Shown here piece after piece: positions 1-64,000 of a stretch of DNA of 64,000 nt. Source of the stretch: Candidatus Cloacimonadales bacterium (GTDB lineage Bacteria; Cloacimonadota; Cloacimonadia; Cloacimonadales; JAIOQZ01); NCBI GenBank assembly GCA_963674825.1, contig OY771587.1, positions 1,248,001 to 1,312,000 of the forward strand, given 5' to 3'. The notes under the pieces were generated by a model. That model did not search any database and was not told where the DNA came from. It worked only from the letters and a program-made list of their open reading frames with translations. The position numbers were made by a program, and so were the translations under genes. Each line of letters starts with the position of its first letter. The stretch's first letter is position 1.

Positions 1-963
1 TGTGACCGCTCCAGCATTGAAGCTCCGATTAAATATATTGGGATTATATACATTTCCGCTATAAGCACATAACCCGCCTGCGATTCCCGATCCATTGGTT
101 GCCGTAACCGAGCCAAGATTGCAGCAGTCCTCGATGCGACTCTGATTCTCCATGTATCCAGCGATTCCGCCGACCCTGGTCGGTCCGGTTATCGAGCCTG
201 TGTTTACGCACTTCTGGATGCGGCAATAGTAAGCTGCCGATGAAACAATACCTGCAACCTGATCAACATTCGAAACGATCGTTCCTGAGTTGCTGCATCG
301 AACAATGTAGCAGCCATCATTGACAGCCGAGACAATTCCTCCCACACCATCGCGATAGGAATAGCCTTCGACTTCCACAGTAATATCGACCCCACTCGTG
401 CAATCGTAGAAATTGGTGTTCGGGCTATAACCGGCAATCCCGCCATTCATTCCTTCATCGCACCAGATTGCGCCGGATACTTGACAATTTGTGAGATTCG
501 AGAAGTCATACAATGTGTCACCCCATTGAGAATAACCACATACTCCACCGACACAGGATTTACCGCTGTAAAAGATATCGGTGAGATTGACGTTTTGGAT
601 CTCCCCGCCGGAAACATGACCGAAAAGGCCCACATACCAGAATCGGCGAATCGTCAATCCCTCGATAGTATAATTCTGCCCGTCGTAGTGACCCTTGAAG
701 GAGTGAGCCTCACTACCAATCGGCGTAAAACCTTCATACACCCATTGCGAAGCGTTCCAGGCCCACCATTCTGTAATATTCGCATCAATGTCGGCAGTCT
801 GCTTGAAGTAACATGTGTAATACTCATACGCCGTTGACATCCATGCCAGGTCATCAAGAGTCGCAATCAGAAACGGATCTTCTTCGCTCCCGCTTCCAGA
901 GGGGATCGACCAGACGGCTGTCGAAGTGAGAAATAATATCAGCAAGATTGACCATGTTCTCAT
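1..963 (-). CDS. Secreted GLUG-motif / beta-helix surface protein, 3' end truncated by window edge (absent from the ORF track)
   Basis: Manual translation from ATG at 963: MRTWSILLILFLTSTAVWSIPSGSGSEEDPFLIATLDDL...FKQTADIDA...GFTPIG...FKGHYDGQNYTIEGL...VGLFG...CVGGVCG. Signal peptide followed by the GSGxEEDP(F/Y) and VGG repeats typical of GLUG proteins. Confidence 0.8.
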   Translation of the reverse strand, partial: MRTWSILLILFLTSTAVWSIPSGSGSEEDPFLIATLDDLAWMSTAYEYYTCYFKQTADIDANITEWWAWNASQWVYEGFTPIGSEAHSFKGHYDGQNYTIEGLTIRRFWYVGLFGHVSGGEIQNVNLTDIFYSGKSCVGGVCGYSQWGDTLYDFSNLTNCQVSGAIWCDEGMNGGIAGYSPNTNFYDCTSGVDITVEVEGYSYRDGVGGIVSAVNDGCYIVRCSNSGTIVSNVDQVAGIVSSAAYYCRIQKCVNTGSITGPTRVGGIAGYMENQSRIEDCCNLGSVTATNGSGIAGGLCAYSGNVYNPNIFNRSFNAGAVT

Positions 964-964
964 T

Positions 965-1300
965 TCAGTCTCCTTGTTGTATAGAATTCAAAATCCTCTC
1001 AGCAATATTTTTCTTTGAGTAGTCTTCCTCTTCATCGCAAAATGACGATTTCGTCACAGGATCACAGAAATAGAGAAATTTCGTGTCGAATTCGTCCTCA
1101 AGATGCACCAGAAGAGCTTTGTCGAATCCGGTGACATTGATCACAGCCACCGCGATACGGACGCTCCGCAAGATACGGAACACATCTTCTTCACATACAG
1201 CGAGATAGACGCTCGTTTCCTGATGTTCGAACAGCGCGTCGAGGTTATCCCCAAGCATCTCGATACAGTTATACAGCAAAATATGTTGTTGTTTCTTCAT
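965..1300 (-). CDS. Small hypothetical protein, degenerate receiver-domain-like fold
   Basis: ORF 965..1354, probable start at ATG 1300 (MKKQQHILLYN). Alternating beta/alpha pattern (ILLY..., IAVAVIN) resembles REC but lacks the acidic pocket and phospho-Asp. Confidence 0.45.
   Translation of the reverse strand: MKKQQHILLYNCIEMLGDNLDALFEHQETSVYLAVCEEDVFRILRSVRIAVAVINVTGFDKALLVHLEDEFDTKFLYFCDPVTKSSFCDEEEDYSKKNIAERILNSIQQGD
1039..1057. promoter_or_regulatory. Palindrome copy 1 (AAAATGACGATTTCGTCAC)
   Basis: Core TGACGA-TT-TCGTCA inverted repeat; exact 19-bp copy at 1408-1426. Confidence 0.45.
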
Positions 1301-1407
1301 ATCCAACATATAGCATTCGCAGGGCCAATCGGATAATCGATTACATACGTGCAAGTTAGGATAACATCAAATGTAAAGGAAGACAGATCGAGGATGTTTT
1401 GGATATT

Positions 1408-1426
1408 AAAATGACGATTTCGTCAC
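1408..1426. promoter_or_regulatory. Palindrome copy 2 (AAAATGACGATTTCGTCAC)
   Basis: Identical to 1039-1057; intergenic, upstream of the small ORF. Confidence 0.45.
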
Positions 1427-1444
1427 GCGGATGCACTGGAAATT

Positions 1445-1472
1445 AAAAAAAGGCTCTCCGAATGGAGAGCCT
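1445..1472 (-). terminator. Rho-independent terminator
   Basis: Minus strand AGGCTCTCC-ATTC-GGAGAGCCT followed by a T run, downstream of the TPR gene. Confidence 0.85.
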
Positions 1473-1495
1473 CGTAAGATCTATCGATCCAGAAG

Positions 1496-3136
1496 TCAGT
1501 TCTTCTGGGTCGTGCTGTCGATCAGCGGTTTGATCGATGCTTTTTTGCTCTTGATGTCGTTGAGAACGGAGGTTTTGTCCGTGTTTCTCTCGGCATCGTT
1601 CAGATAATCCATCGCCTGACGGAAGAGATCGTTGGTCGCCTTCTTGACCTCGTTCTTCTCCGCAATCTTCTCATCCATGGCATCACCGAAGAGCTTTCCG
1701 GCCCGTTCCTGTTCGCTGATGTAATTTTCTTTCTCTACCAACAAGCTATATTTGTTATATGCGCGCTTCTGAGCAACCTGGAACAGAATCATGTATGCTT
1801 CGTACTGGTTAGGATTGAGTTCGATCGATTTGTTGGCTGCCTTCTCGGTATCGGTAAGGTTTTCGAGCGCCATATAGACGTCGGCCTTGCGAAGGTACAC
1901 CAGGTAGTTTTCGGCATCGATTTTCTGCAGATTGTTCAGAACTTCGAGAGCTTGGGTGTTATAGTCTTTCATCTTGGCTTTTTCGCCATTGTCTTGCGCG
2001 TTGACCGCGGCTTCGCGGAATGCGCCTGCGAGGTTGAGATAAGCCTTCTTGTTCTCGGGTTCATCCCGAATAACCTGCTGGTACTGGGCGATAGCATCGT
2101 CGAGACGACCAGTCTTGTTATAGGTAATCGCAAGCTTCCGTGCGACTTCTTCGTCTTCCGGGAAAGCGTTGGCAACTGCTTGCAGATGAGGAAGAGCGTC
2201 TTCGTATTCTTCCTGATCGAAGAGGATCATTGCCAGTCGGTAGTGCGCCTTGTTGTTCTCGTCGTTACGTTCCAGCGATTTTTCCAGCGCGTCGATCGCT
2301 TCATCGAAGTATTCCATATCGGCATAGCGGTTACCGATACGCAGCCAGGTGGAATCATCGTCTTTCATTTGAGACAAGACCATCAAGACATCGACAGAAT
2401 CTTCCAAACGACCGGTCATCTTGTAGATTGTATCCAGGAAGTCGTAAAAACGAATGTCTTCCGGGAATTTGTTCTTTCCGGTCATCGCATATTCTTCGGC
2501 CTTATCCATGTTCTTGTTTTCGAAGTTCATAAGTGCAAGATAGAAGTACGCGTCCGCGCGATCGGGATCTACTTCGATATATTTGAGGAATCCCTGTTCC
2601 GCCGCATCGTAGTTCTTGGAAACATACTGCTGGTAAGGGATATCCCACAGCTTGTTGAGCGCTTCGCCGGCCATGTTCTGAATCACGGGGAAAAGCTCTT
2701 TCTTCAGCATTTCCTGACGGTCTTTCTTGTTGGTCGTTGCCTTAAGTGTCAGGAATTGCATATCTTGAGTCTTCATAGAGAGAAGCTTGATCTGCACGGA
2801 ATATTCGGTGCGGTCAATATTGGAAACAGAACCCCAGAACACTACGTCGGCACCGAGTTTTTCACCCAGAGCAATCACTTCGCTGCGTCCAAGAACGGCG
2901 AGATCGTTATAACCTTCGCTCTTGGTAAGTTTGGTCGATTCCTTGATGCTGATCAGTTCCATACCTTCTTCGGAATCAAAAATATCTTCCAGATCGCCAC
3001 CAGTAAGGTACTTGACCATGCTCTTGCTTTTCGAATCGATATAATCGAAGCCCAACACACCTACTTTGATGTTCTGCGCGTACATCGACGCTACCATGAG
3101 CGCCAGTGTCAGCACAATTATCATTCGTTTGAACAT
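1496..3136 (-). CDS. Exported TPR-repeat protein with N-terminal CsgG/TolB_N-like domain
   Basis: GGAGG before ATG 3136; signal peptide; IKVGVLGF...LGADVVFWGSV pattern; many TPR repeats (AYFYLA, AHYRLA, AYLNLA). Confidence 0.8.
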   Translation of the reverse strand: MFKRMIIVLTLALMVASMYAQNIKVGVLGFDYIDSKSKSMVKYLTGGDLEDIFDSEEGMELISIKESTKLTKSEGYNDLAVLGRSEVIALGEKLGADVVFWGSVSNIDRTEYSVQIKLLSMKTQDMQFLTLKATTNKKDRQEMLKKELFPVIQNMAGEALNKLWDIPYQQYVSKNYDAAEQGFLKYIEVDPDRADAYFYLALMNFENKNMDKAEEYAMTGKNKFPEDIRFYDFLDTIYKMTGRLEDSVDVLMVLSQMKDDDSTWLRIGNRYADMEYFDEAIDALEKSLERNDENNKAHYRLAMILFDQEEYEDALPHLQAVANAFPEDEEVARKLAITYNKTGRLDDAIAQYQQVIRDEPENKKAYLNLAGAFREAAVNAQDNGEKAKMKDYNTQALEVLNNLQKIDAENYLVYLRKADVYMALENLTDTEKAANKSIELNPNQYEAYMILFQVAQKRAYNKYSLLVEKENYISEQERAGKLFGDAMDEKIAEKNEVKKATNDLFRQAMDYLNDAERNTDKTSVLNDIKSKKASIKPLIDSTTQKN

Positions 3137-3204
3137 ATCATCCTCCATCAATATAATCTATTGTCCGTAATTTTATTTAACTCCGTGATTAGGCAAGCAT
3201 TTTC

Positions 3205-4197
3205 TCAACGGATTGCCGGATCATCCGTTGCACCAGTATCTTCCTGCAGTTGTGGATCGGTATTCTCTGCAGGCGAAAGACGTTCCCATTCTCTATGAAT
3301 CTTGCGATTCACAAATTTTTTCCGGATCCATGCAATAATCGCGAGAAACGGCATCAGTGTCCAGATGATTATCGAAACACCCACCAGCATTTCCAGGCGT
3401 ACCTTGCTGCGCAGGTATTCGTCGAAACGCGCACCGATACGTTCTTTGGATGCTTGAAACCCAACAAGCATGGATCGATCGAAGTCCCGCACCGGTAGCG
3501 CACTGTCCCAAAACCGGAAGAACTGGCGGGGATTGGTCTTTAACATGTAGTCGATCGCATAGGCCGATTTCATGTAAAAAGCCTCCCACTCGACAGGGTT
3601 CTTCGGGTAGTGATCGGTCATGTCGTTCAGGCTTGGCATGTCACCAAATACATAAAGCTGAATGAATGAAAGAAAGCGTTCGTAGGGAAGCCCTTCCGTA
3701 AAATAGACCGCCATCCCCTCGTGAAACCACAGCGGCGCGTTCCTGAAATAGCGAAACACAAACGCGTGGATGTATTCGTGCATCAGGATGGTAATCGTCT
3801 TATCAAGGCTGTGCAAATCGGCAGGGTTGCGCACGTAGGCTGTTTGATCTTTCCGGGAATAGAAGGCATCGCTGAATTCAATAATCCCCCCGGCGTTACC
3901 GGTGAATCGTTGATATTCCTTGTCGTTGGCAGCGATGTGGATTGTATAGCGAAACTCGGGGAATAACCCCATTTTGATCTGGAATTGGTCGATGCGGTCA
4001 GTGAGCAATTCTGCCAGATACATCCCGGCTTTCATGTCCTTCTCCGCCGCGATCAGCGTGATCTGATCAAATTGACGGATGTCGGTCTGAGGCCAGACCG
4101 ACACCGCAATCAAAAATATAAGAATCGCGAGAATACTATTCTTTCTGCGCAGAATCGAGATTCCTTCGCAGAACGGCATCCAACTGCTCAATGTCAA
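3205..4197 (-). CDS. Peptidase MA-like (gluzincin) protein with C-terminal membrane anchor; start uncertain (about 4150)
   Basis: HEYIH plus PLWFHEGMA zinc-binding motifs; signal-like RRKNSILAILIFLIAV; C-terminal TM helix. Confidence 0.75.
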   Translation of the reverse strand: MTLSSWMPFCEGISILRRKNSILAILIFLIAVSVWPQTDIRQFDQITLIAAEKDMKAGMYLAELLTDRIDQFQIKMGLFPEFRYTIHIAANDKEYQRFTGNAGGIIEFSDAFYSRKDQTAYVRNPADLHSLDKTITILMHEYIHAFVFRYFRNAPLWFHEGMAVYFTEGLPYERFLSFIQLYVFGDMPSLNDMTDHYPKNPVEWEAFYMKSAYAIDYMLKTNPRQFFRFWDSALPVRDFDRSMLVGFQASKERIGARFDEYLRSKVRLEMLVGVSIIIWTLMPFLAIIAWIRKKFVNRKIHREWERLSPAENTDPQLQEDTGATDDPAIR

Positions 4198-4516
4198 ACG
4201 GCTTAAAAACGATATCTTCTACTCCTTCACGGCGGCATTTCACCACGACGTGATTCGGATCGTAACCAAAGCCGGTCATCATCACGACCGGTAGATTTTC
4301 GTCATACTCCCGGATACGGGTGAATAGCTGATGCCCGTCCATATCCGGCATGGCGATATCCGTAAGCACGATATCGACTTCGTTCTGCATCACGTGGCTG
4401 AGCGCTTCGTATCCCGAGTTTTCCGCTATCACCTCGTAGCCGAGTTCCTTCAGCTCGAGTTCCAGAAAATCGGTTACACCTTTCTCATCATCGACAACCA
4501 GTATCTTTATTGCCAT
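4136..4516 (-). CDS. Single-domain response regulator
   Basis: ILVVDDE, DIVLTDIAMPDMDG, MMTG, KPF receiver motifs. Confidence 0.9.
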   Translation of the reverse strand: MAIKILVVDDEKGVTDFLELELKELGYEVIAENSGYEALSHVMQNEVDIVLTDIAMPDMDGHQLFTRIREYDENLPVVMMTGFGYDPNHVVVKCRREGVEDIVFKPFDIEQLDAVLRRNLDSAQKE

Positions 4517-5397
4517 GGCAGTTCTGTCATTCCGGTTATGCGTTTGAACGCTTCGATGTATTTTTCGGACGTACGCTGGATGATATCCTCGGGAAGGTTC
4601 GGCGCTGGAGGGTTCTTATCCCAGCCGGTGCTCTCGAGGTAATCGCGTACGAATTGCTTATCATAGCTGAACTGGCTTCTGCCCACTTCATAGTCATCCA
4701 TATTCCAGAAACGCGATGAATCGGGCGTAAAGATCTCGTCAATCAGGAAAACCTGTCCCGCGCGTGTACCAAACTCGAACTTGGTGTCCGCAAAAATGAT
4801 GCCGCGCTCCTTCATGAAGTCATGCGCGAATTTGTACAGCTTCAGGCTGACATCTTGCAGTTTATCCGCAAGCCATTCGTCCATGCGCGATTTCATCTCT
4901 TCGAAAGAGATATTCATGTCGTGGCCTTCTTCCGCTTTGGTAGAAGGTGTGAAAAGCGGTTGGGGAAATTCCTGACTGTTCTTCATTCCTGCGGGAAGCG
5001 CAGCACCGCGGAAGGAACCTTTCTGACTGTATTCTTTCCAGGCCGAGCCGGCAAGATAACCGCGCACGATGCATTCGTAAGGAACCACGCGCGTCTTTTT
5101 CACCAGCATACTGCGATACTCGAGCTCTTCCTTGTAGGGATGGAATTCCTTCGGATAATCTTCCACACGGTGCGCCAGAAGATGATTGCCAATGATATCG
5201 CGCGTCTTCTCGAAGAAGAAAATCGAAATTTGGGTCAGCACCTTTCCCTTGTCCGGGATCGGCTGCGACAGAACCACATCGAAAGCAGAGAGTCGATCCG
5301 AGGTAACGATCAACAATTCCTCACCAAGGTCGTAAATATCTCGGACCTTTCCGCTACGGTGATCCTTCACTATAGACAAATCACAAAGCTTTGTCAC
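4507..5397 (-). CDS. purC: Phosphoribosylaminoimidazolesuccinocarboxamide synthase
   Basis: SGKVRDIY, SDRLSAFD, ECIVRGY, PLFTPSTKA, ADTKFEFG, DEIFTPDSSRFW, DKQFVRDYL. Confidence 0.97.
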   Translation of the reverse strand: MTKLCDLSIVKDHRSGKVRDIYDLGEELLIVTSDRLSAFDVVLSQPIPDKGKVLTQISIFFFEKTRDIIGNHLLAHRVEDYPKEFHPYKEELEYRSMLVKKTRVVPYECIVRGYLAGSAWKEYSQKGSFRGAALPAGMKNSQEFPQPLFTPSTKAEEGHDMNISFEEMKSRMDEWLADKLQDVSLKLYKFAHDFMKERGIIFADTKFEFGTRAGQVFLIDEIFTPDSSRFWNMDDYEVGRSQFSYDKQFVRDYLESTGWDKNPPAPNLPEDIIQRTSEKYIEAFKRITGMTELPWQ

Positions 5398-6308
5398 GAT
5401 AGTTCCTCCTGTATCTTTTCATGTAATAATTTAGTTCCAAGGTCCATCCATGCACGGATTTTCTCCGGCTCATTTTCGAGATACCACAGATAGACCGCGC
5501 GACGCTCGTCGTATTGCGTCTTATCCACCGCCATCAATTCATTGTCGCGGTATTGCATCGAGTCATGCTCCACACGGTAATCGCGATCGCCCAGCTTGAC
5601 GGTGCCTTCTATATGCTTGGTGCAGAGCAGAAAGCGGATGTTATCGTAGAAGCTTCCCAGCAAGCGCACCTGTTTCGTTATCAAATCGGCTTTCTCGAAT
5701 TCGAGGTCGTCCATAAGCCGCTCGGCCTGATCTTTGAGTTCGCTCAGCCAGTTGAAATCTGGCGTGAGGAAATGTTTGATAAGCATCTCTTTCTGGTCGC
5801 CTTTTTTAAGGCACCAACCGAGGCATTTCTTTTTCTTGAGTCGCGAGCACGGCTGAACAGGCTCGTCGCAAACCGGTGTTCCGAGCAGTTCGCTCATGGT
5901 GTAAAGTGTATCCATCAGCTCGAAACGATTGCGGAACGGCCCCACATAGAACAGATTGCCGGTTGTGAAGCTCTCGAGCTTGAAGACGGGTGCATTACGA
6001 AAATCGACTGCAAGATAGACGTAGTCGTCCGAAAGTCTCAGGCGTTGATTGAGCTCCGGGGGTTCCTTCGCGATGAAATCTTTCGCATCTGCCATCGCCT
6101 CGATCAATGACGACTTTTTTTTCCACATGACCGTGTTCTGGCTGCTGCGGATCTCGCTCAGACCTTCGCGATCGACATTGAGAAGATATGAGATGCTTCC
6201 GCGCATGTTGGCGGAAAAATCAGCATAGAGTGCTTTGCCGTTCGACCGGATAACGTAGGATCCGGTTACTTCCGGTATTTGTTCGATGTTAGCGATTTTC
6301 GTTTCCAT
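5394..6308 (-). CDS. UvrC/Cho N-terminal-like protein with degenerate GIY-YIG domain, 4-Cys cluster and UVR domain
   Basis: IPEVTGSY...LYADFSANMR, YVGPF, C-x6-C-x7-C-x3-C, LEFEKA UVR motif; no RNase H or HhH domains. Confidence 0.7.
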   Translation of the reverse strand: METKIANIEQIPEVTGSYVIRSNGKALYADFSANMRGSISYLLNVDREGLSEIRSSQNTVMWKKKSSLIEAMADAKDFIAKEPPELNQRLRLSDDYVYLAVDFRNAPVFKLESFTTGNLFYVGPFRNRFELMDTLYTMSELLGTPVCDEPVQPCSRLKKKKCLGWCLKKGDQKEMLIKHFLTPDFNWLSELKDQAERLMDDLEFEKADLITKQVRLLGSFYDNIRFLLCTKHIEGTVKLGDRDYRVEHDSMQYRDNELMAVDKTQYDERRAVYLWYLENEPEKIRAWMDLGTKLLHEKIQEELS

Positions 6309-6342
6309 ATTGTACCTGATTCAACCTCGAAACCACACTATT

Positions 6343-7476
6343 TCATCCATACTTGAGCGCAAGTTTTTCAAGCCCGGAAGTAAGATTTTCTTCGCGCAAC
6401 TGTAGTGAGAAGTGCTCTATAATGCGGTTATGCGCCTTCTGGCGGTAACTCGTATCCAATTCCAATGCCTTACTGATCGCCCTGGCAATTTCTTCCGCTT
6501 TGGGCTGCTGCACGATATAGCCGCAATCGGCGATAGCCTGCGGTATGCCATAAACAGCGCTCCCTACCGGGATACAGCCACACAGCATCGCTTCGCAGAG
6601 CGTACTTGGTAGCCCCTCCGCCCGTGAGACCTGTGCATATACCGAAGCTTCGCGGTAGATATCGACAAGCGAATCCTGCTCCTTTGGCGGCAGTAAGCGA
6701 ACATTCTTTGTCGGGTGGTATTTCTCCCGCACGAGCCGCTCCACTTCGGGATCGATATCGGTCAGGACAAATTCCACGTCAGGTAACAGCCTGGCTGCGG
6801 CAATCAGTAAATCCATCCCCTTGCGCAGGAAAGTACGTTCGTCTCTGACAATCGCAACACTCAGCACACGGCGAGGACGCTCCATCTCACCCTGAATCCA
6901 TCGCTCAGGATCGAATCCCGTATGCATGGTCGTCCAGGGGGTCCGGATTCCGGGAACATTGACATGGAAGCCGTTCGGATAGGCGTCGGGCCAGTTGGCA
7001 GCAATCGAATCCGCCTGCGCCAGCCGGCTACTCACCGGCCACAGCATACTCGCATGTTTCATCACGATTGACGCAATTCGGGCACGAGCTTTCGTCTGGA
7101 AAATACCGTAATTCAGCGATGGCATTTTCATGCAATCATAGCCGCCCAATGCAATCGCAACCGGCACACCTGCCACTTTTCCCAACAGCGTGGGCAAAAA
7201 CATATGGATATCTGCGAACCAGCCATAGATGACATGCGCATCCTGTAGCGCACGCATCAGCCAGACGAGCTGACGCCAGAACATCGCCACATACTGGAAC
7301 GCTCCCTTGAACCCTTTCTCGAAACCGGAGGTGTCGAAGTGGAAGACCTCAACATCGTATTCCTTGCGCAAAATCTTCAGATCCTCGCGTACAAACGCCG
7401 AGAAATCGACGTAGATCATCAATAGCCGCGGCTTCCGCGTTCGGTCAGTGATCGTCCATTTATCGTTTCGCGCCAT
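6343..7476 (-). CDS. Glycosyltransferase family 4
   Basis: KGMDLL, EGLPSTLCEAMLCG signature. Confidence 0.9.
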   Translation of the reverse strand: MARNDKWTITDRTRKPRLLMIYVDFSAFVREDLKILRKEYDVEVFHFDTSGFEKGFKGAFQYVAMFWRQLVWLMRALQDAHVIYGWFADIHMFLPTLLGKVAGVPVAIALGGYDCMKMPSLNYGIFQTKARARIASIVMKHASMLWPVSSRLAQADSIAANWPDAYPNGFHVNVPGIRTPWTTMHTGFDPERWIQGEMERPRRVLSVAIVRDERTFLRKGMDLLIAAARLLPDVEFVLTDIDPEVERLVREKYHPTKNVRLLPPKEQDSLVDIYREASVYAQVSRAEGLPSTLCEAMLCGCIPVGSAVYGIPQAIADCGYIVQQPKAEEIARAISKALELDTSYRQKAHNRIIEHFSLQLREENLTSGLEKLALKYG

Positions 7477-8743
7477 TGTCGGCTCCTTTATCCGTCAGTT
7501 CGTCAAATAGTCCTGCGAGCCTCTCTGTCAGCGCTTTGCGCTCGTAACGACGGACAGCTTCACGATTCGGGTTCACCTCGAGCGAACCAGCCTTCCATTG
7601 ATTATAGCAATTTCGTAGCGCTTCCAGAACCGCCTGTGGATCCGTTGAATCGGCCACAAAGCCGGTTTCCGTCTCTCGAATCACACCGGCTGCCGCGCCA
7701 TTGGTGGGTGCGATCGCCAGAATGGGATTGCCGGTACGGATATATTCGAACAGTTTACCGGTGTACTCCGACTCACAGTTCGGCCCCGGATTGATGATAA
7801 TCAGCAGCAGATCGGCGCTAAGAATCTCACGGATGATTTGGTCGTGCGACACATAGCCACAAATCTTCGTAAAGCGTTCATCGCCAGGCTTAAGGATATT
7901 TGAGGCCGTATTCTTGCCGTAGATATCGATGCGAAAATCGGTCGCGCCTTCGGCAAACAGCGTCCTCGCGGCCGAAAGCAGGATTTCCGCATTGCGGCGC
8001 TTTCCGTAGAGCGTTCCAGCGAAAACCAATCGCATTAGAGCCTTTTCGCGCTTTGCTGGCTCGACGGCCGCAAAATCCTGTTCGTCGTAGCCATTGGGCA
8101 TGATCCGCATGGATTTATCCTTCAGGAACGGATAGCGTTTCAGGAAATTATCGCGCATCTGAATGGTAAGATTGACTACCGCATCGCAGTCCAGCAAAGC
8201 CTTCTTTTCCATGCAACGCTCGATTCGCTGAATGGCTCGAGGCGGCGGAAAGTCGAGGTACTCCGGGTGATAGGTCCATTCGTCACGAAAATCGAGCACC
8301 AACGGGATGCGGCAGCGTTTTTTCATATATTGGCCAATCTTGAACGAGGAGAACGGTGTTCCCGATACGTAAACCAGGTCAATGCTGTGTCTTTTTATGA
8401 TCTTTTTCAGCTTCCCGATCGCAAACGGCGTCCAAAGTTTCTGGATATCGGGTACAAAAAGATAACGTATCATCCAGCGCACGAAGCCGATCATTCCCAG
8501 TCCGTAGAAAATCTTAAATAACCAGTCGGCATCAAGCGTAAACGTTCGGTAAACCGGCACATCTTCTGGGATATCGCGCAATAATCCAGGGTCTTTCACC
8601 TTGCGTACGAAGCGCGGATCGACCGTTAGCACGACAGGATGGTAACCGCATTCGGAGAGGTATTTAACGTGCTTCGCAGTTCGCTGCACACCACCGCCGC
8701 CAAGAGGCGGGAAATAGTAGGCGATCACCAGCACGTTTTTCAT
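7460..8743 (-). CDS. Glycosyltransferase family 4-like
   Basis: VIAYYFPPLGGGGVQR, LDFRDEW, MPNGYD, GKLFEY. Confidence 0.9.
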   Translation of the reverse strand: MKNVLVIAYYFPPLGGGGVQRTAKHVKYLSECGYHPVVLTVDPRFVRKVKDPGLLRDIPEDVPVYRTFTLDADWLFKIFYGLGMIGFVRWMIRYLFVPDIQKLWTPFAIGKLKKIIKRHSIDLVYVSGTPFSSFKIGQYMKKRCRIPLVLDFRDEWTYHPEYLDFPPPRAIQRIERCMEKKALLDCDAVVNLTIQMRDNFLKRYPFLKDKSMRIMPNGYDEQDFAAVEPAKREKALMRLVFAGTLYGKRRNAEILLSAARTLFAEGATDFRIDIYGKNTASNILKPGDERFTKICGYVSHDQIIREILSADLLLIIINPGPNCESEYTGKLFEYIRTGNPILAIAPTNGAAAGVIRETETGFVADSTDPQAVLEALRNCYNQWKAGSLEVNPNREAVRRYERKALTERLAGLFDELTDKGADNGAKR

Positions 8744-10224
8744 CGCTTCACACCAAACTTACGGATGGCATCGAGAATGATGTCGCGGTCGTAGTCCTTG
8801 ATCACGCCGAACAGCCTGCCAAACAGGTAATAAAGCCCAATGTAAACAAGGAATAGTCCCGGAAACTTCACCCACGGATTGAGTGTCCACGGGATAAGAA
8901 ACCAGAATGGGATTCCGATGACCACAGACAAAACAAGTGTTCGCACGAGGTTCTTGAGCGAGAAGAGCCGGGGCAGATGGAACCCGAGCTTTTTGTGGAT
9001 AATCCACACACTGATGATTGTATAGAGATAAACCACCATCACCGTTGCCCACGCCGGGCCGGTCATGCCGATAAGGTTGATCAACAGGAGATTTAGACCA
9101 ACATTCAATCCAAGCGTCACCAGGCTCAACCAGAAGAGTACTCTGGTGAGTCCGTAGGACTTGAAGAGCACGCCAAGTGTGGCGATCCGCAGGAAAAGAA
9201 TCGTCAAATAAATGCGGAAAAAGGGTTCCGCGGAAGCGTATTTATCGGAATAGAGCATCACCAGAAAATCACGCGCGAAGATGAAGAAATAAATCACCAG
9301 CGGAAAGATGATAAGCGCGTTTTTCCGCACAGCACCGCTGAAAATATCCTCGATCGATTTGCGGTCCGTATCGGGATCCATGCGCGTCAAGGACGGCAGC
9401 AGGATATTGTTCACCGAGACAATCAGCACCGAAATCAAAGGGATCTCGGTAGCGCCGATGGAGAACACGGCGAAGACATCCGGTGTGAAATAGCTGGAGA
9501 TCACCACCTTGTCGATCTGCGTGGTGAGTAGCCCCATAATGTTGGCAAATCCTACCGGTACCGCGTAGTCGAGCTGTTCCCGCAGGAGCTTGCCGTCGAA
9601 GTGGAAGTCCGGTTTGAAGACGCCTCTCAGGCTGATTTGCGCGTAGAGCCATTGCAGTGCAGCCGAGACTACCATGCCGATCACAATCCAGTTCAGATCG
9701 CGAGTAAACCATGCCGGGCCAAGGATGAAGATAGCGTCCAGCACCACGCTGAAAACGCCGAAGAAGGCCGCTTTCCCACTGCGCTCGAATCCCAGCAGCA
9801 CCGATTGATAGAACTGCGAAATGAACATGAACAGCGGGTAGAGAAAGAAAAAGACCAGAAGCGAAGGTAATTCGGGATTGTTCAAGAAACTGCCAATTGG
9901 GTTGCGCAACAACACTGTGCTGATCGCGAAAAGCGTTCCAAGCCCCAGAAGGATAGTAAATGTCTGCGTCAGGATCCTGCGCAGGTTCTGCTCGTCTTTG
10001 CCAAGCATACGTGGCACAAAAAATAGCAAGCTCTGGGGTAATCCGAGAAAGAGGATTGACGAGATGGTCTGATAGATCAGAAAAAGCTGCCGGTAGCTGC
10101 CGTAGGCCTCTTTGGATAGAAGACGAACGAGGATTAGCGCAATAACTGTCTTGATGAACAATCGCGTGAAATTCCCCACCGCCAGCACGCGTGCTCTGGA
10201 AACACGGTCGGTCATTTTCGCCAT
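8740..10224 (-). CDS. Polysaccharide flippase (Wzx/MATE-like)
   Basis: About 12-14 TM helices; LVRLLSKEAYG, QIDKVVIS, LNLLLI..IGMTGPAWAT. Confidence 0.88.
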   Translation of the reverse strand: MAKMTDRVSRARVLAVGNFTRLFIKTVIALILVRLLSKEAYGSYRQLFLIYQTISSILFLGLPQSLLFFVPRMLGKDEQNLRRILTQTFTILLGLGTLFAISTVLLRNPIGSFLNNPELPSLLVFFFLYPLFMFISQFYQSVLLGFERSGKAAFFGVFSVVLDAIFILGPAWFTRDLNWIVIGMVVSAALQWLYAQISLRGVFKPDFHFDGKLLREQLDYAVPVGFANIMGLLTTQIDKVVISSYFTPDVFAVFSIGATEIPLISVLIVSVNNILLPSLTRMDPDTDRKSIEDIFSGAVRKNALIIFPLVIYFFIFARDFLVMLYSDKYASAEPFFRIYLTILFLRIATLGVLFKSYGLTRVLFWLSLVTLGLNVGLNLLLINLIGMTGPAWATVMVVYLYTIISVWIIHKKLGFHLPRLFSLKNLVRTLVLSVVIGIPFWFLIPWTLNPWVKFPGLFLVYIGLYYLFGRLFGVIKDYDRDIILDAIRKFGVKR

Positions 10225-10374
10225 CCGGAATCAATTCGGTTCGTCATCCGCAACCTGCCATTATATACGATATTAAGCAATGTATATCATTTGTTTGCGA
10301 CTCTTGCAGGTGTCAAGCAGATAATGGAAGCACGATCGGCAGATTGCCGACTTCACTGAAAATAGCAGAGCACG

Positions 10375-13233
10375 TTACCGTGTATCCTCCGGCACCATGT
10401 AGTGAGGTTTGAAGCGGCAGACCGTCAACGAACCCTCGCGACCATCCAGAATCACTGCGAGCGGTTCTTCGAATGTGTAGTGTCGAAACACACCGTAGCG
10501 ATTGACCATCGTAGAGCTGTCGATAAGGTTTTTGTGGAATACGGTACCGGGTTGATCGAGCGCGATCGTTGCATATCCTGTGTTCATGGCAATCAGATTT
10601 TGGATGAAATGGCGATTGCGAGGTACGCTGATCGTATGTGGTGTCGTCTCGATGATAAGCCTTGCGCGATCGACATCGATCCACTGCAGAAGCGGTGCCT
10701 TGAAATCGCTACGGTTAGTCCAACTGGCGGGAATAATCAGGATATAATCCTCCGGAAGTTCATGATTCAACCGCTTCAAATCCTCGTCGCTGACATTATC
10801 GATCTCCTCTTCCGGCAGAATCGCGATGTCTCGAATCGGTGTATAGATGCCGTTACCAACACTGTTCTGTGTAAAGACCAGGATGTCATCGTCGTCAACT
10901 TTATCGATATTGATGGGGGATTCATTGGAATACTGGGCAAGCGGCCTGATCTGCAGGATGCTGAGCACCGGCTTTTCGCTGAAATCGACAGCAAACTCCA
11001 GTTCCGCGTTCTGTCCAAGTGACTTCCTTCCCAGCAGCATCACTTCCCGCAGGGCGTCTGCTACTCGCCTAAATTGATCCGATGCAAGCGGCCTGAATTG
11101 TGGGTTCTCACGATCCTCACAGGCGAGGAGTTCCGGGCAGGCGTACTGCTCGCAGGGTATCGACACCATGCTGGTCCGGCTCGTCTCACTACGATCTATC
11201 GCCAGAAACGACCTTTTCCCGAGCTCTTCGCAGATTACCGATTCATCCGGATCGGCGGGATTATAAACGAATCGCGGAGTATCGCAAGCCTCTTCCCCAC
11301 TCATTCCGAGTGTCCAGACCGCGATCCCCTTTGATGGCATGCGCGTACGGCAGGCAGTTCGGTTGTAGGACTGGATGTAGCCAGTCGCGGCTGGATAAAA
11401 GTACTGTTCGTGGGGGCTACCGGCTACTTCCTGGATGATCACCGCCATCTTTTCTTCCTCAAACCGGTAGTGCAGGCTCTTCAGGTAGCGGATGGTGGTC
11501 GATGAGAACACGGATAGATAGACTCGCTTGATCGCTTTTTCGAGTTGATCAAGCCGGACAAGCGTATCGAAGTGGGAATTAGGGATCATGAACGTCTTGT
11601 ATAGTCCCGCCACAGGTACGGATTGAGAATCTTCCAGAAGCCCGGATGATCGTACTGCAAGCGGTTTATCAATCCCCTCGACAATGTTTACCAGGCGTTG
11701 CCGCAGCTCATGCGTAAATTCATACTCCATAATGATGGTTTGAATCTGCTCTTCGCTGATATCATCTACGCTTTCGATCTCGGCCAGAATACGCTCGAAT
11801 TCCCGGGTTCCAATGATCGCTGTCACGGGAAGCCGGACTTCCAGATCAGGATAACGCGACTGGATATCGGTCACGGCAAGAATAGCGTTGAGAAATGCAA
11901 GCCCTCTTCCCTTGCCGCCGAGTGAGCCGTCTGCCAGACGCAGCACCTGGTCGCGCTCTTCGAGCTTATGCGGTGCGAAATCGACAATTTTGCCGCGATC
12001 GCGGTAAGTTCTTGCTTCATGGAAGATGGTGCGCAGATAGTCCCGAAGTTGCTGCCGGTCGTGGAAATCCCCCACTTTCATTGGCTGGATACGCCGGGCT
12101 ATGTCGATGTCTCCATGCGCGATAAGCCATGCACTGAAATGGTTTCGCATTCCATGGTAAACCAGCGTTTCATCCGGCACCTGTTGCAGGCACTTCTCGA
12201 ATTCCACAATGTTCGATGCTCGCCGGATCTCATGTCCGTCGTTATTGCGGAAGATGAAATCGCCGAAACCGAGGTCACGAATCACGATCTTCTCGAGGTC
12301 GTCCAGAAGCGTAGTGGAATCCTTGTCAAGGAAGTCGGCACCGAGTTCCTGTGCCTTGTGGGCGTTTTCAGGTTCGGACGATTGCAGAACCACCGGGATA
12401 TCGAAGGGATCGTTCTTGACCAGGCGGATGAGATCGAGCCCCGCACAACCGTCAAGCTGCCCATTACGCGGGTAGCGGACATCGGAGATCACCGCAACGA
12501 GGTTATCGTGGTATTTCTCCACCATGGCCGCGGCCTCTTCATAGGTATGCGCCAGAATTACCTTTGGTCTGGCTCGCATGCGGAGGCGTTTGTCGATATC
12601 GCTGCGTTCCTGCTCGATGAGCCGGCCTGTTTGACGCAGGATAAGCCTGTATAGCAACGGCAGGAAGCGAGAATAGTAGATGATCGAATCTTCAACCAAT
12701 AGAATCACGCGGATGAGTCCCTGCCGGGTATCGTGTTCGATATTCAGCTTGTCTTCCGCCGACTTGATCATGGCGAGGAAAATTGAGGTGTCGCCGTTCC
12801 AGAGGAACACATCGTCGATATGCTGCATGCGGTGCAGATTACGCTCAATAATGACGATATCCGACTGCACGTTTAACAGCAAAAGGATCGGAATATCGGG
12901 ATGCAGTTCGCGAGCCTTCTCCGAGAGTTCGAACGGCCCCACATCGCCAGTGCGCATCATGGTGATAACCAGATCGAACTGCCGCTTTTCGAGCAATTCA
13001 AGCGCTTGTTTCCCTGTGGGAACGCTGGTGATACGCGGCGCCGTGCTGAGCTGTAGCTGTTTATACTCGTTGTATATGTGTTCGGATAGCCGGCCATCTT
13101 GTTCGAAGATGAAAGCGTCGTAGAACGTAGCAACAAGCAGGATTTCCCGCACGCGGTTCTGCATCAGCTTGTAGAAATTGTCTTCGCCGTATTTGACCTT
13201 ACCGTACCATTGTTTCAGTTCTTGCATTGGCAT
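10375..13233 (-). CDS. Tandem receiver domains fused to PEP/pyruvate-binding (PPDK_N) domain
   Basis: REC-like segments (FDLVITMM; ILLVEDS...VISDVRYP), NHFSAWL, then GSLGGKGRGLAF, PLAVRSSGLLEDS, EEKMAVIIQ, ELEFA, LQIRP. Confidence 0.85.
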   Translation of the reverse strand: MPMQELKQWYGKVKYGEDNFYKLMQNRVREILLVATFYDAFIFEQDGRLSEHIYNEYKQLQLSTAPRITSVPTGKQALELLEKRQFDLVITMMRTGDVGPFELSEKARELHPDIPILLLLNVQSDIVIIERNLHRMQHIDDVFLWNGDTSIFLAMIKSAEDKLNIEHDTRQGLIRVILLVEDSIIYYSRFLPLLYRLILRQTGRLIEQERSDIDKRLRMRARPKVILAHTYEEAAAMVEKYHDNLVAVISDVRYPRNGQLDGCAGLDLIRLVKNDPFDIPVVLQSSEPENAHKAQELGADFLDKDSTTLLDDLEKIVIRDLGFGDFIFRNNDGHEIRRASNIVEFEKCLQQVPDETLVYHGMRNHFSAWLIAHGDIDIARRIQPMKVGDFHDRQQLRDYLRTIFHEARTYRDRGKIVDFAPHKLEERDQVLRLADGSLGGKGRGLAFLNAILAVTDIQSRYPDLEVRLPVTAIIGTREFERILAEIESVDDISEEQIQTIIMEYEFTHELRQRLVNIVEGIDKPLAVRSSGLLEDSQSVPVAGLYKTFMIPNSHFDTLVRLDQLEKAIKRVYLSVFSSTTIRYLKSLHYRFEEEKMAVIIQEVAGSPHEQYFYPAATGYIQSYNRTACRTRMPSKGIAVWTLGMSGEEACDTPRFVYNPADPDESVICEELGKRSFLAIDRSETSRTSMVSIPCEQYACPELLACEDRENPQFRPLASDQFRRVADALREVMLLGRKSLGQNAELEFAVDFSEKPVLSILQIRPLAQYSNESPINIDKVDDDDILVFTQNSVGNGIYTPIRDIAILPEEEIDNVSDEDLKRLNHELPEDYILIIPASWTNRSDFKAPLLQWIDVDRARLIIETTPHTISVPRNRHFIQNLIAMNTGYATIALDQPGTVFHKNLIDSSTMVNRYGVFRHYTFEEPLAVILDGREGSLTVCRFKPHYMVPEDTR

Positions 13234-13377
13234 ATAATCCCCCGGAAATCAACTTCTGAATGTTGATTTTGCTCATCAATGCGCCAAGAATGGGAAGATT
13301 CCGCAAGCATGCAAGCAATTCATCGGAAAATCCTTGCCGAATTCGTTCGGGAGCCGTTTGCTGCCACTGAGGTAAAT

Positions 13378-13905
13378 ATGAACAACATTCGAAACATGGC
13401 AGATTTCCACCGCGCAATCGTCGCCCTGAAAAAGCTCCCACGCTCTGGCTGGCTGCTGAAAGGTATCCCTGGAGAAGCCTGCGAATCGGTGGCGGATCAC
13501 AGCTTCGCGACGGCCATGATGGCCTGGATGATCGCAAGAGAATACTTTCCGCAGCTCGATGATATAAAAGTCCTCCAGATGGCCATGATCCATGAACTCG
13601 GAGAGATCGGAGCCGGCGACATCACGCCCTACGACGGTGTTACTCCTGCCCAGAAACACGAGATGGAAAAGGAGTCGGTGCAAAAGGTGCTGTCACACCT
13701 TGAACGCCGAGACGACCTCTACGACCTGTGGATGGAGTTCGAGACCGGTGAGACTGCGGAAGCGATCTTCGTGCGGCGTATCGATAAGCTGGAGATGGGA
13801 TTGCAGGCTTTGGTCTATCAACTCGATCACGGCATGGACCCGGCGGACTTCCTTACCAGCGCGAAGCAGGATGACGAGATCCTTCAAGCCATCCTGGAGG
13901 TATAA
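13378..13905 (+). CDS. HD-domain hydrolase (YfbR/HDDC2-like 5'-deoxynucleotidase)
   Basis: LKKLPRSGW, ESVADHS, IHELGE...GDITP, DKLEM; GAGGT before ATG 13378. Confidence 0.88.
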   Translation: MNNIRNMADFHRAIVALKKLPRSGWLLKGIPGEACESVADHSFATAMMAWMIAREYFPQLDDIKVLQMAMIHELGEIGAGDITPYDGVTPAQKHEMEKESVQKVLSHLERRDDLYDLWMEFETGETAEAIFVRRIDKLEMGLQALVYQLDHGMDPADFLTSAKQDDEILQAILEV

Positions 13906-13912
13906 CTTACAC

Positions 13913-14012
13913 CCACGCAGCAGATTCGTTCGAGACGAGCAGCCGTGTTCATCCACTTCGAAGACGTGGTGTTATACGGCGTCGCGAGGCACCGGGCGAA
14001 TATGCGACGTGA
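13913..14012 (+). ncRNA. Candidate structured element (long interrupted hairpin), copy B
   Basis: Nested pairings CACG/CGTG, GCA/TGC, TTCGTTCG/CGGGCGAA, GCCGTGT/ATACGGC, CCAC/GTGG; homologous to 22230-22356. Confidence 0.5.
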
Positions 14013-14040
14013 CGGACATCTGTGAATGTCTCTCTCTGCT

Positions 14041-14142
14041 CCTTCCCCTTTTTCCAAAGGGGAAGGCCGGGATGGGGTTTCTCTACCCCCTCTTCCCGCT
14101 GCCCTGTCATCCCGAGTAGCAAGAGAGTGTTGGGGTGAGGGT
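14041..14142 (+). repeat. Two REP-like hairpins with GGGATGGGG / GGGGTGAGGG tails
   Basis: CCTTCCCCTTT-TTCC-AAAGGGGAAGG-CCGGGATGGGG and CCCTCTT...AAGAGAG-TGTTGGGGTGAGGG; related copies at 22367 and 38625. Confidence 0.6.
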
Positions 14143-14302
14143 CTCTCTATGTCGCCACTTCCGCTGATCGTAACACAATTAGGACAATGGAAATAAGCAA
14201 ATTGCGAAAAAAAGCTTGCCCGTATAACGTACAAAACTTTTTTCTAACAAACACGATACAACAACGACGGCTCGTGTACTGCGAGCTGAATAAGAGGTTT
14301 GA

Positions 14303-15862
14303 ATGAGTACGGTAAAAGAGAAAATCGAATTGCTGGAAAAACGAATCAGCAAAACAAAAGAAATGGGTGGTGCTGCACGCATCGAGAAGCTTCATGAAGC
14401 TGGCAAGCTGTCCGCTCGTGAGCGTATCGATTTGTTCTTCGATCCGGGTACATTCCGCGAGATCGATATGTTTGTCAAGCATCGCTCGACCAACTTTGAC
14501 ATGCCAAAACACGATATCCCTTCTGATGGCGTTATCACCGGTCACGGACTGGTTAATGGCCGCCCGGTATTCGCCTATTCGCAGGACTTCTCGTCCCGCG
14601 GTGGATCACTCGGTGAAAAGCACGCCGCCAAGATCGTCAAGATCCAGGATCTCGCCATGAAATCCGGCGTCCCGATCGTTGGCTTCAACGATTCCGGCGG
14701 AGCTCGCGTTGAAGAAGGAATCGACGCCCTCAAAGGGTACGGCGACATTTTCTTCCGCAACGCACGTTCATCCGGGGTAATCCCCCAGATCACCGCCATT
14801 ATGGGGCCCTGCGCGGGTGGCGCGGTCTATTCACCAGCCATGACCGACTTCGTTTTCATGGTCAAGAATACCAGCTACATGTTCATCACCGGCCCCAGCG
14901 TCATCAAAACCGTTACAGGCGAAGACACCACTTTTGAGGATCTCGGTGGCGCTATGGCGCACAACACCAAAAGCGGAAACGCACACTTCGCATGCGAGAA
15001 TGACCAGGATGCCATCGAGCAGATCAAGACCCTGCTCAGCTACCTTCCGAACAACAACATGGAAGACGCTCCGCGCTACGAACCGCAAGACGACCCAGGC
15101 CGCATGTGCCCGGAACTCGATTCAATGATCCCGGACAGCACGCGTCAGCCCTACGATATGAAAGACATCGTGAAATCGATCGTTGATAATGGCGAATTCT
15201 TCGAGCCACATGAATACTACGCGCAAAACGCGATCATCGGTTTCGCACGCCTGAACGGACGCGCGATCGGTATCATCGGCAACCAGCCGATGAACCTCGC
15301 AGGCTGCCTCGATATCGATGCATCCGATAAAATCTCCCGCTTCATCCGCTTCTGCGACGCCTTCAATCTTCCCATCGTCACATTCGTGGACGTGCCGGGC
15401 TACCTTCCGGGTTGCGAACAGGAATGGAACGGAATTATTCGACACGGCGCCAAGCTGCTGTGGAGCTACTCGGAAGCGACGGTTCCCAAGCTTACCGTGG
15501 TTACCCGCAAAGACTACGGCGGAGCCTACATCGCGATGAGTTCGCAGCATCTGGGCGGAGACATGATCTTTGCATGGCCGTCAGCCGAAATCGCTGTGAT
15601 GGGTGCCCAGGGCGCGGTCAACATCGTGTCCGGCTACCGTAAACGGCTCAAAGACGCGGAAAACCCCGCCGAACTGCGTCAGGAACTGATCGCCGAATAC
15701 GAAGAAGCGTTCAATAACCCATACATCGCTGCCGAACGCGGCTACATCGATGCGGTCATCCGTCCATCAGAAACCCGCGTCCGCCTGATCGATGCACTGG
15801 ATATCCTCACCACCAAAAGTGAATCGCTGCCGCCCAAGAAACACGGCAACATTCCGGTGTAA
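14303..15862 (+). CDS. Methylmalonyl-CoA/propionyl-CoA carboxyltransferase subunit (12S/MmdA/PccB family)
   Basis: DSGGARVEEG, GPCAGGAVYSPAMTD, FVDVPGYLPG, AEIAVMG, KKHGNIPV. Confidence 0.95.
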   Translation: MSTVKEKIELLEKRISKTKEMGGAARIEKLHEAGKLSARERIDLFFDPGTFREIDMFVKHRSTNFDMPKHDIPSDGVITGHGLVNGRPVFAYSQDFSSRGGSLGEKHAAKIVKIQDLAMKSGVPIVGFNDSGGARVEEGIDALKGYGDIFFRNARSSGVIPQITAIMGPCAGGAVYSPAMTDFVFMVKNTSYMFITGPSVIKTVTGEDTTFEDLGGAMAHNTKSGNAHFACENDQDAIEQIKTLLSYLPNNNMEDAPRYEPQDDPGRMCPELDSMIPDSTRQPYDMKDIVKSIVDNGEFFEPHEYYAQNAIIGFARLNGRAIGIIGNQPMNLAGCLDIDASDKISRFIRFCDAFNLPIVTFVDVPGYLPGCEQEWNGIIRHGAKLLWSYSEATVPKLTVVTRKDYGGAYIAMSSQHLGGDMIFAWPSAEIAVMGAQGAVNIVSGYRKRLKDAENPAELRQELIAEYEEAFNNPYIAAERGYIDAVIRPSETRVRLIDALDILTTKSESLPPKKHGNIPV

Positions 15863-15871
15863 GGAGGATCC

Positions 15872-16057
15872 ATGCAGCGAGAGAAGAAAATTCGCGCAGC
15901 CATCGCCGGCGTGATGATGCTCCTCGAAGAGGAACAGTCGATGCGCGCACGCGTCGAGCCGGTTCCGGTCAACGTTCCGGTTCCGTGGGCTCAACACGGC
16001 AGACGTACTATCATGCAAAATCGCGAACTACTGCAACGAAGAGTTATCAAGAGATAA
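15872..16057 (+). CDS. Small accessory (epsilon-like) carboxyltransferase subunit
   Basis: GGAGG RBS; AAIAGVMMLL...PWAQHGR pattern resembling AccE/epsilon peptides; lies between the two carboxyltransferase genes. Confidence 0.65.
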   Translation: MQREKKIRAAIAGVMMLLEEEQSMRARVEPVPVNVPVPWAQHGRRTIMQNRELLQRRVIKR

Positions 16058-16077
16058 GATAAACGGAGGATATAGAA

Positions 16078-18042
16078 ATGAAATACGATAAGCACGGGGC
16101 GCTCGAGCTCACCGAGATGAAATACGGTCAGGATCGCCCGAAAGCAGCCAATCCTGTAAAGGTACAGGATTTGACCTTCCGTGACGGCCACCAGTCCATT
16201 TTCGCCACACGTGGCAGAACCGAAGACATGCTGGAAGTCGCCGAGCAAATCGACGAAGTCGGTTTCTACTCCACTGAAGTCTGGGGTGGCGCTACCTTCG
16301 ATACCATGCACCGCTACCTCAACGAAGATCCGTGGCAGAGAATCCGTACCCTCAAGAAGTACATGAAGAAGACCCCATTCTCCATGCTGCTTCGCGGACA
16401 GAACCTCGTGGGCTACCGCAACTATGCCGACGACGTGGTGGAAGCATTTGTTCAGCGTGCCGCCGATAACGGCATCGACATCTTCCGCGTATTCGACGCG
16501 CTGAACGATTTCCGCAACTTCGAGACCGCCGTCAAGATCATCCAGAAGAACAAGAAGCACTTCCAGGGAACCATCTGCTACTCACTCACCGAACAGCGCA
16601 TGGGCGGCGACGTCTACAACCTGGATTACTACATCAATAAAGCGAAAGAGCTCCAGGCAATGGGTGCGGATTCGATCTGCATCAAGGACATGGCCGGCCT
16701 TATCGCGCCATATGACGCTTACAACCTGGTCAAAGCGCTTAAAGAAACCGTCGATGCACCGATTCACCTGCACACCCACTTCACCTCGGGTATGGGTGAT
16801 CTTTCCATATTCAAGGCAATCGAAGCCGGCGTGGATATCGTCGATACCTGCATGGCGCCATATGCCTACCGCACTTCGCACGCAGCAATCGAACCGATCG
16901 TCGTCAGCCTCCTCGGCACCAACCGCGACACTGGATTCGATATCAACTTGCTCAGCGAAATCGATAAAAAGCTCGAGAAGATAGCACCGAAATACATGCA
17001 CTACCTGGATACAACCAAGCTGTCCATCATCGACATAAACGTGATCCTGCACCAGACACCTGGCGGAATGCTCTCCAATCTGGTCAACCAGCTTCGTCAG
17101 ATGGAACAGCTCGATCGGCTCGAAGACGTGTTCGAAGCGCTGCCGAAAGTCCGCAAAGACCTCGGTCAGGTTCCGCTGGTCACCCCGACCAGCCAGATCG
17201 TTGGCATCCAGACGGTGAACAACGTCCTCTTCGACAAAGAAGAAGGCGAATACAACCGCATCACCGAGCAGGTGAAAGACCTCTGCTTCGGTCTCTACGG
17301 AAGAACACCCCGTCCGATGGACAAAGACGTTCAGGCCAAAGCACTCAAAGATTACCCGCGCGGTAGCGAGCCCACAGACGTTCGCCCTGGCGATGTCCTC
17401 GAACCTGAACTTCCCGCTGTCATAGAAGACTGCAAGGGCTTGGCCAAGGATATCGACGACGAGCTCATCGTGGCACTCTATCCCGTTACAGGAAAGCGCT
17501 TCCTGAAGTGGAAATACGGCAAGGAAGCACCGCCGAAAGACGTGATGGCAAAAACGATCGAAGAATGTGAAGCAGAACGCAAGATCGTCGAGAAAGCCCT
17601 TCGCGGCGAGATGATCGAAAAGCCGGCGAAGCAAGCTCCTCCGAAACCGGAGAACGTCCGCAGTTTCGACGTGTTTGTGGATGATGAATACTTCAAGGTT
17701 GAAATCGGGTCCGATGGCATGCCAGCAGTAGCACCGAGTGTCAAGCAGGTAACGAAACCCGCAGCACCAGCACCGAAACCTGCGCCAAAAGCCGAAGCAC
17801 CAAAACCGCAGGTTGCCGTTGCGGAAGGGCAGACCGCCATTACTGCGCCTATGCCTGGCATGGTGATCGAGTACAAGAAGCAGGTCGGCGACAAAGTCGA
17901 AGCCGGCGAGACCGTCTTGATCCTCGAAGCGATGAAGATGTATAACAACATCGAAGCCACCGTTTCAGGGACCATAAAGGAAGTTCCTTTCGGCGCTGGT
18001 GACAACGTCTCCAAGGACGCGGTACTCTGCGTAATCGAATAA
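16078..18042 (+). CDS. Pyruvate/oxaloacetate carboxyltransferase fused to biotin carrier (OadA/PycB/5S+1.3S type)
   Basis: RDGHQS, WGGATFD, IKDMAG, HTH, PLVTPTSQIVG, Pro/Ala linker, EAMKM biotinylation site. Confidence 0.95.
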   Translation: MKYDKHGALELTEMKYGQDRPKAANPVKVQDLTFRDGHQSIFATRGRTEDMLEVAEQIDEVGFYSTEVWGGATFDTMHRYLNEDPWQRIRTLKKYMKKTPFSMLLRGQNLVGYRNYADDVVEAFVQRAADNGIDIFRVFDALNDFRNFETAVKIIQKNKKHFQGTICYSLTEQRMGGDVYNLDYYINKAKELQAMGADSICIKDMAGLIAPYDAYNLVKALKETVDAPIHLHTHFTSGMGDLSIFKAIEAGVDIVDTCMAPYAYRTSHAAIEPIVVSLLGTNRDTGFDINLLSEIDKKLEKIAPKYMHYLDTTKLSIIDINVILHQTPGGMLSNLVNQLRQMEQLDRLEDVFEALPKVRKDLGQVPLVTPTSQIVGIQTVNNVLFDKEEGEYNRITEQVKDLCFGLYGRTPRPMDKDVQAKALKDYPRGSEPTDVRPGDVLEPELPAVIEDCKGLAKDIDDELIVALYPVTGKRFLKWKYGKEAPPKDVMAKTIEECEAERKIVEKALRGEMIEKPAKQAPPKPENVRSFDVFVDDEYFKVEIGSDGMPAVAPSVKQVTKPAAPAPKPAPKAEAPKPQVAVAEGQTAITAPMPGMVIEYKKQVGDKVEAGETVLILEAMKMYNNIEATVSGTIKEVPFGAGDNVSKDAVLCVIE

Positions 18043-18062
18043 TCAAGTAATGATATATAGAC

Positions 18063-18089
18063 AAGGAGGCTCGTCGAGCCTCCTTTTTT
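18063..18089 (+). terminator. Rho-independent terminator
   Basis: AAGGAGGCTC-GTC-GAGCCTCCTT plus T run. Confidence 0.9.
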
Positions 18090-18149
18090 ATCCCACATGC
18101 ACAGCCTGGCTGTATATAAAGTTTTTAAAGCTGTGATAATGAATATGAC

Positions 18150-18177
18150 TTGACACATTTGGAATCTCAGCTAAGAT
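18150..18177 (+). promoter_or_regulatory. Sigma70-type promoter TTGACA-16-TAAGAT
   Basis: Perfect -35 and TAnnnT -10 upstream of cheR. Confidence 0.55.
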
Positions 18178-18429
18178 ATCATTAGAAATAAAATGTAATG
18201 TGTCTTAGTTTGTGTATGCTTAGACCACATCGGAATAGTTAGCAACACATTGTCGTTAAGATGGTTACGTTTCCGGGGATTTCCCCTGATTACTTCTGAT
18301 GCGGCAGGAACTGCCGGTCAGCAAAAATTCGCATGATTTGGATATTGTTTATAACAGTCGAAACGAGTGTGTGATGAATAGAACCATAGAGACTTTTCAT
18401 GACGTTACAAGCTGTCTCCGGAGCGGTCG

Positions 18430-19281
18430 ATGATTTCCTCAAAGATACCGTTCGAACCGGGTGATTTCATACTTCTTCGGGAATATATCCAGAAAGAATT
18501 TGGTATTGTCGTAGGCGATGAGAAAGCACCCATTATCGAAGGGTATTTATCGAACCTCGTGGTCGAAAGCGAGTGTAAAAATTTCCGGGAATTCTATCAT
18601 AAAGCACGCACGGATACAACAGGAAATCTTCGCAATAAAATCATCGATGCCATCACCATCTACGAAACTTCATGGTTTCGCGATAACAAACCATGGGGAA
18701 TCGTTGACGAGCTGATTATTCCGCGCTTTATATCGGACATTCGTTCGGGTCGGAAGCAGCAGGTTCAGATATGGTCGGCTGGTGTATCGACCGGCGAAGA
18801 GATCTATTCGTTCGTAATGATTCTCGCCGAAGCTCTAACACGGTTCCCGATGATCAAACCGCCAACATTCAGCATTCTTGCAACCGATATCTCGCCCAGT
18901 GCACTCTATCGAGCCATATCCGGACGCTACAATCGCGAATCGATGCGCAAGGGAATGATCCCGCATTTCCGTGATCGCTACTTTACCGAAGAAAACGGGA
19001 TCAGCGAAATATCGAGAGAAGTTCGCGAGATGGTTACGTTCAGCCCTTTCAATCTACAGCTGGATTTCATTAATATACCCTCTTGCGACCTGGTTTTCCT
19101 ACGTAATGTTGCTACCTATTTCCCATTTGAGTCGAAGAAGAAGCTTTTTGAAAAGATATATCACAAAATGAATGATGATGGATATCTTATAATAGGTGAA
19201 AATGAATCGCTGGATGGTATTTCTACGAAATTCCGAAAGCACGAATACAAAAAAAGCGCATATTATATGGCAAAACGTTAG
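18430..19281 (+). CDS. cheR: Chemotaxis protein-glutamate O-methyltransferase
   Basis: ETSWFRD, IWSAGVSTGEEIYS, ILATDIS, DLVFLRNVATYF, GYLIIGENES. Confidence 0.92.
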   Translation: MISSKIPFEPGDFILLREYIQKEFGIVVGDEKAPIIEGYLSNLVVESECKNFREFYHKARTDTTGNLRNKIIDAITIYETSWFRDNKPWGIVDELIIPRFISDIRSGRKQQVQIWSAGVSTGEEIYSFVMILAEALTRFPMIKPPTFSILATDISPSALYRAISGRYNRESMRKGMIPHFRDRYFTEENGISEISREVREMVTFSPFNLQLDFINIPSCDLVFLRNVATYFPFESKKKLFEKIYHKMNDDGYLIIGENESLDGISTKFRKHEYKKSAYYMAKR

Positions 19282-19296
19282 TTGATGGGGTGGCTA

Positions 19297-19704
19297 ATGA
19301 AGATATTGACCGTCGATGACTCTCGATTGATGCGGGCGATGATACGCTGCACGATCGAAGCGCTTGGTTTTGAAGCGCTGGAAGCCTCGAACGGGTATCA
19401 GGCGATGAAAATCATGAAGAACCATTACGAAGGCATCAGCCTGATTCTGCTCGACTGGAATATGCCGGGCATCAGTGGTTACGATTTGCTTCTCAAACTG
19501 AAAGCCAACAAACTGTATCGCCATATCCCCGTGATGATGGTCACCACGGAAAGCGAATGCAAGCACGTTATAGACGCCATCCAGCATGGCGCGCAAAATT
19601 ATCTGAAGAAACCCTTTACACCGGAAAGCCTCGTCGATAAAATTGAAGAAGTCCTGGGCGGGCTTCCAAGCGAATTTTCCGACAAGGACGAACTTCAGCT
19701 ATAG
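19297..19704 (+). CDS. cheY: CheY-like response regulator
   Basis: ILTVDDS, LLDWNMPGISG, MMVTTES, KKPF. Confidence 0.85.
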   Translation: MKILTVDDSRLMRAMIRCTIEALGFEALEASNGYQAMKIMKNHYEGISLILLDWNMPGISGYDLLLKLKANKLYRHIPVMMVTTESECKHVIDAIQHGAQNYLKKPFTPESLVDKIEEVLGGLPSEFSDKDELQL

Positions 19705-19712
19705 AGGTCTAA

Positions 19713-20564
19713 ATGTATCGGAATACGATCCTGGAACGGCTATCGCGAATCGAAGAAGCGCCAACCATGCTAACCATTGCGCTGGAGATCGACCGTTTGT
19801 CGAGAAACTCCGATACATCAGCAAATCAGATCAGCAGTATCATCCGGCTTGATCCTGCCCTCACCGGTAAAGTGCTGAAAATCGCCAATTCTGCGGTTTA
19901 TGCTTCGCGCCAGCGAATTGTAAGCCTCCAACAGGCTATCGCACGACTCGGTTTCTCCGAGATTAGGAGAATCACCATTTCAATCGCGGTTATCAACAGC
20001 TTCAAGAACTTCTTTGTCGATTACGAGAAATTCTGGATCCACTCGATCTCAACCGCATACCTTGGCGTCGCGCTGCACAAAAAAGCGGTGCAGCAGACCC
20101 AAGAAGACGAGGTTTATATCTGTGGCATTCTGCATGATATTGGTGTCCTGATCATGGACCAGTACTTCACCACGATTTACAAGAAGGTCTTCGAGATTGC
20201 CGAACGGAGAAGATTCGACCTACCCATCGTGGAAGAGAAGCTGCTGGGCATTTCCCACTCCGAGATTGGCGCGTTTCTGCTTCGTAAATGGAAGCTGCCG
20301 GACACGGTTACCGATGTGATTCTCAACCACCACACACCGCAACGCGCCAAGATCAACCCGATCGCTACGCGGTTGGTTTATCTTTCCAATTTTATCTGCA
20401 ACAACCGCGGCATAGACAATGGCTGTGGGTTCTTCCCGGAAGGTTTCTACGACGACATATGGGATGAGCTGGGGCTTCGAGTGGATGAGATCCCTTCGCT
20501 TATCGATGTTGTTATGAAAGAAACACAAAAAGCAAAAGAAATTCTACGACTGGGCGGTCGATAA
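19713..20564 (+). CDS. HDOD-domain protein
   Basis: DPALTGKVLKIANS, AIARLG, FWIHS, GILHDIG, HSEIGAFLLRKWKLP. Confidence 0.92.
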   Translation: MYRNTILERLSRIEEAPTMLTIALEIDRLSRNSDTSANQISSIIRLDPALTGKVLKIANSAVYASRQRIVSLQQAIARLGFSEIRRITISIAVINSFKNFFVDYEKFWIHSISTAYLGVALHKKAVQQTQEDEVYICGILHDIGVLIMDQYFTTIYKKVFEIAERRRFDLPIVEEKLLGISHSEIGAFLLRKWKLPDTVTDVILNHHTPQRAKINPIATRLVYLSNFICNNRGIDNGCGFFPEGFYDDIWDELGLRVDEIPSLIDVVMKETQKAKEILRLGGR

Positions 20565-21382
20565 TGAATAAAGCCGTTTTTTTAGGTTTCGAAGCCAAGA
20601 CTGATTGGCAAGAGCTATATCTCGACGACGACCTGACTGCGGACTTCAAAACATGGGACGATCTCGGCGAAAACGGGATTGTTGATTACGATATCGTCGT
20701 ACTTCATCTTGAGGAGTCACAGATTGATCTCCTCCACTTCATCCGGATGAAATTCCAGTCCAAACCGGTGGTTATTGTCGCATTCCTGCTTGAAAAGGAC
20801 ATCGATGCAATCGGTGATTTTCTCATGGCGGGTGCTGACATCGCAGAAGAACTTCCAACTCACGAAGATGCCGTTGCACTTATCATGGCCCAAGCGCTTG
20901 ACATGCTCCATGTGGGTAACTTCAAGCACGATACAATGAGCAACGCACTCACAGAGACAACCGAAGAAGTCTTCACTACCATGGTACAAATGAAGGTGGA
21001 GCTGCTGGAAATTCACCACGAAGAACTCATGTTTCCGGATGATGATCTCGCCGTCATGATGCAGGTCGAAGGCAAGATGAAGGGTGTTATCCTGTTGACA
21101 TTGTCTTATGAATTTGGCGCCCAAATCATTTCCCGAATTCTTTCCATCGAACCAGAGCTTTTGTCGCACCCTGATATCGAAGAAGGCATCCTCGAAATCA
21201 TCAACATGATCGCCGGAGGTGCAAAATCCAGAATCAGCGATTTCGACCAGACCTACACACTCACCACACCCAAAGCACTTGATAACCGGAATAAACATGA
21301 CGATATTGATAAAAGAGGCACTGTCTTGCTCTTCAAGAGCGATACCGACCACCGTTTCTCAGTTTATTACCACTTCCAGTAA
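20564..21382 (+). CDS. Degenerate receiver domain fused to CheX-like phosphatase
   Basis: C-terminal EIINMIAG (ExxN) CheX/CheC motif and GKMKGVILL; N-terminal REC-like DIVVLH...AGAD. Confidence 0.8.
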   Translation: MNKAVFLGFEAKTDWQELYLDDDLTADFKTWDDLGENGIVDYDIVVLHLEESQIDLLHFIRMKFQSKPVVIVAFLLEKDIDAIGDFLMAGADIAEELPTHEDAVALIMAQALDMLHVGNFKHDTMSNALTETTEEVFTTMVQMKVELLEIHHEELMFPDDDLAVMMQVEGKMKGVILLTLSYEFGAQIISRILSIEPELLSHPDIEEGILEIINMIAGGAKSRISDFDQTYTLTTPKALDNRNKHDDIDKRGTVLLFKSDTDHRFSVYYHFQ

Positions 21383-22205
21383 CCGTCGAATCCACAGCTT
21401 CCTCCTCGTCATCCTGATCGCTCTAGGAAGCATGCTCTTCGCCGACGAATACACAGCTCAAATCGACTCCCTGCGGCTGGAGATCATCCAGCGCGATGTT
21501 CCCGCAGAATGGTTTGATAGCCTCGTCACTCACGAGAATTTCAAGATATACCCCTCCATGAACGACTACTTCGAGCGTATGGCCGAACACCGTGTTGACC
21601 ACAAGCAGGAGAAGGATTTCGACTGGTACCTTGATTTCTTTGGTGTGCCGCGGAAGATCGAATTGGGAACCGCCTTCATCGAGGAAAACCGTGAGATTTT
21701 GGAGAAGGTGGAAGCGCTGAATGGTATCCACTACGAACTGGTGGTGGCGATTATCGGTATGGAGACCAACTTCGCGCAGAAGCGTCATCGTGGTAACTTC
21801 CACACCTTCAATACGCTCGTCTCCCAGTACGTCCTCATGCCCCGCAGGCGAAAGTTCGCCGTCCGCGAAATCGAATCGCTCTATAAATTTGCACAGCGTA
21901 CCGATCGCGATGTGTGGGAGTTTGTCGGATCGTTTGCCGGAGCCGCAGGATGGGGGCAGTTCATTCCGTCATCCATGCAGAGCTTTTTCATTGATGCCAA
22001 CGACAACGAGAAAGATATCGATATCTTCTCCGTGGACGACAACCTCTTTAGCATCCAGAACTACCTCAACAAACACGGCCTCAATCGGGACAATATCGGC
22101 AGTCGAGACGCACGTTACAAAGCCGTTTACGCTTACAATCACAGCGACGCCTACGTCCGCGCCGTACTTTACATCTACGAACACCTGCACGCGAAACGCC
22201 AATAG
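21219..22205 (+). CDS. Lytic murein transglycosylase (MltB/SLT_2 family); true start uncertain, about 21366
   Basis: VAIIGMETNF, GSFAGAAGWGQFIPSS, AVYAYNHS; signal-peptide-like RRIHSFLLVILIALGSMLFA. Confidence 0.88.
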   Translation: MQNPESAISTRPTHSPHPKHLITGINMTILIKEALSCSSRAIPTTVSQFITTSSNRRIHSFLLVILIALGSMLFADEYTAQIDSLRLEIIQRDVPAEWFDSLVTHENFKIYPSMNDYFERMAEHRVDHKQEKDFDWYLDFFGVPRKIELGTAFIEENREILEKVEALNGIHYELVVAIIGMETNFAQKRHRGNFHTFNTLVSQYVLMPRRRKFAVREIESLYKFAQRTDRDVWEFVGSFAGAAGWGQFIPSSMQSFFIDANDNEKDIDIFSVDDNLFSIQNYLNKHGLNRDNIGSRDARYKAVYAYNHSDAYVRAVLYIYEHLHAKRQ

Positions 22206-22229
22206 CATCCGCTCGTAAACACCCATATT

Positions 22230-22356
22230 CCGCCCAGTAGATTCGTTTGATTGCGACCGCATGCGTGGTGTTCCGCGACTTAATTCCCGTGTCCGATAGC
22301 CAGAAAGTCGCGGTATATCCACGCAGTAGGGAGCAAACGGACGAAGATACGGGTGG
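22230..22356 (+). ncRNA. Candidate structured element (long interrupted hairpin), copy A
   Basis: Nested pairings CCGCCC/GGGTGG, GTA/TAC, TTCGTTTG/CGGACGAA, TGCGTGG/CCACGCA, CCGCGACTT/AAGTCGCGG; homologous to 13913-14012. Confidence 0.55.
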
Positions 22357-22366
22357 ATGCCATATA

Positions 22367-22407
22367 CCCTCTCGCCCATGTCAATTGGTGAGGGATGGGG
22401 TGAGGGT
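22367..22407 (+). repeat. REP-like element with GGGGTGAGGG tail
   Basis: CCCTCTCGCC...GGTGAGGG-ATGGGGTGAGGG. Confidence 0.55.
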
Positions 22408-22479
22408 TTCCACGGTATTCATTGACAAAAGCTGTAGATAAAAATGTTTTGGAAGTCACTATGATTTACGAGGTTTACG

Positions 22480-23682
22480 ATGGACATACAAAAACAGCTT
22501 GATATCATCAAGAACGGCGTCGAGGAGATCGTCCCCGAAGCCGAACTCAAACAGAAGCTCATCCTGGCGGAGAAAGAGAACCGTCCGCTGCGCGTGAAGA
22601 TGGGAATCGACCCCACCGGTACCGATGTGCACATCGGGCACATGGTCCCCGTACGCAAGATGCGAGACTTCCAGGACATGGGGCATACTGGCGTGATAAT
22701 CATCGGTGATTTCACCGCCCGTATCGGCGATCCCACCGGTCGCGACGAATCTCGTCCACCGCTCACCGCCGAGCAGACCAAAGCCAACGCTGCCACCTAC
22801 ATGGAGCAGCTTTATACCGTGCTTGATAAAGATAAAACCGAGATCCGCTGGCAATCCGAATGGTTTGAGGGTCTAAATCTCGCCGACGTGATCAACCTGC
22901 TGGGTAAATTCACCCTGGCACAATTCCTGGCCCACGATACCTTCCGCAAGCGCTACGAAAACGGCCTTCCGCTCGCCATGCACGAGCTCATGTACCCGGT
23001 TCTTCAGGCGTACGACTCCGTAGCGATCGATGCCGATATCGAGCTTGGTGCTACCGAGCAGAAATTCAACCTTCTTTGCGGACGCGACATGCTGCGCTAC
23101 TTCGGCAAGCCTGAGCAGGTCGCCATCATGTTCCCCATTCTCCTTGGCACCGATGGAGTGAACAAGATGAGCAAGAGCATGGGCAACTACGTCGCCGTAT
23201 TCGACAAACCGTCCGACAAATACGGAAAAGTCATGTCAATCCCGGATGAAATCATCCTCAACTACTATAAATACGCTACACGCCTCACGCCACAGGAGAT
23301 CAAGGAGATCGACAATCAGCTGAAATCTGGCGACAACCCGAAATTCATCAAGCAACGTCTGGCGCGCGAAATCGTTAAGCTCTACGACGGGGAATCAGCC
23401 GCCCTCGAAGCAGAAGAAGAATTCAACCGCGTGTTCAGTCAGCGCGATATCCCCACCGATATCGAGGAATTCGTGATGGAGGAACCCATCTGGATCGTGA
23501 AGCTTCTTACCGATACCGGATTATGCCAGACAAACGGCGAGGCCCGTCGTATGCTGAAACAGGGTGCTGTTAAGCTCGACGACGAAAAGGTCGATGACAT
23601 GGATCTGAACCTCAGCGTTGATCGCGAAACCATTCTCAAGGTGGGAAAACGTCGTTTCCTGAAGCTGGTTCCAAAGGAGTAG
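22480..23682 (+). CDS. tyrS: Tyrosine--tRNA ligase
   Basis: GIDPTG..HIGH, YPVLQAYDS, KMSKS, C-terminal S4 domain (KVGKRRF). Confidence 0.97.
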   Translation: MDIQKQLDIIKNGVEEIVPEAELKQKLILAEKENRPLRVKMGIDPTGTDVHIGHMVPVRKMRDFQDMGHTGVIIIGDFTARIGDPTGRDESRPPLTAEQTKANAATYMEQLYTVLDKDKTEIRWQSEWFEGLNLADVINLLGKFTLAQFLAHDTFRKRYENGLPLAMHELMYPVLQAYDSVAIDADIELGATEQKFNLLCGRDMLRYFGKPEQVAIMFPILLGTDGVNKMSKSMGNYVAVFDKPSDKYGKVMSIPDEIILNYYKYATRLTPQEIKEIDNQLKSGDNPKFIKQRLAREIVKLYDGESAALEAEEEFNRVFSQRDIPTDIEEFVMEEPIWIVKLLTDTGLCQTNGEARRMLKQGAVKLDDEKVDDMDLNLSVDRETILKVGKRRFLKLVPKE

Positions 23683-24332
23683 TGATGAATTTTTCTCAGA
23701 TTCTGGTACTAGCGCCGATTCTTCTTTTCAGCCTCAGCGTTCACGAATTCAGTCACGGCCTGGCCGCGTACTGGCTTGGCGACGACACAGCCAAGCGTGC
23801 AGGCCGATTGACGCTGAACCCACTTTCGCATCTGGATATCATCGGATTGATCGCGCTGTTTATCATTAAGATAGGCTGGGCAAAACCCGTCCCGATCAAT
23901 CCATACAACTTCCAGAACTTCAAGCGCGGCACCGCTATCTCTGCTGCCGCAGGTCCATTGTCGAACTTCCTGTTGGCGATCATCTTCTCGCTACTGCTGC
24001 GCGTTTACATGTCAGTATTCAACGATGCGCTCATCGTCCAGAATTCGGTTGTCGTTTTCATCTGGCACATCCTGTTTCTCACAATCTTCTACAACCTCGC
24101 GCTGGGGCTATTCAATCTGATCCCGATCCCTCCGCTGGATGGCTCCAAGATTCTGGGTGGATTTCTGTCCGACAGAATCTATTTCAAATATACGGCGCAG
24201 GAGAAAAAAGGAATGATGGTTTTCATGGCAATTATCCTGATATCCTACATCTCCGGATTCAGTTTCATCGGGACAATCATCATGCCACCGCTCAATTTTC
24301 TTCTGAAACTCCTGACTGGAATGTCCCTTTGA
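23682..24332 (+). CDS. Site-2 protease, M50 family
   Basis: HEFSH, GRLTLNP, AGPLSN, FNLIPIPPLDG. Confidence 0.93.
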   Translation: MMNFSQILVLAPILLFSLSVHEFSHGLAAYWLGDDTAKRAGRLTLNPLSHLDIIGLIALFIIKIGWAKPVPINPYNFQNFKRGTAISAAAGPLSNFLLAIIFSLLLRVYMSVFNDALIVQNSVVVFIWHILFLTIFYNLALGLFNLIPIPPLDGSKILGGFLSDRIYFKYTAQEKKGMMVFMAIILISYISGFSFIGTIIMPPLNFLLKLLTGMSL

Positions 24333-24474
24333 TTGGCAGAAAACCGGGAAAAACCATTGACAAAATCGAAATGGTTCCTATGAAGGAAGTTCGAGAAATA
24401 TATCCTGATTTGAGAATCGAGGGAATATCAATAAGCATGAAAGCTGAAGTTTATCAAAACATAGGCACTGTAGC

Positions 24475-25578
24475 ATGAGAGCAGTATATCAATATGCAGG
24501 CGCTCTGCTACTGCCGTTTTTATTTGTTTACGCGTTGACGCCATTCATTATTCGGCTGGCTGTCGCGACGAATTTCATGGACAATCCGGAAGCCCGGAAA
24601 GTCCATAAAAAGGCCATTCCTCTTATGGGGGGAGTAGCCGTATTTACCGGCTTCATTCTGTTTGCTGTATATCATGTAGCCTTATGCGCCGATCGTTCGT
24701 TCAGTCTACCGGTTATCGGCTATTTGGGCGGAGCGCTGATCATCACACTTGTTGGCCTAATCGACGACCGCAAGGCCATGTCACCCAAGGTCAAAATGAT
24801 TGGTCAGCTCGCTGCATGTGTCGTATTTATCTTGTCCCAGCAGCTCTATTACGGCGATTTTCTGAATCTCTTCGTCTCGCCATGGATCAGCGTGCCCATC
24901 ATGATTTTCTGGATGATTGGATTGATGAACGCCTTGAACTTCCTGGACAACATGGATGGCATCATCTCCGGTATGTCGGGAATCATCGCGATTGGCTTCT
25001 ACGCGCTCAGCATCTCGATAAAAACGAGCGCACTGGCTTCACAGACCAACTTCATCGGACTGATGTCTCTGACCTTCGCCGGCGCAATCTTTGGTTTCCT
25101 GCCGCACAACTTCCGTCCCGCCAAGATTTTTCTCGGCGATGCCGGTAGCATGTTCATCGGCTACTTCCTCTCTACGATGGGAATCCTCAGCGGACGCCTG
25201 GCTGTGATCCATCGCAGCAGCGAGATTTACTATCTACTGCCCGTACTGATGCTCAGCTATGCCATTTTCGACATCTCACTGGTGAGTATCACCCGTAAAC
25301 GAGACGGCAGACGCATCACCCAGGGAGGTAAGGATCACTCAACCCATCGCATCCACAATGTCATGGGCTCTCCGAAAATCACCGCGTTGATCATTTACCT
25401 CATCAACACCATCATCATCATCTGTTCGATTCTGATCTATCGGATGAACTCCAAGATTCTCTTGATCGCATCTACGATCCTTTTTGCAGTTTTCTTCCTC
25501 TTCTTCGGAAGGAAACTGGATCAAATACCCGTCTCGATTCCAGCCAACCAGCTTAAACACAAAGAGGTGAAAGCATGA
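24475..25578 (+). CDS. Undecaprenyl-phosphate sugar-1-phosphate transferase (WecA/TagO, MraY family)
   Basis: PLMGG, GLIDD, NALNFLDNMDG, IFLGDAGS, DHSTHR. Confidence 0.92.
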   Translation: MRAVYQYAGALLLPFLFVYALTPFIIRLAVATNFMDNPEARKVHKKAIPLMGGVAVFTGFILFAVYHVALCADRSFSLPVIGYLGGALIITLVGLIDDRKAMSPKVKMIGQLAACVVFILSQQLYYGDFLNLFVSPWISVPIMIFWMIGLMNALNFLDNMDGIISGMSGIIAIGFYALSISIKTSALASQTNFIGLMSLTFAGAIFGFLPHNFRPAKIFLGDAGSMFIGYFLSTMGILSGRLAVIHRSSEIYYLLPVLMLSYAIFDISLVSITRKRDGRRITQGGKDHSTHRIHNVMGSPKITALIIYLINTIIIICSILIYRMNSKILLIASTILFAVFFLFFGRKLDQIPVSIPANQLKHKEVKA

Positions 25579-26324
25579 AAATCCGAATACTCGGTTCTGC
25601 TCCGGGCATTCCGGTTCCTGGAAAAAACCACTCAGCACTGTGGTTTTATACACACGGAAAAAACATCCTGATCGACTGCGGTGAAGGTATCTCTCATCAA
25701 TTGATGAAATACGAACTCGATGGCGATGTCATCGACTATATCATTATATCCCACTATCACCCCGACCACGTCAGTGGATTCTTTATGCTGATCCAAATGA
25801 TGTACCTGCAACAGCGCGTGAAGAATCTGACCGTGTTCCTCCCTGAGCGCGTCAAAGATTTCATCGATGCCATGCATATGTTCTATACAATCCCGGAGAA
25901 GTTCCACTTCAGCATATTCTTCAAGCCGATGGAAGAGCTGACAGAAACCCTCCCCTTCATCACGCCGGTGGAATCCGATCACCTGCAGAGCTATTCTTCA
26001 GTGATTCGCAGTAACCATCTCGCAAATGAGATGAAAAGCTATTCATTTGTACTGGAAGAAGAAGAGATCGAGTACGATAAAAAAGTAATCTACACCTCTG
26101 ACATCCAGCGACTCGAAACGCTGGGCAACCATCTGGTGGAAACCAATATCCTGATCGTGGATGCCCTGCATCCAAAGGCCGAAAATATATACTCGCTCTG
26201 TGAAGATGAAATCGAACGCGTAATTTTAACACACGGGATCTCGCAAGACTTGCAGAAGATGCTGAAATCACGCGATAAATGTGTATTTGAGATAGCTGAT
26301 GAAAATATGGAAATTATTCTATAA
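25575..26324 (+). CDS. MBL-fold metallo-hydrolase (RNase Z-like)
   Basis: ILGS, LIDCGEG, SHYHPDH, YTSD, LTH. Confidence 0.85.
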   Translation: MKIRILGSAPGIPVPGKNHSALWFYTHGKNILIDCGEGISHQLMKYELDGDVIDYIIISHYHPDHVSGFFMLIQMMYLQQRVKNLTVFLPERVKDFIDAMHMFYTIPEKFHFSIFFKPMEELTETLPFITPVESDHLQSYSSVIRSNHLANEMKSYSFVLEEEEIEYDKKVIYTSDIQRLETLGNHLVETNILIVDALHPKAENIYSLCEDEIERVILTHGISQDLQKMLKSRDKCVFEIADENMEIIL

Positions 26325-27711
26325 CCCGATTTTAGTTTCAACCCTCGTTGTGCTGACCCTTGCCGGCTGTACATCGAACTATTCGATCGCCCAGAGCCTC
26401 CAGGCTCGCGGAAGATACGCAGCGGCGGTCGAACGATATGACGACTTCATTCGCATCGCGAAAAACGGTGCGAAATCCACCGAAGCCGAACTGGCTCGCT
26501 CGGAATGCTATTATCAGCTTGGAATGAAGTCATTCACGACAGATAAATGGAAACTCGCCATACGGTTTTTCTTCCTGGCGAATTCCGACAAAGCCGATGA
26601 GGTCATGGACAACTGTTACTTCAACCTCGCACAGGCAGCGTATGACAGGAAAGACTTCGATATCACACTCTCCTATTATACCATGATTGTTGATAACCTG
26701 CCGACTTCGGAACTGATCCCCGAAATCCTTCACAATCGAATCCAGATTTTCATGGATCTCAAGGGGGACGATGTATCGGCATGGGCAAATTACGAGCTAC
26801 TCAACAAGAACTACCCCAATAGCGAATTCATTGCCAGTTCCCAGCCATACATCGATCGGTTCATGAACCGGTATATTGACAATGCAGTTGAGCTGCAATA
26901 CACTGAAGGTTATCGCGTCGCGCTGGAAAGGCTGTTCTACCTGGAGCAATATCCCTCATCCTTCAAGGATCGTATCTATCTCGAGCTTAGTGAACTTTAT
27001 TGGAAGCTGGCCGAAGACCTTGTTGACAAGGGTGAATACGTACAGGCGGAAGAAACCTATCGCTTTGCGATTGAATTTGATCCCACCAAAGAAGAGATGG
27101 TCAATGGCCGTCTCCGAGAAATATGCACCAAGTTCATGGAAGAGGGCGACAATCTGCTGAAAGATCGACAGATCGATCAAGCGATTATAATGTTCGGGCA
27201 CTGCTTCAATATCATCAAGGATTATGAACCAGCCGCGATCGCTATTTCCGAGGCGAATATTCTGAAACAGAAGATTCTCGAGGCATCCCGCCTCAATCTC
27301 GAAGCGCAGGAAGCTGAAAAGAAAGAACAATGGGCAACCGCACTGCAGCTCTATCGTCGGGCTTACAAACTCGACGCACTTCAGGCCTATAAGGACAAGG
27401 CATTTCTGATGTCCAATATGGTCGAGATTGAAAAAGACCCGATCGCCTTTGCCCGGCGCATCGTCAATAACTACCGCAATGGCCTTATAATCCGACGCGT
27501 CAGCCAGCTTGAACAGGAACAGACATTGCAATATGGCGACCTGGTGAGTGTTACCAACTGGCAATATTCCCGTTCCATCGGTGAAGCAAAATACGAAGTG
27601 CGGTACGAAATCACCACACCGGATAAAAGTTACTACCTCGTATGGCTGGTCAACTTGAAAGATCAGACTGTATCCCCACTTAGCAAGGTAACCGAAGAAT
27701 TGATGGATTAA
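26299..27711 (+). CDS. TPR lipoprotein
   Basis: Lipobox LAGC; TPR-like helices (YYQLG, YFNLA, YRFAIEFDP). Confidence 0.75.
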   Translation: MKIWKLFYNPILVSTLVVLTLAGCTSNYSIAQSLQARGRYAAAVERYDDFIRIAKNGAKSTEAELARSECYYQLGMKSFTTDKWKLAIRFFFLANSDKADEVMDNCYFNLAQAAYDRKDFDITLSYYTMIVDNLPTSELIPEILHNRIQIFMDLKGDDVSAWANYELLNKNYPNSEFIASSQPYIDRFMNRYIDNAVELQYTEGYRVALERLFYLEQYPSSFKDRIYLELSELYWKLAEDLVDKGEYVQAEETYRFAIEFDPTKEEMVNGRLREICTKFMEEGDNLLKDRQIDQAIIMFGHCFNIIKDYEPAAIAISEANILKQKILEASRLNLEAQEAEKKEQWATALQLYRRAYKLDALQAYKDKAFLMSNMVEIEKDPIAFARRIVNNYRNGLIIRRVSQLEQEQTLQYGDLVSVTNWQYSRSIGEAKYEVRYEITTPDKSYYLVWLVNLKDQTVSPLSKVTEELMD

Positions 27712-27713
27712 TT

Positions 27714-28301
27714 ATGGATAGACTCATGAAACGCCTGATATTAATTATAACATGCATGTTCTCCATCCTACTGGCTCAGGATTTCGATCTGGAAAAATTC
27801 ACCGACACACAGAAATACGGATGGGAAGACTTTGAGCAACGCAATCTGGCAAAGATGGATTTACAGGAACGACAACGCCTCCTACAAATCTATCGTATGA
27901 ACAGGCTGACCACCGCCGGTAATCTAGCGAAATCCGCGATCGTTCCCGGATGGGGACACTTCGCAGCTCAAAGCTACACCAAAGGTCAGATATTACTCGG
28001 ACTGGAAGTCGTTCTTCTCGGTAGCTCGCTCTATTTTTACGATCAAGCGATGGACAGCTATGACAAATACCAGAAAGCGGACCAGATCGACGAGATGAAC
28101 CAGTATTACAACGACTCGCTTGAGCCTTATCGGTATTCGCAGGCGTTTCTGGGATTGGCAGTCATCGTATGGATTTACACACTCTATGATACGATCAACG
28201 TTACCGAAGATTACAACAGCAATCTATGGAACGATATCATCCGCGAATATAATCGACAGAATGTTATTATAACACCGACAGGCATTTCCGTGAGGTTCTG
28301 A
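27714..28301 (+). CDS. DUF5683-like exported/membrane protein
   Basis: SAIVPGWGH..KG motif, VWIYTLYD, C-terminal GISVRF. Confidence 0.7.
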   Translation: MDRLMKRLILIITCMFSILLAQDFDLEKFTDTQKYGWEDFEQRNLAKMDLQERQRLLQIYRMNRLTTAGNLAKSAIVPGWGHFAAQSYTKGQILLGLEVVLLGSSLYFYDQAMDSYDKYQKADQIDEMNQYYNDSLEPYRYSQAFLGLAVIVWIYTLYDTINVTEDYNSNLWNDIIREYNRQNVIITPTGISVRF

Positions 28302-28303
28302 TC

Positions 28304-28717
28304 ATGAAGAAGCTACTTCTACTCGCTGCGATTATTGCGTTAATAACGATCTCCTGCGAATTGGAGAGAAATAACCCGCTCGATCCCGATAACAACGGCG
28401 ATGTTGTCGTTCCAAGTGCGGTCGTAATCGACAATATCACCGTTTCTGGCTCCGGTTCTACCTCCAAGTGGGTACAGCTCGAGTGGTCGAGATCGGAAGA
28501 CGCGGCCTTTTATCTGATCTATCGAGCGCTGGAATACGATGGCGCTTATACGAACCTTTTCCCGGATGGAATACCCAACACATCCGATTCGACGACCTAC
28601 TACTATATTGACTCTGCCGTACATGCCGGTAACTACTACTGGTATCGCCTGGCAGGCAGAAGCAAAGAAGGCCTGATCGGGCCACTTTCTGCACCGAGAG
28701 GAATGCCAGTTGATTAA
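28304..28717 (+). CDS. Lipoprotein with FN3-like domain
   Basis: Lipobox ISC followed by RNNPLDP; VQLEW, YLIYR, YWYRLA. Confidence 0.75.
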   Translation: MKKLLLLAAIIALITISCELERNNPLDPDNNGDVVVPSAVVIDNITVSGSGSTSKWVQLEWSRSEDAAFYLIYRALEYDGAYTNLFPDGIPNTSDSTTYYYIDSAVHAGNYYWYRLAGRSKEGLIGPLSAPRGMPVD

Positions 28718-30905
28718 AACGCTGCTGCAGGATTTAAATCCGCGTCAGCAGGAAGTAGTTCAGACAGTAGATGGACCGGTGCTCGTTCTTGCCGGCGCCG
28801 GAAGCGGGAAAACCCGATCCGTAATCTACCGTACAGCCTGGCTGATCCGCGAGAAAAGAGTCCATCCGAATCAGATACTGATCGTCACATTTACCAACAA
28901 GGCCGCTCGAGAGCTGCGCGATCGTCTCGAATCGACATTCCAGCTCCAGACACGCAACCTCTGGGTGGGAACCTTTCATAGTATTTGCAGCCGCATTCTG
29001 CGCTACGAAAGCGACAGCATGCCGTTCAATTCCAATTTTGTAATCTACGACGCCGACGACCAGAAGACGCTCGTCAAGCGCATCATGAAGCGGCTCGATA
29101 TTGATACGAAAGCTTTTCCTCCGGGTAAGGTTCACAACCTGATCAGTCGCAACAAAAACAACCTGATTCGTCCCGAGGATTTCTTTGAATTCCAGGACGA
29201 AAACGAATGGACGCGCACCTTCCACAAGATATTCGAAGCCTATACAAAGGATCTCCTGAAGAATAACGCACTCGATTTTGACGACCTGCTGCTACAAACC
29301 GCGTTTCTCTTCGACCAGAACGAGGATGTGCGACGAAAATACGCCAGCCAGTTCCGCTATATAATGATCGACGAGTATCAGGATACCAACTACGCGCAGT
29401 TCAAGCTCATCAATCTGCTGGCGAAGGATCACCAGAACCTCTGCGTTGTGGGAGACGACGACCAGGCAATCTACGGATGGCGCGGTGCGGATGTGGAAAA
29501 CATTCTGCGTTTCGAGAAGGACTACGGTTCGGTCAAGACCATCCGGCTGGAGCAGAACTATCGCTCCACACAGACTATTCTCGACCTCGCAAACTGCCTG
29601 ATTCGCAACAACGCAGACCGCCACGTTAAAGACCTCTGGAGTGATAAGGGCAAAGGTGAAACACCGAGCTTGAACATCTTCGAGGACGAACGAAAGGAAG
29701 CCCGGGCGATTGCAGATCGCGTAGATGAGATTCGCAACAAAGAAACGCTTTCAGATATCGCGGTGCTGTTCCGTACGAACGCGCAGTCACGCGTGCTGGA
29801 GCAAGAATTCGCAAAACGTCAGATCGCATACACCGTTGTCGGAGGCGTTAATTTCTTCCAGCGCAAGGAGATCAAGGACATCCTAAGCTACCTTCGCGTG
29901 CTGGTCAATCCCGACGATAGCGAAAGCCTGGTACGTATCATCAACAATCCACCGCGAAAGATCGGTAATACCACCATCGGGCGGCTGCTCGATTACGCAA
30001 TCAAGTACGAAGTGAATCTGTATCAAGCAGTACAGGAAGTGGAGCAGAATTCGCTTCTGGGCAAATCAGCCGCGCAACACGTGAAAGAATTCGCAAAGAT
30101 GATCGAAGGCTGGCGTGTGCTGGCCGAAAGCGAGCCGGTAGCGGACATGATCGAACGTGTTATAACCGAGTTGAACCTAATCGCGATTTACGAATCAACC
30201 GGAGACATCCAGGATGCGACCAGAGCCGACAACCTGAAAGAGCTCATGGCTGCTTCGCGCGATTATACCGAAGAGTTCTCCACAGAGACCGAAAATCCGC
30301 CGCTTTTGCTGGACTACCTGCAAAACGTCACGCTCCAGACCGACCTGGACACCGCGTCTGACGAACAGGGCGTCGTGCAGCTCATGACCATGCATAATGC
30401 CAAGGGGCTGGAGTTCGCGCATGTCATCATCTGTGGCATCTGCGACGGGTTGATTCCTCACCGGCTAAATCTCGATAGTGAGAAATTGCTTGAAGAGGAA
30501 CGGCGTTTGCTATATGTTGCCATTACCCGTGCGGAGCGTTCGCTGTGGTTGAGCTATAGCCGTTGGCGCAGGGAATATAACACCATCGAACCGATGATGC
30601 CAAGCCGGTTTCTGAAGGAGATGGACGAGGAATATCTGCAACTTGCAGGTTCCGATTTCTACGAGGTGAAGGCGAGTCCGACTCCCGTAACCTCTCGAAA
30701 AGATGTAAAAAAAGTGGACGTGATTCTCGAATCACAGAAATATTATAAAATAGGGCAGAAAGTCCTGCACAAGAACTTCGGCAGAGGAACGATCCTGAAC
30801 GTTGACGGCAGCGGAGAAAACGCCAAGCTGACCATTTCGTTCGAGAACGGAGCTCTGAAAAGGATTTTGGGAAACTTTGTGCAGACCGCCCCTAAGCAAA
30901 AGTGA
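28710..30905 (+). CDS. pcrA: ATP-dependent DNA helicase UvrD/PcrA
   Basis: AGAGSGKT, TFTNKAA, DEYQDTN, VGDDDQAIY, NYRST, MTMHNAKGLEF, EERRLLYVAITRA, C-terminal Tudor-like domain. Confidence 0.96.
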   Translation: MIKTLLQDLNPRQQEVVQTVDGPVLVLAGAGSGKTRSVIYRTAWLIREKRVHPNQILIVTFTNKAARELRDRLESTFQLQTRNLWVGTFHSICSRILRYESDSMPFNSNFVIYDADDQKTLVKRIMKRLDIDTKAFPPGKVHNLISRNKNNLIRPEDFFEFQDENEWTRTFHKIFEAYTKDLLKNNALDFDDLLLQTAFLFDQNEDVRRKYASQFRYIMIDEYQDTNYAQFKLINLLAKDHQNLCVVGDDDQAIYGWRGADVENILRFEKDYGSVKTIRLEQNYRSTQTILDLANCLIRNNADRHVKDLWSDKGKGETPSLNIFEDERKEARAIADRVDEIRNKETLSDIAVLFRTNAQSRVLEQEFAKRQIAYTVVGGVNFFQRKEIKDILSYLRVLVNPDDSESLVRIINNPPRKIGNTTIGRLLDYAIKYEVNLYQAVQEVEQNSLLGKSAAQHVKEFAKMIEGWRVLAESEPVADMIERVITELNLIAIYESTGDIQDATRADNLKELMAASRDYTEEFSTETENPPLLLDYLQNVTLQTDLDTASDEQGVVQLMTMHNAKGLEFAHVIICGICDGLIPHRLNLDSEKLLEEERRLLYVAITRAERSLWLSYSRWRREYNTIEPMMPSRFLKEMDEEYLQLAGSDFYEVKASPTPVTSRKDVKKVDVILESQKYYKIGQKVLHKNFGRGTILNVDGSGENAKLTISFENGALKRILGNFVQTAPKQK

Positions 30906-30960
30906 AACGATAATTTGGCATAGACGTTTTATTGTTAACGAAACGATAACGAGGTATGCG

Positions 30961-31914
30961 ATGAATGGGTTTACCAAATGGATGCTGATCCTGTCCGTGG
31001 TTGCTATAAGCACTGTCGCCCTGCACGCGGAGAAATATGCCGGTGAGATATTCCGGATGGGTGCTGGTGTACGCAACTACGCAATGGGCGGAACCGGCCT
31101 GACCGACGTGGATTCTCCCGCGCTGGCTTACTGGAACGCGTCCCTGCTGACAAAGAAACAGAACACGCGCATCGAGCTGATGCATGCCGAAGAGCTGGGT
31201 GAATTCCAGTACGACACCATTTCGGGTGTTGTCGGAACAGAGAATCCCTTCGCGATCGTCATCTCCAGAATTGGTATCGACGATATCCCACTGACGCGGA
31301 AAGAAAACGATGGCGACACCCTCTCGGCGAACAACCAACCCTACGAATACGATAGCGTAAACAACGCTGATTATATCATCTACGCAGGGTTTGCCACACA
31401 CGTCGGAAAGATTCCGTTGGGCGTGACCCCGAAGTTCGCTTACCGACTCCTTGCCGATCATAGCGGATACGGATTCGGCGCAGATCTCTCCACCTGGTAC
31501 GAGCCAACAAGTTACCTCATGCTCGGTGCAAAGCTGCGTGACTTCTTCAGCACGCAGATATTCTGGGAAAACGGGACACATGAGATCGTCAATCCGGGAC
31601 TCGACTTCGAAACCAATCTTCACTTCACCTTCCCCTGGATCAAACGACCGGTTAGCATCATCGCGGGATTTGAATCCTACTTCGAAGGACGGGATGAGAG
31701 CGCGACCACATCGCTGGGATTCATGAGCCTCGACTACCATGCTGGGCTCGCCATCCAGGCGCACGAAGTGGTCTCACTGTTCCTCGGCTACGATGTCGAA
31801 AACGTCACCGCCGGGCTTACATTGAGCCTCCTGCCGCTCGAGCTGCACTATGCATTCGAGCAAAATACCGAGCTGGAAGATTCGCACCGCGTTTCGCTGG
31901 GTCTTCAGTTCTGA
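30961..31914 (+). CDS. PorV/PorQ-like (UPF0164) outer-membrane beta-barrel
   Basis: Signal peptide; GAGVRNYAMGG...AYWNASLL N-terminal motif; GFGADL; ends HRVSLGLQF (beta signal). Confidence 0.75.
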   Translation: MNGFTKWMLILSVVAISTVALHAEKYAGEIFRMGAGVRNYAMGGTGLTDVDSPALAYWNASLLTKKQNTRIELMHAEELGEFQYDTISGVVGTENPFAIVISRIGIDDIPLTRKENDGDTLSANNQPYEYDSVNNADYIIYAGFATHVGKIPLGVTPKFAYRLLADHSGYGFGADLSTWYEPTSYLMLGAKLRDFFSTQIFWENGTHEIVNPGLDFETNLHFTFPWIKRPVSIIAGFESYFEGRDESATTSLGFMSLDYHAGLAIQAHEVVSLFLGYDVENVTAGLTLSLLPLELHYAFEQNTELEDSHRVSLGLQF

Positions 31915-31924
31915 TCGGAGATAC

Positions 31925-33061
31925 ATGAAGAAGAAAATCGCTATCCTCGGAGTCTCGGGCTCCATAGGAACTTCAACCATCGACGTTATTCGACATCATT
32001 GCGACCGGTTCGAAATCGCGATTGCCTCGACACATCGCAACCTCGATAATCTCACAAGCTTGACGCTTGAATTCGATATCCTTCATCCGGTAATCACCGA
32101 TAGCTCCCTCGACGGCATCCCGGAAGGAATGGCCAGAGGACAACAAGAACTTCTGGAGCTGATCCGTCACGCAGATTATGATATCATGCTCAATGCCGTA
32201 TCAGGCTCAGCAGGATTGATCTATACACACGAAGCCGTCAAACGAGGCAAGGACGTCGCCCTGGCAAACAAGGAATCGCTCGTCATGGCGGGACACCTTG
32301 TCACCGAGACATGCCGCGAGACCGGCGCGAAGCTGATCCCCGTAGATAGTGAGCACAGCGCGCTGTTCCAGGTTATCGGTGAAAGTCCGCGACGAGAAAT
32401 CGACCGTCTGATACTCACCGCTTCCGGTGGACCTTTCCGTACAATGCCTCTGGATCGTTTCGACAGCATAACGCCACAAGACGCGCTCAAGCATCCCACC
32501 TGGGACATGGGTGCTAAGGTAACCATCGATTCGGCCACTATGATGAATAAAGCGCTCGAGGTAATGGAAGCCCACTGGCTCTTTGGAATCCCCTACGAGC
32601 AGATCATTGCGTTAATTCATCCGCAATCGATAGTCCACTCGATGGTACAGTTTATCGACGGCTCCATCATCTCTCAGATGAGTGCACCATCCATGAAACT
32701 TCCGATCCTGTACGCACTCGGTTATCCTGAACGTGTGCAGTCCGATCTGGTCAAGACAAGCCTCTCAGACCTCGCGGAGCTGACCTTTCATCAAGTCGAG
32801 AGAGATCGCTACCCGATATTCTTCATGGCGCTCGATATTGCGCGTGAAGGAGGACTGCTACCAACTATCCTCAACGCCGCAAACGAAGCCGTGATCGAAC
32901 TATTCCTGAAGGGCACGATCAGCTACCGGCAACTCGTATCGATCCTGAGGAAATACATGGATCAATCACAGAACGTAGCGAATCCCAATATCGAGACCAT
33001 CCTCGAGACCAACCGTAACGTATATCACGAGGTAGCAGCCGATTATTCCCGTTGGCTGTAA
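31925..33061 (+). CDS. dxr: 1-deoxy-D-xylulose-5-phosphate reductoisomerase
   Basis: ILGVSGSIG, LANKESLV, PVDSEH, LTASGGPF, HPTWDMG, TIDSATMMNK. Confidence 0.97.
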   Translation: MKKKIAILGVSGSIGTSTIDVIRHHCDRFEIAIASTHRNLDNLTSLTLEFDILHPVITDSSLDGIPEGMARGQQELLELIRHADYDIMLNAVSGSAGLIYTHEAVKRGKDVALANKESLVMAGHLVTETCRETGAKLIPVDSEHSALFQVIGESPRREIDRLILTASGGPFRTMPLDRFDSITPQDALKHPTWDMGAKVTIDSATMMNKALEVMEAHWLFGIPYEQIIALIHPQSIVHSMVQFIDGSIISQMSAPSMKLPILYALGYPERVQSDLVKTSLSDLAELTFHQVERDRYPIFFMALDIAREGGLLPTILNAANEAVIELFLKGTISYRQLVSILRKYMDQSQNVANPNIETILETNRNVYHEVAADYSRWL

Positions 33062-33210
33062 TAGCGGGGTATTCACCTGAACGGCATGAATCATTTTCAT
33101 ATAATCAAGCACACAACTTCTCGGATAGCATGGCCTTGCCTGCCTATGCTTCTTTTCTTGACAGATTATTCGGCACATGGAAGCTGACCAATCATAAAAG
33201 AGGTTAACGA

Positions 33211-34392
33211 ATGAACGTCAAACAACTTGATCTGCTTGATATCCTGGAAATTCTCGCCAGGCATAAAAAGTTCATCTCGATCTTTGTTCTGATCGCGAGT
33301 ATCGCGGTTGTGATCTATGTATTAGTCGTTCCCAAATACTGGGAGTCCACTGCCGTAATCTATCCCATGGATGCCACAGACACAAGCATGCTGACATCGC
33401 TTTTGGGAGGATATGCGTCCATGTTGGGGGGATCTTCTCTCGAACAGGGCGAGCTGGTCGCGATCATGACATCGCGCAGTTTCGGGTATAAGATCATCGA
33501 TAAATTCGATGTCATCAACATGCTCGAAATCGAAGAACCTGATTCACTGATGGCGCTGGACATGGCATATCGCCTGCTTTACGAAGTCATTTTCAATATC
33601 TATTACGATATCGATACCGGATTCATTTACATCAATGCCGAGACGAAAGACAACAAGCTTTCCGCCGAAATGGCCAACTACGTTGTTGATCAGCTCGATC
33701 AGTATAACCGTTTCGAACGTCGCTCACAAGGTAGAGACAAGCGTATGTTCATCGAAGAACGCCTGAAAGAGATCGAAATCGAGATGGATTCCATCGCAAC
33801 GCAGATCCAGGCATTCCAGGAAGAAAATAAAATCTTCGACACCTCCAGTCAGGTGTCAGGTATTCTCGGAGTCTATACCGAATTATCATCCAAGCTTTTC
33901 GAGATCGAGCTTCAGCTCGATTACATGCATGAGTACGACCGTAAGAACGATCCCGCGTCGCAATCATTGATGGAACAAAAGCGTGTGCTGACTCGTAAAC
34001 TCCGCGAAATGGAAAGTGGAACAGTCGAATCAGACGGCAGTTCGTATCTGATCGCACTGAACTCCCTGCCCGAGAAAATGCGGAAGTATGCCGAACTTAA
34101 GATGCGCATGGAGCTGCTGAAAACAACCTATTCGTACCTGCTCCCGGAATACGAGAGCGCGAAGATCGAAGAAATCCGCGATCTCCCGACCATCCAGATC
34201 ATCGATAAAGCGCATGTCACCGGGATGAGAACCAAGCCGAAACGCGGCCTGACCTGTGTTTTGGTATTCATGGCGGCCCTGCTTTTTGCCTGTGTAGTCT
34301 CGATTCTACACGGTATTATCGACGAAGATATCAAGAAACGGCTGATAAAGATCTTCAGGATTCTCCTGCATGGAAAACGAGCTGAGGAATAA
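33211..34392 (+). CDS. Polysaccharide chain-length determinant (Wzz/GumC family)
   Basis: N- and C-terminal TM helices, coiled coil, IQIIDKA..KPKR. Confidence 0.85.
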   Translation: MNVKQLDLLDILEILARHKKFISIFVLIASIAVVIYVLVVPKYWESTAVIYPMDATDTSMLTSLLGGYASMLGGSSLEQGELVAIMTSRSFGYKIIDKFDVINMLEIEEPDSLMALDMAYRLLYEVIFNIYYDIDTGFIYINAETKDNKLSAEMANYVVDQLDQYNRFERRSQGRDKRMFIEERLKEIEIEMDSIATQIQAFQEENKIFDTSSQVSGILGVYTELSSKLFEIELQLDYMHEYDRKNDPASQSLMEQKRVLTRKLREMESGTVESDGSSYLIALNSLPEKMRKYAELKMRMELLKTTYSYLLPEYESAKIEEIRDLPTIQIIDKAHVTGMRTKPKRGLTCVLVFMAALLFACVVSILHGIIDEDIKKRLIKIFRILLHGKRAEE

Positions 34393-35689
34393 ACCGGACA
34401 TACTTACCCGGCTCCTTTACGCCATCACATTCACGTATTTTTCGTACAGCTTCATGCTATCGTTTTTCCACTATGGAAAGCTGATCAGAGTGAATCTGCT
34501 GATCGGAATGGTGATCGCGATCGCCTTTATGGTCGTCAAACTCGCCCGGCACGAGAAGTTTCGTCTCGCGCTATCCACACTTGCAGTCATCCTGATATTG
34601 ATCATTTGGATTTCGTACGCGCTGGTCAGTGTCCTTTGGGCTATCGACAAAGATAAAGCCTTCCTCAATGGATTCTTCTATTTCGGATACCTTGCGTTTA
34701 TCCTGCTGTCGGTGCTTCTCATCGACCGGAAAAAATACGCATGGAGACTGCTCTACGTCCTGAATTTCGTTCTGGTCGTTTACATCATCATCGCCTGTTG
34801 GGAAATGATCACGTTCAATCACCTACCCTACTCCAGCGTTCTTCAGCTCGATACGTACCCATTTGTTCCAAATGGTCCATTTTTCAACGTGAACGACTTC
34901 GCCTCGGCAATCATGCTGCTGACACCCTTCATGTATGTACTGGTAAAAGCGAAGAACAATCGAATAATCAATATACTGGCTTTTATCGTATCAATTCTGG
35001 TTTTTGTAACTATGCTGCTGGAAGGGGCTCGTCTCAGTTTGATCGTGTTTCTTGGGGAAGCGCTGATATTCTACGTTTTTTTCGTAAATTGGAAGTCCAA
35101 GATTGTCATCGCTGCCTGGATAGCGATCATTGTAATTGGACTCATTCATATGTATCCACGAGAGTTCCGATTCGCGTCGTCCTTCCTTCGCAAGGAGTTC
35201 ACCTCGATCGCGCAGGAAAGCGATAGCTATCAGCTCGAATCGATTCAAGCACGTGTCAATCTGATGAAGCATGCGCTGGAGATCACCGATGAAGCACATT
35301 ACATGGGAATTGGACCCGGTAACTTCCATCGGAGGATGCGATCGGATCGCATGCTGGACACAAATCACATCACCATCACGCATAACTATTTTCTGGAAAA
35401 ACTCGCAACAGATGGAATAGGAGCGTTCCTGTTCCTCATTGCACTGGTCGGATACCTGATAATCGGCAACTTCTACTATGCGATCAAGATTAAAACCCGG
35501 GATCGCTGGCTATACATGGGTTACGGCTCAGGAATCGTAATGTTCTTTGTCGCAGCTTCGATTCCAAGCTCGATCAACAACCATTTCTTCTATTGGGTTG
35601 TGCTTGGCGGAGCACTCGCGCTGCTCAATATCACGCATGTTCAACAGGCAGAAAATACATCATCATCATCTGAATCTGCAACCAATTAA
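34370..35689 (+). CDS. O-antigen ligase / Wzy-like polymerase
   Basis: Multi-TM; FFNVNDF, GAR, GIGPGNF, HNYFLE...G. Confidence 0.85.
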   Translation: MENELRNKPDILTRLLYAITFTYFSYSFMLSFFHYGKLIRVNLLIGMVIAIAFMVVKLARHEKFRLALSTLAVILILIIWISYALVSVLWAIDKDKAFLNGFFYFGYLAFILLSVLLIDRKKYAWRLLYVLNFVLVVYIIIACWEMITFNHLPYSSVLQLDTYPFVPNGPFFNVNDFASAIMLLTPFMYVLVKAKNNRIINILAFIVSILVFVTMLLEGARLSLIVFLGEALIFYVFFVNWKSKIVIAAWIAIIVIGLIHMYPREFRFASSFLRKEFTSIAQESDSYQLESIQARVNLMKHALEITDEAHYMGIGPGNFHRRMRSDRMLDTNHITITHNYFLEKLATDGIGAFLFLIALVGYLIIGNFYYAIKIKTRDRWLYMGYGSGIVMFFVAASIPSSINNHFFYWVVLGGALALLNITHVQQAENTSSSSESATN

Positions 35690-35885
35690 TCTGTAATCTT
35701 AATTAAATCGTTTTTTCATTTGCCAGAATTATTCAAATCTGTTACAGGGGCAATAAGGGAAATGTAGCAGCTTCCGCTTTGAGAAACACGATTCTTATTC
35801 GGAGACTGTATCCGGAAAACGGTGCCTAGTTGTGTCAATATAGAGGAACCGTTTGAAGTGGAAATCCACATCACAGGAGGAAATG

Positions 35886-37328
35886 GTGAATTTTGCAGCA
35901 ATCGCAATGGAAAAAGCAAAGTCACTCGGCGCGAGCTACGCGGACATACGTATCCAGCATTCGCAGACCGAAATGATCTACCTGCGCAACCTCAGCCTTA
36001 AAAACACGATGAACTCTGTTAAATACGGCTATGGAATCAGGGTACTGAAAAACGGTGCCTGGGGATTTGCGCACAACAACATATTCACAGACGAAGCGGT
36101 AGCCGAGACAACGATGAAAGCAGTTGAAATCGCCGAAGCCTCCGCACGCGTAAAAGTAGGCGATGGAATCCAATTGGCCTACGAACGCGGATATATCGAC
36201 ACGTTCAAGACGAAGGTCGAGAAGGATCCATTCAAGATCCCGCTCCAGGACAAAGTCGAGATGATGCTGGAAGTCAACCGCGCGCTCATGAACTACGAAC
36301 AGATCAGGCAGGCGGTGTTCATCATTCGCGCCGAGACCAATCATAAGCAGATCGTCTCCACGCTCGGAACCGATCTGGACATACAAACAACACACATGGC
36401 GCCGATGCTTTATGCTACAGCCGTTGCAAACAGTGACAGCCAGGCGAGAATGTACCACGTTGGTGGCAGAAATATGGGCTGGGAAATGATAGACCAGATG
36501 GACTTTCCTGGAAACGCTGCGCGCGTGGCGGAAGAAGCGATTCAGAAGTGCTATGCCGGCGAACTTGGACCGGAAACGCGTCGCGACCTCCTGCTGGATC
36601 CCATGCACCTCTCCCTCACCATGCACGAATCGGTGGGACATCCGACCGAGCTCGACCGCGTACTGGGCTGGGAAGCCGACTTCGCAGGTATCTCCTTCGC
36701 AACGCCAGAAAAGCTCAAGAATTACCGTTACGGCTCTGAGATTGTCAACTTCTTCGGCGATAACACGCTCGAAGCGGGGCTTGCCACCGCAGGTTACGAT
36801 GACGACGGTGTACCTGGCCAAAAATGGCATATCATCAAGGATGGTATCCTCAATGAATATGGAACCACCCGCGACACCGCCATGCAGATCGGTGAGAAGA
36901 TGAGTCGTGGATGCGCACGCGCAACCTACTACTACGACTTCCCTATCAATCGCATCCCGAACCTCTACCTCGCGCCCGGCAAGAAGGAACTCACGCCGCA
37001 ACAACTGATCTCGGATACCGAAGATGGCGTTTACATTGAAGGGCAGGGCTCTTTCTCGATCGACCAGCATCGCGTCAACTTCCAGTTTGGCGGCGATATG
37101 TTCTGGGAAATCAAGAACGGGAAAAAACACCGTATGCTGAAAAAGGTTATCTATCGCTCGAACAATCCCGAATTCTGGAACAGCTGCGACGCTATCTGCG
37201 ATGACCGTTTCTTCCAGACCTTCGGCATTGTGAACTGCGGTAAAGGACAACCCAGCCAGTCAGCTCGCATGACCCACGGAGCCTCGCTTGCACGGTTCCG
37301 GAAAATCCGCGTAGGAGGTTCCCAATGA
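35886..37328 (+). CDS. tldD: TldD metalloprotease
   Basis: GIRVLKNGAWGFA, HESVGHPTE, YDDDG, CGKGQP; GGAGG RBS at 35876 (start GTG 35886 or ATG 35883). Confidence 0.9.
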   Translation: MNFAAIAMEKAKSLGASYADIRIQHSQTEMIYLRNLSLKNTMNSVKYGYGIRVLKNGAWGFAHNNIFTDEAVAETTMKAVEIAEASARVKVGDGIQLAYERGYIDTFKTKVEKDPFKIPLQDKVEMMLEVNRALMNYEQIRQAVFIIRAETNHKQIVSTLGTDLDIQTTHMAPMLYATAVANSDSQARMYHVGGRNMGWEMIDQMDFPGNAARVAEEAIQKCYAGELGPETRRDLLLDPMHLSLTMHESVGHPTELDRVLGWEADFAGISFATPEKLKNYRYGSEIVNFFGDNTLEAGLATAGYDDDGVPGQKWHIIKDGILNEYGTTRDTAMQIGEKMSRGCARATYYYDFPINRIPNLYLAPGKKELTPQQLISDTEDGVYIEGQGSFSIDQHRVNFQFGGDMFWEIKNGKKHRMLKKVIYRSNNPEFWNSCDAICDDRFFQTFGIVNCGKGQPSQSARMTHGASLARFRKIRVGGSQ

Positions 37329-38611
37329 GCGACAACAGATTCAAAGAAAAAGCAGCAGAATATATCCGTAAACACTGCAAAGCCGACGATTACTCGTTCC
37401 AGTTCAATCAAACCGACTCGCACGAGACCCGCTTTGCGCAAAACATGATCACGCAGCACATGAACGGCAGCAAATATTCGATCGTTCTTGAAGTGGCCTT
37501 CGGCAATAAAACCGGTACTGCGGTAGTCAACCAACCAGACGAAGAGCATCTGCAATACCTGATTGATACTGCCGAACAAATGGCTATACTCAATCAGCCC
37601 GATCCCGAACACATGCCCAGCCAGACACAGCAGAAGCTTCCGGATGTTAATAATTACTCCGACGCAACCGCAGCCCTCAGCACGGACGACATGGTTTCAG
37701 TTGTGCATAAGTGCGTGGCGAATGCCAATAAAATCGACGCGAAGATTTCCGGTATGACATCACGCCATGTCGATCACAGCTACATGATCACAAAAAACGG
37801 CTTCGAGGGAGAAGACCGAGGAACGTCGTTCGAGCATTCAATGACCATGAAACGCGGCGAGGTGGAAACGAAAATCTCGCGCGGTGTAAAAGACTTCGCC
37901 TGCTACAGCATCGAGAGCGAGATCGATCGACTGAACAACCAGTTCTCGTCCCTATCGAAACCACAACCCATTCAGCCCGGAAAATACCCGGTTATCCTTC
38001 GTTCGCAAGCCGTTGATAACTTCTACCAGTTCCTGGGATACATGATGGATCTTCGGAGTGCCGATGAAGGTACATCCGCATTTTCGGATCAGATAGGGAA
38101 GCAGTTTTTCGGTAAGGATTTCACCCTGCGCTCTACCATCGGCGATCCAGATTTGCATGCTCCGCGCTACGACTACGAAGGCGCTCCCTCCAGAGAAACC
38201 TACTGGGTGCGCAACGGCATGCTCGAAAACATGCCTGTATCCCGTTACTACGCGAATCAAAAAGGAATCGAACCCTGCACGGCATACAATATGCTGATTG
38301 AGGGCGGAAACGCCACCGAAGAAGAGATGATGAAGATCGCAGGCAGCGGCATCATTGTCAACCACCTCTGGTATATCCGGTTCGTGAACGCCAAACGCGG
38401 CGAACTTACCGGCATGACTCGAGATGGCGTCCTGTGGTTTGAAGACGGCAAGATCAAGCATCCGATCGTCAACCTCCGCTTCAACGAAGTGATTTACGAA
38501 TCGACCCGCCGAATCATGGCGCTTGGGAAGCCCGAAGTGCAGTCGCCCTACTCGAAGGTGCCGACCATGCTGATCGATGGATTCAATTTCGTCGATACAA
38601 CATCGTTTTAA
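37325..38611 (+). CDS. TldE/PmbA-family protein
   Basis: TRFAQN.ITQ, PGKYPVIL, LWYIR, TGMTRDG, NLRFNE; overlaps tldD by ATGA. Confidence 0.88.
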   Translation: MSDNRFKEKAAEYIRKHCKADDYSFQFNQTDSHETRFAQNMITQHMNGSKYSIVLEVAFGNKTGTAVVNQPDEEHLQYLIDTAEQMAILNQPDPEHMPSQTQQKLPDVNNYSDATAALSTDDMVSVVHKCVANANKIDAKISGMTSRHVDHSYMITKNGFEGEDRGTSFEHSMTMKRGEVETKISRGVKDFACYSIESEIDRLNNQFSSLSKPQPIQPGKYPVILRSQAVDNFYQFLGYMMDLRSADEGTSAFSDQIGKQFFGKDFTLRSTIGDPDLHAPRYDYEGAPSRETYWVRNGMLENMPVSRYYANQKGIEPCTAYNMLIEGGNATEEEMMKIAGSGIIVNHLWYIRFVNAKRGELTGMTRDGVLWFEDGKIKHPIVNLRFNEVIYESTRRIMALGKPEVQSPYSKVPTMLIDGFNFVDTTSF

Positions 38612-38624
38612 CGGTATTCCCTGT

Positions 38625-38668
38625 TCCCCTTCTCCTGCTTGCGGGAGAAGGGGTTAGGGGATGAGGGT
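38625..38668 (+). repeat. REP-like element with GGGGATGAGGG tail
   Basis: CCCCTTCTCC-TGCTTGCG-GGAGAAGGGG-TTAGGGGATGAGGG. Confidence 0.7.
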
Positions 38669-38692
38669 CTTTACATAAACGGAGATAGTACC

Positions 38693-39079
38693 ATGATAAC
38701 AGATGAACAACTCATCGAGAAAGCGAAAGAGGCGTCCAAGAACGCCTACGCACCGTATTCCGGATTCAGGATCGGCGCAGCGCTGCTCTCGACAAAAGGG
38801 AACGTCTATGTCGGCTGCAACGTGGAAAATGCGTCCTATTCGCTGACCATCTGCGCCGAGCGTAGCGCGGTATTCAAAGCCATTACCTGGGGTGACCGTG
38901 AGTTCACCAAGATTGCGATCTATGCTGACACAAACGAGTTCTTCCCGCCTTGTGGCGCATGCCGTCAGGTGCTTTCGGAGTTTGCGACAGAACTCCGCAT
39001 CATCATGGCAAACAACGACCGCGTAGAGGTTTCCACGCTCGACCACCTCCTGCCGATGCAGTTCAAGCTCGAAGAATAA
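38693..39079 (+). CDS. cdd: Cytidine deaminase
   Basis: AYAPYSGF, GCNVENASY, CAER, PCGACRQ; GGAG before ATG 38693. Confidence 0.96.
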   Translation: MITDEQLIEKAKEASKNAYAPYSGFRIGAALLSTKGNVYVGCNVENASYSLTICAERSAVFKAITWGDREFTKIAIYADTNEFFPPCGACRQVLSEFATELRIIMANNDRVEVSTLDHLLPMQFKLEE

Positions 39080-39100
39080 TTATTTCGCAACACATAATAT

Positions 39101-39128
39101 TTGACAGTGTGAAATATTTTTGTATCTT
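39101..39128 (+). promoter_or_regulatory. Sigma70-type promoter TTGACA-16-TATCTT
   Basis: Perfect -35 and TAnnnT -10 upstream of trxB. Confidence 0.6.
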
Positions 39129-39163
39129 GTCTCCGAAATGAGATTAAGATCTATGGAGGAACC

Positions 39164-40159
39164 ATGAATTTCGAGTTTAAAAAGATCGAAACCGACGGCG
39201 TCGAGCTGGACGCAAAAAAAGCGGGTGAGTGTATAAAATACGATGTAGCGATCATCGGCGGCGGTCCTGCGGGGCTGGGCGCTGCAATATACGCTGCACG
39301 CGGCGGACTCAAAACCGTCGTCTTCGAGCACGGCCTTTTCGGCGGCCAGATCGTGCTGACTACCGAAGTGGAAAACTACCCGGGTTTCGTCGATTCGATG
39401 ACCGGATTCGACCTCATCGACAAGATGAAAGCGCAGGCGGAGAAGTTCAACACCGAATTCCGCGAAGAATCGGTCATCGCGGTGGGCCTGGAAGGCATCT
39501 GCAAGATCATTGAGACCGATAGCGGCTTCTACCGTGCCAAGTCGATCATCATTGCAACCGGAGCATCACCGCGCAAGCTTTCCGTACCGGGCGAAGAAAA
39601 GCTCACCGGACGCGGCGTTTCCTATTGCGCCACCTGCGATGGCGCGCTCTACCGCGACAAGGTCGTGGCCGTGATCGGCGGTGGCGATTCGGCTGTGGAA
39701 GAGGGACTCTTCCTCACCAAGTTCGCGAAGAAAGTTTACCTGATCCACCGTCGCGATTCGCTTCGGGCGGTCTATACCATTCAGCAACGCGCGCTCAAGA
39801 ACCCCAAGATGGAGATCATCTGGGATACCGTGGTGCAAGGCGTGAAGGGCGAAGAACGGGTCGAGGAGCTACTGCTGTTCAACCGCAAGACGAATGTGGC
39901 CAGCAACCTGAAGGTCGATGGCGTGTTTGTTTATGTGGGCATTATTCCGAACAACAAGCTGTTCGAATCGCGCGTCGAGATGGACGAGCAGGGGTTCATC
40001 CTCACCGACGACAGCCAGCACACCAACATCCCCGGCATCTACGCGGCTGGCGATATCTGCCACAAGGTGCTTCGGCAGGTCGTTACCGCTGTCTCGGATG
40101 GCGCGACCGCGGCCTTCTCAGCCGAGAAGTGGATTCAGGAACACCTGGACGAATTTTAA
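39164..40159 (+). CDS. trxB: Thioredoxin-disulfide reductase
   Basis: GGGPAG, ENYPG, VSYCATCDG, GGGDSA, IHRRD, GIYAAGD. Confidence 0.96.
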   Translation: MNFEFKKIETDGVELDAKKAGECIKYDVAIIGGGPAGLGAAIYAARGGLKTVVFEHGLFGGQIVLTTEVENYPGFVDSMTGFDLIDKMKAQAEKFNTEFREESVIAVGLEGICKIIETDSGFYRAKSIIIATGASPRKLSVPGEEKLTGRGVSYCATCDGALYRDKVVAVIGGGDSAVEEGLFLTKFAKKVYLIHRRDSLRAVYTIQQRALKNPKMEIIWDTVVQGVKGEERVEELLLFNRKTNVASNLKVDGVFVYVGIIPNNKLFESRVEMDEQGFILTDDSQHTNIPGIYAAGDICHKVLRQVVTAVSDGATAAFSAEKWIQEHLDEF

Positions 40160-40174
40160 GCGATACTTTTTCCC

Positions 40175-40204
40175 AAGGGCAGGCCGTTGCGTCTGCCTTT
40201 TTTT
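40175..40204 (+). terminator. Rho-independent terminator
   Basis: GGGCAGGC-CGTT-GCGTCTGCC plus T run. Confidence 0.75.
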
Positions 40205-40346
40205 GTGGAACGCGGCTCTTCTTTCTCTTGAGTATAGGCACTGATCTTAAAGCCATGCTATCACACGACTATCAATAAAACGCTGGACAAATCCCCCGAA
40301 AGGTTATCGATTCGGACTATGATTCACGATCCATGCGAGGACTGTC

Positions 40347-41351
40347 ATGAAACCTGTTGTTATTATGCTTTTGCTGCTGATAATGCTTACCAGCCTCTCC
40401 GCTCACACTTACGTGGATAGCATATACGCCGATAATAATTTAACAGGCAATATTGCCTACTCTCAAGCAGGAGCACCACTGGTTGTAATCACCTCTATTG
40501 GAACAATAATGATAGGTGACACTTCAGAAACTGTTATAATGCCATCTAATGCATCCATGCGGGGTTATCTCTCTTTTGAGTTACCGGTAAAACCAGATGG
40601 GTATAATGTTATTGAAGCCAGACTCCAGGTTTACCAATCTCACAGCGTTGGCAATGGTGAGTATATGGGATGTTTTGAGCTGTATCCTAACTGGAATATT
40701 ATTGATGGAGAAAATGTTGATTGCTTTATAAGTCACATTAATTACGGAGCACAGCTTGAATTTAATGATTGGGTAAAAGGTGACGAAGGTAACGAAGATA
40801 CTTATAATCATTTTATTGGCGTTATTACTCATCAAAACCTGAATCATGCTAATCCTATGTTTGGAGAACAGGGACATCGCTATATGGACGTAACTTCATG
40901 TGTTTATGGTGATTATAGCATAAACAACTTATACTCACAATATCGAATAGCATTTGAGATCGATACTGATGGAGATTCATTGTCAGATTATGTTGGTTTC
41001 TCAGGAACAAGTGGATCTTTAACTGCTCTAAAACCAATCCTATATCTTACATATTCCGATGGAAATTCTGTCGATGATGAAATGGAACAGGAGTTATTGC
41101 CAATTACAATATTTCCTCAACCAATTCACGATACAGCAACAATACAATATCAAATCGCCAAACCGCAAACCGTCGAAATCAGCATCTACAACGTCAGGGG
41201 CAGAAAAGTCGAAGAAATATGCCGGAATGTATCCACCATCGGAACGCAACAGCAGACCATCGGTTTTCAGAATCATCCCAGCGGTGTCTATTTTGTGAGA
41301 GTAAACACCGATAACCGCTCAACCGTAAAACGAATTCTGCATCTACGATAG
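40347..41351 (+). CDS. Secreted protein with T9SS-A-like CTD (DNRLRE-like passenger)
   Basis: Signal peptide; RGYLSFELP...ARLQVYQ; CTD FPQP...IYNVRGRKV...SGVYFVRV...KRILHLR. Confidence 0.8.
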   Translation: MKPVVIMLLLLIMLTSLSAHTYVDSIYADNNLTGNIAYSQAGAPLVVITSIGTIMIGDTSETVIMPSNASMRGYLSFELPVKPDGYNVIEARLQVYQSHSVGNGEYMGCFELYPNWNIIDGENVDCFISHINYGAQLEFNDWVKGDEGNEDTYNHFIGVITHQNLNHANPMFGEQGHRYMDVTSCVYGDYSINNLYSQYRIAFEIDTDGDSLSDYVGFSGTSGSLTALKPILYLTYSDGNSVDDEMEQELLPITIFPQPIHDTATIQYQIAKPQTVEISIYNVRGRKVEEICRNVSTIGTQQQTIGFQNHPSGVYFVRVNTDNRSTVKRILHLR

Positions 41352-41377
41352 ACGTTCGATTGATGCTGCGAACGCGC

Positions 41378-41574
41378 AAAAAGAAAGGGCAGACACAATG
41401 GATTGCCACTACAGCCCCTGGGTACGCAGACGTCCTCGTCTGCATCCCCCTTTCCCTTCATCAATCGTCCACTACTCATGAAATCAACATTCGGAAGAGT
41501 CTCACTGCGATCGACACATTTAGAAGGTGATTTCATAAAAAGAAAGGGCAGACACAGTGGTCTGCCCCTACAGC
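41378..41574 (-). repeat. Two 38-bp GTAG-type REP direct repeats (41378-41415, 41537-41574) flanking further hairpins
   Basis: Minus strand GCTGTAGGGGCAGACCACTGTGTCTGCCCTTTCTTTTT; second copy differs at 4 positions; GCAGACG-TCCT-CGTCTGC and ATGAAATCA...TGATTTCAT lie between them. Confidence 0.75.
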
Positions 41575-41582
41575 TAAACATC

Positions 41583-41610
41583 TTTCGTTTTGACTGCGTC
41601 AAAGCCGAAA
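41583..41610 (-). repeat. GNA-triloop hairpin repeat (TTTCGGCTTTGAC-GCA-GTCAAAACGAAA)
   Basis: Same motif as 53612, 53686, 57260, 57334; starts 1 bp after the stop codon of 41612..44362. Confidence 0.85.
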
Positions 41611-41611
41611 A

Positions 41612-44362
41612 TCATTGAATCATCAACATTTTACGCGTCGAGATATAGTCATCCGATTTCATGCGATAAAGATATATTCCTGAGCCGACTTGCTTACCGG
41701 ACACATCGTCGCCAAGCCACTGTACCTTATGCGTTCCATCGCCTACCTGGCCATCGAGCAACGTACGGATGAGCTGCCCCTTGAGGTTGAATACCTCGAT
41801 GGTTACGTGTCCGGATTCTTTCAGCGAGAAGCTGATCTCGGTAGAAGGATTGAACGGATTGGGATGGTTACCCAGTAGCTGTGTCAAAACGTCCGCATCC
41901 GGTACCTGACCGGGCTCGTCGTCACTGACAACCGTCACTTCGATCGGGCCGTACAGCTCGCTGTGCCCCGCTGCGGAAAGCGATTCCAGCCAGTAGTAGT
42001 ACGTCGATTCATACGCGACATCCTGATCTGCATATTCGTAGTTGGTCTCGGTCGCCTGATTCTGCGCCAGGATAAGCCCCGGATTGACGCGCACAGCTTC
42101 GTCCGTCAGGCAAACATCCGCGCGCAGAAGGTTGTAACCCAGCATATCGCTCTCGGACTGGCTTATCCACCGCACGACCACTTCGTTTTCGTCTGCGACG
42201 GTCGCGGTGAAGGATGATAACTGCACGGGAAGCGTTACCTCGAGCCACTCGGAGTTGCTGCCGCCATTTCCGGCGGAAGGCGTGATGGCTTCGCTTGTTG
42301 CGCTGGCGCTGATCCAGTTGGATGCCGAGGTTACGCCTGCATCGCTGCCGCTCGTGTAATAGACAGCGGTCGATGATCCCGGCCGAATCGCGGTGAAAGC
42401 GGGGTCATTGCCCTGATCCCAGTCGTGCACAGTTGTGCGGCTTACGCCGTCTGCCAGGATGGGATTATCGGTGCTGGTCGAATTGGAAAAGCCGGTCCAG
42501 GTTTCGTTCACAAACAAACTGGAAGCTGTATGCGGTGCAACGACATGCTTGTTGCCGTCGCCGGTTACAATCAGATCGTCGTCCGGCAGCACGGTATCGC
42601 GATCATAGCCGTTATAGACCACGATCACGGTTCCTTCAGGAACGGAACTCCACGGTGAACCTGCGCCATCCAGGAAGCTGAAGAATACATCGCTATCGTC
42701 GGAAAGCGTCCAGCCGCGCATATCGAGGTTGTCCTGCACCACAACGATTTCCACCCATTCCTTGCTGCCATCCGCGCCCTGCGACCACTCGTTGATAATC
42801 GCCGCCATCTCGGTGCTTCCACCCGCGGTTCCATTACCAGTCAGTGTAATTTCCAGCGTGGAAGCGCCTGCCGAAACGCATTGCAGATTCGCGTTGTAGC
42901 TCTGCTCAGCTCCAGGCGTAAAGCGAATGTAGATACGCTGGTTAAGCGACTGCCCGGAAGGACTCAGGATAAGCTGATCGGTATAGCCAGATCCGCTGCT
43001 TGCCGAAATCTCGAAGTCTGCCGGTGCGCTTACGGTCACATCATCGACCAGATTACTACCGGTGATGTCGAAATATACCTCATCGGAAGCCTGCCCGATG
43101 GTCACATCGCCGAAATCGTGCGCTGTTGGATTCGCGGACAGAGTTGGCGTTCCCCAGATATCCCATACGTATTCGGGATGATCGATGAAGGGATTGCGGT
43201 TGTGCTGATAGCTATCGTAGATAAGCTGATTGCGGGTTTCTTCCGCTGTAGAGACGGGATCTTCGGCGTGCCATTTCAGCAGGGTTGTGAGCTTTCCGTG
43301 CTCGCCCAGCAAGTCGCCTGTATCGGGATTGTCCGTATCGATCGCGTCCACCAGTTCCAGGTCGACCTCACCGTTATCGCCTTCGTAACGTACGGCCATA
43401 TAGAACATCATGCGCGCCACATCACCTTTGACCGCGTCTGGCGGTTCCCAGGTGTCTGTAGTCCAGTAGCAATCAGTCGCGCCGTCGCCATCAATGTATT
43501 CGTTTCCACCTTCCGCAAAGTCGCGATTGAGCTTCATGGTGTTGACGGTAGAATCTTCCGGTCTCAGGTGGTGCAAGTCGGTTCCGGGATATTCGTCGAT
43601 ATCGAAATTGCCATGGGATTTTGCCCAGACATGCTCGCGGTTCCAGCCATTGGAAGTATTAAAATTGTCTTTGGCGATCGACCAACCGGTGTAGATGCCG
43701 ATCACATTGTTCGAGTTCTCGGGATCTTCATCCAGAACCTGCAGCGCGACTCTTACTCCATCGTAGTCGAAAAAGGTATGCCCGTCGATGATATTGTGCA
43801 GCGCAGCTTTCAGCGCGGAGCCGGTCAGACCCGCAGCCGCCTCGTAGTATTCGCCGAAGTCCGTCATCACGATGTCGTCGATGTTACCGCGCTTGTCGGC
43901 TGTTCCAGAGGTAGCGGTAATCCGCACCCGGATATCGCCGGTCATGTTAATATCAGCACTCCAATAGGTAAGAGTACTTTGGAGGTTCGAGTTGAAATCG
44001 ATTCCGGCCTGTATCCAGTCGGTACCGCCATTGGTGCTGTACTCAACGCGGAAGGTCGGTGCGGTGCTGTCAGTACCGTATTTCGCGTAGTAGAGCGAAA
44101 TGGTCCCGATTCCACCGGATTTATCGGCCAGCATGGTCATGGAGCCGGCAGTCTTGATCCTTGCCGACTTCGTACCATTCTTTTTATCGTTGTCCAGCGT
44201 GCCAATCAGGGCGTTGTTCATGTTCCAGGAAATGCCGCTCAGTGTGACATCGCCAGTAGTATAAGAGGTCTTGCTTTCCGCTTCGAAATTCACCACATAA
44301 TCGGCGTTCAGACCGCCAACCAGCATCATAAGACAGAAAAATAACAGTATCGTTTTTTGCAT
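41612..44362 (-). CDS. Secreted endonuclease I family nuclease with Ig-like, lamin-tail and FlgD/T9SS-like CTD domains
   Basis: WNREHVWAKS, TDLHHLRP, KGDVARMMFYMAVRY, NRNPFIDHP; IINEW..EWVEI (LTD); TLPVQLSSF; NHPNPFNP...RKMLMIQ. Confidence 0.92.
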   Translation of the reverse strand: MQKTILLFFCLMMLVGGLNADYVVNFEAESKTSYTTGDVTLSGISWNMNNALIGTLDNDKKNGTKSARIKTAGSMTMLADKSGGIGTISLYYAKYGTDSTAPTFRVEYSTNGGTDWIQAGIDFNSNLQSTLTYWSADINMTGDIRVRITATSGTADKRGNIDDIVMTDFGEYYEAAAGLTGSALKAALHNIIDGHTFFDYDGVRVALQVLDEDPENSNNVIGIYTGWSIAKDNFNTSNGWNREHVWAKSHGNFDIDEYPGTDLHHLRPEDSTVNTMKLNRDFAEGGNEYIDGDGATDCYWTTDTWEPPDAVKGDVARMMFYMAVRYEGDNGEVDLELVDAIDTDNPDTGDLLGEHGKLTTLLKWHAEDPVSTAEETRNQLIYDSYQHNRNPFIDHPEYVWDIWGTPTLSANPTAHDFGDVTIGQASDEVYFDITGSNLVDDVTVSAPADFEISASSGSGYTDQLILSPSGQSLNQRIYIRFTPGAEQSYNANLQCVSAGASTLEITLTGNGTAGGSTEMAAIINEWSQGADGSKEWVEIVVVQDNLDMRGWTLSDDSDVFFSFLDGAGSPWSSVPEGTVIVVYNGYDRDTVLPDDDLIVTGDGNKHVVAPHTASSLFVNETWTGFSNSTSTDNPILADGVSRTTVHDWDQGNDPAFTAIRPGSSTAVYYTSGSDAGVTSASNWISASATSEAITPSAGNGGSNSEWLEVTLPVQLSSFTATVADENEVVVRWISQSESDMLGYNLLRADVCLTDEAVRVNPGLILAQNQATETNYEYADQDVAYESTYYYWLESLSAAGHSELYGPIEVTVVSDDEPGQVPDADVLTQLLGNHPNPFNPSTEISFSLKESGHVTIEVFNLKGQLIRTLLDGQVGDGTHKVQWLGDDVSGKQVGSGIYLYRMKSDDYISTRKMLMIQ

Positions 44363-44392
44363 CGCTATCTCCAGAGTCTTGATTTCTCGGCG

Positions 44393-44420
44393 AACATAGC
44401 GTGCGGATGAATGCTGTCCA
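44393..44420 (-). promoter_or_regulatory. Promoter TGGACA-16-TATGTT
   Basis: Upstream of the nuclease gene on the minus strand. Confidence 0.45.
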
Positions 44421-44457
44421 GATATTTCGATTGGTTAACGGGTTCTTTTCGGAGATT

Positions 44458-45375
44458 TCACTCGACGACCGGCAGCGTCACGCGCAGGTCATCAAGCTCA
44501 TTGTTTAGATAGCGTCGAATCAGATCGGCCACGGTACCGGCGTCAATCGACTCCATGCAGACGTGGTTGTCGCAGGTTTCGAGGGTTCCCTTCGAGATGA
44601 AACATGGCGAGCAATGAGGTGTGCAGGAGATCGTCAGTTGATCAGCATACGAAGATACAGCCGGCCTTATCAACCCGCCATAAATGATTGCCGCACGAGT
44701 TTCAGTCGCCCTGGCAAGGTGCATCAAGCCGCCCTCGAGCCCGACAAAGCAAGCACTTCGCTGCACGATTGCAGCGGATGTCCTGAGCGCTGTTCCTCGC
44801 CGATCGATCGCATCTGGAAGTAGCGGCGAGCGTTTGTCGCCGATCTGCACAAACGGCATATCCGGCAAAAGCTTGGTTAGCTCGACGAATTTCTCGAAGC
44901 CCCACTCCTTGCGATTCTGTGTGAATCCCATTTTGCCTTCGGGACAGATGGTGAGGTAGGTCTCGGGAAGTTCGATTGTGGCATCAGTTAATTCCTGCTC
45001 GGTAAGATAGATTCGCGGCGTGAGATCCACCGGCTCGATACCGATTCGCTCGGCCATCTGTGCCAGCAAAGTGGAATCCGTATGGGGCGTGACATGGTAG
45101 CCGGTTTTGAAATGCCGCTTGGTGGTCATAAGGTGCTTACGTGCCACGTAAGCGACGTCCGGATTACCGTAAAACAGGCTCTTGTGCGGCGTTTGCACCA
45201 CGATCTTTTTCCCCGGATACTTCTTCTTCAATCCCGGAATCAACGCGGACAGCATAATGCTGTCGCCGATCCCCTTCGAGAACGAATTGAGAAAGAGATA
45301 CTTCGGATTCAGATAGCAGTACAGCAATCCCGGTAGCTCCGAGATACGTTCTAATGTTTCTTTCCACTTGCTCAT
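44458..45375 (-). CDS. Glycosyltransferase family 9 (heptosyltransferase-like)
   Basis: GIGDSIM, KEW, FVGLEGGLMHLA, C-terminal CSPC...C...CM cluster. Confidence 0.88.
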   Translation of the reverse strand: MSKWKETLERISELPGLLYCYLNPKYLFLNSFSKGIGDSIMLSALIPGLKKKYPGKKIVVQTPHKSLFYGNPDVAYVARKHLMTTKRHFKTGYHVTPHTDSTLLAQMAERIGIEPVDLTPRIYLTEQELTDATIELPETYLTICPEGKMGFTQNRKEWGFEKFVELTKLLPDMPFVQIGDKRSPLLPDAIDRRGTALRTSAAIVQRSACFVGLEGGLMHLARATETRAAIIYGGLIRPAVSSYADQLTISCTPHCSPCFISKGTLETCDNHVCMESIDAGTVADLIRRYLNNELDDLRVTLPVVE

Positions 45376-45418
45376 CCATTCATCCTTTCCAAACGACCAT
45401 TTTGCTGTCCAGCATTTT

Positions 45419-45451
45419 AAAAGGGAGAGCTCCTCGCGGCAGCTCTCCCTT
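45419..45451 (-). terminator. Rho-independent terminator
   Basis: AAGGGAGAGCT...AGCTCTCCCTT inverted repeat with a T run on the minus strand. Confidence 0.8.
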
Positions 45452-45471
45452 ATTGATGGTAACTAATGACA

Positions 45472-48400
45472 CTATTTCAACAGGAGCATCTTCTTTACAC
45501 AGACATACCGGCCATCGACCGTCATGCTCAGGAAATAGACACCCGATGCCACTTTTCGGTCCTGGCTGTCCATTCCGCGCCACACAGCCCGGTGCTCACC
45601 GGCCGGGTAATCGTCATCTACCAGCGTCTTGACAATCTGCCCCCGGATATTGAGCACAGTCAGCATCACATGACTATACTCTTTCACCGAGTAAGAAACC
45701 GTGGTCTCGGGATTGAACGGATTCGGCGTATTTCCCTTGAGGGCTGTGACATATGATTCCATGCCGGGATCACCCGTCGCCAGTACAATCACTTCCAGCT
45801 CAACCGGCTCCGATTCACCGGACGAATACACATTGGTCAGCGCGAAGGTGTGGGTTCCGGGTTCGACATCCTCGACGCAGAACGGCGATGAATCGACGAA
45901 TTCTTCCTCGATCAACACATCATTCTGGTAAATGTTCACGCCGAGGAACGAACGGTCGACAATACACTCTTTCCGAGCTGTGTTTCTCGTATCGTTCATC
46001 TCGTCCCAGTAGAGGCAAACCATGCTACCATCCACTTCCGCATAGGCGTTTTGAACCGGTGTAAGTGTCTCTAGCAGGTTGACATTGATCTCCAGATCCG
46101 AGGTGATATCGAAATTTTCGACAATATAATCATCGAACAGCGGTAGCGTTACGGTCAGATTGTAGATACCGTACGGCACATCGGTCAGAGTGACGACGCC
46201 ATCCAGCGGAACTTCACCGGAATAGATCTGATCACCAGCGAATTCGTATTGCGCGCCTTCAGGGCTGTCACCGGAATTGGTGGTGACGTTGATAGTGATA
46301 TTCGCGAACGGTTCTCCCGCGTCGGTACCACCAGACAGGCAGACCATGTAACCGTTGCGCATGCCAAAGACCATTTCCGGGCTTCCGTTGTCATCGATAT
46401 CGTCCACTGCGCGAGTACGGTCGATCGGCTGTGTCATGAGCGTGCTCCAGAATTCCGATGACTCGGAACCGGAAATAACAAGCGCCTGGCCGGTCAGCTT
46501 CCCACCAAGGATGTCGAACTGGTTGTCGCCGTCGAGATCGCCGATAGGTGTGCAGTCGATAAAGGTGCCGGCACCTGAGTACCAGGTTGTCGCAACGCCT
46601 GTAGCGGTATTGACCGCCACACAGATATCTCCGCCGACATAGGTCGGGATGACGTAATCCACATTGTTGTAAAAAGCTCTTTCAATGTGCGTCAGCAGAT
46701 CAACCTCGGTATATGTCCATTGCACATTGTCCTCATTATCGAGGCAAACAAGCTGTCCGCTAAAGGTACCGTAAACCATATCCTGAACACCGTCGCCGGT
46801 AACATCGCTGATATCGATGACCGCCCAGCAGGTGTTACTGCCAATGTTATGCAAAAAAATCACGGATCCGTCCGCTCCCGAAAGCAGCGAGAAATCGGCA
46901 TCGGAATAGTCGGACGACCCACCGCAGATGACATCCGGGATGTTATCTCCGTTCTGGTCATCGATCGAACTGACGGATGAACGGGCATATTCAAACTGCT
47001 CCATCCATTCGACACTGCCGTCGGTTCCGTTCAGAAGGAAAATCGCGCGTGGACCGGTTCCGTTGCCGTCATCACCTGATGATGCCAGGATGTCGCTGAC
47101 ACCATCCCCGGTAAAATCACGTCGGCCATCCACCTGATAGACCCAACCGCCATCGCCGATCTGATGCGTGTCATAGTACCACAGTAAGTCGCCGTTGGTT
47201 CCGTCCAGCGCAAAGATGCTGCGGCTTCCCCAAGCCGTTCCGATCACCACGTCGATCACTCCATCATTGTTAAGGTCATCGGTGATATCCAGCCCACGAT
47301 GATCGTATACAGAACCATACCCGATCTCGTCGATATCGGTATCGAACCGCCAGAAAATGTCGGCCTCACCGCTGCTATTTCCGTTCAGGCAATAGACGTG
47401 ATACTTGTTGTCGCAGACCACCACTTCGTCAATCCCGTCTCCGTTAATGTCCGTGAACTTCTTGATCGCGGTAACCTTCTCACCCCAAAGATTGGTCTGG
47501 AAATACCAGTATTCGGAGCCAACATCCTGCGTCATTTCGCCAATCGCAGCGATAACCGGGATGGTAACCGTCGCCTCATCCGCATCGTTGCAATAGATGG
47601 TGATATCCGCCCCGTTATCGCCGGGTTGATGCGCGTTCAGCCATATTCGCACCAGTACCGTGTCACGCGTGGCCAGCGTAATCGGGAAATCGGCTTCGTT
47701 TTCGTAGAACAAGGTGTTGTCGATCGAGATACCCGTAACAGAAAGATCCTGCGCGCCAAGATTCGCGAGCTGAATTGTTCGCCCGGTTATTGCGCCAAGC
47801 CGTACAATGCCGAAATCGAGCATGGTCGGTTCGTACTCAATCTCCTGATCCGCATAGATGCCGAATACTGCAAGCGAGATAGATTCACTCGGATTGACCG
47901 GGTCGTTGGATACGACTTCGCAGGTTCCCTCAATGACGCCAGCAACTTGGGGATAGCAGATAATATTGAAGTTGTAAGTGTTTCCCGGTGTGATGGTAAT
48001 CGGAAGATTTTCAGTATGATCAAACGATGCCTGCGTGGAATTGAAATCGGTGATAAGCAGGTCCGCGTTACCGGTATTGGTAATGGGAAGCGATATTTCC
48101 ACCGATTCGTCGATGACGATATTGCCAAAATCATGCTCATCCCATCCGAGCTGTATAGCTGGCGTACCCACGCCACCGAGATCGACCTTGTAAAGGTAGT
48201 CATTACCACCCTGTCCGTTGTCACAGTACCAGAGGTAGGTTCCGTCGAACACGATTCCAGCCGGATCGACACCCTCGGAGGCATGACTTTCGATCAGGCT
48301 TCCATCGGAAGGATCGATCTTGTAGAGTGCATCGCCCCAATAATCCGCCATCCATAGACTGCCATTCTCCATGCAAAGGTCCCAGGGCTGGTTATCGGGC

Positions 48401-48870
48401 GCCGAGAATTCATCGAGGATAGCTCCGGTGTCGTCGAGTTTGTAGATGTATCCATCGGGATCGTAATAGGTTGATACCCAATAATCTCCGTTATCCCAGG
48501 CGATACCCGACATATAGTGATCCGGCAGATTGAACTGCTGCAAGATGTTTCCGCTCATGTCGAGTTGATACGCGATCGCCGGATTGGAAGAACTTCCCGG
48601 ATGATCGGTTATCCAGAGGTGATCCCCATCCCAGGTCATTCCATAGGTGTCGTCCATGCTTCCTGTAAAGAGCAAGGTACTGGTTCCATCGGAGGGATCT
48701 ATCCGATAAACCTCGTCTCCATTAGCTCCGTACATACCACAGTAGAGGTATTCGCCGTCCCATGCAAGCCCCGATGCGTTCTCAGGGATGGGATACGTCG
48801 CAACAATGGTCCATTCGGCGAAAAGCACGCCGAACAGCAAAAATGTCAAACCCAGCAAAAGCTTCTTCAT
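45472..48870 (-). CDS. Secreted multidomain protein: beta-propeller, 2 ASH/choice-of-anchor-D Ig domains, FG-GAP propeller, carboxypeptidase-regulatory-like domain, CTD
   Basis: GGAGG before ATG 48870; GLAWDG/GMTWDG repeats; HDFG..ITNTG; DINGDG/DLNNDG/DFTGDG Ca-loops; NTPNPFNP...KKMLLLK. Confidence 0.88.
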   Translation of the reverse strand: MKKLLLGLTFLLFGVLFAEWTIVATYPIPENASGLAWDGEYLYCGMYGANGDEVYRIDPSDGTSTLLFTGSMDDTYGMTWDGDHLWITDHPGSSSNPAIAYQLDMSGNILQQFNLPDHYMSGIAWDNGDYWVSTYYDPDGYIYKLDDTGAILDEFSAPDNQPWDLCMENGSLWMADYWGDALYKIDPSDGSLIESHASEGVDPAGIVFDGTYLWYCDNGQGGNDYLYKVDLGGVGTPAIQLGWDEHDFGNIVIDESVEISLPITNTGNADLLITDFNSTQASFDHTENLPITITPGNTYNFNIICYPQVAGVIEGTCEVVSNDPVNPSESISLAVFGIYADQEIEYEPTMLDFGIVRLGAITGRTIQLANLGAQDLSVTGISIDNTLFYENEADFPITLATRDTVLVRIWLNAHQPGDNGADITIYCNDADEATVTIPVIAAIGEMTQDVGSEYWYFQTNLWGEKVTAIKKFTDINGDGIDEVVVCDNKYHVYCLNGNSSGEADIFWRFDTDIDEIGYGSVYDHRGLDITDDLNNDGVIDVVIGTAWGSRSIFALDGTNGDLLWYYDTHQIGDGGWVYQVDGRRDFTGDGVSDILASSGDDGNGTGPRAIFLLNGTDGSVEWMEQFEYARSSVSSIDDQNGDNIPDVICGGSSDYSDADFSLLSGADGSVIFLHNIGSNTCWAVIDISDVTGDGVQDMVYGTFSGQLVCLDNEDNVQWTYTEVDLLTHIERAFYNNVDYVIPTYVGGDICVAVNTATGVATTWYSGAGTFIDCTPIGDLDGDNQFDILGGKLTGQALVISGSESSEFWSTLMTQPIDRTRAVDDIDDNGSPEMVFGMRNGYMVCLSGGTDAGEPFANITINVTTNSGDSPEGAQYEFAGDQIYSGEVPLDGVVTLTDVPYGIYNLTVTLPLFDDYIVENFDITSDLEINVNLLETLTPVQNAYAEVDGSMVCLYWDEMNDTRNTARKECIVDRSFLGVNIYQNDVLIEEEFVDSSPFCVEDVEPGTHTFALTNVYSSGESEPVELEVIVLATGDPGMESYVTALKGNTPNPFNPETTVSYSVKEYSHVMLTVLNIRGQIVKTLVDDDYPAGEHRAVWRGMDSQDRKVASGVYFLSMTVDGRYVCVKKMLLLK

Positions 48871-48910
48871 TTCGGCCTCCTTGTTTCCGGGACAATGTGT
48901 CTCAACGAAG

Positions 48911-48938
48911 ATTGTATATCGAAGGGATTCATTGTCAA
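48911..48938 (-). promoter_or_regulatory. Promoter TTGACA-16-TACAAT
   Basis: Near-consensus boxes about 40 bp upstream of ATG 48870. Confidence 0.65.
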
Positions 48939-49061
48939 AGAATTTGTGATTTATGCCAAAACGAATCCGAGTATCATGTTCCACAAACAACTCGTACTTG
49001 ACTTTGCATCACTGAATCGGATTCGACCTGAATTGTTTTTTCCGCAACCATATCTTTGTAA

Positions 49062-49089
49062 TTGACACTTTTTGCACACTCGCTATATT
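49062..49089 (+). promoter_or_regulatory. Promoter TTGACA-16-TATATT
   Basis: Near-consensus boxes upstream of the TPR-HisKA gene. Confidence 0.6.
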
Positions 49090-49105
49090 AATAAACATAC
49101 AATCC

Positions 49106-50674
49106 ATGGAGATTGCCGGGATGGAAAATAGCAGAAGTATGCGTGAAGATATTGCACAGCAGCGTATCGCCCACTTGCGGGAACTTGCAGCGCAGGAAAA
49201 CGATCCGCAGGATAAGATCAAGCACCTTGCCGAGGCATTTGATTTACTTGATCAAGCTGATTTACCCGTAGAGGAACGAGAGAACGTTGTTCGCGAATAT
49301 ACCTTCGCAAACGAACGTCTCAACAGGCTTGATGAAAATATCGGGATCCTCGAATCCGAGATCGCGAACCTCCTTTCCGAAGATCTAAAAAGTGCTGCAT
49401 CATATTGGTTTATTGACCTGTCAAGATACTATTGTCTGACGAAAAAGTTCAGCAAATCGACCGAGACGATTCAACAGGGACTTCTGCTCTCTGAAGAAAT
49501 CGATAATGCCAGAACCAAGAGCGGACTGCTGCTTAACTACGGTCTGATCAACGTGACTATTAACGCGTACGACCGTGCACTGGAGAACTTCCTGCAAGTT
49601 ATCGATATTATCGAAGGAAAACCCAATCGAAAGCTGCTCATATCTGCGTACCTCAATCTAATCAACGTCAACAATAACCTCGGCATCTACGAGGACGCAC
49701 TTAAATTCGCTGACAAGGCAATCAAACTTGGCGAAGAACTCGATCTGAAAGCAGAACATGCAGCTGCCTATATCAACCGTGGTACTACGTATTCGAATAT
49801 GCGTCGATTCGACGAAGCAATTTCTGATTTCCACAAGGGAATCGAACTACTCGAAGAGTCTAACTTGATGCCGCAGTGGCTTTTGAATGGCTATGTCAAT
49901 CTAGCGAACATGTATATTCTCAAAGAACGCTACGACGAGGCCAACCAATGGCTCCAGAAGGCGTTACCCCTCACGAAAAGTACCTTTGACCCGAATCAGC
50001 AGGCATCGGTTCTCACGATCCTGGGTAAGCTTCACATCGAGAAAGATGATCTGAAAACAGCTTTGAAGTACCTCATTCAGGCCGAAGAACTGGTGGAAGA
50101 TCTCAACCTGAACGAAACCCGAACCCTCATATTCGAACAAATGGCTCGTCTTTATGGTAACATGCAGATGCAGGGAAAGCAGGCGGAATACCTCCAGAAA
50201 GTCATCGATATCATGCGCGACAGCTTCCCAGAAGACCTGAATAATCGAATCGCCAACCATAAGGTGCGTTGGGAAACCGAACGGAAAGAGCGTGAGTCTG
50301 AGCTTCTCCGCAAGAAAAACCAAGAATTGGAGCAGGTAAACGCCGAGCTGAAAGAGATGTATAACAAGCTTTCCGAAGCTCATGTTGAGATCCTCAAGCT
50401 GGAACGCAAGAACTCCATCTTCGCCATGGCTGTTACTGCCAACCACGAGATCAATCAACCACTGATGATCATCAAAGGCAATGTTGAGATGCTTGAGATG
50501 AAATACGGAAATGAGGAAATAGAACCTTACATTCACCGGATAGACAAAGCAACCATTCGCATCGAGCAGATTCTGACCCGCTACAAAGAGCAGCACGAAT
50601 ACAGCATGCAGAATTATTCCGACACTACGGAAATGGTTGTATTCGAGCAGAAAGACACTTCTTATGACAAATAA
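49106..50674 (+). CDS. Cytoplasmic TPR protein with C-terminal HisKA (DHp) domain, no ATPase domain
   Basis: MalT-like TPRs (AYLNL, AYINRG, GYVNLA), coiled coil, TANHEINQPL H-box, stop about 70 aa later. Confidence 0.8.
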   Translation: MEIAGMENSRSMREDIAQQRIAHLRELAAQENDPQDKIKHLAEAFDLLDQADLPVEERENVVREYTFANERLNRLDENIGILESEIANLLSEDLKSAASYWFIDLSRYYCLTKKFSKSTETIQQGLLLSEEIDNARTKSGLLLNYGLINVTINAYDRALENFLQVIDIIEGKPNRKLLISAYLNLINVNNNLGIYEDALKFADKAIKLGEELDLKAEHAAAYINRGTTYSNMRRFDEAISDFHKGIELLEESNLMPQWLLNGYVNLANMYILKERYDEANQWLQKALPLTKSTFDPNQQASVLTILGKLHIEKDDLKTALKYLIQAEELVEDLNLNETRTLIFEQMARLYGNMQMQGKQAEYLQKVIDIMRDSFPEDLNNRIANHKVRWETERKERESELLRKKNQELEQVNAELKEMYNKLSEAHVEILKLERKNSIFAMAVTANHEINQPLMIIKGNVEMLEMKYGNEEIEPYIHRIDKATIRIEQILTRYKEQHEYSMQNYSDTTEMVVFEQKDTSYDK

Positions 50675-50820
50675 ATTTACTTTAAACAGCAATCACGATG
50701 TCATAGGGATTTGATCCCGAATCCATTGCAATTTTTCCAGTTATTGCCATCCTTCCTAATCGCATTTTGTAAGTATTTCGTTAGCAGCAGATTATATCCT
50801 GGCGATGTCAAAAAAAGAAA

Positions 50821-50848
50821 TTGACAGGACAGATGCGGAACATAGATT
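50821..50848 (+). promoter_or_regulatory. Promoter TTGACA-16-TAGATT
   Basis: Upstream of the 50993 gene. Confidence 0.55.
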
Positions 50849-50992
50849 TATGGTGCTTTATATCGTGTGAATTGTATCTCTGCACGTGCAAATGGGTTAC
50901 GCTCAATAACCAGATAGAGCATTGATTGAAATAACGGAAAATGATTGGAATTCATTAAAATAGAAAGCAATAACTCAATCAAGGAGAACGAA

Positions 50993-53611
50993 ATGAAACA
51001 AAAAGGATTTATTCTCGTATTCATCCTTTTATGCAGCATCGTCAGTATATTCGCTGACTACACAGTGGACTTCGAAGCTGAAAGCAAGGGTTCCTATACC
51101 GCTGGTGAAGTTATTCTCAACGGTATCAACTGGAACCTCGACAACACTCTGATCGGCAACCTTTCCAATGACAAGAAAAATGGCACCAAGTCTGCACGTC
51201 TCAGACACATTGGCGCTATGACAATGCTTGAAGATAAGTCCGGTGGACTCGGAACCATTACTTTCCAGTATGCGAAATATGGTACCGACTCTGTTGCTCC
51301 AACTCTTCGCGTTGAATACAGCACCGATGGTGGCGCAAGCTGGATTCAGGTCGGAACAGACTTCGACACGAACACCCAAGCTGCTCTTACCGAATGGAGC
51401 CAGGAAGTCAACGTTGCCGGAAACGTACGTATTCGAATCACGTCCATCTCCGGAACTGTCGGAAAACGCGCGAATATCGATGATATCGTTTTGACAGATT
51501 ACGCTTCTTCTACCGAGTCCATCACAACCGGCGCAGTATCAACTGCACCGTTCAATCCTGGCAGCACTGGTTCTGTTGCGTTCACATCAAGCGGTAACTT
51601 CACTGCTGGCTGTGTTTTCTCCGCAATGCTTTCCGATGAAAACGGTGCTTTCGCAAGCGCGACTGAGATCGGAACCTACGTACTGGCAGCAGACGAAACC
51701 GATCCTTCCGGTTCGATCAACTTCACAATCCCGACTCCGATTACAGGTAGCGAAGATTACGCAATCCGCGTAGAATCCGATACCCCCGCGGTTCTCGGCG
51801 ATGAAAGCGCAAATTTCACCATAAACGGTGTAACTGTCACGCCTACCGACGCCCAATATCTTATCGTTGGTCAAGCCTTGACTCCCCTCTTTTATAATAT
51901 CGTTGGAAGCGCTTTAGACGGACAATGGTGTATCTCTGATGTTAGCGGTGGTCCCTATACCCTAACAGGTATAAATAGCAATCCGATAAACGGTGTAATG
52001 TCAACTCCAGGAACAGGTTATCTTGTGTTTGCCGCTGTATTCAATGAAGGTGTTATCTATAGCAATGAGGTTTTGATCGTTGTGACCGACGCTCCGACAA
52101 TTCCTTACCACGAAGACTTCTCGACCTTCCTTCCCGCAGGCTGGCAAAACAACAGCAACTGGTACAGCAGCAATTCAAGCTACGCTGGTGGTGTCGCTCC
52201 TGAAGCAACCATCGGCTACAGCACATATGCTGTTGGCGATAACCTCGTCTCCTGCCCGATCAATACATCCGGTTACACATCTCTGGATGTCAGCTGGTGC
52301 CAGAGCATCTCTACCTATTCAGGTGGAACCGGCGGCTTCCAGCTTGATCTTTACACCTCTACCGATGGCACGACATGGGGCAGCTCCGTTTGGACCTACC
52401 TCTATACTGGCGCTAACGATACTGCAAATCAGCAGACTACCATCGATGCAGCCGATGGTGTTGGAAGCTCAACCCTTTATCTGAAGTTTGAATTCACCTC
52501 TCAGGACAACAACCGTCTCTCTTTCTGGAATATCGACGAACTGATCGTGAAAAATTCCGCTCAAGAGCAGAATACACAGTCTGTTACCGCTGGCGACAGC
52601 AATGTCGATTTCGATTCACCGAACACGGGTATCGGCATCCAGTTCACCGGTATCGATACCGGTGGTAATGTAACAGTCGGTTTCTTCAATGAAGGCCCGA
52701 TCAACACCAATGGTATCACCGATGCCAATGTCGCGGTTTACCGCTGGCTTATCGATCCGGATTATACATTCGCATTCGGAACCGGCACAGCCACCATCGT
52801 CATCTACCTCGACAACGTTCCGCTTAACGGCGTTTCCGATCCCGCAAACGTCCACGTATGGCATCGCAGCGGCGAATATGAAGACTTCACCCTGATCGAT
52901 CCAGGCAGTGTTGTTTATGTCGAAGCAGAAAACGCGCTTTATGTTACGGTCTCCAGCTTCAGTGAATTCGTGTTCGGTAGCGACACACAGACCCTGCCGG
53001 TCGAATTGTCAGGATTCCAGGCGACTTACACCAGCTATGGATACGTCACCCTCGAATGGACGACCCAGTCTGAAAGCGACATGCTCGGTTACCGCGTACA
53101 TCGCAGCAACAACGATCAGCTCAGCCAGGCTCAGATGATCTCTGCTCAGATGGTTGAAGCTTACAACAACTCCGCCGAAACCATCTACAACTTCGACGAT
53201 ACCGATATCGAACTCGAAGCAACCTACTACTACTGGATCGAAGCTGTCGAACTCAACGGCTCCTCGATCATGTACGGACCAACCTCCGTTGTTGTCAGCG
53301 ACGACAACCAGGAAGGCGATACTCCGGAATATGCTACAGCCATGCCGCAGAACTCGCCGAATCCGTTTAACCCGACGACCACCATCCAGTTCTCGCTGAA
53401 AGACGATACATTCGTCAGCCTGAAGATCTACAACACTCGCGGTCAGCTCGTTAAGACCCTCGTCAACGAAGACAGACTCGCAGGTGAACAGGCTCCGATC
53501 GTCTGGAACGGTACCGACGAAAACGGAAATAACTGTGGTAGCGGTGTTTACTTCTACAAGCTCGAAACCAACAACAAGACCATCACGCGCAAGATGATGA
53601 TGATCAAGTAA
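50993..53611 (+). CDS. Secreted multidomain beta-sandwich protein with FlgD/T9SS-like CTD
   Basis: AAGGAG before ATG 50993; N-domain paralogous to 41612..44362; MAM/adhesin-like segment; SFSEF..TLPVELSGF; NSPNPFNP...RKMMMIK. Confidence 0.88.
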   Translation: MKQKGFILVFILLCSIVSIFADYTVDFEAESKGSYTAGEVILNGINWNLDNTLIGNLSNDKKNGTKSARLRHIGAMTMLEDKSGGLGTITFQYAKYGTDSVAPTLRVEYSTDGGASWIQVGTDFDTNTQAALTEWSQEVNVAGNVRIRITSISGTVGKRANIDDIVLTDYASSTESITTGAVSTAPFNPGSTGSVAFTSSGNFTAGCVFSAMLSDENGAFASATEIGTYVLAADETDPSGSINFTIPTPITGSEDYAIRVESDTPAVLGDESANFTINGVTVTPTDAQYLIVGQALTPLFYNIVGSALDGQWCISDVSGGPYTLTGINSNPINGVMSTPGTGYLVFAAVFNEGVIYSNEVLIVVTDAPTIPYHEDFSTFLPAGWQNNSNWYSSNSSYAGGVAPEATIGYSTYAVGDNLVSCPINTSGYTSLDVSWCQSISTYSGGTGGFQLDLYTSTDGTTWGSSVWTYLYTGANDTANQQTTIDAADGVGSSTLYLKFEFTSQDNNRLSFWNIDELIVKNSAQEQNTQSVTAGDSNVDFDSPNTGIGIQFTGIDTGGNVTVGFFNEGPINTNGITDANVAVYRWLIDPDYTFAFGTGTATIVIYLDNVPLNGVSDPANVHVWHRSGEYEDFTLIDPGSVVYVEAENALYVTVSSFSEFVFGSDTQTLPVELSGFQATYTSYGYVTLEWTTQSESDMLGYRVHRSNNDQLSQAQMISAQMVEAYNNSAETIYNFDDTDIELEATYYYWIEAVELNGSSIMYGPTSVVVSDDNQEGDTPEYATAMPQNSPNPFNPTTTIQFSLKDDTFVSLKIYNTRGQLVKTLVNEDRLAGEQAPIVWNGTDENGNNCGSGVYFYKLETNNKTITRKMMMIK

Positions 53612-53711
53612 TTTCGGCTTTGACGAAGTCAAAACGAAATGGTCGAACGATGTGACTTCGCGAAGAGAAGTCATGTTAGTGGAACATCGGCTTTGACGTA
53701 GTCAAAACGAT
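53612..53711 (+). repeat. Three-hairpin array (GNA-triloop repeat, spacer hairpin, GNA-triloop repeat)
   Basis: TTTGAC-GAA-GTCAAA; TGACTTC-GCGAAGA-GAAGTCA; TTTGAC-GTA-GTCAAA. Confidence 0.85.
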
Positions 53712-53725
53712 ACAGCATAATATAT

Positions 53726-53761
53726 GCCCCTTTCTTCAATCGAAGAAAGGGGCTTTTTTTT
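53726..53761 (+). terminator. Rho-independent terminator
   Basis: GCCCCTTTCTTC-AATC-GAAGAAAGGGGC plus T8. Confidence 0.9.
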
Positions 53762-53845
53762 ATAGGACTTTTTCCATCACTTTCTCCACAATCTTCTTGA
53801 CAGTTATTAAAATCCAGGACGATAATAGTAAAAAAGGATGGCATA

Positions 53846-56800
53846 ATGAGTAAGCTGATTATTGTCCTCGCGATGTTGATGTCTGGTTTGTTGCTTGCTG
53901 ATTTCACAATCGTCGAATCCTACCCTCTTCCTGATAATGCTTATTGCGCCGCTTCAGATGAAGAAGGAAATCTTTTCATCAATACATATGATGAAACCGG
54001 TGTCTCAGTCCTTCAGTTTAATCCTGCAGACAGCTCCGCAGTACTTGTTTTTACTTCTATGATCACGAATGCCAGTGATATGACTTGGGATGGCAACAGG
54101 AACTGCTTCTGGATGATCGATCAATCGGAGAACCCGAATGAACCAGCCCTTGCTAAAGCATTCAATATGCAAGGAGATCAGATACATTGCCATGAGCAAC
54201 CCGATCATTTCATGTCTGGAATTACTTGTGAGGGTGCTATATTTTACATTCTAACGTACGATAATCCTGATGGATATGTTTACGAGAAAGAGATAAACTA
54301 CGAATGCATAACAAACGAGTTCGAGTTACCAGCAAATCAACCATGTGGTGTTTGCATTGCAAATAACTACCTCTGGATCACCGATGTCGATGAAAATCTA
54401 ATTTTTAAAGTGAGTCGATACGACGGAACAGTCATGGATTCGTTTCCATCGCTAGGATCAAATCCTACAGGAATTACGTTTGATGGTGAGTATATTTGGT
54501 ATATTGATAAAGACATTTATGGTGAGTGCTGGCTACATAAGGTGGATTTAGGGCAACTCATTCCAATTGCAGAATTTAGCAGTGAGTCTTACGATTATGG
54601 CAATGTAATTATCAATCAGTCCGCATATGCTTCCATCGAGATTACAAATACGGGAGATGCACCGCTTATTTTCAGTCAGATCTATTCCGATTCGGACTCC
54701 CCGCTTGGTATGGATATCTCAGACTGGTATCTACCTCCCGGATACACTGGGAGTATTCAGTTCTCACTACTATTAGGACACTTAGGTGAATACAGCAGTA
54801 ATGTTTTTCTGGAGTCAAACGATAGCCAGTGCCCATCTCGTACGTTCCCACTAACAGCCTATGGCCTCAATCTGACACAGGATATCGATTGCACTCCAGT
54901 AATCGAATTCAGCGATGTCCGAGCAACTTCGCTAACAAGCCGGAAGCTTCGAATCTCAAATCAGGGCATCGATAATCTCACCATTTACAATATCGAACTG
55001 AGCAATGATGTCGTTAGCCTGGAATACAATGAGCCATTCCCAATATCAATCTCCACACGTGACACACTTGATGTAAGGCTTTGGCTGAACACCAATGATG
55101 CAACGGAACCAACATGTGATATCTACGTTTTTTCCAATGATATCGATGAACCGATCGTAACGATCCCAATCGAAATATCGATCATTCCATTTGATGACGA
55201 AATCGGCAGCCAATATTGGAGCTTCCTGGCAAACGGTAGTGGAGAAGCAATAACCGCATTGATGAAATTCATCGATCTGAATGGAGACGGAAAATCTGAA
55301 GTCGTAGTATCGGATAGCGATCATCATCTATATTGCTTGAACGGTAACGGAAGCGATCAAGCGGATGTGATATGGAGCATTAATTTCGAAGATTATGGAT
55401 ATGGTGGTGGCAGCATAGTTCATGAACGTAACCTGATCATTGTCGATGATGTGAATCAGGATGGAATCGACGATATTGGAGTAGGTACCGATCGCCCTAA
55501 TTGCGCAGTCTATATCCTTGACGGAAGAACTGGAAACATGATATGGAGCCATTATTCAAGCGAATTTAGTATGTTTTCCTTTCCCGTCGGGAGCCTTGAT
55601 AGTAGAAGAGATTTCAATGGAGATGGTTGTAAAGATGTTCTCGCTGTTTGGTACGATAATTTACCAGATTGCAATATCCCCATCGTACTATATGATGGCA
55701 TTACCGGTAGCCCCATCTGGATGAGCGAAAGCGACTTCTACGCAACAAAACAGGCAATATCGATCAGCGATCAAAACAATGATGAAATACCTGATGTGGT
55801 GGCCATCCGCTCTCTGTATAATTACTCAGAACTTTGTGTGATCTCCGGTGAAAATGGAGTTGTACTTGAGACTTATTCGAGCCAACACGAATTGGGGAAT
55901 CTTATTGAGCTAAAGGATGTCTCGGGTGAAGGCCTTAATGATTTCATGTTTACAATATCCAACACTGACTTCGCTTCAATCTTTGCAATGAGATGCGACC
56001 TCGGTACTCTCTGGGATTATTTTATTGTTCAATCAGCTGTGACCGGCTTAGAAAAAGCAACTGAAGCAGGTAGCGAGTATATAATTCCCGTCTTGTCGAC
56101 AAGTGATGAAGGAATTGTGTTAAACGCGAGTTCCGGTGAAGAAATGATATCTTATCCCCTTTCAGGAGAAACCTTTGTAAGTTCCCCAATCAGAGATATC
56201 AATGGTGACGGACATTTTGATATCCTGAACGGAAATAGTGATCACCAAATACAAGCGTACTCAGGTTCAAATGGATTTCTCATCTGGGACGATACCATGG
56301 ACGCTCTGGTTCTGAAAGCGATTGATATCAGCGATCTGGATAGCAACAACAGCAATGAAATGCTCCTTGGTCTATGTAACGGGACAATCGTTTGTCTATC
56401 TGGAGGCATCAACGCATCAGCTCCCATGGCATCTGTCCAGTTAAATGTCACGACAAATTCAGAGGACGATCCTATTGGGGCAGAATATCTTTTGATTGGA
56501 CCCGATAGTTTTTCTGGAGAAATTCCTTCCGGTGGATCTGTGTTGATTGACAATGTTCCTTTGGGGACATACAATCTACTGGTTACCAAATCACAGTACG
56601 ATGACATTCTCATAGAAAATCTCATTGTCGAAGAAGATATTATCGAAGATCTATTATTGATAGAGACAATTTCTCCAGTGGAAAATTTCCGTGCCCAACT
56701 TGATGGCGGCAACCTCATACTATTATGGGGCAATGCGAGAACACGCGCCAACAAGGATAATAGGGAAGATATGCTTTCAAGAGACAGGCTTTCTACAAGA

Positions 56801-57259
56801 ATATACCTGAATGAAGAGATCTATGCTGAGCTGGATGCCGATCAACAGCAACTCGTGATAGAGGATATCGCAGGTGGGACGTATCATTTCGCAGCAACAT
56901 ATCTCTATAATACTGGAGAATCGGATCCCACAGAAATCGAGGTTGTGGTAGTGGGTAACGACCCCGGCTTCGTTACCTATAATACAACGCTCTATAGCAA
57001 CTCGCCGAATCCGTTCAACCCGACGACCACCATCCAGTTCTCGCTGAAAGACGACACATTCGTCAGCCTGAAGATCTACAACACCCGCGGTCAGCTCGTT
57101 AAGACCCTGGTCAACGAAGACAGACTCGCCGGCGAACAGGCTCCGATCGTCTGGAATGGTACCGACGAAAACGGAAATAACTGTGGTAGCGGTGTTTACT
57201 TCTACAAGCTCGAAACTAACAACAAGACCATCACGCGCAAGATGATGATGATCAAGTAA
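53846..57259 (+). CDS. Secreted multidomain protein, diverged paralogue of 45472..48870 carrying the CTD of 50993..53611
   Basis: Collinear motifs (PDHFMSGI, ITNTGDA, LYCLNGN, DLNGDG, VTTNSEDDP); last 86 aa identical to the upstream gene. Confidence 0.88.
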   Translation: MSKLIIVLAMLMSGLLLADFTIVESYPLPDNAYCAASDEEGNLFINTYDETGVSVLQFNPADSSAVLVFTSMITNASDMTWDGNRNCFWMIDQSENPNEPALAKAFNMQGDQIHCHEQPDHFMSGITCEGAIFYILTYDNPDGYVYEKEINYECITNEFELPANQPCGVCIANNYLWITDVDENLIFKVSRYDGTVMDSFPSLGSNPTGITFDGEYIWYIDKDIYGECWLHKVDLGQLIPIAEFSSESYDYGNVIINQSAYASIEITNTGDAPLIFSQIYSDSDSPLGMDISDWYLPPGYTGSIQFSLLLGHLGEYSSNVFLESNDSQCPSRTFPLTAYGLNLTQDIDCTPVIEFSDVRATSLTSRKLRISNQGIDNLTIYNIELSNDVVSLEYNEPFPISISTRDTLDVRLWLNTNDATEPTCDIYVFSNDIDEPIVTIPIEISIIPFDDEIGSQYWSFLANGSGEAITALMKFIDLNGDGKSEVVVSDSDHHLYCLNGNGSDQADVIWSINFEDYGYGGGSIVHERNLIIVDDVNQDGIDDIGVGTDRPNCAVYILDGRTGNMIWSHYSSEFSMFSFPVGSLDSRRDFNGDGCKDVLAVWYDNLPDCNIPIVLYDGITGSPIWMSESDFYATKQAISISDQNNDEIPDVVAIRSLYNYSELCVISGENGVVLETYSSQHELGNLIELKDVSGEGLNDFMFTISNTDFASIFAMRCDLGTLWDYFIVQSAVTGLEKATEAGSEYIIPVLSTSDEGIVLNASSGEEMISYPLSGETFVSSPIRDINGDGHFDILNGNSDHQIQAYSGSNGFLIWDDTMDALVLKAIDISDLDSNNSNEMLLGLCNGTIVCLSGGINASAPMASVQLNVTTNSEDDPIGAEYLLIGPDSFSGEIPSGGSVLIDNVPLGTYNLLVTKSQYDDILIENLIVEEDIIEDLLLIETISPVENFRAQLDGGNLILLWGNARTRANKDNREDMLSRDRLSTRIYLNEEIYAELDADQQQLVIEDIAGGTYHFAATYLYNTGESDPTEIEVVVVGNDPGFVTYNTTLYSNSPNPFNPTTTIQFSLKDDTFVSLKIYNTRGQLVKTLVNEDRLAGEQAPIVWNGTDENGNNCGSGVYFYKLETNNKTITRKMMMIK

Positions 57260-57409
57260 TTTCGGCTTTGACGAAGTCAAAACGAAATGGTCGAACGATG
57301 TGACTTCGCGAAGAGAAGTCATGTTAGTGGAACATCGGCTTTGACGTAGTCAAAACGATACAGCACAATATATGCCCCTTTCTTCAATCGAAGAGAGGGG
57401 CTTTTTTTT
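56999..57409 (+). repeat. 411-bp direct repeat copy 2
   Basis: See 53351-53761; includes hairpin array 57260-57359 and terminator 57374-57409. Confidence 0.95.
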
Positions 57410-57530
57410 GTCATAACATTATCCGTGGAATCATCTCAATTTTTCTTGACATCGGAATAACAATTCGCAACAAATTGTCGTGAAGGCATTTTCAACCAGA
57501 CCACAACACGCTTTTTCACAGGAGGGATTT

Positions 57531-59030
57531 ATGAAAAAGTCAATGCTGTTGCTCACAATGCTGTTCACACTACTATCTATCGCGCAATTGAACGCGGAAC
57601 TCATCTATTCCGTGGACTACACCGGTACAGTACAGCTCCCGGGGACGGATTACCTGCACATGGATCAGTCTATCGACGGTTCACCGCTACGATTCTGGTG
57701 GCTGTCTGTCACAGCCGATTCGCTGCAAGCCTCGCACGTCGAACTCGATACGAACGGGAATCTGATTGAGCTATGCGTCGCGCTGTCCGTAGAAAACACA
57801 TACGGATTCACGATGGATCACCAGGCTTGCCAATTCGAACAAATGGGCACCCAAACGAGTCTGCGCTGTATTGTGAGTGACACGCTCGGCGTCTTTCAGT
57901 TCGAAGACGGTGTGTTCAATCGATTCGCAGTGTTCGATCTGGAAAGCCAGTACCATACGAGATCGGACGAAATGCGCGAACAATGGAACGAAGATATCTT
58001 CCTCACCACCGTGGACGACAGGCGTCTATGCAGTTGCAATATCGAAACGGGCATCCTCGATACGTTGATCGCGTTCACCGACTGCGCAGAGATGTCCTTT
58101 ACGACGCTGGGACAGGAATACATACTCCTGTGCATCCAATATCCGGAGTCAACATTTTACCTTTTCGACGCGGATTTCAATCTGCTCGATACCATTGATG
58201 CGCCCCTCGGAGGAGTGCTGGTCACGGATTTCCCTGGATTTTACACGGGTGGTGGTTATATATTGGAGATGTACAACATGGTCATGTACTCAATGGATGA
58301 TTACGTGTGGGTTGAAGACGGTCAACTCTACCATGACGATGCATTCATGGATGATATCGAAGGGGATTGGTCTCGTAACGGCTTCACCGCGCTGGACGAC
58401 GAAACCTTCTTCCACGTCTGGCGTATGGGTGGTTCATCGTCTCGTGTACCCGGCTATTCCATGATCGATCACGAGCTGGAGTATTATGGAGAGACGATTG
58501 ACAACGGCAAGACAATTGCCAGCCTCAATTCATGCCTGGCGATCTTCTCCGCCACCGATTCGCTCAACCAGATCCATATCTGCGACCGAGTCGCCGGCGA
58601 GTTCTTCACGTTCGATGCCAGCGAGGTTCCGCTCGATCCGGCCCGTTACTGGAAGAGCTTCGCGATCGGTCAGAAGCTATTCATCCAGGGCAGCCAGATC
58701 TATCGTTATGATGTTGATTTCACGCACCCGAACGACGACCCGGCCGTTCCTCAGTACGCAAACAGCCTCTCCAACTACCCCAATCCGTTCAATCCCACCA
58801 CCACGATCCATTATTCGATCGCGGAGAACAGCCACGTGACACTCGATGTGTACAACATCCGTGGGCAGCGCGTGATAAAGCTGGTTGACGACCGCCTGCA
58901 AAAGGGCGAGCATTCGGTAGTATGGGACGGCAATGACGATACCGGGAATTCCGTCTCCAGCGGTGTGTATCTCTACCGGATGAAAGCGGGGGATCGTAGC
59001 GAGACAAAGAAGATGATGTTGATGAAATAG
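57531..59030 (+). CDS. Secreted protein of unknown function with FlgD/T9SS-like CTD
   Basis: GGAGG before ATG 57531; signal peptide; NYPNPFNPTT...VYNIRGQ...WDG...SSGVYLYRM...KKMMLMK. Confidence 0.85.
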   Translation: MKKSMLLLTMLFTLLSIAQLNAELIYSVDYTGTVQLPGTDYLHMDQSIDGSPLRFWWLSVTADSLQASHVELDTNGNLIELCVALSVENTYGFTMDHQACQFEQMGTQTSLRCIVSDTLGVFQFEDGVFNRFAVFDLESQYHTRSDEMREQWNEDIFLTTVDDRRLCSCNIETGILDTLIAFTDCAEMSFTTLGQEYILLCIQYPESTFYLFDADFNLLDTIDAPLGGVLVTDFPGFYTGGGYILEMYNMVMYSMDDYVWVEDGQLYHDDAFMDDIEGDWSRNGFTALDDETFFHVWRMGGSSSRVPGYSMIDHELEYYGETIDNGKTIASLNSCLAIFSATDSLNQIHICDRVAGEFFTFDASEVPLDPARYWKSFAIGQKLFIQGSQIYRYDVDFTHPNDDPAVPQYANSLSNYPNPFNPTTTIHYSIAENSHVTLDVYNIRGQRVIKLVDDRLQKGEHSVVWDGNDDTGNSVSSGVYLYRMKAGDRSETKKMMLMK

Positions 59031-59040
59031 ACGCTTTTAT

Positions 59041-59071
59041 AGCCGCCCGTCAATTGATGGGCGGCTTGTTT
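59041..59071 (+). terminator. Terminator hairpin
   Basis: AGCCGCCCGTC-AATT-GATGGGCGGCT-TGTTT. Confidence 0.75.
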
Positions 59072-59143
59072 ACCTTGAAAAGGTATTACTCAGTAATATT
59101 GCTTCGATTTTATATTACAGGAATATTAACGCATGCTGATACG

Positions 59144-59986
59144 TCATGAAAACATGAACCACTTCTTATAAATAGGGGATTGTATTGATTCATCAAACTC
59201 TGCATTCACAAGATCTCTGAATTTCCTTCGATATCCCCTACAGCCATTAATAGAACATCCTAGTGATGTTGCAAAGACAATAATAGACACCGCCAAAAAA
59301 AAGACAAAAAGCAAATTCTCTTCCACTAATATAGTCCCCCAAAAGACTGAGCGAATTTGAGATTGAATCTGAAAATGACTTAAGCAGATAGTGAATGACG
59401 TGATAAGTACTACGGTAATGAATACGTAAAATGCATACTGAAAGGCTCGCAATACATTAGGCGGCTCGATTTTCAACGGATCAAGCAACTGACATTTAGT
59501 ACCGCTTTTCAGTTTTTTTCCTATCTTCTCTATCATCTCACATCCATTGCAGTTAATTGACTTCTTGTTCAGTATTTTCATATATTCTTTAGTACTTTTT
59601 CCGGGATCATTTGCAATTAGATAACTGCAATAGCGATGCCATTTCAACAAAGATGTATCACATATCTCAAGCATACATTCAATTTTATGCATCTGGAATA
59701 AGCAGAAGCGGAACTGATAACCGTGAAGATTACATAGGTGGATACCAAGTAAACTGACTAATATTGCTCCTCCCATAACTAATAACAATACACCTGGGTC
59801 ACTAAAATCATGTTTACCGATATATGCTCCAAAGCCTGTAATAGCCACAATAAAGACGCTGAACTCGGAAATAAAATTATTCTCTCGTTGTAGCATTTCT
59901 TTCCGAAAAGACTCGTGGGTCTGAATCAGAAACGTGTTTCTGGTATCCTGACGCGCAGTTGATACTTCAACGGGGATTCCCATCAT
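59144..59986 (-). CDS. Hypothetical membrane protein (about 4 TM), AT-rich
   Basis: 280-aa ORF with GTGAGG RBS, four hydrophobic stretches, visibly lower GC than its flanks. Confidence 0.65.
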   Translation of the reverse strand: MMGIPVEVSTARQDTRNTFLIQTHESFRKEMLQRENNFISEFSVFIVAITGFGAYIGKHDFSDPGVLLLVMGGAILVSLLGIHLCNLHGYQFRFCLFQMHKIECMLEICDTSLLKWHRYCSYLIANDPGKSTKEYMKILNKKSINCNGCEMIEKIGKKLKSGTKCQLLDPLKIEPPNVLRAFQYAFYVFITVVLITSFTICLSHFQIQSQIRSVFWGTILVEENLLFVFFLAVSIIVFATSLGCSINGCRGYRRKFRDLVNAEFDESIQSPIYKKWFMFS

Positions 59987-60135
59987 ATCCTCACTTGATT
60001 CATTAGAATTTTTATTTTCCCCATTTAATCCTTATTGCGAATAGATTGTCAAGCATGAAAGATTCCACTAAAATTAACCTCTTTTGATTCTCTGACAAGC
60101 CATGCTCATTGGGTACATTGATCCTACCCATATAC

Positions 60136-60167
60136 AAAAACCGCCGGCAGCAAGCTACCGGCGGTTT
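60136..60167 (-). terminator. Rho-independent terminator
   Basis: Minus strand AAACCGCCGGTAG-CTTG-CTGCCGGCGGTTTTT. Confidence 0.85.
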
Positions 60168-60191
60168 CGTTTATCGTTGAGTAGTAGTGGT

Positions 60192-61727
60192 TTACAGATA
60201 GGGGATGTGGCCTCTGCCGACACCTTTGACCCTGCAACCCAGGTTCTTGTAGGTCTTGATCCGTTCGTCGGAGAGGAAGTTGGAGCAATCGACAACAAGC
60301 GGCTTGGTTCCGCAGAGCTCGACCAACTGTTCCGGTGTGAGCGACTTGTAAGCGGCATGGCCCACAGCGAGCACAACCACGTCGGCACCCGCGAGCGTCT
60401 TCTTCATATCCTTCTCGATATATTCCATTTCCATCTCGGGCCAGGTCTCCACATAGACGTCATGGACATTTACTTCCGCCCATTCACCCTTGAGTTCACG
60501 CACCAGCGTCTCGGAGGGAGAATGACGCGTATCGCCCACCTCTTCCAGGTAGGAGACGCCCAGGATCGCGACTTTCACGTCCTTGAGCTCGGGATATTCC
60601 TCTTTGATCAGCTCGATGGTGTGGCGCGGCATGGTGTCGTTGATATTCACCGCGTTGATAGCCACGGAAAGCATATCGTCGATCTCAAAGACATCGCGCA
60701 TTGCCCAGTTTGCCAGCACGGGATCCTTGGTCAGGCAGTATCCACCCACACCGAGGCTAGGCCGCAGCAGGTTGCTGTGCGTCTCACGCTTTCTGATGGC
60801 ATCGCGAACCTTGAACAGGTCAACGCCAACCTTCTCGGCAAATCGTGCCCATTCCAGCGTCAGTGCGATATTGGCGGCGCGATAGGAGTTCTCCATCACC
60901 TTTGCCATTTCGGAGGCGTTGGTGTTATCGAGCTCGGTAAGCGGGAATTCCTTTGTATTGAGGACGTCGGTGAGGAACTTGCGTGCAAGGTCCTTGCTCT
61001 GCTGGTTTACACCAGAGTACACGCGCCAGTAGTCGCGGATGGATTCCACGTAGCGAGCGCCCGGCATCACGCGTTCATAGGAGTGCGCTACCAGCGGAGG
61101 ATATTTATCGGTATCGATACCGCGTTTCTTGAATTCTTCTTCCAGGATGGGCTTCACGATTCGTTCGGATGTTCCAGGCGGAACCGTTGTCTCCACCAGT
61201 ACGAGGCAGTCCGGCTTGATATGCTGACCCAACGTGCGCATGCCATCGCGGAAATGCGTGACATCGCAGTAGCCTTTCTCGGCTTCGCCGAAAGCGGGCT
61301 TGGTCGCATCGAGCTGGATATCGACCACAACAACATCGGCAACTTCATACGCCGTGTTTTCCCATGTTGCGCGAAGGCTTTCTTTCTCTTTCACGCACCG
61401 TTGGAAAATCTGGGGAACTTCGGGATCGGATGAGCTGACTGGCGGTACGCCTGTATTGATGACCGGCGTTTTCCAGAACGACCGGCGCGAGGGACGCTGA
61501 TGACCATGCACGAAATAGATGGCGTCGCCGTTTTCATTGGTTGCATCGGCGATAACGCTCGCCATTACGCAGCCTACGAATCCCATACCCTGGACGGTGA
61601 CGATCTTCCGTCCTCTTTTACGTTGTTCTTCAGTTATACGCAGGATTTCCTGGCGTTCTTTTTGATTCGCTTCCTCGGTAGGAAGTGGATATTTGGTTCC
61701 ATCAGGTGCAATTGAGACGTTCATCAT
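60192..61727 (-). CDS. Nucleotide-sugar (UDP-glucose/GDP-mannose/UDP-HexNAc) dehydrogenase
   Basis: QGMGFVG, ETTVPPGT, ERVMPG, AKVMENSYR, GVGGYCLTKDP, DTRHSP; start ATG 61727 after GGAAGG. Confidence 0.92.
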   Translation of the reverse strand: MMNVSIAPDGTKYPLPTEEANQKERQEILRITEEQRKRGRKIVTVQGMGFVGCVMASVIADATNENGDAIYFVHGHQRPSRRSFWKTPVINTGVPPVSSSDPEVPQIFQRCVKEKESLRATWENTAYEVADVVVVDIQLDATKPAFGEAEKGYCDVTHFRDGMRTLGQHIKPDCLVLVETTVPPGTSERIVKPILEEEFKKRGIDTDKYPPLVAHSYERVMPGARYVESIRDYWRVYSGVNQQSKDLARKFLTDVLNTKEFPLTELDNTNASEMAKVMENSYRAANIALTLEWARFAEKVGVDLFKVRDAIRKRETHSNLLRPSLGVGGYCLTKDPVLANWAMRDVFEIDDMLSVAINAVNINDTMPRHTIELIKEEYPELKDVKVAILGVSYLEEVGDTRHSPSETLVRELKGEWAEVNVHDVYVETWPEMEMEYIEKDMKKTLAGADVVVLAVGHAAYKSLTPEQLVELCGTKPLVVDCSNFLSDERIKTYKNLGCRVKGVGRGHIPYL

Positions 61728-61910
61728 AACTGTTACCTTCCATACTTTTTTTGATAGAAAACGGCGTACCTTACACAACTTCCGCTTCAACAGGCCACAA
61801 GCCTACCTCTAAGAGGGCGAAAATTGTTCTTCGGGAACGATTTCCCGAGTTACGTCATCCAGTTAGGACCATCTCAAACAGGAAATCGTATCGATGAAGC
61901 CACGTCATCA

Positions 61911-63365
61911 TCACATTAACTCATTCACCGCGAATTGAAGAGCTTTGTCAAGTAATTCCTGTGGCGCTTTTCCGATAAATCCATTCTGGATAAGACTATC
62001 GGTCAAACCTCTTGAATAACGGATATCTTTCTCCGCTCTGGCGAATGCTTCTTCGCGCGTCATGGTGATCCGGGCAACACCGTCTTTGATCGCCTGCATC
62101 GCGACATCGGCAGCTTCGTGCGGGAACACGTCCGCTTCGTCCATCGTCGGGATAATATACTCGGGATGGATACCGCGCTTTTCAGCGTAGTTGGCCAGAG
62201 AATTAGCCGCCGCGATCGCCATATTGTCGGTCACTTTGCGGCTCCTGACCATCAACGCACCCTTGAGGATTCCTGGGAAACCCAGCGAGTTATTGACCTG
62301 ATTGGCAAAATCGCCACGTCCGGTCGCCACAATGAACGCACCCGCTTCTTTCGCGGCATAAGGGTAAATCTCCGGTACCGGGTTCGCGCAAGCAAAGATA
62401 ATCGGTTTATCTGCCATAGAGCGTATCCACTCTTTCTTGATACGGTCTGGGCCTGGCTTCGAGAGAGTAATTAAAACATCGGCTCCCTTCATCGCTTCGG
62501 TAAAATCGTTGATTTTCTTCGGGTTCGTGCTCTGGCAAAGCTCCCACTTACGATAGAAGCGCGGATCGGCTTCGATATCGGAACGATCTTTGTTCAGCGA
62601 TCCCTTCGAATCGAACATGATCATGTTTTCCGGGCTTCCACCCGCGGTGATGATGATGCGCGCGATAGTGGTATTGGACGCACCGGCACCCATGAACACG
62701 ATCTTCACTTCGCTCATCTTCTTTCCGGCCAGCTTGACCGCGTTGATCAATCCGGCGAGCGTCACGCAGGCAGTTCCCTGCGCATCGTCGTGCCAAACGG
62801 GGATGTCGCACTCTTCCCGCAGGACGTCGAGTACCTTGTAGCAGTTTGGCTGCGAAATATCTTCGAGGTTTATCGCGCCAAAGCTATGCTGGCAGCGTTT
62901 CACAAACTCTATGATGGTCTCGGGGACCTTCTCGCCTTTATCGTTACGGCTATCGATGCAGAGCGCTGTCGCATCGACACCGCCGAGGTATTTCATCAGA
63001 AAGGCCTTACCTTCCATGACACCCAGACCACCCGGAGGTGTACAATCGCCATCACCCAGTACGCGGGTGGAATCGCTTACAACCGCAACCAGATTACCCC
63101 GGTTGGTGAGGTCAAAGGAGGTTTCGTTATCATCACGGATGGTAGTGGATACTTTGGACACTCCAGGCGTGTACCACACGTTGAACCAGTTGAAGCCAAA
63201 GACACCGGCTTTCGGAATTGTCTGCATCTTTCCGCCATAATGATGGTGCATCAGTTCGGAGAGTTTTTTAAGAAGCAGTGTCTTTCCCTTCGCGATTTGC
63301 TCCTGGCTGAAATCATCAGGGAATACATCGTTGAGATTATCGAGACTTATATTCAACTTCTTCAT
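61911..63365 (-). CDS. NAD(P)-dependent malic enzyme
   Basis: YTPGV, VLGDGD, VMEGKA, INLEDI, WHDDAQGT, GAGA, FACANPVPE, ATGRGD..NQVNN. Confidence 0.95.
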   Translation of the reverse strand: MKKLNISLDNLNDVFPDDFSQEQIAKGKTLLLKKLSELMHHHYGGKMQTIPKAGVFGFNWFNVWYTPGVSKVSTTIRDDNETSFDLTNRGNLVAVVSDSTRVLGDGDCTPPGGLGVMEGKAFLMKYLGGVDATALCIDSRNDKGEKVPETIIEFVKRCQHSFGAINLEDISQPNCYKVLDVLREECDIPVWHDDAQGTACVTLAGLINAVKLAGKKMSEVKIVFMGAGASNTTIARIIITAGGSPENMIMFDSKGSLNKDRSDIEADPRFYRKWELCQSTNPKKINDFTEAMKGADVLITLSKPGPDRIKKEWIRSMADKPIIFACANPVPEIYPYAAKEAGAFIVATGRGDFANQVNNSLGFPGILKGALMVRSRKVTDNMAIAAANSLANYAEKRGIHPEYIIPTMDEADVFPHEAADVAMQAIKDGVARITMTREEAFARAEKDIRYSRGLTDSLIQNGFIGKAPQELLDKALQFAVNELM

Positions 63366-63384
63366 CGATAGCTCCTTATGTTTT

Positions 63385-64000
63385 TCAGAGTATGGTTCCC
63401 TCGTAGTGAGCGGTTAGCTGTTTTGCTTTCACATGATCGGGAATGTAGTCGGGCAGCACCATGGGTGACACGGTATTTCTGTCAATCCCCAATTCCTCTG
63501 CTTCCTTATTATATTTATGAACATGATCCAGTGTCAGCGTTCCATGCTCAACCCCTTCCGAGACTCGCTTGGCAGCGTTGATACCTGCACGTCTTCCAAA
63601 TACGATGATATCGAGTTGGGAATTACCCATCAGACGATTGCGTCCATGCACACCGCCACTGGCTTCACCCGCAACATACAAGCCGGGGATCGAGGTCTCC
63701 GATTTCTCGTTGATCTCCAACCCTCCATTCTGGTAATGCAGCGTAGGATAGACCAGCATGGGGTACTTGGTGATATCGATATCGAAGCGCTTATATTGCC
63801 GAAGCATGGCGGGTAAGTTCCTCTCGATGGTGCCCGATCCGCTAAGCTCTTCGATCAGAGGCGAATCGAGCCAGATACCGTATAGGCCGGATGGTGTCTG
63901 AACGCCGAGGTTACGCTCCTTGCATTCGCGTATGAATGCCGATGCTTCGATGTCGCGCGGTTCCAACGGGTAAACGAACAGCTCTCCCTGGTTGTTGACC
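63385..64000 (-). CDS. Fumarate reductase/succinate dehydrogenase-type flavoprotein, C-terminal part (5' end beyond window)
   Basis: Frame open to the edge (VNNQGELFVYPLEPRD); HYQNGG, GLYVAGE, GVHGRNRLMGNS, FGRRAG. Confidence 0.85.
   Translation of the reverse strand, partial: VNNQGELFVYPLEPRDIEASAFIRECKERNLGVQTPSGLYGIWLDSPLIEELSGSGTIERNLPAMLRQYKRFDIDITKYPMLVYPTLHYQNGGLEINEKSETSIPGLYVAGEASGGVHGRNRLMGNSQLDIIVFGRRAGINAAKRVSEGVEHGTLTLDHVHKYNKEAEELGIDRNTVSPMVLPDYIPDHVKAKQLTAHYEGTIL

Follow-up and report, generated by a model that had tools for sequence, protein, structure and literature searches.

ERIC (IRU) repeats of the enterobacteria are intergenic, strand-specific imperfect palindromes of about 127 nt with covarying stems and G.T pairs, for which a 2007 review gives no known mover (PMC2229807). 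REP, REPIN and BIME elements, associated with RAYT (HUH Y1), are non-coding hairpins of the ssDNA type that reside in intergenic mosaics and are gained and lost without target duplication; REP/REPIN are defined in PMC6006769 by a GTAG/GTGG tetranucleotide at the 5' foot. The attC sites of integrons have two boxes at a fixed spacing, a free terminal structure and unpaired positions that define the strand. They carry terminal AAC/GTT triplets and are arrayed as cassettes. Their folding strand is reported to lie mostly on the leading-strand template (PMC5371416). The bcr1 element of the Bacillus cereus group is described as lineage-restricted, mobile-looking and transcribed; it shows compensatory changes, folds into two arms and has flanking repeats of 5 bp (PMC3184786).

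The hairpin family described here is multicopy, covarying and strand-specific, takes its polarity from the replichore instead of the genes, and shows no target duplication. It shares the properties of ERIC listed above, and the basal TTC/GAA box looks similar, but the core differs and TA ends were absent from the flank logos of 108 copies. Direct sequence likeness to the ERIC ends was not significant, a model of the E. coli ERIC copies gave at best 12.6 bits (E 0.77) against 31 loci of the source genome, and the reverse test was negative. One metagenome element (L226) joins the outer box of the family to an ERIC core; two other metagenome hits of identical sequence (L213 and L227) were dropped for poor folding. 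The family has the hairpins, the mosaic setting and the gain and loss of REP/REPIN/BIME, but it is three to four times longer, is polarised by replication and lacks the GTAG/GTGG tetranucleotide at the 5' stem foot. It resembles attC in the way it appears to work, with two spaced boxes, a free tip, unpaired positions defining the strand and a folding strand that mostly occupies the leading-strand template, whereas its copies are dispersed and lack the AAC/GTT triplets. From bcr1, which it matches in restriction to a lineage, apparent mobility and compensatory changes, it is set apart by the published description of the flanking repeats, fold and transcription of that element. Rfam 15 covariance models, T-box, SRP, group II intron and ribozymes included, gave no match at the gathering threshold (the best E-values were 0.57, for a hit on the REP that follows copy A, and 1.1), in keeping with the earlier note, which had placed the hairpins in no known family. 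The family was undescribed in the literature searched; the supplement of a 183,000-genome MITE census (PMC11602168), which lay outside the search, may list it.

The window, a stretch of 64,000 nucleotides, holds two copies. The earlier note had located both hairpins, their + strand preference and their flanks correctly. Copy A (13913-14012, + strand), a long imperfect hairpin of the short type (T1), lies downstream of an HD-domain hydrolase gene (13279-13905, +). The 5' arm of its outer box (13922-13933, +) pairs with the 3' arm (13993-14005, +) with an internal loop and G.T pairs; the inner box (13945-13977, +), in flipped order, pairs 13945-13956 with 13966-13977 and is closed by a C-GAA-G tip (13959-13963, +). 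Two REP-type palindromes behind it (14041-14141, +), one of CCCC type (14041-14077, +) and one of CCCTC type (14086-14141, +) that carries a short insert from a third family, are outside the hairpin and are its neighbours within a repeat mosaic. Copy B (22230-22356, +), a long imperfect hairpin of the long type (T2, 124-131 nt), is situated between an SLT_2 transglycosylase gene (21219-22205, +) and a tyrosyl-tRNA synthetase gene (22480-23682). Its outer box pairs 22239-22250 with 22338-22350 (both +), and its inner box pairs 22265-22272 with 22314-22322; together with the covarying tip stem and the loop with C-GATA-G (22294-22299, +) this part spans 22265-22322 (+). A REP of the CCCTC/GGGGTGAGGG type follows each copy (behind copy B at 22367-22406, +). 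The genes are given as context only. In both copies the folding strand is the lagging-strand sequence.

Folded as RNA, the + strand of copy A had an energy of -41.4 kcal/mol (z -3.2) and that of copy B -65.1 kcal/mol (z -8.2), and none of 200 shuffles was as good in either case. The - strands folded less well (A: -34.3 kcal/mol, z -1.7; B: -49.3 kcal/mol, z -4.5). Folded as DNA, copy A had a z-score of -1.8, with 10 of 200 shuffles as good, and copy B of -5.3. The stronger z-scores obtained with RNA parameters and the strand difference of only 3.3 kcal/mol on average with DNA parameters both count against an ssDNA reading.

The source genome contains 39 scattered copies, A and B among them. 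All four genomes of this Cloacimonadales genus carry the family, with copy numbers from 39 to at least 93, the latter in the relative G001. It was not found as a family-sized set in 228 other Cloacimonadota genomes, other genera of the same family being without it, and three single pattern hits there gave no score with the covariance model. The inference of a dispersed, structure-selected family, RNA or ssDNA, was thus supported by the copy number, the genus-wide occurrence and covariation beyond both controls. In an alignment of 65 rows the stems were 96.3% paired, with two-sided changes in 20 of 39 pairs; none of 500 shuffles equalled this and slid controls reached 29-50%. G.T pairs numbered 106 and A.C pairs 17, and in both boxes the positions with mismatches or wobble pairs stayed fixed. 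This covariation was demonstrated within types. Two of the compensatory pairs that had been claimed between copies A and B compare different helices: the short and the long type carry the inner box in opposite order, so the inner helices are not homologous position by position. The competing 13-bp pairing also exists, but it belongs to the second copy, includes two G.T pairs and is not a trait of the family. Nor is a preceding ACACCCA, since flank conservation stops about 10 nt outside the stem.

Template switching is described as able to create and maintain stems (PMC8794818). DNA palindromes can owe their stem covariation to selection or to template-switch correction; the second source had been overlooked in the earlier note. 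The outer box is common to all hairpin types and to two foreign lineages, box spacing was 24-26 nt in 48 of 49 G001 copies, and the tip ranged from about 16 to 117 nt, was free and could hold other repeats. The two arms of one stem track each other (r 0.3-0.87), whereas neighbouring stems vary independently (r about 0). The idea that a tip loop guides the element to its own flanks was unconvincing (5/49 with rank p <=0.04).

The lagging-strand sequence was the folding strand in 37 of 39 copies of the source genome (p 3e-9), whose origin was set by GC skew and dnaA; only 51.5% of its genes are leading. The polarity was present in all four gene contexts, and 11 of the 13 copies antisense to their upstream gene still followed it. 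Of the two wrong-way copies, one is degenerate and one lacks the inner box. In G001 71 of 93 copies were polarised (p 3e-7), a weaker bias with 22 against, and most of the discordant copies stayed discordant when checked by local skew, which counts against the best explanation. Two 400-kb stretches of relatives had 24 of 28 copies polarised. Solo REPs of two other families had no bias (6 vs 9; 27 vs 37), and 13 ERIC copies of K-12, placed relative to origin and terminus, were divided 9 vs 4, with no clear replichore bias. Strand-specific deamination as the cause was rejected by inference, because asymmetric boxes and not G.T pairs set the orientation.

The tip loops are of DNA type (C-GNA-G, C-GRTA-G) and not RNA GNRA loops. 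Thirty of 31 parsed short copies had a G-N-A or G-N-N-A tip closed by a base pair, in the variants GAA, GCA, GGA and GTTA, a T-A closing pair also occurring. The long copies had C-GRTA-G in 63 of 65, with a pyrimidine where RNA GNRA requires a purine; shared ancestry of the copies makes these loop counts overstate independence. Such mini-hairpins are described as far more stable as DNA than as RNA (PMC13037366).

Orthologous sites revealed both gain and loss of copies. In G001 the HD hydrolase gene of site A directly abuts the next promoter with no insert. At site B in another relative (G003), a different copy follows the same stop codon but is oriented against the gene; it is again the lagging-strand sequence as judged by dnaA position, though the local skew is near zero and does not confirm the replichore. 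Twelve of 16 syntenic sites of relatives' copies were empty in the source genome, a comparison in which 41 of 57 copies could not be placed, and near-identical young copies were found at new sites. Flank logos and a duplication test on the 108 copies of the genus gave neither target duplication nor terminal repeats. Insertion boundaries could not be fixed, because the intergenic mosaics turn over as a whole. Copies sit inside mosaics of other selfish repeats, often with RAYT-type REPs just upstream, and one pair has a foreign antisense gene between its two members. Neither an excision nor an insertion was observed; contigs, which drop rare variants, showed no excision when aligned to the window, their single A-B joint having whole-genome depth and matching another paralogue. 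Plasmid and phage blastn returned no match, a viral scan with the outer pattern gave one hit, dismissed as lying within coding sequence, and enrichment of copies at synteny breakpoints was unsupported (6/23 vs 21/141, p 0.22), although most of the relatives' copies (41 of 57) had no syntenic placement.

No enzyme family among those tested tracks the hairpin element. There was no recurrent partner gene among 531 flanking ORFs and no coding parent of kilobase size among the 93 G001 copies. Three Y1 genes of the source genome are flanked by their own short repeats and not by hairpin copies, no Y1 gene was found in G001, the genome with most copies, and, in a check for IS200/IS605 or IS91 ends, no Y1 transposase gene bounded by the hairpin was seen; a Y2 search gave no match, its controls being silent too. 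Three tyrosine recombinases, one scanned as the catalytic domain only, scored 78-115 bits against the TIGR02249 cut-off of 265 for integron integrases, and no DDE_Tnp_1 match was present in the source genome. An IS4-like transposase beside one G001 copy was discarded, the hairpin being outside the duplicated target.

The best reading is that of a non-autonomous ssDNA hairpin element similar in kind to ERIC and REPIN, with an anatomy resembling attC, and the hairpins are likely to be small parasitic elements acting as folded ssDNA. This genus-wide, non-coding dispersed repeat probably spreads at the replication fork as folded ssDNA, with a putative strand-transfer protein moving it in trans. 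One strand folds into a long hairpin whose two conserved boxes lie a fixed distance apart, and the working form is presumably ssDNA because of the polarity and the DNA-type loops. The putative protein may recognise each box by its unpaired and wobble positions, the stems serving as spacers, and copies appear to swap entire stems and tips among themselves. The polarity would most likely arise when a folding strand on the exposed lagging-strand template is cut out or recombined, so that the copy is lost, as with attC; alternatively, insertion into the nascent lagging strand may be biased. The preference of IS200/IS605, known ssDNA transposons, for the other strand (PMC3971601) counts against the best explanation.

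An unlikely alternative is that an IS5-type MITE lost its terminal repeats and left the hairpin as its core. Template-switch correction, discussed above, would then keep the stems paired, no protein would read the boxes, and polarity would arise as the strand that folds better is passively deleted on the lagging template. In Synergistaceae-like contigs the same outer box indeed lies inside a 181-bp element (MITE) with IS5-like ends, which has 10 of 16 end letters in common with IS5 and, in 6 of 10 whole copies, is flanked by identical 4-bp sequences; orientation by skew on these short contigs (23 vs 18) was uninformative for polarity. An unrelated interior also occurs between the same ends, which makes the ends and the hairpin separate modules. 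Moreover, the terminal repeats and 4-bp duplications of the Synergistaceae relative are both missing from the 108 copies of this genus, yet young copies occur at new sites. Correction alone would erase the fixed mismatch and wobble positions, and a strand difference of 3 kcal/mol is small for 37 of 39.

A structured RNA is less likely than ssDNA, and retro-mobile or small ribozyme-like RNAs, with insertion by reverse transcription primed by the nascent leading strand giving the same polarity, are quite improbable. En-independent group II intron insertion uses nascent strands, and the strong RNA folding, G-U pairs and conserved internal loops would fit such an RNA, as would the reverse transcriptases of three relatives. 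The source genome, however, has no reverse transcriptase, the reverse transcriptase loci of the relatives have no copy within 1.5 kb, and an RT-like gene about 3 kb from one G001 copy was rejected, with an internal stop and likewise no copy within 1.5 kb. The DNA-type tip loops, the freely replaced tip and the missing Rfam match also argue against RNA. The evidence favors ssDNA over RNA, with replication polarity an addition that was beyond the reach of the earlier note.

Host chromosome signals along the replichores, such as hairpins on the leading-strand template that serve restart or priming and are retained because they benefit the host, are very unlikely: the polarity and the mini-hairpins described at ssDNA priming origins (PMC13037366) agree with them, but positions are not conserved between species, copy number varies between 39 and at least 93, the element is missing from other genera of the family and copies are embedded in mosaics of selfish repeats. 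Cis-regulatory RNA, acting on the upstream genes as a terminator or stability element, is hardly credible, for although 26 of 39 copies follow a co-oriented gene, as A and B follow a + strand stop, and 17 of 39 lie between convergent genes (98 of 854 background gaps), 13 are antisense to the upstream gene, 5 lie between divergent genes, the neighbours are housekeeping genes that share no function, and the same site is opposite-oriented or empty in relatives. Copies may have incidental effects on mRNA.

More speculatively, and with a low probability, the folded ssDNA element may represent a class of protein-free, fork-polarised hairpin replicators assembled from exchangeable modules (outer box, inner box, captured tip and IS-like ends) that a putative host or mobile enzyme reads, the outer box spanning Cloacimonadota, Synergistota and the ERIC-core element. 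If no enzyme turns up, the family would be one more lineage-specific repeat. For structured-RNA scans it is a warning that a DNA element can show strong covariation with G-U pairs. The multiplication of long palindromic repeats such as ERIC was still given as open in the 2007 review (PMC2229807). If the replicator class is real, this genus would be a tractable route to the mechanism by which ERIC-like repeats spread. The family itself offers three testable handles usually absent from such repeats: 1) near-complete replication polarity, 2) a two-box anatomy with free spacers and 3) DNA-specific loops.

The two hairpins that an earlier note had described from the sequence, copy A (window 13913-14012, + strand, behind an HD hydrolase gene) and copy B (22230-22356, + strand, behind an SLT_2 transglycosylase gene), were found as described and belong to a real dispersed hairpin repeat. 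The + strand was favoured as claimed, with RNA folding energies of -41.4 (+) versus -34.3 (-) kcal/mol for copy A and -65.1 (+) versus -49.3 (-) kcal/mol for copy B, and + strand z-scores of -3.2 and -8.2, respectively. Neither copy had any match in Rfam, i.e. to a known RNA family, and no description of the hairpin family was found in the literature searched. The genome, designated G000, is a single contig of 3.89 Mb. When G000 was searched by BLAST, paired motifs and three profile HMMs, 61 clusters had E ≤5; 39 (E ≤1.5e-5) were kept and 22 (E ≥0.054) discarded, and the 39 copies retained genome-wide bear out the note's inference of a dispersed element family.

The family is modular. An outer box common to all types (consensus AGATTCGTTCGA ... 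TCGGGCGAAGATGC) surrounds an inner box, two strands that close an internal loop, and a variable tip. The G000 copies comprise 12 short ones like copy A (T1), 16 long ones like copy B and one degenerate (T2), 5 short ones whose inner-box strands are in the other order (T3), four whose tip carries additional hairpins, one of these four being broken, and one without an inner box. The GTGGTGTT strand of the inner box comes first in T2 and T3 and last in T1. The stems between the boxes are free to vary in sequence while pairing is kept, and the covariation read from two copies was upheld in a MAFFT alignment of 16 T2 copies, in which 96.3% of the cells were paired. Two-sided changes occurred at 20 of the 39 pairs, a value equalled by 0 of 500 shuffles, and structures slid along the same alignment were only 29-50% paired. 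A 65-row model-fitted alignment from four genomes, which leans to its model, agreed. At pairs with a Watson-Crick majority there were 106 G.T and 17 A.C.

In G001, one of three relatives in the same genus (G001, G002 and G003), 48 of 49 copies had a box spacing of 24-26 nt, and the 49 tips were canonical (19), a unique short loop (18) or long (12, one a parsing slip). The long tips contain another repeat family, found free-standing in G000. This family also forms a tandem hairpin repeat after a 300-nt terminal block, 97% identical, shared by two large genes of the window (53351-53710 and 56999-57360; also 41590-41612). A TetR-type gene is preceded by related 83-nt tandem repeats, with four units in G003 (L172, C4 about 956.7-957.0 kb) and one in G002 (L148).

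Several observations bear on whether the family works as DNA or RNA. The tip loop was C-GAA-G in 26 of the 31 parsed among 33 short copies, the others being C-GGA-G, C-GCA-G, T-GAA-A, C-GTTA-G and C-AAA-G, one each, and C-GRTA-G in 63 of 65 long copies. The GRTA loop differs from the RNA GNRA loop, and GNA and GNNA mini-hairpins are described as far more stable as DNA than as RNA (PMC13037366). Against the DNA reading, z-scores were better with RNA than with DNA folding parameters, and the folding strand, although better as DNA in 37 of the 39 copies, was so by a small mean margin of 3.3 kcal/mol. We infer that single-stranded DNA would be the working form.

The folding strand carried lagging-strand sequence in 37 of the 39 G000 copies, the origin being placed by a GC skew turn at 1.656 Mb and dnaA at 1.658 Mb. 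By a crude gene caller, on which gene contexts and strand shares rest, 17 copies lay between convergent genes, 9 and 8 in tandem contexts of the one or the other sense, and 5 between divergent genes; 11 of the 13 antisense to their upstream gene kept the polarity. By the same caller only 51.5% of genes on the whole chromosome were on the leading strand. No such bias was seen in G000 for the solo copies of two REP families (6 vs 9 and 27 vs 37). By skew in 400-kb stretches the polarity was found in 9/9 copies of G002 and 15/19 of G003, two matches divided by a locus edge being entered once. In G001, with replichores defined by its own dnaA and a terminus placed opposite, 71 of 93 copies had the polarity; the 22 in opposite orientation count against it, and in stretches chosen for discordance 9 of 17 copies were discordant by local skew as well.

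Copies have been gained and lost. Both flanks were syntenic in G000 for 16 of the relatives' 57 copies; 12 of these sites were empty in G000 (two with large unrelated gaps), and four copies fell at 3 filled sites, two occupied by a different type. In G001 site A was empty; in G002 and G003 the HD gene is followed by a short copy, and the downstream gene differs. G002 lacks a copy at site B. G003 carries a different one there, in inverted orientation after the same stop codon; this copy lies on the low-coordinate side of dnaA, 32 kb away from it, and is therefore again lagging by position, the local skew being too weak to confirm it. Two near-identical G003 copies 3.8 kb apart, one missing from G002, point to recent copying. 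At L040:2051-3526 (G000 444744-446218), a low-GC antisense ORF of 313 aa, without Pfam or NCBIfam match, that by eye we take to be PIN-like, lies between two directly repeated short copies, each of which follows a RAYT-type REP; in G002 and G003 this site has one long copy and the ORF is absent. Neither terminal repeats nor target duplications were found among 108 copies. Other repeats surround the copies in mosaics that are gained and lost block by block, which kept the exact boundaries of the copies from being placed. History was shared between the two arms of one stem and not between adjacent stems (46 rows), a pattern compatible with folded copies exchanging stems or with repeated rewriting by template switching (PMC8794818).

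The hairpins would presumably be read by a protein. No mover was found among the enzyme families sought in G000 and its relatives. G000 had no RT and no DDE_Tnp_1 or IS110 match, and its three Y1/RAYT genes (L132:900-2110, L133:1270-2080 and L131:1240-1440) were flanked by arrays of their own short palindromic repeats. Its three tyrosine recombinases were XerC-, XerD- and prophage-like, and an integron integrase was rejected for all three. G001, which has the most copies, had no Y1 or DUF559 match, and no copy roomy enough for a gene, the longest having 343 nt between the arms. The family model matched once among 58 enzyme, ERIC and control loci, in a copy outside the IS. Repeat mosaics of several families are unusually abundant in the genus. 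G000 also has a selenocysteine tRNA and, behind tRNA-Thr, an integrated element with integrase, excisionase-like and replication-like ORFs (L180:6420-10740; G000 about 1.796-1.801 Mb).

The family was present in all three other genomes of the genus, with at least 93 copies in G001. A covariance-model search across the order matched none of 97 further genomes, a pattern search of 228 other genomes of the phylum gave no real match, and all 33 matches of an exact-pattern scan of GTDB were within three Cloacimonadales assemblies.

Membership in attC, REP/RAYT, MITE or ERIC was tried and rejected for each. A metagenome scan gave 44 loci. In 41 of them the shared outer box encloses another core, and one core motif recurs in 39 of these 41; at the one locus typed, the best named relatives of DnaA were Synergistaceae, at about 80%. 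Synergistaceae-like contigs (L184-L225) carry a 181-bp MITE, fully self-complementary, whose ends are IS5-like and which has 4-bp duplications. The ten whole copies were about 181 bp, six with identical 4-bp flanks, and the terminal repeats had 10 of 16 letters in common with E. coli IS5 ends; in many copies one end or both have been lost. On a viral contig, an element with a TTAA duplication (L259:1850-2030) shares these IS5-like ends and has an unrelated hairpin interior; it matched the ERIC model weakly (20 bits). The element at L226:240-350, which adjoins MurF-like and EstV-family lipase genes, joins the outer box of the hairpin family to an ERIC core. It scored 31.8 bits with the hairpin-family model, a value biased by its selection by pattern; a model built from 13 E. 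coli ERIC copies scored it at 27.1 bits (E 1e-4), and its core alignment with ERIC beat 1998-2000 of 2000 shuffles. Neither model finds the other's family, and the link to ERIC therefore rests on this one bridging element.

The polarity of the hairpin family can be likened to the folded-strand orientation of attC at the fork, as PMC5371416 describes it; for the orientation of IS at the fork, the comparison draws on PMC3971601. Like the working form and the reading protein, the cause of the polarity is a matter of inference. The hairpin family most likely acts in the way of attC or REP DNA, with one strand folded at the replication fork.
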